From Centroscyllium fabricii (taxonomy: Eukaryota), in assembly GCA_051313645.2 (NCBI GenBank), contig JBNRSN020001110.1, forward strand, positions 1 to 60,303: a stretch of DNA of 60,303 nucleotides, in the 5' to 3' direction. Positions 1 through 60,303 of the stretch are shown piece after piece (the first letter of the stretch is position 1; every line of letters begins with the position of its first letter). The position numbers and the translations under genes are program-made. Under the pieces are notes generated by a model. It worked only from the letters and a program-made list of their open reading frames with translations. It ran no database searches and was not told where the DNA came from.

Positions 1-3000
1 GGAGAACGGAGGGGCAGAGGGAGAACGGGAGGGGGCAGAGGGAGAAGGGAGGGGCAGAGGAGAACGGGAGGGGAGAACGGGAGGGGCAGAGGGAGAACGG
101 AGGGGGCAGAGGGAGAACGGGAGGGGGCAGAGAGAACGGGAGGGGGCAGAGGGAGAACGGGAGGGGGCAGAGGGAGAACGGGAGGGGGCAGAGGGAGAAC
201 GGGAGGGGGCAGAGGGAGAACGGGAGGGGGCAGAGGGAGAACGGGAGGGGGCAGAGGGAGAACGGGAGGGGGCAGAGGGAGAACGGGAGGGGGCAGAGGG
301 AGAACGGGAGGGGGCAGAGGGAGAACGGGAGGGGGCAGAGGGAGAACGGGAGGGGGCAGAGGGAGAACGGGAGGGGGCAGAGGGAGAACGGGAGGGGGCA
401 GAGGGAGAACGGGAGGGGGCAGAGGGAGAACGGGAGGGGGCAGAGGGAGAACGGGAGGGGGCAGAGGGAGAACGGGAGGGGGCAGAGGGAGAACGGGAGG
501 GGGCAGAGGGAGAACGGGAGGGGGCAGAGGGAGAACGGGAGGGGGCAGAGGGAGAACGGGAGGGGGCAGAGGGAGAACGGGAGGGGGCAGAGGGAGAACG
601 GGAGGGGGCAGAGGGAGAACGGGAGGGGGCAGAGGGAGAACGGGAGGGGGCAGAGGGAGAACGGGAGGGGGGCAGAGGGAGAACGGGAGGGGGGCAGAGG
701 GAGAACGGGAGGGGGGCAGAGGGAGAACGGGAGGGGGGCAGAGGGAGAACGGGAGGGGGCAGAGGGAGAACGGGAGGGGGCAGAGGGAGAACGGGAGGGG
801 GCAGAGGGAGAACGGGAGGGGGGCAGAGGGAGAACGGGAGGGGGCAGAGGGAGAACGGGAGGGGGGCAGAGGGAGAACGGGAGGGGGCAGAGGGAGAACG
901 GGAGGGGGGCAGAGGGAGAACGGGAGGGGGGCAGAGGGAGAACGGGAGGGGGGCAGAGGGAGAACGGGAGGGGGGCAGAGGGAGAACGGGAGGGGGGCAG
1001 AGGGAGAACGGGAGGGGGGCAGAGGGAGAACGGGAGGGGGGCAGAGGGAGAACGGGAGGGGGGCAGAGGGAGAACGGGAGGGGGGCAGAGGGAGAACGGG
1101 AGGGGGCAGAGGGAGAACGGGAGGGGGCAGAGGGAGAACGGGAGGGGGGCAGAGGGAGAACGGGAGGGGGGCAGAGGGAGAACGGGAGGGGGGCAGAGGG
1201 AGAACGGGAGGGGGGCAGAGGGAGAACGGGAGGGGGGCAGAGGGAGAACGGGAGGGGGGCAGAGGGAGAACGGGAGGGGGGCAGAGGGAGAACGGGAGGG
1301 GGGCAGAGGGAGAACGGGAGGGGGCAGAGGGAGAACGGGAGGGGGCAGAGGGAGAACGGGAGGGGGGCAGAGGGAGAACGGGAGGGGGGCAGAGGGAGAA
1401 CGGGAGGGGGGCAGAGGGAGAACGGGAGGGGGCAGAGGGAGAACGGGAGGGGGCAGAGGGAGAACGGGAGGGGGCAGAGGGAGAACGGGAGGGGGCAGAG
1501 GGAGAACGGGAGGGGGCAGAGGGAGAACGGGAGGGGGGCAGAGGGAGAACGGGAGGGGGGCAGAGGGAGAACGGAGGGGGCAGAGGGAGAACGGGGGGGC
1601 AGAGGGAGAACGGAGGGGGGCAGAGGGAGAACGGAGGGGGGCAGAGGGAGAAAGGGGGGCAGAGGGAGAAAGGGGGGCAGAGGGAGAAAGGGGGCAGAGG
1701 GAGAAAGGGGGGCAGAGGGAGAAAGGAGGGGGCAGAGGGAGAAAGGGGGGCAGAGGGAGAAAGGGGGGCAGAGGGAGAAAGGGGGGCAGAGGGAGAACGG
1801 GAGGGGGCAGAGGGAGAAAGGGGGGCAGAGGGAGAACGAGGGGGCAGAGGGAGAAAGGGGGGCAGAGGGAGAAAGGGGGGCAGAGGGAGAAAGGGGGGCA
1901 GAGGGAGAAAGGGGGGCAGAGGGAGAAAGGGGGCAGAGGGAGAAAGGGGGGCAGAGGGAGAAAGGGGGGCAGAGGGGAAGAAAGGGGGGCAGAGGGAGAA
2001 AGGGGGGCAGAGGGAGAAAGGGGGGCAGAGGGAGAAAGGGGGGCAGAGGGAGAAAGGGGGGCAGAGGGAGAAAGGGGGGCAGAGGGAGAAAGGGGGGCAG
2101 AGGGAGAAAGGGGGGCAGAGGGAGAAAGGGGGGCAGAGGGAGAAAGGGGGGCAGAGGGAGAAAGGGGGGCAGAGGGAGAAAGGGGGGCAGAGGGAGAAAG
2201 GGGGGCAGAGGGAGAAAGGGGGGCAGAGGGAGAAAGGGGGGCAGAGGGAGAAAGGGGGGCAGAGGGAGAAAGGGGGGCAGAGGGAGAAAGGGGGGCAGAG
2301 GGAGAAAGGGGGGCAGAGGGAGAAAGGGGGGCAGAGGGAGAAAGGGGGGCAGAGGGAGAACGGGGGGCAGAGGGAGAAAGGGGGGCAGAGGGAGAACGGG
2401 GGGCAGAGGGAGAACGGGGGGCAGAGGGAGAACGGGGGGCAGAGGGAGAACGGGGGGCAGAGGGAGAACGGGGGGCAGAGGGAGAACGGGGGGCAGAGGG
2501 AGAACGGGGGGCAGAGGGAGAACGGGGGGCAGAGGGAGAACGGGGGGCAGAGGGAGAACGGGGGGCAGAGGGAGAACGGGGGGCAGAGGGAGAACGGGGG
2601 GCAGAGGGAGAACGGGGGGCAGAGGGAGAACGGGGGGCAGAGGGAGAACGGGGGGCAGAGGGAGAACGGGGGGCAGAGGGAGAACGGGGGGCAGAGGGAG
2701 AACGGGGGGCAGAGGGAGAACGGGGGGCAGAGGGAGAACGGGGGGCAGAGGGAGAACGGGGGGCAGAGGGAGAACGGGGGGCAGAGGGAGAACGGGGGCA
2801 GACGGAGAACGGGGGCAGAGGGAGAACGGGGGGCAGAGGGAGAACGGGGGGCAGAGGGAGAACGGGGGGCAGAGGGAGAACGGGGGGCAGAGGGAGAACG
2901 GGGGGCAGAGGGAGAACGGGGGGCAGAGGGAGAACGGGGGGCAGAGGGAGAACGGGGGCAGAGGGAGAACGGGGGGCAGACGGGAGAACGGGGGGCAGAC

Positions 3001-5037
3001 GGAGAACGGGGGGCAGACGGAGAACGGGGGGCAGACGGAGAACGGGGGGCAGACGGAGAACGGGGGGCAGACGGAGAACGGGGGGCAGACGGAGAACGGG
3101 GGGCAGACGGAGAACGGGGGGCAGACGGAGAACGGGGGGCAGACGGAGAACGGGGGGCAGACGGAGAACGGGGGGCAGACGGAGAACGGGGGGCAGACGG
3201 AGAACGGGGGGCAGACGGAGAACGGGGGGCAGACGGAGAACGGGGGGCAGACGGAGAACGGGGGGCAGACGGAGAACGGGGGGCAGACGGAGAACGGGGG
3301 GCAGACGGAGAACGGGGGGCAGACGGAGAACGGGGGGCAGACGGAGAACGGGGGGCAGACGGAGAACGGGGGGCAGACGGAGAACGGGGGGCAGACGGAG
3401 AACGGGGGGCAGACGGAGAACGGGGGGCAGACGGAGAACGGGGGGCAGACGGAGAACGGGGGGCAGACGGAGAACGGGGGGCAGACGGAGAACGGGGGGC
3501 AGACGGAGAACGGGGGGCAGACGGAGAACGGGGGGCAGACGGAGAACGGGGGGCAGACGGAGAACGGGGGGCAGACGGAGAACGGGGGGCAGACGGAGAA
3601 CGGGGGGCAGACGGAGAACGGGGGGCAGACGGAGAACGGGGGGCAGACGGAGAACGGGGGGCAGACGGAGAACGGGGGGCAGACGGAGAACGGGGGGCAG
3701 ACGGAGAACGGGGGGCAGACGGAGAACGGGGGGCAGACGGAGAACGGGGGGCAGACGGAGAACGGGGGGCAGACGGAGAACGGGGGGCAGACGGAGAACG
3801 GGGGGCAGACGGAGAACGGGGGGCAGACGGAGAACGGGGGGCAGACGGAGAACGGGGGGCAGACGGAGAACGGGGGGCAGACGGAGAACGGGGGGCAGAC
3901 GGAGAACGGGGGGCAGACGGAGAACGGGGGGCAGACGGAGAACGGGGGGCAGACGGAGAACGGGGGGCAGACGGAGAACGGGGGGCAGACGGAGAACGGG
4001 GGGCAGACGGAGAACGGGGGGCAGACGGAGAACGGGGGGCAGACGGAGAACGGGGGGCAGACGGAGAACGGGGGGCAGACGGAGAACGGGGGGCAGACGG
4101 AGAACGGGGGGCAGACGGAGAACGGGGGGCAGACGGAGAACGGGGGGCAGACGGAGAACGGGGGGCAGACGGAGAACGGGGGGCAGACGGAGAACGGGGG
4201 GCAGACGGAGAACGGGGGGCAGACGGAGAACGGGGGGCAGACGGAGAACGGGGGGCAGACGGAGAACGGGGGGCAGACGGAGAACGGGGGGCAGACGGAG
4301 AACGGGGGGCAGACGGAGAACGGGGGGCAGACGGAGAACGGGGGGCAGACGGAGAACGGGGGGCAGACGGAGAACGGGGGCAGACGGAGAACGGGGGGCA
4401 GACGGAGAACGGGGGGCAGACGGAGAACGGGGGGCAGACGGAGAACGGGGGGCAGACGGAGAACGGGGGGCAGACGGAGAACGGGGGGCAGACGGAGAAC
4501 GGGGGGCAGACGGAGAACGGGGGGCAGACGGAGAACGGGGGGCAGACGGAGAACGGGGGGCAGACGGAGAACGGGGGGCAGACGGAGAACGGGGGGCAGA
4601 CGGAGAACGGGGGGCAGACGGAGAACGGGGGGCAGACGGAGAACGGGGGGCAGACGGAGAACGGGGGGCAGACGGAGAACGGGGGGCAGACGGAGAACGG
4701 GGGGCAGACGGAGAACGGGGGGCAGACGGAGAACGGGGGGCAGACGGAGAACGGGGGGCAGACGGAGAACGGGGGGCAGACGGAGAACGGGGGGCAGACG
4801 GAGAACGGGGGGCAGACGGAGAACGGGGGGCAGACGGAGAACGGGGGGCAGACGGAGAACGGGGGGCAGACGGAGAACGGGGGGCAGACGGAGAACGGGG
4901 GGCAGACGGAGAACGGGGGGCAGACGGAGAACGGGGGGCAGACGGAGAACGGGGGGCAGACGGAGAACGGGGGGCAGACGGAGAACGGGGGGCAGACGGA
5001 GAACGGGGGGCAGACGGAGAACGGGGGGCAGACGGAG
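1..5037. repeat. G-rich tandem satellite in SDHA intron 3; unit CAGAGGGAGAACGGGAGGGGG (21-22 bp) changing to 18-bp CAGA(G/C)GGAGAA(A/C)GGGGGG
   Basis: Periodicity read directly: 21/22 bp to about 1560, 18 bp afterwards. Confidence 0.97.
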
Positions 5038-5603
5038 GACAGGGGGTGGGAAAGAAGAAAAAAGTTACAGGAAGCTAAAATATTGAATTACCTTGTCACA
5101 AAGCATTAAATCTGTACTACCCACATAAATGTTGTGTACTTGATTTAGAATCACATTCTATTCCATGTAACTTCGACGCTGCTCTCTGCTAAAACTCAAT
5201 AGTCTAATCACTATTGATTGCATTGATTTGAGTTGGTTTATGGTCAAGAGGTTATAGCTTCGCAGTGCAACATATACCCTTCCTCAGCTATAACTGGAGT
5301 CCATACACACTCCTCCTCTGCTCTACACAGCTTACACCCCCAAAATTGGCAGCTCGGCTCTCCATCTCACAGTCTCCCTCACCTCTGCAACCCATGGATC
5401 CCCCAATTTGGAATTCTGCACTCTACCCTGTGCATAATACTGTCCACTCAACTCCTGCCAAATTTACAGCTTTATGTCCCAACTCATGCACATCTCCAAC
5501 CTGCAGTCTGCCGACCACGTGCACAAATTTGCAACACTGTAGTCTTCATATGCCTAAACAGATCTATTATCTGAAGCTGTTTTGTTGTAAGATAGCACGG
5601 CAT

Positions 5604-5865
5604 TGTGTTAGCCTTGGCTCAACGGTAGCACTGTTACCATCGAGACAGAATCTTGTGGTTTCAAGTCCAACTCCAGAGTCTTGATCACATAATCGAGTGC
5701 AGTGCTGAGAGAGTGCTGCATTGTCAGAGGTGCCGTTTTTCAAAAGAAATGTTAAACCCAGGCCCCACCTCGCCTCCCAGGTGGACTTGAAAGATCCTAT
5801 GACTTTATTCGAAGAGGAGCAGGGGAGTCAACTGGTGCCCTGGCCAATATTTATCCTTCAAACAA
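5604..5865 (+). mobile_element. Degenerate tRNA-headed DeuSINE (SacSINE1/AmnSINE-like)
   Basis: A/B-box-like head (TGGCTCAACGGTAG...GGTTTCAAGTCC) followed by Deu-domain-like GAGGTGCCGT...GTTAAACC...AGGTGGAC...AAAGATCC...GAAGAGGAGCAGGGGAG...CCTGGCCAATATTTATCC. Confidence 0.65.
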
Positions 5866-5879
5866 AAGTATATCTACGG

Positions 5880-8722
5880 CTACGCCTTGCCCAGCCACGT
5901 CCCCTAGCACAGTCCCCAGCCATGCCTTGCCCAGCCACGTCCACTAGCACAGTCCCCAGCCATGCCTTGCCCAGCCACGTCCCCTAGCACATTGCCCATC
6001 CATATCCCCTAGCACAGTCCCCAGCCACTTCCTGTAGCACAGACCCTAGCTACGCCTTGCCCAACCATGTCCCCTAGCAGATCCCAGCCATGCCTTGCCC
6101 AGCCACGTCCCTGAGCACAGACCCCAGCCATGTCTTGCCCAGCCACGTCCGAGCACAGACCCCAGCCATGCCTTGCCCAGCCACGTCCCCTACAACAGAT
6201 CCCAGCCACGCCTTGTCCAGCCACGTCCCCTAGCACAGACCCCATCCACGTCCCCTAGTAGACCCCAGCCACGCCTTGTCCAGCCATGTCCCCTAGCACA
6301 GTCCCTAGCCATGCCTTTAGTAGCCACGTCCCCTAGCACAGTCCCCAGCTACGCCTTGCCCAACCACGTCCCCTAGCAGTCCCCAGCCATGCCTTGCCCA
6401 GCCGTGTCCCCTAGCACAGTCCCCAGCCATGCCTTTCGTAGCCACGTCCCCTAGCAGTCCCCAGCTACACCTTGCCCAACCACGTCCCCTAGCAGTCCCC
6501 AGCCATGCCTTGCCCAGCCGCGTCCCCTAGCACAGTCCCCAGCCATGCCTTTCGTAGCCACGTCCCCTAGCACAGACCCCAGCTACGCCTTGCCCAGCCA
6601 CGTCCCCTAGCACATTCCCCATCCATATCCCCTAGCACCGTCCCCAGCCACTTCCTGTAGCACAGACCCTAGCTACGCCTTGCCCAACCATGTCCCCTAG
6701 CAGACCCCAGCCTTGCCTTGCCCAGCCACGTCCCCAGCACAGACCCCAGCCACGACCCCGAGCACAGACCCGAGCCATGCCTTGCCCAGCCACTTCCTGT
6801 AGCACAGACCCCAGCTACACCTTGCCCAGCCACGTCCCCTAGCACAGACCCCAGCCATGCCTTGCCCAGCCACGTCCCTGAGCACAGACCCCAGCCATGC
6901 CTTGCCCAGCCACGTCCCTGAGCACAGACCCGAGCCATGCCTTGCTGACGTATCGTCAAGGTCTTCAATTAAAAGAGTCGACGCGTAGTTACCGAAACTA
7001 AAGGCTTCTAATTACTAAAGAACGGAGCTACTCTCCTTACGAACTACTATACAGGAATGGATGGAGCCTCGGTCAGACCACACCTATATCGGGGCCTCAC
7101 CTGGGGGAGGAGTCGGGGGTGTGGCTGACCTGGCTCCCAACAGTGTCACAGTAAACCGGGCTGTGCCTAACATCTGCACAGCCCATCATTAGCCATGGTG
7201 ATACAGTGGTAATATAGATATAAGACGGTTACCACACTTGCCCAGCCACGTCCCAGAGCACAGACTCCAGCCACGCCTTGCCCAGCCACGTCCACAGCAC
7301 AGATCCCAGCTACGCCTTGCCCAGCCACATCCCCTAGCACAGACCCCAGCTACGCCTTGCCCAGCCACGTCCCCTAGCACAGTCCCCAGCCACGTCGCCT
7401 AGCACAGACCCCAGCCACGCCTTGTCCAGCCACGTCCCCTAGCACATTCCCCATCCATATCCCCTAGCACCATCCCCAGCCACTTCCTGTAGCACAGACC
7501 CTAGCTACGCCGTGCCCAACCATGTCCCCTAGCAGACCCCAGCCTCGCCTTGCCCAGCCACGTCCGAGCACAGACCCCAGCCATGCCTTGCCCAGCCACG
7601 TTCCTGAGCAGACCCCAGCCATGCCTTGCCCAGCCACGTCCCCTAGCACAGACCCCAGCCATGCCTTGCCCAGCCACGTCCCCTAGCAGACCCCAGCCAC
7701 GCCTTGCCCAGCCACGTCCCCTAGCAGACCCCAGCTACACCTTGCCCAGCCACGTCCCCTAGCACAGACCCCAGCCACGCCTTGTCCAGCCACGTCCCCT
7801 AGCACAGACCCCATCCACGTCCCCTAGTACAGACCCCAGCCACGCCTTGTCCAGCCATGTCCCCTAGCAGTCCCCAGCCATGCCTTGCCCAGCCACGTCC
7901 CCTAGCAGTCCCCAGCCATGCCTTTCGTAGCCACGTCCCCTAGCAGTCCCCAGCCATGCCTTGCCCAGCCACGTCTCCTAGCACAGACCCCATCCACGTC
8001 CTCTAGTAGTCCCCAGCCATGCCTTGCCCAGCTACGTCCCCTAGCAGTCCCCAGCCATGCCTTTCCCAGCCACGTCCCCTAGCACAGACCCCAGCCATGC
8101 CTTGCCCAGCCACGTCCCAGAGCACAGACCCCAGCCATGCCTTGTCCAGCCACGTCCCCTACAACAGATCCCAGCTACGCCTTGCCCAGCCACGTCCCCT
8201 AGCAGACCCCAGCTACACCTTGCCCAGCCACGTCCCCTAGCACAGACCCCAGCTACGCCTTGCCCAGCCACGTCGCCTAGCAGACCCCAGCCACGCCTTG
8301 TCCAGCCACGTCTCCTAGCAAGACCCCAGCCACGCCTTGTCCAGCCATGTCCCTTAGCACAGTCCCCAGCCACGTCGCCTAGCACAGACCCCAGCCATGC
8401 CTTGCCCAGCCACGTCCCCTAGCACAGTCCCCAGCCATGCCTTTCGTAGCCACGTCCCCTAGCACAGTCCCCAGCCACGTCCCCTAGCACAGTCCCCAGC
8501 CACGCCTTGCCCAGCCACGACCGAGCACAGACCCCAGCTATGCCTTGCCCAACTACGTCCCCTAGCACATTCCCCATCCATATGCCCTAGCACAGTCCTC
8601 AGCCATGCCTTGTCCAGCCACGTCCCCCAGCACAGACCCCAGCCACGCCTTGTCCAGCCACGTCCCATAAAACAGACCCCAGCCACGCCTTGTCCAGCCA
8701 CGTCCCCTAGCACAGTCCCCTA
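5880..8722. repeat. Minisatellite, 38-40 bp unit (CAGACCCCAGCCATGCCTTGCCCAGCCACGTCCCCTAGCA) with variant units
   Basis: 40-bp periodicity visible, e.g. 7621-7680; the overlapping Pro-rich ORFs arise from the repeat. Confidence 0.95.
6946..7236 (-). mobile_element. Solo LTR (Gypsy-type) inserted in the minisatellite
   Basis: TG...CA termini; 5-bp TSD CTTGC at 6941-6945 and 7237-7241; strand inferred from weak resemblance to the end of the LTR at 32364. Confidence 0.8.
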
Positions 8723-8842
8723 GTAGTTCTCACTCGGAACGGTCCTCGTGATCCTCACTCACACTGACCAATCACAATAGCTTGGGAAGAATGCAGTTGG
8801 TACAACTTTACACATTTAAACACAAATCAGAAAACATTACTA

Positions 8843-9097
<255 letters not shown>

Positions 9098-9550
9098 TCA
9101 GAAATAAAGGATCAGAGAAACAACAAATATTTTCACTGGTGCACAAAAACAGAGCATTCAAGTGTGAACATCTTTCATGTCGCTTTATATCCACCTCAAC
9201 ATTGGCACGATAGTGTAATGGTTAAGGTATTGGACTAGCAACCCAGAGGCCAGTGTCGGGAGGAGCAGAGAGCGGCTTTCTTTCAGAGGCTTACCAATCT
9301 CACAGACAGGAGGCGGCGTGCCGGAGCCACGTCACAATTCAAAAAGTGACGTGGGCAAGAGGAAGCAGCTGATTGGGTGAGTACGGCCAGGTGAGTATTT
9401 ATACTACTCTATAGTTTGACAGTTAAGATTAGGGTTGCAAAATTCTGGGAATTTTTGAAAAAGGAAACTTTCCATGGGAATTTTTGGGAATTTTGAGTTG
9501 TTTTGCACACTGATGGTTTTTGTCTCGCACCCTTATATTTCTTTGTCACC

Positions 9551-10372
9551 AATTCAATTCTATTTCAAGTTTTATTGTCATTGCAGAGTACTAGTACAAT
9601 ACAACGAGACGAAGACTCGACGCTCCCGAGAGTAGTGCAAATAAATTACATGCAAATTGCATACAGTAAAGTACATTACCAGGCGTGCAGGTACCGGAGT
9701 TCATTTTTAGAGTTCAGGAGGCTGACAGCCCTGGGGAAGAAGCTGTTCTTAAATCTAGACGTGCGGGTGCAAATTGATCTGTAGCGTCTCCTGGAGGGCA
9801 GGGGGGCGAACAGACTGTGGCTGGGGTGTGTGGGGTCTTTAATGATGTTCAGAGACCTCCGTAAGCAGCGTTTGAGTTAGATGCTTTCCATTGACGGTAG
9901 CTGGGTACCGGTGATTCGTTGGGCAGTTTTGACTACCCGCTGCAGTGTTTTCTGGTCCGAGATAGTGCAATTTCCATACCAGACTGTGATGCAGCTTGTC
10001 AGTATGCTTTCTATTGTGCAGCGGTAGAAGTTGGAGAGGATACCGGATGACAGCCTGGCTTTCTTCAGCTTCCTTAGGAAGTACAGGCGCTGTTGGGCCT
10101 TCTTAACCAGAGAGGAGGTGTTTAGTGACCAGGAGAGATCTTCCGAGATGTGGACCCCGAGGAACTTGAAGCTGGACACCCTTTCCACCTCAGCCCCTTG
10201 GATGAAGATGGGGGGGGGTGTCTTCTGCTTCCAGTCCTCCAGAAGTCCACTATGATCTCCTTAGTTTTCTTGGTGTTCAGTGCCAGGTTGTTGTCGGCAC
10301 ACCAACCCACAAGGCGCTGGATCTCATCCCTGTAAGCTGACTCGTCGTTGTTGGTGATCTGGCCAACCACCA
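9551..10372 (-). mobile_element. 5'-truncated Rex1/Babar-type LINE inside the hAT element
   Basis: SSFKFLGVHISEDLSWSLNTSSLVKKAQQRLYFLRKL; AATAAA plus TTGAA tail; closely matches the copy at 48071-48787. Confidence 0.85.
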
Positions 10373-10570
10373 AAATAGACATACTGTTCCATACAAATAA
10401 AAACAGACTTTCAAAACTTTATTTAGGTTATAATTTTGAACTTTATTTTATTTTAGATGGGTCTTTTTTGTGGGGGTTCAATAAAGAGTGTCAGCTTATT
10501 TAGCCTGAAATTTGTCCTTATTTTGTCCCTTTGAGTCTTCTACTCATGAGTCTTCCGAGTCTTCTACTCA

Positions 10571-12284
10571 TCATTGCTCCTCCTGATTCTCTGACTCTGA
10601 CGTGTCCATTTCCTCCTCTGAGTCACTGTCTAGCTATGTGGTGGACACTTCTGTATTTGGCTCAATAAGTTGTAGGTTTGCCCGGATAGCCACCAGTTTA
10701 TCCACTCTCGTTAGTAAGTCTCTTGTGCACCTTTGTATGCGTATTCCCAAAAAGTGAACAGTTGCATTCAGAGGCCGCTGATGAAGGTGTGATTTGGAGT
10801 ATCAGCGATGCAATGGGTGACAGGGCCTCAGATGTACAAAGTCCCTTCCACCAGACCTTGCTTGGTAGAGAATTTTGCCCGACTTCCCAGAACTTTGCCC
10901 ACGTCCAGATTGAGGTGGCGCGAGGGTAGGAATCACACGAAGTGCTGTTGATCTGTTCTCCAGAAAGTCTTGGTCTCCCAACATGCTCCATGAATCGGCT
11001 TGACATAAAATTCTTGACGCGTCTATGAATTGAACAATTGCCTTCTCCTCTGCTTTGCGCAGCAGGGATGTGGGTCGGGCAATTTGTTCTTTTAAATCAG
11101 CAAAAAGCCCGAGAACATCTGACAAGACAGCATCATCTCCTTCAATCTGAGCAATTGCAGTTGCTACTGCTGAGAGCAGTTTAAGGCTGCTCACCACTCT
11201 CTCCCAAAACACATCATCCAGCAGTATTTTCTTGATGGTGGTTTCCATATCCCCAGACTGGAATATTGCCATTTCTTGCAGCGACTCCTTACCCTCCAGA
11301 AGGCTGTTGTACATTATGACAATGCCACCCCATCTAATGTTGCTGGGCAGCTTCAATGTGGTGTTCTTGTTCTTTGTTGTTTGCTTGGAGTTGTAGGTTG
11401 CTGCAACTACCTGTTTTCCTCTGACATACTTAGCAACTTGCTTGGCTCTCTTGTACAATGTTTCCATGGTTCTCAAACCCATGATGTCCTTGAGGAGCAG
11501 GTTGAGCCCATGAGCTGCGCATCCAATAGACGTAATATGAGGGTAGGCCTCCTCCACTTGAGCCCAAGCAGCCTTCATATTCGCAGCATTGTCAGTAACT
11601 ACTACAAAGACCTTTTGTGATCCAAGATCGTTGATGACCGCTTTCAGCTCATCAGCAATGTATGTGCCTGTGTGTCTGTTGTCCTTCGTGTCTGTGCTCT
11701 TGAACACTGGGAGAGGAGTGGAGACAATGTTGTTTATGATGCCCTCCCCTCGTACATTTGACCACCCATCTGAGATAACTGCAACACAGTCTGCCATCTC
11801 TATTGTTTCTTTGAGCTTTCCTTGGACTGTTATACTCAGCCTCCAGCAAATAAGTAGACAAAGCATGTCTGGTAGGAGGACAGTATGCAGGGCGAATAAC
11901 ATTGAAAAATCTCTTCCAGTACACATTGGCTGTAAGCATGAGGGGTGAGCCTGTTGCATATACAGCTCAAGCAAGACACTCATCTGCATTCTTCTGGCTA
12001 TGGTTATCCATTGTATCAAAGAACCGTCCAAGTGGACCAGGAGTTGCTGATAATAAGGAGCCTGATGCTGAATGTGAACCATCATCTTCACGAATGGAAG
12101 CAGAGGAACTCTGGGCTGAATGCTGTGAGCTTTAAGTGAAGTTGTAGCATTTGGATAATTGCTGCTGCATCTTTGTGGCATTCTTTACATATGGCTTTGT
12201 ACAGTGTTTGCACATGTACACAGTCTTTCCATCTTTAATGCCTGGGGTAAAATGCTTCCACATATCCGATGGTAAAAGTGGCAT
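10571..12284 (-). pseudogene. Frameshifted hAT transposase (BED finger, DUF659-type core, C-terminal dimerisation region)
   Basis: WKHF...YMCKHC BED finger; SDGWSN, VTDNAANM, CAAHGLNL and RW motifs spread over several frames. Confidence 0.9.
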
Positions 12285-13023
12285 TGTTCCATGCAGAGAA
12301 ATAAAGAGCATTCGTCTCTGTGTCGAACTGCGGTCGATCAGCACGATTGCAACATGGTGAGTAAATTTTTCCTGATGCTCCATGTGATGGAAGCATGACC
12401 TGTGCACGCACGACGCTACATCACCCGATCAGGACACATTTGTTCACAGTCACACATAAAACTTGTAATTATTAAAACAAGCCAAGTATGAAGATAAACA
12501 TATATTAAGAAATTCCTTAATAATTATGATTCCATCTCTGTTAGTAATTTTAACAGGACCTGTGGAAGAAAATGAAAGAAATAGAAAAAAAAATTATGCT
12601 AGCATGTGCTTTTATAGGTAAAATTCCTAAGATTCCCAAGCTAAACATCCTGTGGAAAATTTCCAGAAATTTACCAGAAACTTTCCACCCCTTGGCAACC
12701 CTAGTTAAGATTAATAGTTTATAAAATTTAGACGGTCTTAATTTTTGTGGTTATAGTTTCTAAGGTCTCTGTTGTGTATCGGGGAGTGCTAGTAACAAAG
12801 GGACCTTGAGTATATCATTTAATTGTAGTGTAATTAGTGGTATTGATTTGATTTAATTTAAATTAAAGGGTAATTCATGGCAAGACAGCTCAGCCCCGTG
12901 GCATGCTCCTCCTGCGCTATGTGGGAAATGTGTGCGGGAAGTGTATCCAGCTGAAGTTACTGACAATGCATTGCGGCGCTAGAGCTGCAAATGGATACAT
13001 ACTGGAGCATTCGCGATGGAGGA

Positions 13024-13196
13024 CATAGAAACATAGAAACTAGGAGCAGGAGTAGGCCATTTGGCCCTTCGAGCCTGCTCCGCCATTCAGTGAGATCATG
13101 GCTGATCATCCAAACCCAGTACCCCGCCCCTGTCCTCTCCCCATATCCCTCGATCCCTATCGAGCCTGCATTAACACATATCCCACCCTATCCCCG
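13024..13196 (-). mobile_element. 3' fragment of HE1-type SINE inside CR1 ORF1
   Basis: Matches the 3' half of the SINE at 40492. Confidence 0.8.
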
Positions 13197-14285
13197 GACA
13201 TCATGGATAGCATGTTTAGGGAGTTGGTCACACCACAGGTAAAGGCTGCACAGGCAGGAAGGGAATGGGTGACCACCAGGCAGAGTAGTAGGTGCAGGCA
13301 GGTAGTGCAGGGGTCCTCTGTGGCCATCCCCCTCTCAAACAGATATACCACTTTGGATATATAAGTCGGAGATGGCTTATCGGGGGAAGGCAGCAGCAGC
13401 CAACTTCCTGGCACCATGGGTGCTTCTACTGCACAGGACGGGAGCAAAAAGACTGGGAGAGCTACAGTGATAGGGGATTCTATTGTAAGGGGAATAGATA
13501 GGTGTTTCTGCGGCCGCAAATGAAACTCCAGGATGGTATGTTGCCTCCCTGGTGAAAGGGTCAAGGATGTCTTGGGGCGGCTTCAGGGCATTCTGGAGGG
13601 GGAGGGTGAACAACCAGTTGTCGTGGTGCATATAGGTACCAATGATATAGGTAAAAAATGGGATGAGGTCCTAAAAGCTGAATATAGGGAGTTAGGAGTT
13701 AAATTTTAAAATAGGACCTCGAAGCTAGTAATCTCAGGATTGCTACCAGTGCTACGTGTTAGTCAGAGTACAAATAGAATATTTCAGATGAATACGTTGC
13801 TAAGGGAATGGTGCAACGGGGAGGGATTCAAATTCCTGGGACATTGGAACCGGTTCTGGGGGAGGTGGGACCAGTACAAACTGGATGGTTTGCACCTGGG
13901 CGGGACCGGGACCGATGTCCTAGGGGGAGAGTTTGCTAGTGCTGTTGGGGAGGGTTTAAACTAAAATGGCAGGGGGTTGGGAACCTGTGCAGCGAGACAG
14001 AGGAAAGGGAAGCAAGGATAGAAACAAAAGGCAGGAAGGAGAAAAGCAAAAGTGGAAGGCAGAGAAATCAAACAGAGCTACAGTAAGACAGAGGAAAGGG
14101 AAGCAAGGATAGAAACAAAAGACAGGAAGGAGAAAAGCAAAAGTGGAAGGCAGAGAAATCAAACAGGGCTACAGTAAATAATAATTCTAAAAACACCAAG
14201 AGTGTTAAAAAAAACAAGCCTGAAGGCTTTGTGTCTTAATGCGAGGTGCATTTATAATAAGGTGGATAAATTAGCTGTGCAAATG

Positions 14286-15189
14286 ACAGGCTCTGAAGAG
14301 GGTGTCAGGAAGCTACAGGGCGATTTGGATAAGTTGGGGGACTGGGCAGATAGATGGCAGATGCACTATAATGTGGATAAATGTGAGGTTATCCACTTTG
14401 GGGGCAAAAACAGGAGGGCAGATTACTACTTAAATGGCAATAGATTGGGAGATGGGGAGGTGCAGAGAGACCTAGGTGTTCTTGTACACCAGTCGCTGAA
14501 GGCGAGCACGCAGGTGCAGCAGGCAGTTGGGAAGGCAAATGGTATGTTGGCCTTCATATCAAGAGGGTTCGAGTATCGGAATAAGGATACCTTACTGCAG
14601 CTGTACAAGGCACTGGTGAGACCACACCTCGAGTATTGTGTACAGTTCTGGTCGCCTAGCCTGAGGAAGGATGTTCTTGCCATGGAAGGAGTGCAGCGGC
14701 GTTTCACCAGGCTGATTCCTGGAATGGCAGGAATGACCTACGAGGAGAGATTGTGTAGTCTGGGCTTGTACTCGTTGGAGTTTAGAAGATTGAGAGGCGA
14801 TCTCATTGAGACGTATAAAATTCTGAAAGGACTGGACAGGCTAGATTCAGAGAGAATGTTTCCAATGACGGGGGAGTCCAGAACCAGGGGCCACAGTCTA
14901 AGGATAAGGGGTAAACCATTTAGGACAGACATGAGGAAGAACTTCTTCACTCAGAGAGTGGTGGGCCTGTGGAATTCCCTGCCACAGAGGGCGGTGGAGG
15001 CCAGTTCATTAAACATATTCAAGAGGGAATTGGATATATTTCTTCAAGCTAAAGGGATTAAAGGTTATGGAGAAAAGGCGGGGACGGGGTACTAGCTTGC
15101 TAAAGATCAGCCATGATCTCATTGAATGGCGGAGCAGGCTCGAAGGGCTGAATGGCCTACTCCTGCTCCTATCTTCTATGATTCTATGA
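14286..15189 (+). mobile_element. Young 5'-truncated CR1 inserted in the older CR1 ORF2
   Basis: Open RT C-terminal frame interrupts the host endonuclease between ...KLAVQ and INGYDVIGITETW; TTCTATGA tail. Confidence 0.9.
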
Positions 15190-15757
15190 TAAACGGATAT
15201 GATGTAATTGGAATTACGGAGACATGGCTCCAGGGTGACCAAGGCTGGGAATTCAAAATCCAGGGGTATTCCATATTCAGGAAGGACAGGCAAAAAGGAA
15301 AGGAGGTGGGGTAGCATTGCTGGTTAAAGAGGTTAACACAATAGTAAAGAACGTGGAATCTGTATGGATAGAGATTGAGAAATACCAAGGGGCAGAAAAC
15401 ATTAGTGGGAGTTGTATACAGACCCCCAAACAGTAATGCGGAGGTTGGGGATGGCATTAAACGGGAAATTAGAGACGCGTGCAATCAGGGCACAGCATTT
15501 ATCATGGGTGACTTTAATCTACGTATAGATTGGGCTAACCAAATTAGTAACAATACTGTGGAGGAGGAATTCCTAGAGTGTATACGGAATGGTTTCCTGG
15601 ACCAATATGTCGAGGAACCAACTAGAGATCAGGCCATCTTAGTGTGGGTATTATGTAATGAGAAATGATTAATAGCAATGTTGTTGTGCAAGGCCCCTTG
15701 GGGAAGAGCGATCATAATATGATAGAATTCTTCATTAAGATGGAGAATAAAGTAGTT

Positions 15758-16159
15758 AGAAACATAGAAACATAGAAACTAGGAGCAGGAGTAGGCCATT
15801 CGGCCCTTCGAGCCTGCTCCGCCATTCAATGAGATCATGGCTGATCATCCATACCCAGTACCCTGTCCCTGCCTTGTCTCCATATCCCTCTTGAGCCTGC
15901 ACCGACACCTATCCCACCCTATCGCCGTAACCCCACATATTCAATCCCCCTAACACTAAGGGTCAATTTATCATGGCCAATCAACCTAACCCGCACATCT
16001 TTGGACTGTGGGAGGAAACCGGAGCACCCGGAGGAAACCCACGCAGACACGGGGAGAATGTGCAAACTCCACACAGATAGTACCCGAGGCTGGATTTGAA
16101 CCCGGGTCTCCAGTGCTGTGAGGCAACAGTGCTAACCACTGTGCCAGCGTGCCGCCCCC
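15758..16159 (-). mobile_element. HE1-type V-SINE
   Basis: tRNA head, V-domain and CR1-derived tail; reverse complement of the 40492 copy. Confidence 0.9.
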
Positions 16160-18536
16160 TTGATTAGTTGACTCAGAGACTAGGGTCCTGAAGTTAAATA
16201 AAGGAAACTACAATGGTGTGAGGCATGAGTTGGCTAGGATGGATTGGTGAACGTTACTTAAAGGGTTGACGGTTGTTAGGCAATGGCAAACATTTAAAGA
16301 TCGCATGGATGAACTACAGAATTTGTTGATCCCTGTTTGGCATAAAAATAAAGCAAAAAAGGTGACTCAACCGTGGCTAACAAGGGAAATTAGGGCTAGC
16401 ATAAGATCCAAGGAGAGGACATAAAAATTGGCCAGAAAAAGCAGCAAACCTGAGGACTGGGAACAGTTTAGGATCCAGCAAAGGAGGACAAAGGGATTAA
16501 TTAAGAGGGGGGAAATAGAATGAGAGTAAGCTTGCAGGGAACATAAAAACTGACTGTAAAAGCTTCTATAGATATGTGAAGAGAAAAAGATTGGTTAAGT
16601 CACGCATAGGTCCCTTGCAGTCAAATTCAGGGGAATTTAAAATGGGGAACAAAGAAATGCCAGACCAATTAAATACATACTTTGGTTCTGTCTTCACAAA
16701 GGAGGACACAAATAACCGTCCAGAGATTTCGGGAAACACAGGGTCTAATGAGAGGGAGGAATTGAATGAAAACAGTATTTGTAGGGAAATGGTGTTAGGG
16801 AAATTGATGGCATTGAAGGCCGATAAATCTCCAGGGCCTGATAATCTACACCCTAGGGTATTTAAGGAAATGGCCCTAGAAATAGTAGATGCATTGTTGG
16901 TCTTCATCCAAAATTCTATAGACTCTGGAATAGTTACCATGGATTGGAGGGTAGCTAATGTAACCCCACTGTTTAAAAAAGATGGTAGAGAGAAAACGGG
17001 GAATTATAGACCAGTAAGCCTGACATCGGAGAAAATGCTAGAGTCCATTATAAAAGATGTAACAGCAGAGCATTTGGAAAACAGTGACAGGATCGGACAA
17101 AGTCAACATGGATTTACAAAAGGTAAATCATACTTGACTAATCTACTGGAATTTTTTTGAGGATGTAACTGGTAGAATAGATAAGGGAGAACCAGTGGGT
17201 GTGGTGTATTTGGACTTTCAGAAGGCTTTCGATAAGGTCCCGTATAAGAGATTGACGTGCAAAGTTAAAGCACATGGGATTGGGGATAAGGTACTGACTT
17301 GGATAGAGAACTGGTTGGCAGACAGGAAGCAAAGAGTTGGAATGAATGGGTCTTTTTCCCAGTGGCAGGCAATGACTAGTGGGGTACCACAGGGATTGGT
17401 GCTAGGACCCCAGCTATTCACAATATATATTAATGATCTAGACGAGGGAACTAGTTGTAATATCTCCAGGTCTGCAGACGACACAAAGCTGGGTGGGCAT
17501 GTGTGCTGTGAGGAGGATGCAGAGAAACTCCAGTATGATTTGGACAGGTTGGGTGATTGGGCAGATACATGGCCGATGCAGTATAATGTGGATAAATGTG
17601 AGGTTATCCACTTTGGTGGCAAAAACAGGATGACAGATTATTATCTGAACGGCAATAGATTGGGAAAAGGGGAAGAGTAAAGAGACCTGGGTGTCCTTGT
17701 GTACCTGTTGCCGAAGGTAAGCATGCAGGTACAGCAGGCGGTTAAGAAGGCAAATGGTATGTTGGCCTTCATAGCGAGAGGATTCGAGTACAGGAACAAG
17801 GATGTCTTGCTGCAGTTGTACAAGGCCTTGGTGATACCACACCTTGAGTATTGTGTGCAGTTTTGGTCGCCTTATTTGAGGAAGGATGTTCTTGTCATGG
17901 AGGGAGTGCAACGAAGGTTCAGCAGACTGATACCTGGGATGGCAGGAATGACGTATGAGGAGCGATTGGGTCGATTAGGCTTATATTCGCTAGAGTTTGG
18001 AAAAATGAGAGGGGATCTCATTGAAACTTATAAAATTCTAACAGGACTGGACAGACTAGATGCAGGAAGGATGTTCCCGATGGTGGAGGAGTCCAGAACC
18101 AGGGCTCACAGTCTAAGGATAAGGGGTAAGCCATTTAGGGCAGATGAGGAGAAATTTCTTCACCCAGAGAGTGGTGAACCTGTGGAATTCTCTACCACAG
18201 AAGGCAGTTGAGGCCAACTTATTAAATATATTCAAGAAGGAGTTAGATATATTTCTTAAGGCTAAAGGGATCAAGTGATATGGGGAGAAAGCAGGGACAG
18301 GGTGCTGAATTTGGATGATCAGCCATGATCTCATTAAATGGCGGAGCAGGCTCGTGGGGCCGAATGGCCTACTCCTGCTACTATCTTCTATGTTTCTATG
18401 TCACGAGTTCAAATGCCAAAGTTACAGAAGAAAGAAAATGACTATGAAAGCTGCTGGATTGTTGCAAAAACCCGCCTGGTTCAATAATATCCTGAAGGGA
18501 AGGGAAATTTATTCCCTTACTCCAGTCCCACGATAT

Positions 18537-19387
18537 GGGGGGAATTTTGCCAGCGCTCAGGGAGCCGGTTTGGAGGCAGGACTGCTGGCAAAATTGCAAA
18601 GATTGACAGCAGGTCCCGAACCCGCTGTCAACCCGCCTCCATACGATCATCCCAAGTGTCGGGTTCCCGATTTGCGCACAGACCCGACACCTAGTGGCGA
18701 GAAGAGGATTATAGGCACTTAACTGCCTGTTAACAGGTAGTTAAGGGGCTTTTTGCCAGGTCGACTACAGGCTTCCCGACGTCCGGACACTATGCCAGTT
18801 AAGTGTGGCGCATTGTGAGTCTACTGTAATGTTTCTTCATTGATGACAAGTGCAGAAGTGGTGTGAAGGATCCAATGGTAGACTGGTGAGTTTCAGAGGT
18901 CAGAAAATGTTGTGAAAATCATTTTCAATGTATTTAGACTTTTCTGTTGGTAATAAGGTTTGAAGTGTTTGTGTAGTCCCACCTCATTGAGAGAACCTCT
19001 CTCATCAGTGACAGAGCGCTTCTGTAATCTCACCTGCAGCTGCCATCTGTTTTAGCATAAGGAGAGAGTCACTGGAGAGCCTTGGTGCAAGGGCTCACCT
19101 TTGTACAGTGATTGTCAGTGTTTGCAGCACCTCAATGCTGTCAAACACGGAAAAATCATGTCAAACAAAAATGAGCATGTCCCCTTTAAGAAAACCGGCA
19201 GATGACGCGTCATCAACTGACATCATCTGACACTGGCTTTCTCTTAATTGGCCGGCAAGCCCGCAGGGTGGGCTTAACAAGGCCAATTGACACAAAATAG
19301 CATCTGTGCGTCGGCTGTCATTGGGGGCGGGATCGGAACCCGCAAGTCATCTGACCCGCTCCCAACTCGCACCAAAAGATCACGCCC
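18537..19387. mobile_element. Non-autonomous DNA element, PIF/Harbinger-like
   Basis: Degenerate termini GGGGGGAATTTT ... AAGATCACGCCC; interrupts the old SINE. Confidence 0.5.
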
Positions 19388-19418
19388 ATCGTGATTGACT
19401 CTTACTGCCACTTCATAC

Positions 19419-20460
19419 TGAAGGAGTACAAAAGTGGCCATTCTAAGGAGACAAAATGGAGTCCAACATCACATGATCTGGAGACTGTACTTTTAAACTA
19501 AAGTGACTGTCTCCTGCTGTGAGAGAAAACATATGCCCTGTCTCTACAGATAAACAACCCCATAAAATGCCTGCTGTGTGAGGAAGCAAATGTCCTTATA
19601 GATAAGCCACCATCATTAAACTGACATGTTGGGGAAATCAGAGACTGGTACGTGGCCAGCTAATTGGCAGCCTGTGATTTAACTCTGTTTGCAAGGACAT
19701 AACTATTCGGCTTAATTGTGGGAAGATTTAGATAAGAAAGTAATGTTCCTTAATTGCCATGTGACTAATTGTAACAATGTGATTGGATAATTTGTGTATA
19801 AAATAACTGGTTACAGCAACTGTTTTTGAGAAGCCTGGCGAAAGCACCCATAAGGTGCTGCGCCTCTTCTCCCAGAGCTGTTAGTTAATAAACAGCAGTT
19901 CTTCTCTACTATCCGGTGTCGGAGTGGAAGTTATTTGACTATATGAATTAAGTCGGGTATACGTCGACCTTGCTTCACGCTTGGTCCATTCAGGCTCCAA
20001 TTAATTCTCTAACAATTTGGCGTAGTCGGGCAGGATTCGTGAAAATCCTAAGAAACACCCGACAGGGTGCTCTGAACGATCAGTAACGTATCCCAAGAAT
20101 CTGTAGAAAACCGGACTGGGAGTAGAGAACGACTTGAACACTGTGATTAAACTTTACTTACTCTGTGCATGAAGGGGGTGTAATCCTTTTCCTTACTAGA
20201 TATGGGACTCGTTCGCAGCGGTTGAGGTAGGACTCTGATCCAGTCTACCAAGAGGCCGACCTCCGGTGGTGAAAACACGTGACTCGGCTGGGGTTGAGAC
20301 TGTGAGTACATGGCCGTGAGTATATTGTAAATCCTCCTATCGTGTCAGGGACCGGGGAAGGACTGAAGTCGCATGAAGACATTTTTATGGAGAGTCCATG
20401 GAAGATAAGGAAGTTAAGAGAGGCCCTACGGGGACTCTGGTACACACTTTTATGACTTGC
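19419..20460 (+). mobile_element. ERV 5' LTR (19419-20014), tRNA-Ser PBS and truncated leader
   Basis: TG start, TATAAAA near 19797, AATAAA near 19887, CA end, then TGGCGTAGTCG(G)GCAGGATTCG at 20018-20039 complementary to a tRNA-Ser 3' end; 3' extent approximate. Confidence 0.8.
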
Positions 20461-20689
20461 TTTCACTTTCTATTGAAGCTTTTGAAAATGCTTTTTGTAG
20501 GAGGCCAAAAATTTCCAACCCATCAGATTTACCTCCTCGTTCTCCACTTCAACCTTAAAATTAGGAATTGAAAGCCTACAAGAGCCTACTTATTCTCTTT
20601 TTCTCCTTATGTTGTAACTTTGTGGCTGCAAATTAGTATTCTTGAAGAAGCCAACATTGAAAGGAAGACCTGTGGTGATCATTCATAAA

Positions 20690-21200
20690 TAATACAAAAG
20701 CAAAATACTGCAGATACTGGCAATCTGAAATGAAAACAGAAAATGCTGGAAATACTCAGCAGGCCAGGCAGCATCTGTGGAGAAAGAGAGTTAGCATTTC
20801 AGGTCGATGACCCTTCGTCAGAACTGGAAAAAGCTGCCGATGGAACAGGTTTTTAAGCAAGTGCAGGGGCAGGGAAAGGGGGAGGGGAGGAAAGAACGAA
20901 AGGGAAGGTCTGTGATAGGATGGAAGGCAGGAGAGATTAAGCGACATTGAGAGATTAAGAGATGGTGCAAGGCAAAAGGAGATGGTAATGGGACAAGTTA
21001 AGAAACAAAAGATGGCTCCAGATGAAGTGTAAATGGCACTGGCAGAATGAAACACAGCTGCCATGTGGGAGAGAGAAAAAAAGAGAAAATAAAGAAATAA
21101 ATAAATGGGAGAAAAAGGATAGGGGCAGAGGTTATGGTCTGAAATTGTTGAACTCGATGTTGAGTCCAGAAGGCTGTAAAGTGCCGAATACGAAGGCGGT
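20690..21200 (-). mobile_element. Penelope-like element pLTR fragment (family B)
   Basis: Shares AACAGAAAATGCTGGAAATACTCAGCAGG...GCAGCATC with 46490 and 49873; carries a hammerhead core. Confidence 0.7.
20790..20824 (-). ncRNA. Minimal hammerhead ribozyme motif
   Basis: Minus strand CTGACGA-A-GGGTC-ATC-GACCT-GAAA-TGCT. Confidence 0.65.
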
Positions 21201-21481
21201 GGAAAAACAGCTCAGCATCGTGCCGAGCTCAAAATTCATTGAGATGGGGGCATAAGGGGATGAAGCTCAGGCCTTTGCTAAGAACTGATCGTTTGGGATC
21301 AGAGAGGGGAAGGTTAGAGGTGATTATTCATATGTTTTAAGACACACCAGCAACAAATCTATTAAAAATTATATAAATATGCAAATTTGTGTGAAACATA
21401 ATGCTTAAGTGTTAGCTCAATTAAAATTCAAGATCATCAATATTAGAAACACAGAACAAGCTAAACACTATTTTGAGGAGA

Positions 21482-21861
21482 GGCATGACATGGTGGCGCA
21501 GTGGTTAGCACTGCTGCCTCGCAATAAGGAGCTCCTGGGTTTGAATCCTGCTTGGCCCGGGACTTTTCTGCGTGGAGTTTGCATGTTCTCCCCGTGTTCG
21601 TGTGGGTTTCCTCCGGATACTCCAGTTTCCTACCACCACCCAAAGACATGCAGGCTAGGTGAATTGGAGATACTAAAAATTGCCCATAAGTATGTATGTG
21701 AGATATAGTTCTTAGAGTTGGGGGTGTCGGAGGATCTGGGGAGAGGGTAGGAGGGGGTGCTGGGTTTGGATGATCAGCCATGATTTCATCAAAAATGGCA
21801 GAGCAGGCTCGAAGGGCCGAATGGCCTACTCCTGCTCCTATCTTCTGTGTGTTTCTGTGTT
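21482..21861 (+). mobile_element. HE1-type V-SINE, second subfamily
   Basis: GGTGGCGCAGTGGTTAGC head, V-domain, CR1-type tail. Confidence 0.88.
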
Positions 21862-23588
21862 ACGGATACCCTCACAGATCCTTGCTTTATGAGTCAATGG
21901 GATAGATCTTGACTTTGTGCAATAGTGTAAAACTGGTTGATAGTGAGCTGACAGTCCGTTTTACATCTCTCATCATTTTCATTTCCATTGTGTCACCGTA
22001 ATAAATAACTTCTCAGGAAATATTCTCTTTCTAACTCTCTGCAACTGTTGCCTCTGTTCTCTGCATGCCCCAAGGTTAGGCTGACCAGCTCACGTGAAAT
22101 GTACCTTTAAAAATACATAGCTCCCAGGATTCCCCAGGTTTCACACCCCATAGAAACATAGAAGATAGGAGCAGGAGTAGGCCATTCAGCCCCTCGAGCC
22201 TGCTCCACCATTTAATGAGCTCATGGCTGATGATTCAATTTCAGTACCCTGTCCCTGCTTTCTCCCCATATCCCTTGATCCCTTTAGCCTTAAGAAATAT
22301 ATCCAACTCCTTCTTGAATATATTTAATGAATTGGCCTCTACTGCCTTCTGTGCTAGCGAATTCCACAGGTTCACAACTCTCTGGGTGAGGAAATTCCTC
22401 CTCATCTCGGTGATAAATGGCTTACCCCTTATCCTTAGACTGTGACCCCTGGTTCTGGACTCCCCCACCATCGGGAACATCTTTCCTGCATCTAGTCTGT
22501 CCAGTCCTGTTAATTATAAGTTTCAATGAGATCCCCTCTCATGCTTCTAAACTCCAGCAAGTACAAGCCCAATCGACCCAATCTCTCCTCATACGTCATT
22601 CCTGCCATCCCAGGTATCAGCCTGGTGAATCTTCGCTGGACTCCTTCCATGGCAAGAACATCCTTCCTTAGATAAGGTGACCAAAACTGTACACAATACT
22701 CAAGATGTAGTCTCACCAAGGCCTTGTACAACTGCAGCAAGACGTCCTTGTTCCTGTACTCAAACCCTCTCGCTACGAAGGCCAACATACCATTTGCCTT
22801 CTGAACTGTCTGCTGCACCTGCATGCTTACCTTCAGCGACTGGTGCACAAGGACGCCCAGGTCTCATTGCACTTCCCCTTCTTCCAATCTGTTGCCATTC
22901 AGATAATAATCTGCCTTCTTGTTTTTGACAAGTGGATAACCTCGCATTTATCCACTTTATATTCCATCTACCATGCTTCTGCCCAATCACCCAACCTGTC
23001 CAAATCATACTGGAGTTTCCCGGCATCTTCCTCACAGCACACACAGCTTTATGTCGCCTGCAAACTTGGAGATATTACATCTAGTTCCCTTCTGCAGATC
23101 ATTAATATATATTGTGAACAGCTGGGGTCCAAGGACCGATCCCTGCAGTATCCCACTAGTCACTGCCTGCCACTCTGAAAAACTATTTGCTTTCTGTCTG
23201 CCAACCAGTTCTCTATCCAAGTCAATACCTCACCCCTAATCCCCTGTCAGGGTTCTATAAAAAAAAAAATTCACTTGCCCACTCGGGCAAGTGGATTTCT
23301 AAAACACTTGCCCAAACATAAAGTTCACTTGCCCGAAATTTTTAAAGAAATAAAGATTTTACATTTTTATTAAAATGCTTCAATATAAAGCCATAGATTG
23401 TGATTGTGCCTTTAGTTGCATTGGCCTGGTTTCTGCCCCTCTCTCCCTAAAACTATTGGCCTCTCCATCCTATTCCACCTTTAAAAATCTATTTCCTCAA
23501 GTATTCACTCCATTTCTTCATTTGTCTCTTCCAAACTTTGTGAAGACTCCGCAGGCCGCGGGCTCCCTCACTCTCTCTCCCCGCCTAC

Positions 23589-23826
23589 CTTCGTCCAGCA
23601 GCCGCTCCAGGTGTGAAGAGCCGCAAAAGCTGGGCAGGCTCAACATCAGCTTCTTGTCATTCATCAGCTGCATCAAATAGTCGGACTGGGTCTCGGCTTC
23701 TCCCTCACTCCCATTCCCCCCCCCCCCCCCCTCGGGACTGGGTCTCGGCTTCTCCTTCACTCCCATTCCCCCCCCCCCCTCGGGACTGGGTCTCGGCTTC
23801 TCCTTCACTCCCATTTCCCCCACCAT
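23589..23826 (-). pseudogene. QKI: Captured QKI (quaking) coding exon 1 with a triplicated N-terminal segment
   Basis: [15 protein letters not shown]...[31 protein letters not shown] compared with vertebrate [50 protein letters not shown]; ends GAAG|GTAGGC. Confidence 0.92.
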
Positions 23827-25705
23827 TCTTTTATATATATATATTTTCCCCCCTCTGAGGTGTAATTATAAAGATTTTATAATTGATCGAAAGAATAAAG
23901 AGAGTTGGTTTTTTTTCTTCTCAGAAGCCGCTCCGGTTTTTTCTCTCCCCCTCAGCAGGTCGACGGCACCGACCCACTCTTGCCACGCTTAACCAGCCCA
24001 CTCCACCTAACCCGACTGCTGCCCCATCGCGATTGACACGCCGCCTCCTCCAATCCCCGCCACACCGCCCGGCCAATCCACACCCGCCTCCAGGGCAGGA
24101 TCCACCAACCCCGTTCCCGTCGTCGTCAACCAATCAATTTGACGCGCTGCCTCCTCCAATCAACCACCGCGGCAAACAGAGACATAAACACGATCATCCC
24201 GTGGGCTCGATCATCGATGTGAAATACAGGTACACAACCCTTTATCCGAAACCCTTGGGACTAGATGTTTTTCGGATTTCGCAATTTTTCAGATTTCGGA
24301 GTGAAATTTCAAAGTAACAAAAAATATCAGAGCAGCAGACTGGTAGCAGCGCTTGTCTTCAGGTTTGCAGCCTCTTCCTTCCTGCACCCTGCCTCTGTAT
24401 ATGGAAAAATCACTGCAACCACCAACTGGCACCGACTGATTCCGGGCTCCCCCCGTGCACACCCACTATTCCATCTGGTGCCGGCGGCCTCGGTGAGGAG
24501 GAGGGCACTGTGACCCAGGACATGAAGTACTCCCCCGGCCCGGACGGCGGGGCTGTGCTGCTGACCGGCCAGCCTCCCACCCCCTATAGTGTGCCCGGCC
24601 CGGCACTCGCCGATCAGCCTCCGCACTCAAGTACACGTTGACCCCGGGACTGCCCCGACACACTCCCCGAGCAGCAGCAGCAGCTCCACGCTGCCATCAG
24701 GGTCTGCCAGAGGAGCAGCGCCAACCCCCGGCCCCAACCGGGGCCCGCCATTTGACAGCAGGTAAGTAAAAGCCCGTACAAGTATTTCACTTATAAAAAT
24801 CAGTCGTCGTTTCTTATTGCTGATTCGGGGTTTTTTTAACATCTTTTATCAGGTTTTAATTTTAGTGTTTTAAACTAGGGTAGGAAAAACTAGGCTCAAA
24901 AAACCTGGGCAAATTCAGAGAAAATCACGAATAACAAGTTGTATTTTGAACTTCAGTAAAACTCAAAAACAAAACAAGCAGGAGACGACAAAGCAAAATA
25001 ACAACCGATAATTATTTGCACTGTTTGCAAACAGACCTTTATGGGGGGATCACCATCAGACTCTCACTTAACCTCCTTGATAGGAAACTAAGTTTAGTGT
25101 TGTGGCTGCAGCCACTTGCATGCCACTATGATGGTGGGATAAATGTTGGGAGATGATGCGCAGGGGAACAGCGGCAATTGTGCTTTTAGTAAACAATGCG
25201 TGGGTGTGTGACCTGAGCTAGCCTTCCATTGATAACCTCAGTCTATGGGGGCTCTCAGTGGAACTGTACAGGTAACTGCGTTAGCACGCTGCTCCATATC
25301 TAACTAGGACTGGAAGACCAATCTTTGCTGCAATATAAAGAACAGTCTTCATAGCAGCTCCTTTAAAGATTCAAAGAAAGCTGCACATTGCCCAGTCCTT
25401 GTTCCTTTCCCTGTCAAAAATCAGGTGACATGCATACATGTCTGAAACTGATGTTTTTATTTGGTAAAAAAACAATGGGAAATTGCCACTTTTTATCTCA
25501 AATTCGGGAGGAAGTCAATTGTTCACCTTCCAAAACGATCCGGCAATTTATGAGTAAAAATCAGCAAAACAAACTGTTTTAATCATCCCTATTCTAAATA
25601 GCTTTAATTTCAGCTTTTGAACTAACTCAACACCTTTCAGTCAGGCTTTGGCTCAATTTTATTCAAATATTTAAGTGACCTGATCTTAACTTGCTAATGA
25701 TTGTA

Positions 25706-26029
25706 GAGGTACACAATCCTTTATCCGCGACTCCGAAAACCTCCAAAAAACAAAATTTCAAATGACCCGAGTCGCGTGCGAAACATGACCCGACGCAACC
25801 GACGCTTGACCCACGCAAGTGAGAGGCGTCAGTATCTGAACACTGACCTCCAATATTTTTGGGAATTTGCTCTGTTATTTTTTTTTTAAATGGCTAAAAG
25901 AGCAGCAGATACCACTTTTTGTGAATATTCACATGGTTCGCTGCAGAAAAACTAATGTTAATGCGACCATTACAAAAACCGAAAATATCCGAAATCCCCA
26001 AGGTTTTCGGATAAAGGATTGTGTACCTG
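25706..26029. mobile_element. Tc1/pogo-type MITE
   Basis: TIRs (C/G)AGGTACACAATCCTTTATCCG; inverted relative of 46090-46480; a lone left TIR also lies at 24227. Confidence 0.85.
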
Positions 26030-27082
26030 TGTTGTCGACAAACCTCATGCTTTCCTTGCACCAAATGTGGCTATTTGTGGAAGGAAAGTCTCTCGATGTA
26101 CATTTATCTATTGCTCCCATCTCTAGTCTCATCTTTCCTTTGTTATTTGTAATTGTCTTTTCCTGCTTCTGTCTTTTTATCTTCTTACAATTTTCTTCAC
26201 AGTTCACCTTCCACTCTGTTCTTCCTGCTAGCCAGGGTCCGCGCACGCTCTGGTCACCTTCATCGCCGGTCACCGCCTGGCTGCGCGCACACACCTTTCC
26301 ACCAACCCCCAGTGCTACTGCCGGACCCGGCCACTGCGCAGGCGCCGGGAGGCACAACTCGGGTCACGACTGAACATCGCACTTGCCCAACCGGGCAAGT
26401 GCGATTTTGATTTGCTTGTCCTTCGCCGCATTTTGCTTGCCCCGGGCAAGTGGTTTTGTCGCGCCCTGCCATATGCCTTAATTTTACACGCTAATCTCTT
26501 ATGCAGGACATTATCGAAAGCCTTTTGAAAGTCCAAGTACACCACATCCACTGGTTCTCCCTTATCTATTTTACCAGTTACATCCTCAAAAAATTCCAGT
26601 AGATTAGTCAAGCACGAATTAACTTTTGTAAATCCATGTTGACTTTGTCCGATCCGGTCACTGTTTTCCAATACTCTGCTATTACATCTTTTATAATGGA
26701 CTCTAGCATTTTCCCCACTACCGATGTCAGGCTTACCGGTCTAAAATTTCCCATTTTCTCTCTCCCACCTTTTTTGAACAGTAGGGTAACATTAGCTACC
26801 CTCCAATCCATAGGTACTGTTCCAGAGTCTATAGAATTTTGGAAGATGACCAGCAATGCAGCCACTATTTCTAGAGCCACTTCCTTAAGTACCTAGGAAG
26901 TAGATCATCAGGCCCTGGGAATTTATCGGCCTTCAATCCCGTCACTTTCTCCAACACCATTTCCCTACAAAGATTGATTTCTATCAGTTCCTCCATTTCA
27001 TTAGACCCCATGTTCCTCGACATCTGCGGGAGGTTGTTTGTGTCCTCCTTTGTGAAGACAGAACCAAGTATGTTTTTAATTG

Positions 27083-30000
27083 TGTTAAGTCTTAGCCATT
27101 GCTAATAAGGAAGACGCAGGAGCCAACAGAGCATCGACTTGTTTATTAGACTGCTCGAGGAATACAAGAGACTGGTGCTGAGATATCCCTACATGCACCA
27201 GGTGGACCATACCATTACAGACATAGAGCAGGGGGGGAATCATAGACCATACCATTATAAATACATCACATCTCCTCCCCTCCTACAATGAACGTCGAAT
27301 TAACAATATTACAATATTAAATACAATTAACAATATCTCAATCAACACAATTTAACAACATCAACTAACATATACATATTGACAACCTCAACCCGAAGGG
27401 TAATTATTCTGCCCTGCATATGGACAGGTCTCTACTTATCAATGCCTAGCCTATCCGGGGGTTGTCGTTCTCTGGTAGGGTACCTACGTTCCCCAGGAAC
27501 CCTGGGACCCGAAATTCGCAAAGCGGACGGGGACGTGACGGTACCGGATGAAGAGACAACAGAAGGAGGCACAGTCTCAGCCGGTATACTCGGGATCACA
27601 GGCTCAAGCTGAGGTAGTTCTGCATAAGAGACGGGCAACTGAAACGCAGTAGATGGTTCAGGGTATGAAATCTCAGGAACGCCTTCTGAGGGCAACTGGG
27701 TAGATTCTTGTGAAGCCCACAACTGGTCGAGGTGTCTCCTCCAGACCAGGCCAGTGGCGGTCTGGACCATGTAGGACACTGGACCCGTTTGGACAATGAC
27801 AGTAGCCTGAACCCACTTAGGACCACTCACGTAACTACGTGCTAGTACAGAGGCCCCTTGTGTGAAGGTCCTATTTTTAGCATGTTGCTCTCTTCTGGCC
27901 ATCTGCAGTCTCTGCTGCTGCTGCACATTGTCCTTTACTGAGGACGGTTTCAACAAGTCAAAGGATGACCACAACTCCTTTTTCAGCAACAATTTTGCTG
28001 GTGATTCTTTAGTGGTAGCATGGGGGGTACTTCGATATGTCAACAAAAACTTGTGCAGTCTCTGATGTAGAGTTCCCTGATGTTGGGAGGCTCGTAAAGC
28101 ATTTTTCATAGTCTGGACAAACCTCTCTGCCAGACCATTAGTCGCAGGGTGGTATGGAGCGGACCGTATGTGTTGCACCCAATTTGCCTGCAAGAAGGCA
28201 GCCATGTCCTGTGACATGAACTGAGGTCCATTATCAGAAACGAGCTGTTCTGGGGCCCCAAAGCGACTAAACATCTCCCCTAGTCTCTCAATAGTTTTCT
28301 CTGTAGAGGTGGAATGCATAATTGCCACCTGTGGCCACTTGCTATGCGCATCGACAGCTATAAAAAACATCCTGTCTTCAAATGGCCCCGCAAAGTCCAC
28401 ATGCACCCTCTGCCATGATTTCTCTGGAAAACTCCAGGGATGCAACGGAGCCAACTGAGGGTTATTCCTAACTCTTTGGCATGAGGGACATTTCTTAGCC
28501 ACTTCCTCAATCTGCTTATCCATAATAGCTTCTGGCTATCTCTTTCATGCGCACAATCCCACTGTGCCCTGAATGCAATTGTCGCAAGACTAGTTTGCGT
28601 AATGGTGGTGGCATGACCACCCTCCTCCCCCATAGCAAACATCCCGACTGAACAGAGAGCTGCATTTTCCTAGATAGGTACGGCTGCAATTCACTTCCGC
28701 CATTACCAGCGGCCCCATGAACAACAATATCCAAAACAGAAGACAAGACCGGGTCATTGCGTGTAGCTCCTTTAACCTGTACAGCAGTAACAGGAGCATC
28801 CTCAACATGACTGAAATAAAAAACCTCTGCCTTGTGAAATTCAGGCTTGACAACCCGAAGAGGCAACCTGGATAATCCATCAGCATTGCAATGAGAATCC
28901 GCCTTGCGGTATTTGATGTCATACGAATGGGCCGACAACAACGCCCAACATTGTAAACGACTAGCAGCAAGAGAAGGAATACCCGTATGTGGACCCAATA
29001 TGGTCGTAAGAGGCCGATGATCTGTGAAAAGAGTGAATCGTCTGCCATACAGATATTGGTGAAATTTCCGCACCCCAAAAACAAAACTTAATGCCTCTCG
29101 CTCCAGCTGAGCATAATTAGTTTCTGCTTTATTTAGCGTCCGTGACGCAAAAGCAATGCGCCTTTCAACCCCATCAGACATGATATGAGAAAGGACAGCA
29201 CCTACTCCATATGGAGAGGCATCACACGCTAGCTGGAGTGGTAGAGAAGGATCAAAATGGGTCAGGACTTCGGACCTTACTAACAACTCCTTAGCCTTCT
29301 GAAAAGACTCTTGACAAGACGTGCTCCATTTCCAAGACTTGCCCTGGCATAACAACTCATGTAACGGTTTTAATAATGAAGCTAAATTGGGAATGAACCG
29401 ACCATAATAATTTAGCAACCCCCTGGAAAGAACGTAACTGGGTAACATTTTGAGGCGCTGGTGCCTCTACAATGGCCGTGGTTTTGGACGGGGCTGTATG
29501 CAACCCTGCAGCATCAATAACATGACCCAAATACTCTGCAGATGAGCAAAAAAAATCACATTTCTCCTTACGGACTCTAAGTCCATGCTCCTTTAATCTT
29601 AGGAGTGTCGCATCCAAATTGCGAAGATGCTCTTCATCAGATGCACCGGTACACAAAATATCATCTAAATAACATTGGACGCCTGGTAATCCACTGAGGA
29701 TTTGATCCATAGCACGTTGGAACAACGCAGGGGCCGAGGTGATTCCAAAATGTAACCACCTATAACGAAAAAGACCTTTATGCGTGGTGATAGTAAGAAG
29801 CTCACGCGAGTCTTCATGAATGTGCACCTGCAAATATGCCTGACAAAGATCTATTTTGCTAAACCTTTGTCCCCCACTGAGACCAGCAAATAGATCAATA
29901 CGTGGAAGCGGATACTGCTCCGCACAAAGCACTGGATTCAAGGTTACTTTAAAGTCTCCACAAGTCCGAATGCCTCCATCCTTCTTTGGCACTGGAACTA

Positions 30001-32229
30001 TGGGCGTAGCCCAATCACTAACTGTAACTGGCTCTAATACTCCATCCTTCACAAGAGCATCCAAATCGGCTTCAACTTGTGGCCAGATAGCATACGGAAC
30101 AGACCTGGCTTTCAAAAATGCTGGCCTGCTACCCAGCTTAGTATGTAATTTAACCGCTATGCCTTTCATGCTGCCCAATTCCTCCCGAAAAACCTCCATG
30201 TTTTTTTAATATTGTCTGCAGCGTCTCAGAATGCTTAGATATCAGATGGACTGCCTGCCAGTCCAGCTTGATTTCTTTTAACCACATGCGCCCCATAAGG
30301 GCAGGATACTCCCCCTCCGTAACGTATACTGGGAGTTTTGCTGTGTTACCGCCATACCGGACCATCGTATCGGTCATTTCCCTCATGGGCACTGATTGCC
30401 CTGTAAATGTTTTAAAGGTAGTATCTGATGGTCGCAACTTCAAGTGCCCAAAATATTTCTTATACAGACTTTTTGGAATAATTGAGGCTTTTGACCCCGT
30501 ATCTAAATGCATTCTAACGGCATAGCCTTCTACTTTAGGAGAAACCCAATACCCATCAGAGCCTTCATCTACATTCCGTATTGTTAGGGAGTTAACACCC
30601 ATTTCTTACCCTGAGGATTCACTATTCTTCCTTTCTTGTTCTACCGTATGAACTTTCCGTTTCTTCCAACCCCCATACTTTGATGGTTTACCCTTGCCTT
30701 CCTTACTGCGGCATGCCCGCTCTATGTGGCCCTTTTTCTCGCAGCTACGGCACTCTAAATCCTTGCACCAACAAGTAGGTGCTAGGTGACCTGTTTGGCC
30801 GCAACGAAAACACGGCCCTGGACCGCTTGATTTGTAATCACTTCCCATTTTACATACAGGACTCGTGGGTTTTATATCCCCTCACATGGTATCTGCATGA
30901 CTCGTAGTCACATGGAACTGCTGGGCTTCCCTTGAAGCCATCTCTATTGCAATCCCAATAGTCAATGCCTTATCCATTGTTAAATCAATTTCTGTTAGCA
31001 GCTTTTTCTGAGCTGCCGCATTGCTCAGTCCACACACAAACCTATCTCGTAGTGTGTCCGCTAAAGCATTCCCAAAATCACAGTATTCAGCCAGCTTCCT
31101 TAGCACAGCTGCAAACCCATTTACAGACTCACCCTCTTCTTGAGTACGTCTATGAAAACGGAACCTTTCCACAATAACCAAAGGTTTGGGTGAGAAATGA
31201 AGTCCCAACATATCCTTAATTTGGTTATATGTTTTGGTGCCTGGTTTATCTGGGTGTACCAAACCCCTTAAGAGGTTGTATGTCCTTGGACCCATAATAC
31301 TCAAAAACGTAGGGACTACCTTCCTGTCCTCAATACCATTGGCTAACACAAAACAATCATAACGCTCTGTATAGTTAGACCATTGATCCAAACTCTCATT
31401 GAATGGCTCCATCTCACCCACGACTCTAGCCATTATCCTCGAATTTCAACCCGGAGACAGACTCCTTAACTTAAAACCGTAATAAAATTCTTATTTTTAA
31501 ACATTGATTAAAAGTCCACTTAAAACTTTAACATTGTCCAAAATGGCGTCTTCTGCGGCCCGCACGTCTTCACCAAATGCTACCAAGATGGCGATTTTTC
31601 GCGCCCTTCGTGCCTTCTCCACAACGAACACAATATGGCGATTTCCTCGTTTTCCCGTGGCGTGCCCCCTGTGCAGGATATCTCTTACCCCGTTGAACAA
31701 CTCTGTTCCAGGTCCTCGCAATCAGCACCGCCACGTCCGCTTCACCGCGGTGGCAGGTTCCTGTAGACTGAGTCGCTGTCCTCCAGCCCCCTCTTTATAC
31801 AGCCTCACCCGTCGATCACGGCACGTCTCGCCGGCCCGGGGTCTCGACACCGGTCTGCAGCCCAGCCACTCGCCCCTTCTTCTAGCGCTGGCCTTCCTGG
31901 CTGACACCGTTCCTGCTCCAAAGTCTCCTCTCGACGTTTGCCGATTTGTTTTCTTTATTGGTGCCGAATCCTTCTTCATTCGGTCCAATCTCTTTCCAGA
32001 CTTCCTATTTGTGGATCCACCATCCACCTCGTCGCCAATTTGTTAAGTCTTAGCCATTGCTAATAAGGAAGACTCAGGAGCCAACAGAGCATCGACTTGT
32101 TTATTAGACTGCTCGAGGAATACAAGAGACTGGTGCTGAGATATCCCTACATGCACCAGGTGGACCATACCATTACAGACATAGAGCAGGGGGGGAAATC
32201 ATAGACCATACCATCATAATTACATCACA
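27083..32229 (-). mobile_element. Full-length Ty3/Gypsy LTR retrotransposon (Mag-like) with frameshifted gag-pol
   Basis: LTRs 32041-32229 and 27083-27270 (3 substitutions, 1 indel); 5-bp TSD AATTG; PBS TGGCGACGAGG (tRNA-Ser); PPT 27271-27284; gag with two CCHC, LDTGS protease, YLDD RT, RNase H, integrase. Confidence 0.97.
27432..31433 (-). pseudogene. Gypsy gag-pol, order PR-RT-RH-IN, broken by frameshifts
   Basis: ORF-track pieces 30882-31433, 30606-30848, 30150-30602, 29357-30199, 28516-29448, 27432-28523. Confidence 0.93.
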
Positions 32230-32363
32230 AATTGGTCTGCCATTTCTTTGTTACCCATTATAACTTCCCCCGATTCTGACTGCAAGGGACCTACACTTGA
32301 CTTCACCAATCTTTTTCTCTTCACATATCTATAAAAGCTTTTACAAGTTTCAAGTTTACTTTA

Positions 32364-33450
32364 TGTAATGAAATCTGTTGTCTGTATATATTCGTTTTGC
32401 ACTCATGTATATTGTCCTCCCCCACTGTGTATAGTTTCACTTCCTATTTCCTGATTAAACCTGGGAGATTCCAGGAATTGGCTTTGGCTCTGCCCCTGGC
32501 TCTGCTTACATAAAGAACCCAGTTTCTGTTTGACTCATTCCTGTGAGGCAGCCGGCCCGTCGAGATGTGAGCTCCAATTCTTAGATTAAAAGCTTATCTG
32601 TTTAAGTCTATAACTTCTAGTTTTGTAGTTATTGAAGGCACATCAATTTTAATCACTAAGAATACTAGGATGGATTGACTCCTAAAACCAAAGCGTCTGG
32701 ACTTGGATCCACATTCTGCTGAAGCATCAAATCAATTTGGACACTGGCTCAGATGCTTTGAACTCTTCATGGAGGCCGCATCCGCTAGCAAGGCAAAGAA
32801 ACTGAGTCTACTGACTACTCGCACAAGTCATCGGACTTATTCGCTCATCCGGGACGCCACCTCTTACACGGAGGCCATTGCTAGCCTGAAGGCCAAATAC
32901 CAGAGGCCGGTAAACGAAGTGTACACCAGACATCTGCTGGCTACACGCAGGCAGCGACCACAGGAATCAACGGACGACTTTACCTGGTCCGGGACTGTAA
33001 CTGCAAGGACGTGACGGCCAAAGTGTACTCTGACGAATTGGTCCACGATTCCTTCATCGCAGGCCTCAAATCGAATTATATCCGGCAGAGACTGCTGGAG
33101 CAGGAGGCCCTGGATTTAAAAGGGGCAGTGCACGATCACTGGACGTGGCCCAGAAAAACTCTGCCTCCTATTCTTCCGGCCATGCGGCACTCACCGCCTC
33201 GTGCGCGCCGAGGGGGCCGCCTTCTTGGAATGAGCCACCTTCCCCACCCAGGTCTCAGGCCAGCTCTACGCCGCCGGAGTCCCCACACAGAAATTTACCC
33301 AGGAGTCCTATTACAGCAGCAACGTCTCGAGACCCGAAATGCTACTTCTGCGGCCAGGCCAAGCATCCCAGACAACGTTGCCCAGCGAAGGACGCTACAT
33401 GCTTCAAATGTAAGAAAAAGGGGCATTTTAGCAAAGTCTGCAGGGGGAAT
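32364..33450 (+). mobile_element. Second Gypsy: 5' LTR (32364-32645) and gag remnant, truncated
   Basis: TGTAAT...ACATCA LTR with ATTAAA; gag LDLDPHSAEASNQFGHWLRCF and knuckles CYFCGQAKHPRQRC and CFKCKKKGHFSKVC. Confidence 0.8.
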
Positions 33451-35177
33451 CTGATTTCCATCTCCGTCTCCCTCGGAAAAGCCAATGCCAACCATCCAAG
33501 ACGTCATTAAGTTACAGGAGGACGCTCCTGACTGTGATAAGGGGCTGTGGAAACAGCTTGGTTGTACATATGATTCTGTGTCTAAACTATGGGTCACCCC
33601 AGCTGAGCAAACTTGTAGGTCAGATGAGCTAGCATTATGGGTTATTGAATGTATGCACTTTGCAACTCATTGTGGTGCCAGAGCATGGTGGCATCAACAA
33701 TGACCAGTACATATTTATAACACTGACACCTTTCCAGCTCAATATAGTCCATCTGGAGGGTCTCAAAAGGACCCGTGGGTAACGGTGTCTTACCCATTTC
33801 ACAAGGTATGCCTTTTCCCCGGTTATGCTGCTGACAAATGAGGCAGCGACTGCTAATACCTTGAGCCAGAGATTGTAATCTGGGATGCCACCATGTGGTG
33901 CCAGAGCAACTAGTGACACCTAAAATAGTCGAAGCTGCTCATGGGGGGCAGCCCATTTGTCTTCCTTACCTGATTGGACTTTAGATAACGATTTTGTTTT
34001 GCGGTATATATTGTTGATGTATTTAGTAAATGGATTGAGACCTACCCGACTACGGATAACAAAGCCTCCACTGTTGTAAAAGTTTTAATGAGAGAAATTA
34101 TTCCCAGGTACGGAATTCCAAACCGATTAAGTTCAGATAATGGCCCTCACTTCGTGGGTCAGGTAAACAAGGAATTCTGCACCCAGATGGGCATCCAACA
34201 GGAGCTACATTGTGCCTACAGGCCACAGGCTGCCGGACTGGTCGAACATGCTAACCAGACCGTGAAAAATAAACTTGCCAAATTACAGGCGAGACGGGAA
34301 CTACCTGGCTCAAACTACTCCCCGTGGCCTTGTTCCAAATACGTACTACCCCGGCTGGTGCAGCAAGGTTGAGCCCTGCTGAAATCATATATTACATGAG
34401 GCTCCACTACTCCACCTTCCACACTAACCACGTTAAAGAAGCCATCCCCTATGGACAAGCCCTGCGAATACACAGGATCTGCTCAGACGAGGAGGAACGC
34501 AATGGAAACCTACAGACACTGAAAGACGCCCTCGTAAAAATGGGATATGACACTCGACTCATCGATCGACAGTTCCGACAGGCCACAGCGAAAAATCGCA
34601 TCTACCTCCTCAGAAGACGAACACAGGACACAACCAACAGAGTACCCTTTGTCGTCCAGTACTTCTCCGGAGCGGAGAAACTACGCCATGTTCTTCGCAG
34701 CCTTCAACATGTCATCGATGAAGCCGAACACCTCGCTAAGGCCATCCCCACGCCCCCACTACTCGCCATCAAACAGCCACCGAACCTCAAACAGACCATC
34801 GTTCGCAGCAAATTACCCAGCTTTCCAGAGAACAGCAACCACGACACCACACAACCCTGCCACGGCAACCTCTGCAAGACGTGCCAAATCATCAGCACAG
34901 ATACCATCATTACACGTGAGGACACCACACACCAGGTACATGGTACATACTCATGTGACTCGACTAACGTTGTCTACCTCATACGTTGCAGGAAAGGATG
35001 CCTCGGCATGGTACATCGGCGAGACCATGCAGACACTATGACAACGGATGAACGGACACCGCACAACAATCGCCAGGCAGGAGTGTTCCCTCCCACTCGG
35101 GGAACACTTCAGCAGTCAAGGACATTCAGCCTCCGATCTTCGGGTAAGCATTCTCCAAGGTGGCCTTCGAGACACAC

Positions 35178-35676
35178 TGATAAACTTTGGCTAATTCTAG
35201 ATTGCTTTACTATAGTTTGACATGGGCTAAAAGTTTGGTAGCAAAGAGGTAAAAAGTATAGCGGCAGTCTGTCTAGAGATCTTGTTCTCATAACAAGCTG
35301 CAGCAGCAAAGATAAGGAGGAGTCAACACAAGATGTTGACATTTAATTGGATTTGTATTGTCTCTATTTTTTTCATTGGTTGTTTTCGTTTTTCAGAATT
35401 ATTCGCTGAGCATGTACGTTTAATCTTTTTGTATTGCATAAATAATTGCAGTCTTGGAGCGAGCGGGGCGCACTTCTGGGTTGCTATACGTGTGCAAACA
35501 CAAGTGTCTCTCCGAGTGAAGTACCGGTACTGGGTAATAAACTTTAACTATTTTACAGTCTCTGACTTTGTGTATTACTGAGAAAGTGACAGACTGACCG
35601 ACATGTTTAGTCTCCTAACGTAAGAACCCAGACCCCCAGGAGGGTGGGTCCTCCTCACAGAGTGAGTGAGTTAACA
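35178..35676 (+). mobile_element. Solo LTR inside the Penelope element
   Basis: TGATAA...TTAACA termini; 4-bp TSD ACAC at 35174-35177 and 35677-35680; AATAAA near 35536. Confidence 0.85.
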
Positions 35677-36089
35677 ACACGACAACGTAAAATCATCGGG
35701 CAGAGGCTGATAGCCTAGTTCCGCACCCATGAGCACGGCCTCAACCGTGATATTGGCTTCATGTTGCGCTGCATGTGACCCCGCCTGACGTAGAGTCATC
35801 CAGACTCGAGTCGTATTTGGCTTGTTCTCACTGCACTGTTGCGGCTGCGATTTCCAGTAAGAAAAATCCTTTTTTTTTTTTAATCATTCTGTGGGTTTTC
35901 ACACAGACACCAGACTGTAACATTTGACACTCTGTGACTGCACCTCATTGATCTCAGGCTGACTGATATGTTAGAACACCTTTGATTGCTTTGATGTCTC
36001 TCTGCTGAGGTGTGATGTTGAACAGTTGGAGAGACTACATTGTTCTCTCCCTCTATATATATGCTGTGTTTAAATGAATCTCTTCACTT

Positions 36090-36124
36090 CACCTGATGAA
36101 GGAGCTGCGCTCCGAAAGCTTGTG
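36090..36124 (+). ncRNA. Minimal hammerhead ribozyme in the Penelope pLTR
   Basis: CAC-CTGATGA-A-GGAGC-TGC-GCTCC-GAAA-GCTT-GTG: intact core boxes, stem II, palindromic AAGCTT. Confidence 0.8.
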
Positions 36125-36633
36125 ATTTCAAATAAAACTGTTGGACTATAACCTGGTGTTGTGAGACTTCTTACAATTGTCCACCCCAGTCCAACACATG
36201 GAAATCATATATGGCAGACCGCTCAAAACCCCGTGGAACCAGGAAGTCCCAAAGACTGTCCACTTTCACCACATGACGGCAGAAATGACTAACTATATTT
36301 TGTCGTTAACCAGGGCATTGAGAAGTCTGCACTCCCGGGTACGCGCTGCTTACGTCGACCTCCCTCCTATAGCTAGTCTGTCCAAAATCGAGCCCGGAGC
36401 TTATGTATTGATCAAGAATTGGACGAGAAAAGGATTGGAACCTCGTTGGGAAGGACCCTATCAAGTCCTACTCACCACCCCAACTGCTGCCAAAGTAGAG
36501 GGAAAGAGTGCTGGGGTTCACCTCCACCACTGTAAAATTGTCAGTAATGTTGTGCCTAAAACTTAAAGAATGCTAACCCCTCTCTTTCTTCCAAGAAATG
36601 TCTCCTTAAACAGACGTGGCGTGCCGACCGGCC

Positions 36634-38438
36634 ATGCAGACACCACTATGGATCCTCTCCATCAGTGTCCTGCTCACTCCTGGAATAACTCAACAGCCCA
36701 GAAGGAGAACATGGCGGCAGGACCAACCCAAGCGGGTACACCATCTATGCCAAGGAGACGTGCTTCAGTGCAATGATGATAACCCAAGAGGGTTCGGGAA
36801 ATGGAACATGATCAACTTGGATACCTACACTGGGCTTTTCAGACAGTCCCCCCGCTCGCTAGTGCTGAGAAATAATCACAGAGGGACATTGCCATGCTAT
36901 CGGACTGAGTGTAAATTTGATTATGTTTGCCGACGTCAAGCGGCCGAGTCTGTTACTGCAGGACCAGGACTTAGAACTACAGATACCAAAAAACAAAATC
37001 GTTATCTAAAGTCCAATCAGGAAAGGAAGACAAATGGGCTGCCCCCTATGAGCAGCTTCGACTATTTTAGGTTAGAAGGTGCCCTCACAAAAAGACGTAA
37101 ACGAGATCACCAATGCACTTTCCCTGAAGAAACCCCGACGGGTAACCTATTCCTCCAGACCCACGCAGCCCTATACTCACCAAAGTCAATTGTTTGTTAT
37201 CCGCCCCTGAAATCTGTTATGGGGATGTTTGCCCCAACCCCGGTTATTGTTCCCCCGGACTTTCTTTTAGATACTCACCTCCCTCCTCCCACAACCAATA
37301 TAACATTACCCTATACCTTAACCCCGCCCGCCAATTGCCTGAGACTAAACAGGAACCCTACTGACTATGAGAATTGTTGGAATGGGACGGGCTATGGTTG
37401 TAGGTCGGTATGGGTTAAACAGAACTACACCTGCTTGGTGACACGCTGCCTCCACCATCAATGTACGGTAGGACCTGACACCGTGAGCAATCCGTATGTG
37501 TGCCGATAACCGAAGGAGTACAAGTTCTATGTGGAGAAGGGAATGGGACAACTCTGAAGGTAGAGGGGGAAACCTTTATTATAGTACAAATAGCTAATAG
37601 CCTGCTGATAAGTCAGATACTCTTGAGATCCGAAGTTTAGACTATTTCCTTCCCCCGAGCCATTTAAGCACAAGGTGGAAAAACATACCCGTGATATATA
37701 CCAAACCCAGCTATTTTTTCTTGAGCCAAGGAAAAGCTACTAATTACATGGTAGTAGATGGTAGTAGATACCGCCCCCCGGACTGTAGCCATCGCTACCT
37801 TAACCCCTACCACAGTACGTTGCCCCTACCAATGGACACCCCACCGAAGAATAGTAGCCAGGGCAGCCTCGGAAGAGTTTTGCTCCAAGTGGAAAGATCC
37901 TGAATCCCTAGGAGGACACGGAACCTCTATAGGATATGGATTTGCTGGCCTGTTCTCTATAGGCTATATTGGAGCCTATTTGGCCACCAATAACCGGAAC
38001 TACCTTATCTGTGGCCTCACCATCGTGGGTAATGCTACCATGGGGGCCCTCGACGCAGTCACTGAAGAATTGTCGGAACTCAAGTTGTACGCTATGCAGA
38101 ATAGATATGCCCTAGACTACCTGCTGGCCCGAGAAGGTGGTGCCTGTGCAATAGTAAAAGGTAAATGAATTATGGGAGTCCGAGACCAGACAAAGAACAT
38201 CACCCACTTTATCACTAAGATAAGGGAACAAATGGATAATATGAAGGAAGCAAGTAACTGGGGAGAATGGGGATTTGGAGGATGGTCTGACTGGTTGGTA
38301 AATATGGCTATGTACTTAATAGTTGCAATCGTCGGTATCTTTGTTGGACTAGCAATCATGAAATGTGTTAGGAAGAATGCAGCTAGCTTTGGAAAAAATA
38401 GGTGCCTCAAAGTTGTTAATAGTAAGCCAGACCAATGA
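36634..38438 (+). pseudogene. ERV envelope with gamma-type TM subunit, disrupted
   Basis: Upstream acceptor near 36613; signal peptide; KRRKR; immunosuppressive domain QNRYALDYLLAREGG plus CX6(C>stop); TM helix; frameshifts and a stop at 38166. Confidence 0.9.
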
Positions 38439-40491
38439 ATGTGAAGTGAAGAAAGTGGAAGGTGAAGTAAAGTACGATGATGATGAAGAGTCTGAACGAC
38501 TGAATAGGTTAGACGTAACCGAATATGAGCCCCATAACGGTTGGTTATCATAGAATGATAAAAGGAGGGAATGAGAATACAAAGGTCAGTGAAGAAGAAA
38601 CAAGAAACTGTAAAGGCAGCAAAGAAGTAAGAAATTAATCGGATCTCTAGTGGCTAAAATAGCTGGCGCCCACGATGTTGCCCCATGCTGATAAGGAACA
38701 ATGTAGGGCGGCGTGCAGAAATTATGCAGAATCTTAACCGCATCACGTGATCTTTACCTAGCTGTAACTCAATCATAGTATGCAGCTTGCCCAGCTCGAA
38801 ATGCCATAACTGCCAGACAAGGAAACAGCTCGAAATGCCATAACTGCCAGACACGGAAATCAAGTTAAAAGTATACGTGTACAGCTCATGATTGGCGCAG
38901 AATGTATGTTGTGTTAATGCTGTCACAATTCATTTATAAATATGTAGCACGCTGTATGTCAAACTGCTTACTCTGTTGGACTCGTCCGACTCTTGCAGGA
39001 GTCGGTGCCGATATACCAGAGTAAGGCCCCTCGGACAATAAATCTGTTGAACTTTCCAGTTGTATTCGACGCTGAACCAGACTGAGGATAAAAGAATCTG
39101 TATTATCACCTTCGCCATTCCCTGCCCAGACATGACCAGTGCCACGGTCATCAAGTGTCTCTAATCTATTCTGCATGTTTGGTATGCCGAACTACACACA
39201 CAGCGATAGGGGGACGTCCTTCATGAGTGAATCTAAACTGCTCCCAATCCTCAGGTTTACTGCTTTTTCTGGCCAATTTATATGACCTCTCCTTGGATCT
39301 TATGCTATCTCTAATTTCCCTTGTTAGCCACGGTTGAGTCACCTTTTTCATTTTATTTTTATGCCAAACTGGGATGAACAAATTCTGTAGTTCACCAATG
39401 CGATCTTTGAATGTTTGCCATTGCCTATCCACCGTCAACCCTATGAGTGACATTCCCCAATCAATCGTACCCAACTTATGCCTCATAACATCGTAGTCTC
39501 TGAGTCAACTCCTTCGCTCTCCATCTTAATGAAGAATTCTATCATACTGCTCCGACCCAAGGGGCCTCGCACAACAACATTGCTAATTAATCCTTTCTCA
39601 TTACATAATACCCAGTCTAAGATGGCCTGATCTCTAGTTGGTTCCTCGACATATTGTTCCAGAAAACCATCCCGTATACACTCCAGGAATTCCTCCTCCG
39701 CAGTATTGTTACTAATTTGGTTAGCCAAATCTACATGTAGATTAAAGTCTCCCATGATAACTGCTGTGCCCTTATTGCACGCTTCTCTAATTTCCCTATT
39801 CATGCCATCCCTGACCTCCCTCCGCATTACTGTTTGGAGGTCTATATACCACTCGCACCAACGTTTTCTGCCCCTTGGTATTTCTCAGTTCCACCCATAC
39901 AGATTCCACTGCATCAGAGCTAATATCCTTCCTTACAATTGTGTTAATCCCCTCTTTAACCAGCAATGCTACCCCACCTCCTTTACCTGTTTGCTGGTCT
40001 TTCCTGAATATTGAATAACCCTGGATGTTGACTTCCCAGCCTTGGCCATCCTGGAGCCATGTTTCCATAATCCCAATCAGATCATATTCGTTTACCTCTT
40101 TGCGCAGCCAATTCACCCACCTTATTACGAATGCTCCTCGCATTAAGACACAAAGACTTCAGGCCTGTTTTTTTAACGCTCTTAAGTCTTTTAGAGTTAT
40201 TATTTGCTGTGGCCATGTTTGATTTAAACCCTTGATTTCTCAGTCTGCCACTTTTGTTTTTCTCTTTCCTATCTTTTGCTTTTACCCTGGTTTCCCTTTC
40301 CTCTGTCTCCCCGCTCAGGTTCCCAATGCCCTGCCATTTTAGTTTAAACCATCCTCCAGAGTACTAGCAAACACTGCCCCAAGGCATCAGTCCCACCTCC
40401 CCCAGAATCGGTTCCAATGTCCCAGGAATTTGAATCCCTCCCCCTTGCACCATTCCTCCAGCCACGTATTCATTTGAAATATCCTTCTATT

Positions 40492-40875
40492 GGGCGGCAC
40501 GGTGGCTCAGTGGTTAGCACTGTTGTCCCACAGCACTGGAGACCCGGGTTCAAATCCAGCCTCGGGTACTATCTGTGTGGAGTTTGCACATTCTCCCCGT
40601 GTCTGCGTGGGTTTCCTCCGGGTGCTCCGGTTTCCTCCCACAGTCCAAAGATGTGCGGGTTAGGTTGATTGGCCATGATAAATTAACCCTTAGTGTTAGG
40701 GGGATTGAATATGTGGGGTTACGGGGTTACGGCGATAGGGTGGGATATGTGTTGATATAGGGTGAGAGCAGGGGTGAGGTGCTGGGTTTGGATGATCAGC
40801 CATGATCTCATTGAATGGCGGAGCAGGCTCGAAGGGCTGAATAGCCTACTCCTGCTCCTAGTTTCTATGTTTCTA
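40492..40875 (+). mobile_element. Full-length HE1-type V-SINE
   Basis: A box TGGCTCAGTGG, B box GGTTCAAATCC, V-domain, 3' tail shared with the CR1 3' ends in this window. Confidence 0.92.
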
Positions 40876-42327
40876 TTTCTACTCTGACTAGCATGTGGCA
40901 CTGGTAGCAATCCTGAGATTACTACCTTTGAGGTCCTATTTTTTTATTTACCTCCTAACTCCCGAAATTCAGCTTTTTTTTTACCAATATCGTTGGTACC
41001 TATATGCACCACGACAACTGGCTATTCACTCTCCCTTTCCAATATGTTCTGCAGCCGCTCGGAGACAACCTTGACCCTTGCACCAGGGAGGTAACACACC
41101 ATCCTGGAGTCTCATTTGCGGCCGCAGAAATGCCTATCTATTCCCCTTACACCTATCTATTCCCCTTACAATAGAATCCCCCATCACTATAGCTCTCCCA
41201 CTCTTTTTCTTCCCGTCCTGTGCAGCAGAACCACCCCTGGTGCCAGGAAGTTGGCTGCTGCTACCTTCCCGATAGGCCATCCCCTCCATCAGTATCCAAA
41301 GTGGTATATCTGTTTGAAAGGGGGATGATCACAGGGGGCCCCTGCACTACCTGCCTGCGCCTACTACTCTGTCTGTTGGTCACCAATTCCCTTTCTGCCT
41401 GTGCAACCTTTGCCTGTGGTGTGACTAACTCACTAAACGTGTTCTTCACAAAGTCCTCAGCACTGTGAATGCCCCAGAGTGTATTCATTTGCAGCTCCAG
41501 CACCACAACGTGGTCTGTCAGTAGCTGCAGCTGGGTACACTTCCTGCACATATGGTCGTCAGGGACACCGGACGTGTCCCTGATTTCCAACATATCGCAG
41601 GAGGAGCACACTTTGGCGCCAGGCTATCCTGCCATGACTTACCCTTTAATTACTTGAAATTAAATTAAATCCAATCAATCCCACCAATTACCTTATAGTT
41701 AAAGGCCAATAACTGGCCTTTTCCATTGTTATCCTGATTAGCGACTGTGGCCACTCCCAAAATGGAGCGTGCTGGTTCTCTGCCACTACCCAGCTGGTGG
41801 CAGTGGGGCCCAAGGAGTGGAGTCCCACTGTCATCCCTCATTCACCCCTCTGACTGAAGTCTTAATTCACAGTCCAGTTGGAGTCTCATATCTCTGCAGA
41901 ATGCCTGGATGCTGACAACCAATGCTGCTCCACTGGGCGGGTGTTAGGCCCTCATGGTAAGTGGTGGATCCAGAAGATCCCCGATTGCCACATCACTGTT
42001 TGATGGGTCAATTTTTTCTCTCTCTAAGCATGTGCTTCATCACCAAAAGCCCCATTTCCCAGGAGTCAAACACTGAAACCATTAAATCAAAAAGAGGCTC
42101 TTACTAAAAAGCAGCAGGCTTCAGGTGTCTAGATTTTGAAATTCAGAAAACATCAACATATATTTTGGTACAGCAGCACTAAAATTAGCAAGTTGCTTTT
42201 GGATATTGTTAGAATTTGCTGTCTCAGTATTGGGCATACATGATCAAGTATTGCAAGGAATCGCAGAAATTTAATTAAAAGCTACAGTAAGAGAATGCAA
42301 GGACGGGCTTTATGGATCTTTACTTAC

Positions 42328-42417
42328 TGTATTTAAAACTTTGGCTGCATTTTTGTTATGTTTCCCATAGATGGCAAAGTGGAAGCTGCGAGCTCCAGTT
42401 TGATGCACTGCAGGGAC
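42328..42417 (-). CDS. SDHA: SDHA coding exon 2 (mitochondrial targeting region)
   Basis: VPAVHQTGARSFHFAIYGKHNKNAAKVLNT resembles human [38 protein letters not shown] acceptor, GTAAGT donor, 90 nt, phase 0/0. Confidence 0.92.
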
Positions 42418-42785
42418 CTGTGAAAATACAAAACTCAATTAATTAGAAATGGCTGAAGGCCACCAGGCCAAAAAATTAAAGATGAGTACAGTAACATGCA
42501 AAATAAAACCATCTGCAAAACCAATGATAGATCTATACAGCTGTCATGAGTGAAGGCACATTTCAAGTTCCCAGAAAAGGAGATATCTCAAACTCTGCAA
42601 AAAAAAATGGAAGGGGAGAGACTTGCATTCACATGGTGCCTGATCAACCCCCAGAAATGTCTCCAAGTGCTTCCATTATAATCCATTACTTTGTAGTGCA
42701 GTAACACTCATATAGGTATACATTTTGAATCCAACAAGACGTATAACTAGTTCATCTGTTTTTGCTGGTATTGATTTAGGAAGCA

Positions 42786-42975
42786 AAGGTAACCAGAACA
42801 TCCAGAGAAACATAGAAGATAGGAGCAGGAGTAGGCCATTCGGCCCCTCGAGCCTGCTCCGCCATTCAATGAGATCATGGCTGATCATCCAAATTCAGTA
42901 CCCTGTCCCTGCTTTCTCCCCATATCCCTTGATCCCTTTAGCCTTAAGAAATATATCCAACTCTTTCTTGAATTC
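42786..42975 (-). mobile_element. CR1 3' end fragment
   Basis: Matches 22149-22320. Confidence 0.85.
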
Positions 42976-43104
42976 CTTGCTCTTCTTCAAATAGTGCCAC
43001 ACCTCTTAACGCCCATCTGAACCACCAGAAAAGGGAGACTGACCTCAGTTTAGTCAGAAATGTTGCCTCCAACAATACATTCATTCAGAAATAGGAGGAA
43101 TCAG

Positions 43105-43380
43105 GCAGGGTGAATTGCAAGGCGACTAAGATGGATTTGGAGTGCATGTGCGTAAATGCATGGAGCATGGTAAACAAGACTAGTAAGCTGCAGGCACAAC
43201 TAGCCACATGGGATTATGATATAGTGGCAATAGAGAAACCTGGCTCAAACAAAAGGAGGAATGGGCACTTAATATTCCTGGCTATAATGTAATATAAGAT
43301 AGGGAAGGGAAATAGGAGAGGGGTGGCAGTATTGTTCAAAGATACCATTGCAGCACTAGAAAGGGATGATGTACTTGAGG
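43105..43380 (+). mobile_element. Old CR1 ORF2 endonuclease fragment
   Basis: CMCVNAWSMVNK...DYDIVAI...GGVAVL. Confidence 0.7.
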
Positions 43381-43384
43381 GTTG

Positions 43385-43650
43385 ATGATGTGGAGGTGCC
43401 GGTGTTGGACTGGGGTGGACAAATGTTAGAAGTCACACAACACCAGGTTATAGTCCAACGGTTTTATTTGAAATCACAAGCTTTCGGAGCGTTGCTCCTT
43501 CGTTAGGTGAAGTAGAGAGATGCATATAGGCACAGCATATTTAGTCAGAAAACAATGCTGGATGATTACAGGAAATCTTTCCAACTGCCCTTCATCACAT
43601 CTTGGCAGAGAGACATTCATAGCGACCATTCACACCTTTGATTGCTATGA
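43385..43650 (-). mobile_element. Penelope family A pLTR fragment with mutated hammerhead core (CTAACGA)
   Basis: Reverse complement of 35975-36198. Confidence 0.85.
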
Positions 43651-44093
43651 ATGCCAGGGAAACAGTTTCTCCTTACTTAGTCAAAACCCCTCATAATTTT
43701 GATCATTTCTACTAAATCTTCCCTTAACTTTCACTGCTCGAAGAACAATCACAAAGAGCCGGCACAGGTACGATGGGCTGAATGACCTCCTTATCTGCTA
43801 TATAATTCTATAAGTTACTGCACCATCTCAAACACAAAGAAATATATGGCGCCTGGTCACCAGTTTGTCTTCAGCACGATCAGTGGGCATGTGATGCTCT
43901 CAATCTGATGGTGCAGAAGCTTTGGAGCAGGAACCAAATATTTGATACAGCCTTTGAAAAGAACATGGCATCCCCATCCTGCTGAAAGACTGCCTTTTTT
44001 AAGTCTACTGATCTGCTGCTCAACTGAATGCATGATTTTCATCGGATTTACAAACTGCAGTTCTGACAGATCGCAGTTTGCCTTAACATAATA

Positions 44094-44419
44094 CAGGTTG
44101 TGTACCCTCAGGACCAGGCTACTGGACTACTGAAAATGCCAAACCACTGAAGGTTCGGGCAGCGCATGCGCAGACCAGTCAAAATGGCCGCTGCACATGC
44201 GCAAACCAGTCAAAATGGCCGCTGCGCATGCACAGACCAGTCAAAGAGCAAGGGAATGGGATTCGCGGTCCTGGGAAACCCAAACGCCCGCGCCTTCGGC
44301 ACGCACTCACCCTTCCCGGCGAGCGGCTGCTCCGCAAAATGAAGAGCGCCGGTTTCCAATCGTGCCGGACCACTGCAGCTGCCGGACCATCGGGTGCCGG
44401 ATTACTGGTGCTCAACCTG
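44094..44419. mobile_element. Tc1/pogo-type MITE with GC-rich cargo
   Basis: TA flanks; TIR CAGGTTG(T/A)G(T/C)ACC; tandem GCGCATGCGCAGACCAGTCAAAATGGCC units. Confidence 0.75.
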
Positions 44420-44482
44420 TATAACTATTGCAGACGTCTCATCAGTTAAACTGCTGACTACAACAGAGATATTAGAGTCATA

Positions 44483-45236
44483 GGGGGCAAAATTAGTGGC
44501 GCTAAAATGGGCGCGGCGCTAAATTAGCGCCGAGGCGCCTGATATTGGCGTTAGCGCCAGCCTTGCAGATTTCTGCGCTAATTCAGGTGTTGCACGACTT
44601 CCAGGCGGCCAATATTTTGCCGCAAATTGCCGTTCCCGGGCGCAGCGCTCCCTAACCAACTGCTTGCTTCCCCGTGACCTCTGGAGCCGAATAGGTCTTA
44701 AAGGGGTAGGGGAAGCAGAGCAGCAAGTTTTGATCCCCCCTCCCACATCATCTCCCCGATCTCGGGCCGGCCGACTCCCCTCCCCGCTCCCTCATCAGCT
44801 GCTCGATCTCGGGCCGCCCTCCCCCCCTCCCCCATTAACTGCTCGATCTCGGGCCGCCTGACCCCCCTCCCCGCTCCCTTAGCAACTGGCCGACCTGGGG
44901 CCGCCCGACCCCGCTCCCTTAGCAACTGGCTGATCTCGGGCCGAGGAGGGAGGGTCGCCCTTTTAGCAGCGCCGCAGCGGCCACTCAAAGCCGCAGCTGC
45001 GCTTGCCAAAGCTGGCGCTGGCAGTGCGGGGTGGGGTGGACTGGCGCAAAAGCTAATTTCGGGCGCAGCCCGGCGGGCGGGCGCTGCACATACATTTTAA
45101 TGAGGATTGATGATCGCTAATTAGTGCGCGCCAACATTTAGCGCCGGTGCTGGTGAATTTCGCGATCGGTGCTATTTTTGGCATCGGCCCATTATCAGTT
45201 CTAATGGGCCGGCGCTAAAGCGGCAATTTCGCGCCC
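44483..45236. mobile_element. GC-rich PIF/Harbinger-like non-autonomous element inserted in a CR1 3' tail (44472-45448, minus)
   Basis: Termini GGGGGCAAAATT / AATTTCGCGCCC; ATA duplicated on both flanks. Confidence 0.7.
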
Positions 45237-46089
45237 ATAGAGTTTTACAGCACAGAAAGAGGCCCTTCGGCCCATCGCGTCCGTGTCGGCCATCAAGTCC
45301 TGTCTATTCTAATCTCATTTTCCTGCATTTGGTCCGTAGCCTTGTATGCTATGGCATTTCAAGTGCTCATCTAAATGGTTCTTGAATGTTGAGGGTTCCT
45401 GCCTCTACCACCCTTTCAGGCAGTGAGTTCCAGGTTATAGCCACTCTCTGTTTAAAACCTATGTCAAAATGGTAAAGGAATATTGGGCCTGAAGGGGGTT
45501 TAAAGTCAAACCCCCCAGGATTTTGGTTATTTTAGAAGGCATGCTTAAGGCTGGATAAGGGAAGCAGGGTGCAAACAAAGGGATTGGGATGGGCCTCTGT
45601 AAACAGGCAGTTTGGATATTGGCATAAGCCAGGCTGTCTGGGAACGATGGACTGTCTCGGGTCATTTTACATAATGATAAGACCAACAGAGGAGCAGTTC
45701 CCGCCAAAATTACAGAGCCATCCAAAGCGTGCATAATACAGGACATGCCACTCACCAGCAAAAGGGGCCTCACCTCAACAGGAAGAGACAAATCTTACTG
45801 TAATCAACCAAGGATTAAACAGTCATCTTAAGCCAATTTAGGTTTCGATGGACCATCCCGAATGTAATTCACACCAACTTAAACTGGTTAAGATAGATGG
45901 GACCAGCTCAAAACCCATTAAAGAATTCAAAACCTATCAATATTAAGGCATGCATAAACAAACACATAGCCAACCTAAGAAAGAATCAAAGGGGTCCCAC
46001 AGGAAACTCAAACCATCGAGGACATTAAAACAATTTAAATAAAAGATCAACGGCCCCGATACCACTCAAACTAATTACACAACTTAGTA

Positions 46090-46480
46090 CAGGTACACAA
46101 TCCTTTATCCGAAAACCTTGGGACCGGACGGTTATCGGATTTCGGATATTTTCGGTTTTCAGAATGGTCGCATTAACATTAATATTTCTGCATGAACCTT
46201 GTGAATATTCACAAAAAGTGGAATAACTAAAGACTATAAGCAGTTTATAAATACTCTAGTAAAGTTTATTTGTAAAAATATCGGAGATCAGCAGTCGGGT
46301 GCCGTGAGCGTCGGGGCCCGGCGGGTGCCGGGGCCGTCGGGTGCATCGGGGCCTGTGTGGCCGGGCGCATCGAGGCCGTCATGGCCTGAGCGCCAGGTCA
46401 TATTTCGCGTGCAACTCGGGTCATTTGTAATTTCGGTTTTTGGAGGTTTTCGGAGTAGCGGATAAAGGATTGTGTACCTG
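46090..46480. mobile_element. Tc1/pogo-type MITE
   Basis: 22-bp TIR CAGGTACACAATCCTTTATCCG; TA TSD. Confidence 0.92.
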
Positions 46481-46489
46481 TATAATTAG

Positions 46490-46585
46490 AATAACAACAG
46501 AAAATGCTGGAAGTACTCAGCAGGTTAGGCAGCATCCATGGAGAGAGAAACAGAGTTAATGTTTCGGGTTCTGGACCCTTCATCG
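46490..46585 (-). mobile_element. Penelope family B pLTR fragment with damaged hammerhead
   Basis: Minus strand CCGATGA-A-GGGTC-CAG-AACCC-GAAA-CATT. Confidence 0.65.
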
Positions 46586-47060
46586 GTATTTTGCTATTAT
46601 ATTAGTATAATTGGGAGCCTGTTTCAACACAGAGACAGTTGAGTTTAACAAAGACACAAAGTGCAGTTCAAGTTCAAGAAGAGCCATCATCGAGTAACAT
46701 CAAGGAGGGTCAAACATCTCAAGAAGAAAGACAACTCGGGAGTCAGCAGTTACACAGTACAGTTCACTCTTTAGTTTCGACACAGGAGCTCTCACTCTCT
46801 CTCTCTCTGGAAGCAAGAGTTCCGGAAGCAAGTCAACACACAGGGAGAAACCAGAACAACAGCTTCAGTGACACAGGGCATCGACAACTCAGGAGAAAAC
46901 CGAGGATTCGTATGGTGAGCATTATCCCTGGTCCTTTAGAACTTAACTTAGTTAGTAAGGTGGGATTGGGAGGGTGTAGTATTGTGTCCACTGTTATTCT
47001 TCCTCGTGTATGTCGAAGTGTTTCCCCATTATTTTAGAATGACAAGATTATTGTGTTGTA

Positions 47061-47672
47061 CAGGTTGAAGTTCGTTAATCCGGCACCCGAAAAACCGGCA
47101 GCTTCAGTCGTTCGGCACAGATTTTCCCGACTGCATGCGCAGACAATTCAAAATGGCCGCCGTTGGGGCTGGGCTTCCCTTTCACCTAACATATACTCAC
47201 TGGATCCCGGCATAGTGACCACCCCGATGTCGTTGGTGAATCCCAGGGCCAGAAAATGAGCTGTTGCCACCTTTCGCAGGACGCAGTACAGCCAAAACTC
47301 GGCGCCCGGCTCCCCATCGCTACCGGAGGCTGCTGCGTGCTGACGTCACTGCGTTACGAAGCTGCTGTGCGGTGGCATCACGTGAGCCGGGCTTGAGTCG
47401 CGCATTGGGCCTCAGGCCCGCTGGAGCCGTGCAGCCCGCTCCCTGATCCACCATGGGCAGCAGAATCAAGTGCGTCCTGTGAGTTCCACCCGACCCTAGG
47501 GCCGAAAATTACCTTCCAGGTACCGGCGGCGCATGCATAGAGCATTAAAAATTTTGCAGCGGCCATTTTGAATGCCCTGCGCATGCGCTGCCAAAGCTTC
47601 AATCATTCAGCGTTTTCAATAATTCGGCAGGGTGCTGGTCCCAACCCTGCCGGATTAACGAACTTCAACCTG
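47061..47672. mobile_element. Tc1/pogo-type MITE with promoter-like cargo
   Basis: Perfect 25-bp TIR CAGGTTGAAGTTCGTTAATCCGGCA; TA TSD. Confidence 0.92.
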
Positions 47673-48070
47673 TATTTTCTTTTCTCAAATAAAAATCGAA
47701 GTTCTTTTCACCAACTCAGTTGTCTGCTGCAATTTCATTGCAACCCTAAATAAGTCCCAGTCTAGCAAAGGGTGTGGGAGAGAGTCGAACCGCTCAGAAA
47801 TCAGAGGCAAAGCTGACCACAAAACACCACCCCTTACAGAATTGATTACAGTAAGATTTGTCTCTTCCTGCTGAGGTGAGGGCCCCTTTTGCTGGTGAGT
47901 GGCATGTCCTGTATTATGCACGCTTTGGATGGCTCTGTAATTTTGGTGGGAACTGCTCCTCTGTTGGTCTTTTATCATTATGTAAAATGATCCAAGACAG
48001 TCCATCGTTCCCAGACAGCCTGGCTTATGCCAATATGCAAACTGCCTGTTTACAACGGCCCATCCCAATC

Positions 48071-48787
48071 TCAAGAAAACTAAGGAGATCATAGTGGACT
48101 TCCGGAGGACTGGAAGCAGAAGACACACCCCCATCTTCATCCAAGGGGCTGAGGTGGAAAGGGTGTCCAGCTTCAAGTTCCTCGGGGTCCACATCTCGGA
48201 AGACCTCTCCTGGTCACTAAACACCTCCTCTCTGATTAAGAAGGCCCAACAGCACCTGTACTTCCTAAGGAAGCTGAAGAAAGCCAGGCTGTCATCCGGC
48301 ATCCTCTCCAACTTCTACCGCTGCACAATCGAAAGCATACTGACAAGCTGCATCACAGTCTGGTATGGAAATTGCACCATCTCAGACCGGAAGACCCTGC
48401 AGCGGGTAGTCAAAACTGCCCAACGAATCACCAGTACCCAGCTACCGTCAATGGATAGCATCTACCTCAAACGCTGCCTACGGAGGTCTCTGAACATTAT
48501 TAAAGACCCCACACACCCCAGCCACAGTCTGTTCGCCCCCCTGCCCTCCGGGAGACGCTACAGATCAATTCGCACCCGCACAACTAGATTTAAGGATAGC
48601 TTCTTCCCCAGGGCTGTCAGCCTCCTGAACTCTAAAAATAAACTCCGGTACCTGCACACCTGAAAATGTACTTTACTGTATGCATTTGCATGTAATTTAT
48701 TTGCACTACTCTCGGGAGCATCGAGTCTTCGTCTCGTTGTATTGTACTAGTACTCTGCAATGACAATAAAACTTGAATTGAATTGAA
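48071..48787 (+). mobile_element. 5'-truncated Rex1/Babar-type LINE
   Basis: Open 189-aa RT C-terminal ORF 48094-48663; AATAAA plus (TTGAA)n tail. Confidence 0.88.
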
Positions 48788-49048
48788 TTGTTTGCACCCT
48801 GCTTACCTTTTCCAGGCTTAAGCATGCCTTCTAAAATAACCAAAATCCTGGGGGGTTTGACTTTAAACCCCCTTCAGGCCCCAATATTCCTTTACCATTT
48901 TGACATAGGTTTTAAACAGTCTATAAATCTCTTCTTTATGGTAAATCTTCCTGTTTGTGGGATCCTCAGAATTTTGAGAATCTTACACTACTGAGACCCC
49001 AGTAACTAGTATCACTTACATAACTCACACTGGTCACATTAATCAGTA

Positions 49049-49335
49049 CACAGAAACACAGAAGATAGGAGCAGGAGTAGGCCATTCGGCCCTTCCAGCC
49101 TGCTCCACCATTTTTTTTGATCAGATCATGGCTGATCAGCCAAACCCAGCACCCCCCTCCTACCCTCTCCCCATATCCCCCGACACCCCCAACACTAAGA
49201 ACTATATCTCACACACATACTCATGGGCAATTTTTTTTTTTAGTATCTCCAATTCGCCTAACCTGCGTGTCTTTGGGTGCTGGGAGGAAACCGGAGTAGC
49301 TGGAGGAAACCCACGCGAACACGGGGAGAACATAC
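49049..49335 (-). mobile_element. HE1-type V-SINE, second subfamily, truncated
   Basis: Reverse complement of 21585-21861. Confidence 0.85.
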
Positions 49336-49939
49336 AATCCTGACCTCCAGTAACTAATATCACTAAAATACTCACAAAATACAATGACTAGGATAAAACT
49401 GATCTCCAGCAACTAGTATCACTGATATATCTCTCACTCGTTACACTGACCAGAGGGATAAATATAGCGGGAATGGTAGTACACTGGTTATGTTACTGGA
49501 CTAGTAATCCAGAGGCCTGGACTAATGATCCGGGTGGCACGGTGGCTAGCACTGTTGCCTCACAGCACTAGAGACCCGGGTGCGTGGGTTTCCTCCGGGT
49601 GCTCCGGTTTCCTCCCACAGTCCAAAGATGTGCGGGTTAGGTTGATTGGCCATGATAAATTGACCCTTAGTGTTAGGGGGATTGAATATGTGGGGTTACG
49701 GGGATAGGGTGGGATATGTGTCGGTGCAGGCTCGATAGGGGTCGAGGGATATGGGGAGAGGGCAGAGGCGGGGTACTGGGTTTGGATGATCAGCCATGAT
49801 CTCATTGAATGGCGGAGCAGGCTCGAAGGGCCGAATGGCCTACTCCTGCTCCTATCTTCTGTGTTTCTGTGAGATAACAACAGAAAACGCTGCAGAAACT
49901 CAGCAGGCCAGGCAGCATCGGTGGAGAGAGGAACAGAGT

Positions 49940-49972
49940 GAACATTTCAGGTCGATGACCTTTCTTCAGGAC
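49940..49972 (-). ncRNA. Minimal hammerhead ribozyme motif
   Basis: Minus strand CTGAAGA-A-AGGTC-ATC-GACCT-GAAA-TGTT. Confidence 0.6.
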
Positions 49973-50147
49973 TGGAGAAGCCGGGAGGGGGGATAGATTT
50001 TAAAGCTTGTAGGGGCTGGGAAAAAGCGGGTGGGGGGGGGGGGGGCTGAAAGAACAAATGATCCGGAGAGACGAGTTCAAATCCCACCAGTTAATTAAAT
50101 AAATCTGGAATGAAAAGCTAGCATCAGTAATGGTGACAATGTAACTA

Positions 50148-50476
50148 CAGGTCCGGCACCGTTAATCCGGAAACTTCAGTTGTTCGGAACAAATCCAGCC
50201 GACTGGTCTGCGAATGCGCAAAATGGCCGCCGCACTTGGCTGCGTATGCGTAAAATGGCCACCGCGCTTGGCTGCGTATGTGTAAAATGGCCACCGCACT
50301 TGGCTGCGCATGCCCGGGCCTCTCCCCGAACGATTGATGCTTCGGCGAGCGCATGCACAGACCATTCAAAATGGCTGCCAAAGGCATGCGCTTGCCGAAG
50401 CTTCAATCGTTCAGATTTTTCACGAATCCGGCACCAGCCTAATCCCGCCGGTGCCTGATTAACGGTGTCGGACCTG
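50148..50476. mobile_element. Tc1/pogo-type MITE
   Basis: TA flanks; TIR CAGGTCCG(G/A)CACCGTTAATC; internal 31-bp tandem units. Confidence 0.88.
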
Positions 50477-51819
50477 TACTGGTTTATCGTAAAAACTAAT
50501 GTCTTTTAGGGAATGAAATCTGCAGTCCTTACCAATCCAGCCAAAATGTGACTCCAGCCATGTGGTTGACTCTTAACTGCCCTCAAACCGCTACGACAAA
50601 TGATGAGAATAAAATTTACCTAGGCATCGGATTCCGACACGACAAAGGCACAGCCCAGCCCAGTCGACCCTGCAGGTCCTCCTCACTAACACTTGGGGAC
50701 TTGTGCCAAAATTGTGAGGGCTGTCCCACATACTAGCCAAACAACCAGCATGTGAATGCTGAGTGTATGATCCTTCTTGGCCTTCTCCGGAGGTCCCCAC
50801 CATCACAGAAGCCAGTATTCAGACAATTTCATTCATTCCACATGATATCAAGAAATGGCTGAGCGCACTGGATACAGCAAAGGCCATGAGCCCTGGCAGT
50901 GCTGAAGACTGGTGCTCCAAAACTAGCCGTGCCTTTAATCAAGCTGTTCCAGTACAGCTACAACACTGGCATTTACCCGACAAAGAAGAAAATTGCCCAG
51001 GTATGTCCTGTCCACAAATCCAATCTGGCTAATTACTGCCCCATCAGTCTACTCTCAATCATCAGCAAAGTGATCAAGATGTCAAGCTATCAAGTGGCAC
51101 TTACTTACCTGCTCACCGATGCTCAGTTTGGATTCTGCCAGGACCACTCGGCTCCAAACTTCATTAGCGCTTTGGTCCAAAATGGAAAAAAGAGCTGAAT
51201 TCCAGAGGTGAGGTGAGAATGACTGTCCCTGACATCAAGGCAGCATTTGGCCGAGTGTAGCATCAAGGAGCCCTAGCAAAACTGAAGTCAATGAGAATCG
51301 GGGGAAAATTCTCCACTGGCTGGAGTCATACCTCACACAAAGGAAGGTGGTTGATGGGGGCCAATCATCTCAGCCCCAAGACATCACTGCAGGAGTTCCT
51401 AGGGCAATATCCTAGGCCCAACCACCTTCAGCTGCTTCATCAATGACCTTGCTTCCATCATAAGGTCAGAAGTGGGGATGTTTGTTGATGACTGCTCAAT
51501 GTTCAGTTCCATTCGCAACTCTTCAGATAATGACCATGATGTGGAGGTGCCGGTGTTGGACTGGGGTGGACAAATGTAAGAAGTCACACAACACCAGGTT
51601 ATAGTTCAACAGTTTTATTTGAAATCACAAGCTTTCGGAGCGTTGCTCCTTCATGAGGTGAAGTGAAGAGATGCATAATACACAGCATATATAGTCAGAA
51701 AACAATGTAATCTTTCCAACTGCCCTTCATCACACCTCGGCAGAGAGACATTCATAGCAATCAAAGGTGTGAATGGTGTTCAAACAAATCAATCAGGCAG
51801 GCACCATCCGAAGAACAAT

Positions 51820-52483
51820 GAAGGCAAATGGTATGTTGGCCTTCATATCAAGAGGGTTCGAGTATCGGAATAAGGATACCTTACTGCAGCTGTACAAGGC
51901 ACTGGTGAGACCACACCTCGAGTATTGTGTACAGTTCTGGTCGCCTCGCCTGAGGAAGGATGTTCTTGCCATGGAAGGAGTGCAGCGGCGTTTCACCAGG
52001 CTGATTCCTGGAATGGCAGGAATGACCTACGAGGAGAGATTGTGTAGTCTGGGCTTGTACTCGTTGGAGTTTAGAAGATTGAAAGGCGATCTCATTGAGA
52101 CGTATAAAATTCTGAAAGGTCTGGACAGGCTAGATTTAGAGAGAATGTTTCCAATGGCGGGGGAGTCCAGAACCAGGGGCCACAGTCTAAGGATAAGGGG
52201 TAAACCATTTAGGACAGACATGAGGAAGAATTTCTTCACTCAGAGTGGTGGGCCTGTGGAATTCCCTGCCACAGAGGGCGGTGGAGGCCAGTTCATTAAA
52301 CATATTCAAGAGGGAATTGGATATATTTCTTCAAGCTAAAGGGATTAAAGGTTATGGAGAAAAGGCGGGGACGGGGTACTAGCTTGCTAAAGATCAGCCA
52401 TGATCTCATTGAATGGCGGAGCAGGCTCGAAGGGCTGAATGGCCTACTCCTGCTCCTATCTTCTATGATTCTATGATTCTATG
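51820..52483 (+). mobile_element. Young 5'-truncated CR1
   Basis: Nearly identical to 14531-15189. Confidence 0.92.
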
Positions 52484-52510
52484 AAGTGGAGTCACAAAGG
52501 GTCAAATGTT

Positions 52511-55348
52511 TGAAAGAAAGGATATTAACTCTGATGATGCGGAGTCTGTATGGGTAGAATTGAGAAATAACAAGGGTCAAAAAACATTAGTGGGAGTGGT
52601 ATACAGACCTCCAAACAGTAATATGGAGGTTGGGAATGGGATTAAAAAGGAAATTAGAGAAGGTTGCAGTAAGGGCACAGCAGTGATTATGGGGGATTTT
52701 AATTTACATATCGACTGGGCTAACCAAATTAGTAAAAATACTGTTGAGGAGGAATTCATGGAATGTCTACGGGATGGTTTTTTGGAACAATATGTCGAGG
52801 AACCAACCAGAGACCAGGCCATCCTTGACTGGGTATTATGTAACGAGAAAGGAGTAATTACCAATCTTGTGGTAAAGGGGGCCTTGGGTCTGAGTGATCA
52901 TAACATGATAGAATTCTTCATTAGGATGGAGAGTGAGGTAGTAGAATCTGAGACTAGGGTCCTAAATCTAAACAAGGGAAACTATGATGGTATGAGGTGC
53001 GAACTAGGTAGGATTGATTGGGGAATGTCACTCAAAGGGTTGCCGGTGGATCGGCAATGGCAAATATTCAAAGGCCACATGGATGAGCTACAGAAGTTGT
53101 TCATCCCAGTGTGGCACAAGAATAAAATAAAAAGGGTAACGCAACCGTGGCTGACGAAAGAAATTAGGGATAGCATAAGATTAAAGGAAAGGGCATATAA
53201 ACTGGCCAAAAAAACCGGTAACCCTGATGATTGGGAACAGTTTAGGATTCAACAAAGGAGGACAAAAGGATTAGTTAAGAAAGGGAAAATAGAATATGAA
53301 AGTAAGCTTGCAAAGAATATAAAAACAGACTGTAAGAGCTTTTATAGATATGTAAAGAGGAAAAGATTGGTGAAATCAAGTGTAGGTCCCTTACAGTCAG
53401 AAGCAGGAGAAGTGATAATGGGGAACAAAGAAATGGCTGAACAATTAAATTCATATTTTGGCTCTGTGTTTACAAAGGAGGACACAAGTAACCTCCCAGA
53501 GATATTGAGAAAAATAAGGTTTGATGATGGGGAGGAATTGAAGGATATCCGTATTTGCAGGGAAATGGTTTTAGGGAAATTGAAGGGATTGAGGGCCGAT
53601 AAATCCCCGGGGCCTGATGGTCTGCATCCTAGGGTACTTAAGGAGGTAGCCATGGAAATAGTAGATGCATTGCTGATTATCTTCCAGCAATCGATGGAAT
53701 CTGGAACTGTACCCATGGATTGGAGGGTGGCAAATGTTACCCCACTATTCAAGAAGGGTGGTAGGGAGAAAGCAGGAAATTACAGACCAGTAAGCCTGAC
53801 ATCGGTAGTGGGAAAGATGCTGGAGTCCATAATAAAGGATGAAATCACTGAGCACTTGAAAAGCAGCGGCAAGATTGGACAAAGTCAACATGGATTTACA
53901 AAAGGTAAATCATGCTTGACTAATCTGCTGGAATTTTTTGAGGATTTAACTGGGAAAATTGATCAGGGAGAACCAGATGATGTGATATACTTGGACTTTC
54001 AGAAGGCATTCGACAAGGTCCCGCACAAGAGACTAGCATTTAAAGTTAAGGCACATGGGATTGGGGGCAAGGTATTGACTTGGATTGAAAATTGGTTGGC
54101 AGACAGAAAGCAGAGAGTGGGAGTAAATGGGTCTTTTTCTGGGTGGCGGGCAGTGACTAGTGGGGTACCACAGGGCTCAGTCCTGGGACCCCAGCTATTC
54201 ACAATATACATTAATGATTTAGAAAAGGGAACTAAATGTAATGTCTCCAAGTTTGCAGATGACACAAAGCTGGGAGGGCGTGTGTGCTGCGAGAAGGATA
54301 GCAGGATGCTCCAGGATGATTTGGACAGGTTGGGCGAGTGGGCTGATACATGGCAGATGCAGTATAATGTGGATAAATGCGAGGTTATCCACTTTGGGGG
54401 AAAAAATAGAAATGCCGACTATTATCTGAATGGCAATAGATTAGGAGAAAGGGAAGTACAACGAGACCTGGGTGTCCAGTCGCTAAAGGTGAGCATGCAG
54501 GTGCAGCAGGCGGTTAAGAAGGCAAATGGTATGTTGGCCTTCATAGCGAGAGGTTTTGAGTACAGGAATAGGGAGGTCTTGCTGCAGTTGTACAGGGCCT
54601 TGGTGAGACCAAGCCTTGAGTACTGTGTGCAGTTTTGGTCTCCTTATCTAAGGAAGGACGTTCTTGCCATGGAGGGAGTGCAGAGGAGATTCACCAGGCT
54701 GATACCTGGGATGGCAGGATTGACGTATGGGGAGAGACTGGGTAGACTGGGTTTGTACTCTCTGGAGTTTAGAAGATTGAGAGGGGATCTCATCGAAACG
54801 TATAAAATTCTAACTGGTCTGGACAGACTTGATGCAGGAAGATAGGTAGGAGAGTCCAGAACCAGGGGTCATAGTCTAAGGATAAGGGGTGACTCATTTA
54901 GGACGGAGATGAGGAGGAATTTCTTCAGCCAGAGGGTGGTGGGGCTGTGGAATTTGCTGCCCCAGAGAGCTGTGGAAGCTACTACTTTGAATAAATTTAA
55001 AACAGAGATAGACAGTTTCCTGGAAGAAAAGGTAATTAGGGGTTATGGTGAGCGGGCAGGCAAGTGGACGTGAGGATAAGTTCAGATCGGCCATGTGATC
55101 TCCTGGACTAGTTTTCGATCGCTTAGATAGGTCGGAGAGGAATTTCCCAGATTTTTTCTCCTAAATTGGCTACTGGGTTTTTTATCTGGTTTTTCGCCTC
55201 TCCCGGGTGATCACGTGTTTGGGTGGGGTGGAGAGTTAAAATAAAATTGAGGGTGGGATCAGATCAGCCATGATCTTGTTGAATGGCGGAGCAGGCTCGA
55301 GGGGCCGATTGGCCTACTCCTGCTCCTATTTCTTATGTTCTTATGTTG
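52511..55348 (+). mobile_element. 5'-truncated CR1 with a long open ORF2 (779 aa)
   Basis: APE C-terminal half plus RT (GVPQGSVLGP, FADDTKL); TTCTTATG tail; ATGTT on both flanks. Confidence 0.95.
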
Positions 55349-56709
55349 CAATCTGGGATCTGTGTGAAAACCAACACAGAACAATTTTAAAAAAAAAGAT
55401 TTTTCTTGCTGGAAATCGCAGCCGGTACAGCCGCATCTGTGTCGTGAGGACAAGCAAAAGATGACTTGAGTCTGGATGACTCTACGTCAGGTGGGGTTAC
55501 ACGTAGCGTGACATGAAGGCACGATCTCAGTTGAGGCCGTGCTCATGAGTGCGGAACTTGGCTATCAGTTTCTGCTCGATGGTTTTGCGTTGTCGTGTGT
55601 CTCGAAGGCCACCTTGGAGAATGCTTACCCGAAGATCGGAGGCTGAATGTCCTTAACTGCTGAAGTGTTCGCCGACTGGGAGGGAACACTCCTGCCTGGC
55701 GATTGTTGTACGGTGTCCGTTCATCCGTTGTCGTAGTGTCTGCATGGTCTCGCCGATGTACCATGCCCCGGGGCATCCTTTCCTACAACGTATGAGGTAG
55801 ACAACGTTGGCCGAGTCACATGAGTATGTACTATGTACCTGGTGTGTGGTGTCCTCACGTGTGATGATGGTATCTGTGCTGATGATCTGACACGTCTTGT
55901 AGAGGTTGCTGTGGCAGGGTTGTGTGGTGTCGTGGTCGCTGTTCTCGTGGCCAGACTCACCGATCGCTGCGAACGATGATCTGTTTGAGGTTAGGCGGCT
56001 GTTTGAAGGCGCGTAGTGGAGGCGTGGGGATGGCCTTAGCAAGGTGTTCGTCGTCATCGATGACATGTTGAAGGCTGCGAAGAACATGGCGTAGTTTCTC
56101 CGCTCCGGGGAAGTACTGGATGACAAAGGGTACACTGTTGGTTGTGTCCCGTGTTCGTCTTCTGAAGCAGTCTATGCAATTTTTAGCTGTGGCCAGTCGA
56201 GTGTCATCTACAAGATGCACTGCAGCAACTCACCAAAGCTCCTTCAGCACCTTCCAAACCTGCGACCTCTACCACCTAGAAGGACAAGGGCAGCAGGCGC
56301 ATGGGAACACCTCCAAGTCACATACCCTGACTTGGAATATATCACCGTTCCTTGGTCGTCGCTGGGTCAAGCCCTGGAACAACCTCCCTAACAGTACTGT
56401 GGGAGTACCTCCACCACACGGACTGCAGCGGTTCAAGAAGAGCAATTAGGGATGGGCAACAAATGCTGGCATTGGCAGCGACGCCCACATCCCAGGAATG
56501 AACAAAAAAAACCTGACCCCGCAATAACTAGTGTCCCAAGTTACACAACCAGTATAACCTTGAGGCAGTAACCTGTATCACCGATAGAGCTGGCTACAAT
56601 AAGGAGCATAATCCACAATGAGGAGTATAATCCACAATGAGGAGTATAATCCAGACGCCAGTAACTAGTCTCACAGGTTACATTAACACGCTGGACAGGC
56701 CAGACTCAC

Positions 56710-56751
56710 CGATCGTTGGAGCAGGGCCGCCGCCAGGCAACGCGCCGCCAT
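56710..56751 (-). CDS. SDHA: SDHA coding exon 1 ([14 protein letters not shown])
   Basis: ATG in GAAATGG context inside a CpG-rich patch; Arg/Ala/Leu presequence; GTGAGT donor, phase 0, in frame with exon 2. Confidence 0.8.
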
Positions 56752-56930
56752 TTCGCCAACAACTCGCACCTGCGCACTGGTGTGTCGGTGTGGAAGAGTC
56801 CACGCCGGACGGCGGCGGGGGGAGAGTGTGGCCCGTGACTCGCCGCCGCTCTGCAGTAATCAAAGGCCGAGCAGTAAACTATCAGGTAAAACTGGCTCTC
56901 AACAACACCATCTCCTCCGTGAGACGGGGC
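56745..56930 (-). promoter_or_regulatory. Putative SDHA CpG promoter/5' UTR
   Basis: YY1-like AAATGGCGGC over the ATG; NRF1-like TGCGCAGGTGCG at 56765-56776; GC boxes. Confidence 0.55.
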
Positions 56931-59900
56931 GGGGAAGGAGCAGGGGAGAGAGAGGAGAGGGGGTGCGGAGAGAGAGGTGAGGGGGAGAGAGGAGGGAAGG
57001 GAGAGGAGGGAAGAGAGGGGGGGGAGACAGGGAGACGGGGGGGGGAGACAGGGAGGGGAGGGAGGAGGGAGACAGGGAGGGGGAGGGGAGGGAGGAGGGA
57101 GACGGGAGACAGGGAGGAGAGGAGAGGGGGGGGGGGAGACGGGAGGGAGGGGAGGGGGAGACGGGGAGGGAGGGGGAAAAGGGAGGGGAGGGAGACAGGG
57201 AGGGACGGGGGGGGGGGGAGACGGAGGGGAGGGGGGGGGGAGACGGGGAGACAGGGAGGGGAGGGGGGGGGAGACAGGGAGGGGGGGGGGGAGACAGGGA
57301 GGGGGGGGGGGAGACGGGGAGGGGGGGGGGAGACGGGGAGGGGACGGGGAGACGGGGAGGGGGGAGACGGGGAGGGGGGAGACAGGGAGGGGAGGGGGGA
57401 GACAGGGAGGGGAGGGGGGAGACAGGGAGGGGGGGGGGAGACAGGGAGGGGAGGGGGGAAGACAGGGAGGGGGGGGGGGAAGACAGGGAGGGGGGGGGAG
57501 ACAGGGAGGGGAGGGGGAAGACAGGGAGGGGGAAGACAGGGAGGGGGGGGGAGACAGGGAGGGGGGGGGGAAGACAGGGAGGGGGAGGGGGGGGAGACAG
57601 GGAGGGGGGGGGAGACAGGGAGGGAGGGGGGGGGAGACAGGGGGGGGGGGGGAGACGGAGGGGGGGGGAGACAGGGAGGGAGGGGGGGGGAGACAGGGAG
57701 GGAGGGGGGGGGAGACAGGGAGGGGGGGGGGGGAGACAGGGAGGAGGGGGGAGACAGGGAGGGGGGGAGGACAGGGAGGGGGGGGGGAGGACAGGGAGGG
57801 GGGGGGGAGGACAGGGAGGGGGGGAGGGGGGAGACAGGGAGGGGGGGGGAGACAGGGAGGGGGGGGAGACAGAGGAAGGGGGGGGGAGACAGAGAGGGGG
57901 GGGGGGAGACAGAGAGGGGGGGGGGAGACAGAGAGGGGGGGGGAGACAGAGAGAGGGGGGGAGACAGAGGGGGGGGAGACAGAGAGGGGGGGGGAGACAG
58001 AGAGGGGGGGGGAGAGACAGAGAGAGGGGGGCGAGACAGAGAGGGGGGGGGAGGGGGAGACAGAGAGGGGGGGGGAGACAGAGAGAGGGGGGGAGACAGA
58101 GAGAGGGGGGGGGAGAGACAGAGAGGGGGGGAGGGGGAGACAGAGAGGGGGGGAGGGGGAGACAGAGAGGGGGGGGAGACACAGAGGGGGGGGAGGGGGA
58201 GACACAGAGGGGGGGGGACAGGGGGTGGGGGAGGGGGAGACAGAGGGGAGGAGAGGGGGGGGACAGGGGGGGGGGAGGGGGAGAGACAGAGGGGAGGGGA
58301 GGGGGGGAGGGGGAGACAGAGGGGAGGGGAGGGGGGGAGGGGGAGACAGAGGGGAGGGGAGGGGGGGACAGAGGGGAGGGGAGGGGGGAGGGGGAGACAG
58401 AGGGGAGGAGGGAGGGGGAGACAGAGGGGGGGAGGGGGAGACAGAGGGGGGGAAGGGGAGACAGAGAGGGGGGGAGGGGGAGACAGGGGGGGGAGGGGGA
58501 GACAGAGGGGAGAGAGAGGGGGGAGGGGGAGAGAGGGGGGGAGGGGGAGACAGAGAGAGGAGGGGAGGGGGAGACAGAGGGGAGGGGAGGGGGAGAGAGG
58601 GGGGGAGGGGGGAGAGAGGGGGGGNNNNNNNNNNNNNNNNNNNNNNNNNNNNNNNNNNNNNNNNNNNNNNNNNNNNNNNNNNNNNNNNNNNNNNNNNNNN
58701 NNNNNNNNNNNNNNNNNNNNNNNNNNNNNNNNNNNNNNNNNNNNNNNNNNNNNNNNNNNNNNNNNNNNNNNNNNNNNNNNNNNNNNNNNNNNNNNNNNNN
58801 NNNNNNNNNNNNNNGGGGAGGNNNNNNNNNNNNNNNNNNNNNNNNNNNNNNNNNNNNNNNNNNNNNNNNNNNNNNNNNNNNNNNNNNNNNNNNNNNNNNN
58901 NNNNNNNNNNNNNNNNNNNNNNNNNNNNNNNNNNNNNNNNNNNNNNNNNNNNGGGAGAGGGGGGGGAGAGGAGGAGGGGGGGAGGGAGAGAGGGGGGGGA
59001 GGGAGAGAGGGGGGGGAGAGAGGAGGGGGGAGGGAGAGAGGAGGGGGGGGGAGGGAGAGAGGAGGGGAGGAGGAGGGGGGGAGGGAGGGAGAGAGGAGGG
59101 GAGGAGGAGGGGGGAGGGAGGGAGAGAGGAGGGGAGGAGGGAGGGGGGGGGAGAGGAGGAGGGGGGGAGGGAGAGAGGGGGGGGAGGGAGAGAGGGGGGG
59201 GAGAGAGGAGGGGGGAGGGAGAGAGGAGGGGGGGAGGGAGAGAGGAGGGGAGGAGGAGGGGGGAGGGAGGGAGAGAGGAGGGAGGAGGAGGGGGGGAGGG
59301 AGGGAGAGAGGAGGGGAGGAGGGAGGGGGAGGGAGAGAGGAGGGGGGAGGGAGGGGAGGAGGAGGGGGGGGGAGGGAGAGAGGAGGGGGGGAGGGAGAGA
59401 GGAGGGGGGGGAGGGAGAGAGGAGGGGGGGNNNNNNNNNNNNNNNNNNNNNNNNNNNNNNNNNNNNNNNNNNNNNNNNNNNNNNNNNNNNNNNNNNNNNN
59501 NNNNNNNNNNNNNNNNNNNNNNNNNNNNNNNNNNNNNNNNNNNNNNNNNNNNNNNNNNNNNNNNNNNNNNNNNNNNNGGGGGAGGGAGAGAGGAGGGGGG
59601 GGAGGGAGAGAGGAGGGGGGAGGGAGAGAGGAGGGGAGGGAGGGGGAGGAGGGAGAGAGGAGGGAGGGGGGGAGGGAGAGAGGAGGGGGGAGGGAGAGAG
59701 AGAGGGGGGGGAGGGAGAGAGGGGGAGGGAGAGAGGAGGATGGGGGGGGAGAGGAGGAGGGGGGGAGGGGGAGAGGAGGAGGGGGGGAGGGAGAGAGGAG
59801 GAGGGGGGAGGGAGAGAGGGAGGAGGGGGGAGGTGGAGGGGGGGAGGAGGGAGGGGTGGAGGGGGGGAGGGAGAGAGGAGGAGGGGGGAGGTGGAGGAGG

Positions 59901-60303
59901 GGTGGAGGGGGGGGGGAGAGGGGGGAGAGGAGGGAGGGGGGAGAGGAGGGAGGGGGGGGGAGAGGAGGGAGGGGGGAGAGGAGGGAGGGGGGGAGGGGGG
60001 GGGAGAGGAGGGGGGAGGGAGAGGGGGGGAGGGAGAGGAGGGGAGGGAGAGGAGGAGGGGGGGGAGGGAGAGAGAGGAGGAGGGGGAGGGGAGAGGAGGG
60101 GGGGAGGGAGAGAGGGAGAGGAGGAGGAGGGGGGGGAGAGGGAGAGAGGAGGAGGGGGGGGAGGGAGAGAGGAGGAGGGGGGGAGGGAGAGGAGGGAGGA
60201 GGGAGGGGGGAGGAGGGGGGAGGGGAAAGGGGGGAGGAAGAGGAGGGGGGAGAGGAGGAGGGGAGAGAGGAGGGGGGGGTGGAGAGGGGGGGGGGGGGGG
60301 GGG
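56930..60303. repeat. G/A-rich low-complexity satellite ((G)nAGACAG, then GGGAGAGAGGAG-like) with N gaps
   Basis: Direct reading; gaps at about 58625-58951 and 59431-59577. Confidence 0.95.

Follow-up and report, generated by a model that had tools for sequence, protein, structure and literature searches.

The window, a stretch of 60,303 nucleotides from Centroscyllium fabricii, carries SDHA sequences on its minus strand. SDHA exon 3 lies at 8873 to 9040 (phase 0; match to SDHA in the PDB, E 4e-30), and a likely exon 2 of 90 nt (phase 0, bounded by AG and GT), which we take to resemble exon 2 of the human gene, lies at 42328 to 42417 on the same strand and places the element considered here, at 23248 to 26468, in intron 2. 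This element splits a minus-strand LINE (22510 to 27060), recognized by its reverse-transcriptase frames and by mapping of the flanks. Since both flanks adjoin on intact LINE copies at 17178 to 17387 and 53961 to 54168, the host LINE has been split cleanly.

The element is a non-autonomous hAT transposon whose terminal inverted repeats (TIRs) are formed by CAGGGTTCTATAAAA, starting at 23248, and an imperfect inverse finishing at 26468. The TIRs of the family are short (about 15 bp) and imperfect, agreeing at 11 of 15 positions in the window copy versus 13 of 15 for the usual family ends, and CACTTGCCC...GGGCAAGTG palindromes lie internal to each end. The arms read on the minus strand. The 3′ arm (23248 to 23397), with TIR, palindromes and a minus-strand AATAAA at 23366 to 23371, is 87–92% identical to the ends of the transposase-coding elements L135, L139, L140 and L148. 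The outer 5′ arm with its TIR (26373 to 26468) has 81–90% identity to transposase-coding elements, and its inner part (24178 to 24226, ending ...GTGAAATA) was aligned to the end of L139 through the short copy L050. An earlier note on this DNA had proposed a TIR-bounded hAT element here. The ends were located, and the hAT label, then a guess, is supported by the same-ended elements that code for hAT transposase; the target-site duplication (TSD) is one of 6 bp and not 8, CCCTGT on the left (23242 to 23247, differing by one base from CCATGT of the empty site) and CCATAT on the right (26469 to 26474). The empty LINE site, CCCCAATCCCATGTGCCTT, occurs eight times among the fetched loci. The lengths of poly-G runs in the window copy may include read errors.

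About two-thirds of the window element (24227 to 26372) is later cargo unrelated to qkia, the gene discussed below. It includes a GC-rich block, was inserted at a TA of the 5′ arm (joint 24225–26374 in run X1) and is absent from the minimal form of the element, of about 900 bp. Its leading TIR, from 24227, is presumably Tigger/pogo-like. A segment at 24760 to 26257 occurs only in a subfamily of long elements, a small one with 124 first-look candidates, and within this segment, at 25706 to 26029, lies a TA-flanked MITE of 324 bp with perfect 21-nt TIRs, present in the window copy only among the copies examined; MITE-free sister copies join 25705 to about 26028–26032, the same joint being found in runs X1, X5 and X11. 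No donor locus was found for the long-subfamily segment or for a second promoter-like module: with 40 candidates scored in each case, the 29 and 24 other loci examined, respectively, matched element sequence at the query or around it.

The captured 5′ end of qkia

The host DNA inside the element, at 23556 to 24177, is the 5′ end of qkia: an upstream region with CCAAT boxes, the 5′ UTR, coding exon 1, its splice donor and about 33 nt of intron, all on the minus strand. The 5′ UTR and CpG-rich upstream region (23827 to 24177) contain four CCAAT boxes, at 24050, 24073, 24130 and 24156, and the CpG observed/expected ratio is 1.11 across 23900 to 24226, in agreement with the CpG-rich, CCAAT-bearing stretch described earlier. 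Exon 1 (23826 to 23589, with the ATG at 23826–23824) is 90% identical to the parent over 23556 to 23724 and terminates at the phase-1 donor GAAG|GTAGGC, 23589 being the last exon base. The intron-like sequence noted after this donor (23588 to 23556) is the start of intron 1 of the parent, to which it aligns (L035 and L039). Beyond it, a spacer at 23398 to 23555, absent from the parent and common to the family in its part next to the intron piece, leads into the 3′ arm.

The minus strand of 23826 to 23589 matches the QUA1 region of Quaking (PDB 4jvh, 2ymj and 4dnn, E ~1e-9). The earlier reading of a QKI N-terminus between the TIRs is thus right as to QUA1, but the source is the paralog qkia and exon 1 covers only part of QUA1 (positions 4–35 of the 53 of Pfam STAR_dimer), ending mid-helix. 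The exon of the window copy is also damaged, with a 48-nt stretch of its 5′ part triplicated in tandem (23668 to 23815; L002 and L004 carry a similar duplication), a one-base deletion and a loss of 3 nt, and the frame is nonetheless open.

The predicted parental locus exists on another contig, C834, with exons 42–157 kb downstream. The upstream region of the window copy aligns to this locus (L035) as far as a gap of 200 Ns and, across the gap, to a second contig, C916 (L039), which bridges the promoter and holds 12 CCAAT boxes there. No TIR motifs were found around the parent in L035 or L039, in the 5–10 kb fetched. Parent exon 2 is 92% identical to quaking-A of Mustelus versus 71% to human QKI, and a second qki paralog is present on C1044. 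These findings rule out a tetrapod-type QKI as donor; the donor gene is qkia, the fish paralog, and not QKI proper.

Because intron and upstream DNA that align to the parent were kept and exon 2 was not amplified (two matches in the genome, qkia at 100% and the paralog at 67%), capture was at the DNA level and not by retrocopying, as had been argued. Alignment to the parent has mapped the breakpoints on both sides: the intron side adjoins the spacer at a single junction, common to 80 of 84 donor-bearing copies and absent from the parent, and the promoter side has diverged.

Copies, target sites and the probable partner transposase

As expected, further copies are bounded by the same TIRs but differ in their TSDs, and the family numbers in the thousands. 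At least 489 copies bear the exon, by exact matches to an element-specific 21-mer of exon 1 (control 0); since 32 of 56 sampled copies matched exactly, we estimate about 860 (700–1130). At least 1,144 others are ATG-less derivatives, counted by exact matches to the deletion junction, which retain the upstream region and donor. Thus, at least 1,633 copies in the genome bear qkia DNA, and the left arm has at least 2,800 exact matches; 1,144 and 2,800 are uncalibrated exact-word counts and so lower bounds. First-look candidate numbers (4,328, 5,801 and 2,586) were excluded as copy numbers. One subfamily, with 288 candidates, retains a tail of the transposase between arm and qkia.

Transposase-coding elements share both arms with the qkia family, at 81–92% identity. 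Their protein has the Pfam domains zf-C17orf113 and Dimer_Tnp_hAT (PF05699, above cut-off in pieces of L116 and L135 and below it in L038 and L139) and is called ZNF862-like by Atlas, with a score of 0.97. Among the matches listed, none of 14 loci chosen for long frames has an unbroken transposase. A candidate DDE triad and CxxH motifs were picked out by eye only, with no PDB match at E≤1 for alignment, and the roles that we give them are assumed. A DUF659 hAT in the window was rejected as partner: its ends are TAGGG, its TSD is 8 bp long and its identity to the partner transposase is patchy, at only 22%.

In 53 full-length elements, 17 of them without qkia DNA, exact TSDs of 5, 6 and 7 bp were found 15, 8 and 6 times (0.07, 0.04 and none in a shuffled control), that is, 29 exact duplications of 5–7 bp where the control gives near 0.1. 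An exact 8-bp duplication was found in none of the 53, with one case of 7 matches in 8, which rules out the canonical 8-bp TSD of Ac, Buster and Tip. Six elements, the window's included, gave no call under a one-mismatch rule. A single hAT family therefore shows TSD lengths of 5, 6 and 7 bp, 5 being the commonest.

Origin and fate of the cassette

We consider it highly probable that the window element belongs to a non-autonomous hAT family of more than 1,600 copies that carry the upstream region, exon 1 and donor of host qkia. This DNA was likely taken from the genome in a single capture event during gap repair, and the family likely owes its spread to a ZNF862-like hAT transposase that shares its ends. 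We propose that template switching copied qkia DNA into a gap that excision or replication had opened within a hAT element, a step suggested by the literature on gap filling. This would have replaced most of the transposase gene and left the qkia promoter at the position of the former transposase promoter, in the same direction. Sub-lineages would later have acquired cargo, or have deleted 326 nt with the ATG by way of a 9-nt microhomology. For the most part the cargo would be a passenger, with most copies probably methylated after insertion; a minority, where free of methylation and sitting in an intron in sense orientation, would function as exon traps, as does HelibatN3.

The state of the copies fits such a passenger. 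The pN/pS ratio is 0.99 in 31 copies (14 frameshifted) and 0.98 in nine copies (six frameshifted), in counts that ignore shared ancestry. A positional sample of 20 copies has 23 synonymous and 86 non-synonymous changes, with seven copies frameshifted; a sample selected by protein score (18 copies, pN/pS 0.18) was left out as biased. CpG transitions occur at 4.0–4.2 times the non-CpG rate in qkia-derived DNA and at 3.6–4.4 times in transposon parts. Given this roughly fourfold CpG erosion and the neutral decay of the exon, most copies are likely silenced. Against this, nine of the 20 copies in the positional sample retain ATG, open frame and GT, and there is a hint of constraint in the transposase-tail subfamily (pN/pS 0.37, one of 11 frameshifted, again ignoring shared ancestry).

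Could the copies instead encode a short QUA1 peptide acting as a dominant negative on Qki dimers? The commonest residue is the parent's at each of 47 positions, several copies have a 75-aa read-through frame ahead of the minus-strand AATAAA, and frameshifts are few in the transposase-tail subfamily. However, exon 1 stops mid-helix, and reading through the donor gives QkiA(1–47) followed by Gly at position 48, equivalent to E48G, which abolishes QUA1 dimers and leaves an unfolded monomer (PMC3592866). The unspliced product is thus predicted not to dimerize. Together with neutral decay, frameshifts common to many copies and the wholesale loss of the ATG, this makes such a role very improbable. 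Judged from the listing, none of the 120 of 169 protein-collection hits listed covers the family's read-through tail at high identity.

It is also unlikely, although less so, that the qkia DNA was captured in a different lineage or from a duplicate of qkia that has since disappeared, the loaded element having come by horizontal transfer or outlived its donor. Between family majority and parent there are differences at 5 of about 29 synonymous sites, at no non-synonymous site and at 21 of 208 upstream sites, more than the copy-to-majority distance of 3–6% predicts; the donor could therefore have been qkia in an older state, a duplicate now lost or the gene of a related species. The family is also present in runs of four organism labels. 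On the other hand, the majority protein is identical to that of the parent in the genome examined, including V7 and S14 (T in the other shark sequences fetched), and the mere passage of time after the capture, if changes built up on the parent's line, would fit as well. As for retrocopy, segmental duplication or misassembly, the contig is small with low-complexity ends and the window copy may have poly-G errors, but at family level these explanations are already refuted by the kept intron and upstream DNA, the unamplified exon 2, the TIRs and TSDs at dozens of unrelated sites and the cleanly split host LINE.

More weight, if still well short of an even chance, can be given to the cassette as an active and selected exon trap, with many copies, chiefly ATG-less, giving host genes alternative non-coding first exons or aiding their own spread. 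By exact words, copies of the ATG-less form are more numerous than those of the full form (1,144 against 489) and keep upstream region and donor, the donor GT is intact in 47 of 50 copies, and the window copy keeps its high upstream CpG ratio. HelibatN3 behaves in this way in cells and bats (PMC4778049), and the highest Helitron copy numbers are those of promoter-bearing ones (PMC4224331). Yet CpG erosion is fourfold, the ATG-less excess needs no selection if a single prolific master copy underwent the microhomology deletion, and GT retention is as predicted from about 4% divergence. Assembled contigs of one RNA run and of a second run guessed to be RNA match parts of the element, in small shares, and none of the rows listed shows a splice from the qkia donor. 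In the window, the cassette and SDHA are co-oriented, as stated earlier, and a splice from the phase-1 donor to the next annotated-type acceptor, that of phase-0 exon 3 at 9040, is out of frame, as was also foreseen, with a stop after eight codons; the product would likely be degraded. Some copies would be in a position to initiate new transcripts within host genes. It is tempting, if rather speculative, to propose that a cut-and-paste transposon seeded thousands of portable promoter and splice-donor cassettes, that the ATG-deleted sub-lineage prospered as a clean non-coding first exon restarting host genes in any frame, and that the transposase cuts with a variable stagger of 5–7 bp.

Relation to known gene-capturing elements

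The earlier view that gene-fragment capture by TIR elements is best known from plant Pack-MULEs needs refinement, as vertebrate precedents exist. The closest precedent is HelibatN3 of vesper bats, a Helitron with the promoter and exon 1 of NUBPL (PMC4224331, PMC4778049). It is a rolling-circle element, whereas the qkia family, a hAT with TIRs and TSDs, moves by cut-and-paste; exon trapping is proven for HelibatN3 and putative for the qkia cassette; and the prolific ATG-less derivative is a feature of the qkia family. Animal Pack-TIRs, such as Pack-hAT-N8_XT with the CAPSL 5′ UTR, likewise hold host DNA between the ends of TIR elements, mostly hAT, with a TIR-free parent on another chromosome and distinct TSDs (PMC8277862). 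The qkia family conforms to them in its TIR ends on both sides, unlinked parent, DNA-level capture and repeated transposition. Four cases in that survey (1.4%) are multicopy, the examples given having between three and five copies, compared with at least 1,633 here with promoter, coding exon or its ATG-less remnant, and donor. Rice Pack-MULEs share DNA-level capture of GC-rich gene pieces, modules from several sources and, at times, promoter sequence, but belong to another superfamily with 8–11 bp TSDs and long TIRs, and have many donors at low copy where the qkia family has one donor at high copy (PMC5861414). The hAT5, hAT6 and hAT7 groups share with the qkia family a hAT transposase and a TSD below the usual 8 bp, but each is described with one length (5, 6 or 7 bp) whereas the qkia family has all three (PMC12730594).

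A cut-and-paste hAT, and not only the bat Helitrons that have so far been the best-documented vertebrate case, can thus spread a host promoter with its first exon and donor to high copy, and the copy number reached is hundreds of times that of the multicopy Pack-TIRs described in the animal survey (PMC8277862). That 5, 6 and 7 bp TSDs occur within a single family is relevant to what determines TSD length and to the use of that length in classifying elements. On the practical side, qkia-bearing copies will inflate counts of “quaking-like” genes and interfere with the mapping of short reads to qkia. The sister lineages with the same ends, whether full-exon, ATG-less or cargo-free, constitute a natural experiment in which one can test directly how captured promoters affect amplification, methylation and host transcription.

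The element and its place in SDHA intron 2

The element runs from 23248 (starting CAGGG) to 26468 (ending CCCTG) and splits a LINE, the two flanks of which adjoin in intact LINE copies elsewhere within the window. Compared with this LINE empty site, the target site duplication (TSD) of the window copy is 6 bp, with one change per side. A minus-strand exon (23826-23589) matches the QUA1-coding region of Quaking, with a phase-1 GT donor at its end, and four CCAAT boxes lie in CpG-rich DNA at 24050-24160. The exon, its donor and the CCAAT boxes had been claimed by the earlier note, and each is present.

SDHA exon 3 (9040-8873, phase 0, starting at 9040) was confirmed by search, unlike likely exons 2 (42417-42328) and 1 (56751-56710). 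Given the positions of exon 3 and likely exon 2, the element lies in SDHA intron 2; it is co-oriented with the gene, as had been proposed. The predicted splice from the cassette donor to SDHA exon 3 meets a stop after 8 codons, in agreement with the out-of-frame outcome foreseen earlier.

SDHA introns 1 and 2 (~14 and ~33 kb) consist of repeats almost throughout. A separate hAT with TAGGG ends and an exact 8-bp TSD (GTTAAGAT) occupies 9430-12703 in intron 2; its minus-strand DUF659 transposase is broken, and a LINE is inserted. The LTR retroelement at 27083-32197 (157-nt LTRs 99% alike; broken gag-pol frames, minus strand) looks young. The plus strand at 32679-38438 holds broken provirus-like remains with other repeats inserted: besides frames resembling gag and integrase, there is one resembling env, which has weak matches to TLV_coat and HR1-HR2. 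Both contig ends (1-5000 and 57000-60303) carry low-complexity purine-rich tandem sequence, and N runs occur towards the right one.

The qkia donor and the capture

A protein search located the parent on contig C834, where the gene has several exons, the first ~42 kb ahead of the second. The parent's exon 2 shares 92% identity with Mustelus quaking-A and 71% with human QKI; it has only two matches in the genome, the second a 67% paralog. The donor gene is thus qkia, a match that suits a cartilaginous fish; the earlier reading as quaking exon 1 stands, while its attribution to QKI proper does not. According to PMC4699748 and PMC11457510, qkia is an ancient paralog that tetrapods have lost.

Window 23556-24045 aligns to the parent locus (L035) as far as a 200-N gap. 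The qkia promoter and exon 1 recur on a small contig (C916, locus L039; probably redundant haplotype sequence), which spans that gap and reaches a run of 12 CCAAT boxes. The captured piece begins ~33 nt inside the intron, covers exon 1 and the UTR, and stops within this CCAAT array, at 24177. The expected parental copy was thus found, and TIR motifs are absent from both parent stretches fetched. One intron-side junction, not in the parent, is common to 80 of 84 donor-bearing copies, which points to a single capture.

Oddly, the family majority matches the parent protein at 47/47 residues but differs from the parent at 5 synonymous sites and, upstream, at 21 sites of 208. An older capture, after which purifying selection acted on the parent, fits this pattern; less probably, the piece came from a lost or foreign donor.

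Copies, subfamilies and the hAT vehicle

Exact matches to an exon 21-mer specific to the element number 489 (control 0). Of 56 sampled copies, a sample biased towards copies resembling the window's, 32 carry the 21-mer unchanged, giving ~860 (700-1130) exon-bearing copies; for the left arm, exact matches number 2,800. In an ATG-less derivative, 326 nt flanked by two 9-nt repeats are missing, so that the ATG and most of the exon are gone while upstream DNA and donor are retained. Of the 16 informative loci in one subfamily, 12 show this loss; the resulting junction has 1,144 exact matches and also appears in an independent run. A cargo-free sister form of ~800 bp is present as well.

Subfamilies are told apart by later additions: a block taken to be Tigger-like, the long segment present in the window, a second module rich in GC boxes and CCAAT boxes that includes a minisatellite, and insertions private to single copies, for example the 324-bp MITE of the window copy. 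Contigs from runs under four organism labels (coded labels, small shares) cover element parts, those of three runs including the pre-MITE joint. This second promoter-like module (L041 2238-2642, minus strand; also L044, L046, L051 and L054), with GC boxes, CCAAT boxes and a 29-nt minisatellite, sits between the inner and the outer right end of a large subfamily, for which a first look gave 2,586 candidates; a genome search found no donor gene for it among the candidate loci examined.

Among 53 elements with both ends, exact TSDs of 5, 6, 7 and 8 bp number 15, 8, 6 and 0 (shuffled end pairs: 0.07 at 5 bp, 0.04 at 6 bp, none at 7 bp), and six elements gave no call; these 29 duplications bear out the prediction of further copies bounded by the family ends. 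A hAT C-terminal frame lies directly inside the left arm in one subfamily. Of 14 loci reached via long open frames, most are elements of 2.1-5.3 kb that have the family's arms and a transposase of ZNF862-like hAT type, broken into at least two frames at every locus among those listed. Where both ends of such elements were identifiable (n = 8), three had exact 5-bp TSDs, two matched at 4/5 and three gave no clear call. The transposase thus classes the element as a hAT, as first assigned, yet one that is non-canonical in TSD length, the canonical length being 8 bp. According to PMC12730594, hAT5, hAT6 and hAT7 have one short TSD length each, whereas this family combines 5, 6 and 7 bp; the hATx-6 paper concerns 8-bp sites.

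Several transposase elements (L138, L139 and L140) are interrupted at a common point before '...YRTRVVD'; the break may represent an intron that L135 and L136 lack. In the subfamily of L038 and L116-L134, qkia exon 1 lies upstream of a transposase tail with an AG just before it; judged by eye, the predicted splice there is out of frame with the hAT domain.

Decay, function and known systems

Copies lie ~3-6% from the column majority. In three samples chosen without protein score, the exon decays without constraint: pN/pS is 0.99 (31 copies, 14 frameshifted) and 0.98 (9 copies, 6 frameshifted) in two, and the third has 23 synonymous vs. 86 non-synonymous changes (20 copies, 7 frameshifted), all counted with copies treated as independent, shared ancestry being ignored. 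The transposase-tail subfamily, the sole sample with low pN/pS (0.37, 1 of 11 frameshifted, shared ancestry again ignored), hints at the contrary.

CpG sites of the qkia-derived DNA undergo transitions ~4 times as often as non-CpG sites, with a similar ratio in the transposon parts (LINE control 2.6), an excess likely due to germline methylation of most copies; the parent keeps a CpG o/e near 1. Because the intron splits codon 48, read-through gives Gly48, a substitution that prevents QUA1 dimers (PMC3592866), and the product misses the remainder of the QUA1 helix; a dominant-negative peptide is unlikely. Among the assembled contigs listed, none carried a splice from the donor.

On all features open to test, the element is a multicopy Pack-TIR. 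A survey of 100 animal genomes reported 370 Pack-TIRs, four of them multicopy, and the parts of its main text available make no mention of sharks (PMC8277862). In content and scale the family resembles HelibatN3 (PMC4224331, PMC4778049). Searches of literature listings, mostly of non-subscription journals, yielded no report of a quaking-carrying transposon. The finding is real and well supported, with any host function putative, and the family is notable for its copy number, its ATG-less lineage and its variable TSD.

Follow-up and report, generated by a model that had tools for sequence, protein, structure and literature searches.

The window studied here, the whole of a 60,303-nt contig from the shark Centroscyllium fabricii, holds the 5′ part of SDHA on its minus strand (Table 1). 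Within SDHA intron 1, 4.8 kb ahead of exon 2, lies a 612-bp element framed as TA|CAGGTTGAAG...CTTCAACCTG|TA, whose ends are complementary at 27 of 27 bases when the TA is counted (inverted-repeat search). The initial annotation of this DNA had described a MITE with perfect TIRs at this place, carrying a CRE, an E-box, a start codon on each strand and a GTGAGT donor on the left, all of which are present where it put them. Indeed, the element has the size, the TIRs and the high copy number of a MITE and is without a transposase, six-frame translation yielding host exon fragments only. Between the two arms of a parent element it holds a copy of the divergent starts of two host genes, CYB561D2 and NPRL2, the CYB561D2-side donor lying in the sense direction of SDHA. 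The left arm ends in GCATGCGC and CAAAATGGCCGCC, which we take to be NRF1-like and YY1-like motifs.

The CYB561D2 exon copy, 117 nt long against 124 nt in the host, carries a 1-nt loss past the ATG and a 6-nt loss, and the ATG is therefore off the CYB561D2 frame. The NPRL2 exon copy, entered from the plus-strand ATG of CCACCATGG at 47453, has the 5-nt loss of subfamily A (see below), with its frame shifted and a GTGAGT left at 47479; its donor reads CAG|GTACCG (47519/47520), and the AA|GTGCGT previously proposed as the donor sits inside NPRL2 exon 1. When the 612 bases were shuffled 2,000 times with dinucleotides preserved, the CRE appeared in 12 shuffles, the E-box in 10 and both in none. The promoter core between the two ATGs is tandemly repeated in many other copies. 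An inverted repeat of ~300 bp (window 45500-45807 and 47842-48866, 94-99%), its right arm split by a LINE-like insert, flanks the element, and the MITE may be nested inside a larger long-TIR element.

Table 1. Positions in the window of the element, its parts and the surrounding SDHA exons
Feature	Positions	Strand	Remarks
Target-site duplication TA, left	47059..47060	.	TA on both sides in 20/26 two-ended copies, of 30 position-ordered
Left TIR, 25 bp	47061..47085	+	100% complementary pair
Left arm of parent element, ending in the two motifs named in the text	47061..47161	+	absent from host locus; common to sibling elements
Captured host cargo, copy of G000:C1156:5,726,003-5,726,377	47162..47527	.	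313/386 aligned positions identical, E 4e-105 (120-kb local search)
CYB561D2 intron 1, first 39 nt, GTGAGT donor at 47200	47162..47200	-	
CYB561D2 coding exon 1 copy	47201..47317	-	25/41 residues identical to Heterodontus CYB561D2, E 5e-14 pairwise
Copy of shared promoter and 5′ UTR region between both ATGs	47318..47452	.	132 nt in host
CRE palindrome TGACGTCA	47341..47348	.	host promoter has CRE at matching place
E-box TCACGTGA	47378..47385	.	host promoter counterpart GTCACGTGAG, matching place
NPRL2 coding exon 1 copy	47453..47519	+	67 nt vs 72 in host
NPRL2 donor and 8 nt of intron 1	47520..47527	+	final 4 nt (CGGC) also in parent's right arm
Right arm of parent element, with internal inverted repeat	47524..47672	+	84% over 151 nt to 355-bp cargo-less sibling, C1156:5,749,157-5,749,511
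Right TIR, 25 bp	47648..47672	-	
Target-site duplication TA, right	47673..47674	.	
SDHA exon 3	8879-9040	-	E 4e-30
Likely SDHA exon 2, 90 nt, phase 0	42328..42417	-	only two PDB matches, both SDHA precursors, weak, E 0.6
Likely SDHA exon 1	56710-56751	-	placed by position

Source of the captured sequence

The source of the cargo was reached by a search of the genome for cytochrome b561, which gave 8 matches, and by walking upstream from the match on contig C1156. The locus found there is 375 bp long, matches positions 102-467 of the element at 81% and is without arms or TIRs. It comprises one exon per strand, of 124 nt (minus) and 72 nt (plus), whose ATGs are separated by 132 nt and each of which ends at a donor; the CRE and the E-box are present along with these two first coding exons and their donors. 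The earlier proposal, capture of a bidirectional host promoter along with two divergent first coding exons and their donors, and the expected homology to the 5′ end of a gene are borne out by this TIR-less locus.

The plus-strand exon is NPRL2 exon 1: a PDB search identified it with E 1.4e-9, it agrees with shark NPRL2 proteins at 100% of the residues in the matched stretch, and the N-terminus that it encodes is conserved in human PDB chains, birds, fishes and a brittle star. The window's own right-hand exon, read past the frameshift, gives EFHPTLGPKITFQ, and in PDB this matches NPRL2 only (E 2e-4). The minus-strand exon is CYB561D2 exon 1, with 32 of 41 residues matching Heterodontus CYB561D2; the gene has three exons with matching phases at the source (the further ones at 5,716,462 and 5,703,523), an open frame of 221 codons and a last exon 91% identical to that of Heterodontus. 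The best protein matches for the source exons all came from sharks and rays. A search for NPRL2 exons 2 onward found none in the ~200 kb past exon 1 and none genome-wide, a run of 200 Ns lying 1 kb past exon 1; exon 1 is the part of the source NPRL2 gene that was located. A Pfam scan of three cargo peptides returned 0 families, a PDB search with the left-hand peptide no match and Rfam, at gathering thresholds, 0 matches. For a left-hand peptide of 42 residues, 21 candidates came up in a protein search, with a score for none of them. The two genes appear to be linked in one bird, where both proteins lie on a contig of 20,084 bases, taken as the same contig from its equal size. In human, CYB561D2 and NPRL2 presumably have the same head-to-head layout. 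The accessible text of PMC2841140 and PMC10917166 does not state it.

The right-hand exon had been assigned to DENND1A, or a DENND1-like gene, from six residues, MGSRIK. The K of this peptide proved to be a rare change, AAG being found in 2 of 30 aligned copies (the window copy and L007), whereas the host and most copies read E. The exon is instead that of NPRL2, according to PDB, shark proteins and the source locus, and the left-hand exon that of CYB561D2; the DENND1A assignment, displaced by a DNA-level source that encodes NPRL2, is now hardly credible. The expectation that a genome search would return TIR-flanked copies together with the promoter and first exon of a gene was correct in both respects, the gene being CYB561D2/NPRL2 and not a dennd1 paralogue. 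A TFEB/CLEAR link for the E-box was considered and is not claimed, the literature consulted being general papers only.

The high DNA identity between the host locus and the element could also be read in the opposite direction, the host promoter having been built from the element by exaptation. We give this almost no credence: the host exons encode NPRL2 and CYB561D2 N-termini that are conserved far outside this lineage, the host locus is without arms and TIRs, and the frame-breaking losses lie in the element copies. Capture of the host gene starts by the element is the reading followed below.

Copy number, subfamilies and tandem cores

A DNA search of the 7.2-Gb genome with the element gave 7,494 first-look candidates, of which 40 were scored; these were all near full length, had 92-93% identity apart from the window itself and lay in unrelated flanks. 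A 23-mer of the cargo, taken from the CYB561D2 exon, has 5,270 exact matches in the genome, one of which is the host, against 0 for the reversed control. As this 23-mer is held exactly in 37 of 49 copies chosen otherwise, the family would comprise roughly 7,000 copies, an estimate that is likely low because the 49 copies are well preserved. Among the first 30 matches by position, which represent the first 54 Mb of one contig, 26 have both ends, with TA on both sides in the proportion given in Table 1. Like multicopy Pack-TIRs, the element has moved as a unit to unlinked sites with differing flanks. No empty site for the window copy was found in the 856 kb of loci compared.

Three subfamilies can be told apart by the state of the NPRL2 exon, which is intact in subfamily B, has the 5-nt loss in subfamily A, the window's type, and has lost its ATG in subfamily C, the majority (24 C, 3 A, 2 B and 1 rearranged among the 30 position-ordered copies). 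The subfamily-A junction has 1,084 matches and the intact NPRL2 pattern of subfamily B has 118. In some subfamily C copies, e.g. L090, inspection by eye showed a CYB561D2 exon that has lost 9 nt and retains an ATG whose frame runs on to the donor, the NPRL2 ATG being gone. At 26 alignment columns all three subfamilies differ from the host alike. In a 32-row tree, subfamily C (99/96) and nine A rows (97/93) form groups and the host falls among the B rows with weak support; L078 belongs to class A by its deletion, yet stands among the B rows. Taken from these alignments, a single capture followed by several waves of spread is the likely origin of the three subfamilies. Individual copies differ from the commonest letters of their own subfamily at 2-3% of non-CpG sites.

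Between two and five tandem cores occur in 11 of the 30 position-ordered copies (11 of the 24 of subfamily C), in units of 122-136 bp (~133) covering the CRE and E-box as well as the NPRL2 5′ UTR. Unlinked loci have the diagnostic changes of the upstream units in common (at one alignment column, 13 of 18 vs 1 of 20), and the duplicated, multi-core form is therefore itself mobile. Contigs from three sequencing runs of 'organism A', two of which are guessed to be RNA, were compared with the element and with the source locus. They extend over the cargo, its junctions with the arms and the tandem junction, from which the presence of the family follows and no more. Among the rows listed for these contigs, beyond which there are 217 and 40 more loose ends, neither donor has a splice joint or a loose end; contigs of this kind cannot show expression.

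Sequence decay and possible promoter activity

CpG positions have changed 3.3-4.5 times faster than other sites in the 72 copies counted of 80 rows; the rows dropped were L082 and L097 (truncated), L100 (from the L039 locus), L103, L043 (rearranged) and those left unclassified. The CpGs of the motifs have changed in 7/121, 12/74 and 14/86 cases, against 130/1844, 124/1158 and 138/1267 for other CpGs (p 0.71, 0.18 and 0.15, respectively). Conservation of the CRE or E-box beyond the neutral expectation was thus not found in the 72 copies taken in bulk, a comparison in which single exapted copies would not show. Most copies are likely to be methylated and silent and to be decaying neutrally, methylation being read from the substitutions only. 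The CpG decay and the unprotected motifs argue against function of the copies at large; they are compatible with exaptation of single copies and with higher mobility of the master elements.

The promoter motifs may nevertheless maintain an open state of the element in the germ line and thereby raise its transposition rate, some copies serving as new two-way promoters and first exons, a reading that is compatible with our favoured explanation (see Discussion) and that we regard as doubtful but worth entertaining. For the window copy it would entail splicing from 47201 to SDHA exon 2, with the SDHA leader replaced by a 39-residue peptide. The stretch from ATG to donor is in fact open over its 117 nt and in phase 0, the same as likely SDHA exon 2, because of the two small losses in the CYB561D2 exon copy, but such a phase is expected by chance in 1 case in 3. 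Multi-core masters bearing repeated CRE/E-box cores have spread, which speaks for this reading; on the other side, one tandem junction is common to all copies and may represent one lucky event. Retention of the donors (left 60/72, right 65/72) and the presence of a CRE at the source of both cargos traced so far point the same way, whereas the unprotected motif CpGs and the loss of the NPRL2 ATG in the majority subfamily point against it. In bats, according to the available text of PMC4224331, Helitrons with promoters out-copied those with other cargo.

The carrier family and its other cargos

The arms of the element are also found without this cargo, in siblings L149, L153, L173 and C1156:5,749,157, the last of which lies 23 kb from the source locus and has the right arm in common. 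One TIR variant has 60,230 exact ends in the genome, and 30 sampled ends enclose many different interiors, some without the CYB561D2/NPRL2 cargo. Two of these 30, L147 and L151, contain a frame resembling CENP-W (E 0.015). The cargo of L151 (L151:1103-1192) matches G000:C1:428,958,824-428,958,972 at 84% over 149 nt. This site, in which a CRE and an ATG are found with a donor downstream, lies 10.7 kb upstream of the one CENP-W Pfam match and has no TIR in the flanks examined. L151 carries the CENP-W promoter, with its CRE, and most of exon 1, and the same cargo is present in L147. Together with the CYB561D2/NPRL2 cargo, this means that gene starts have been captured at least twice, and the family may be biased towards CpG-island gene starts.

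Further sibling cargos look like gene 5′ ends (L152, L162, L165, L168 (531 bp), L160 and L172; L150, L163 and L174; L132:2377-3077). Among them we observed a presumably X-box-like motif followed by an ATG, ATG|GT or similar donor sites, and a promoter-like stretch with GG|GTAAGG. The window itself contains other small TA/CAGG-ended elements, namely 44095-44421 (with a donor-like site on the minus strand), 50148-50477 (resembling the cargo-less parent), 46090-46480, 25709-26030 and one from 24228, in which a GC-rich exon-like stretch ends in CAG|GTAAGT at ~24762. An element with CAGGG...CCCTG inverted ends (23245-26473) contains a Quaking-like exon and donor (minus strand, ~23557-23680; best PDB match Protein quaking, E 9e-4). 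This is probably the other capture in the window, of which the present one is independent, as the initial annotation had held. A hAT-like transposase remnant (~10700-12290) and retrovirus-like pol/env remnants (~33900-38600) were seen by eye.

The TA target-site duplication is that of the Tc1/mariner superfamily, including pogo/Tigger, and the TIR resembles, we believe, that of Tigger4/Zombi. DDE_1 transposases are abundant in the genome, with at least 150 scored matches, and the 30 examined all fall into one cluster. Full-length DDE_1 copies of ~2.38 kb have CAGG ends and a right-end layout that is alike at 29 of 43 positions (hand count), with a different TIR start. No autonomous element with exactly this TIR was found among the 30 DDE_1 loci examined of the 150 listed. 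The sole link between arms and transposase is L132:1332-2229, in which the left arm of the element family is joined to 763 bp of a pogo-type transposase, 93.6% to L123.

Discussion

We conclude with considerable confidence that a TA-flanked TIR element has carried the start of CYB561D2/NPRL2 to more than 5,000 places, following what was likely one capture by template switching and a spread that was likely driven by pogo/Tigger, and that most copies are likely silent. Our working hypothesis is that repair or replication of a cargo-less parent would have switched its DNA template, once, to the open promoter. This is suggested by the 4 nt (CGGC) that host and arm have in common at the right junction, where the left junction shares at most 1 base, and by the hairpin-forming arm beside the junction. 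A pogo/Tigger-type transposase would then have spread the element in trans. We place the capture at the DNA level because the cargo includes exons of both strands together with the intervening region and a stub of intron at either end.

Short nascent transcripts are abundant at gene 5′ ends, and a cargo covering such ends might have entered through an RNA intermediate, as a retroposed or template-switched transcript. This route seems very unlikely, the cargo being one collinear stretch of two exons on opposite strands, with the region between them, bordered by 39 and 8 nt of unspliced intron; neither poly(A) nor an inner TSD was seen. A switch of DNA template stands as the preferred route. The element is a high-copy vertebrate Pack-TIR, likely driven by pogo/Tigger: it has TIRs and a TSD, a host-derived interior with a TIR-less parental copy, and arms that match a cargo-less family.

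As far as its available text goes, the survey of animal genomes by Tan et al. (2021; PMC8277862) describes TIR transposons as seldom capturing host sequence, and nearly always in a single copy, with four multicopy Pack-TIR cases in 100 genomes, to which the elephant shark contributes none; TcMariner often serves as the carrier, and template switching is the model for the multicopy cases. Our element resembles these Pack-TIRs in being a TIR transposon with a non-TE host interior and a parental copy elsewhere, and the multicopy cases in distinct TSDs and GC-rich cargo. Unlike them, it has more than 5,000 copies from one capture, contains a whole two-gene promoter and has a cargo that has grown in tandem. 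The element also resembles non-autonomous derivatives of pogo/Tigger (Tc1/mariner) in its TA TSD, CAGG termini, TIRs of ~25 bp and the genomic DDE_1 copies with a related end layout; no autonomous copy with its TIR was found among the DDE_1 loci examined, and the family may already have an automatic repeat-library name.

Helitron ends read TC...CTRR, with no TIR and no TSD, and the Helitron class is ruled out for this element by its TIRs and TA flanks. In its working it nonetheless resembles bat Helitrons, e.g. HelibatN3 with NUBPL, in which a captured gene start, running from the promoter through the 5′ UTR and first exon into intron 1, has been amplified (Thomas et al., 2014; PMC4224331). 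In the available text of that report the NUBPL cargo has about a thousand copies and the cargos of 15 genes together 4,690, with a bias to gene 5′ ends, so that the one family described here exceeds the bat Helitron promoter total. The bat elements are rolling-circle transposons without TIRs or TA duplications, whereas the carrier here is a cut-and-paste TIR element; and the main text of PMC4224331 does not use the word 'bidirectional', whereas the present cargo is a two-gene promoter with tandem cores. Plant Pack-MULEs and Pack-TYPE elements are likewise non-autonomous TIR elements with many GC-rich host cargos, and those with regulatory sequence are, in the accessible parts of two reports, expressed more often (PMC5861414, PMC8903248). 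Pack-MULEs, however, belong to Mutator and have TSDs of 8-11 bp, whereas here a TA TSD, short TIRs and thousands of copies of one cargo are found in a vertebrate. The literature consulted, largely papers outside subscription journals, contains no report of this element or of promoter-carrying TIR elements in sharks, and the available text of bioRxiv 2025.02.19.638963 does not discuss capture.

In practice, nearly everything that a search for NPRL2 in this genome brings up is a copy of the element, and short reads derived from the true promoter will be mapped wrongly. Large-scale amplification of promoters after their capture has been reported for bat Helitrons (PMC4224331); here it involves a cut-and-paste family and has happened at least twice, on a scale (more than 5,000 sites for one complete two-gene promoter) that is not found in the available text of the animal survey (PMC8277862). 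With its many sibling cargos and its copies of 1-5 cores, the family makes it possible to ask within one genome whether promoter cargo raises the success of an element, and whether decoy copies, present in their thousands, have an effect on the parent genes or rewire neighbouring ones. We put forward tentatively, as a possibility with the odds against it, that this shark lineage has a vertebrate counterpart of Pack-MULEs, in which a single pogo-like family takes up CpG-island housekeeping promoters and their first exons time after time, becomes more mobile through them, amplifies the CRE/E-box core as tandem repeats and may have seeded thousands of two-way promoters with donors, some of which would drive chimeric host transcripts such as an alternative start of SDHA.
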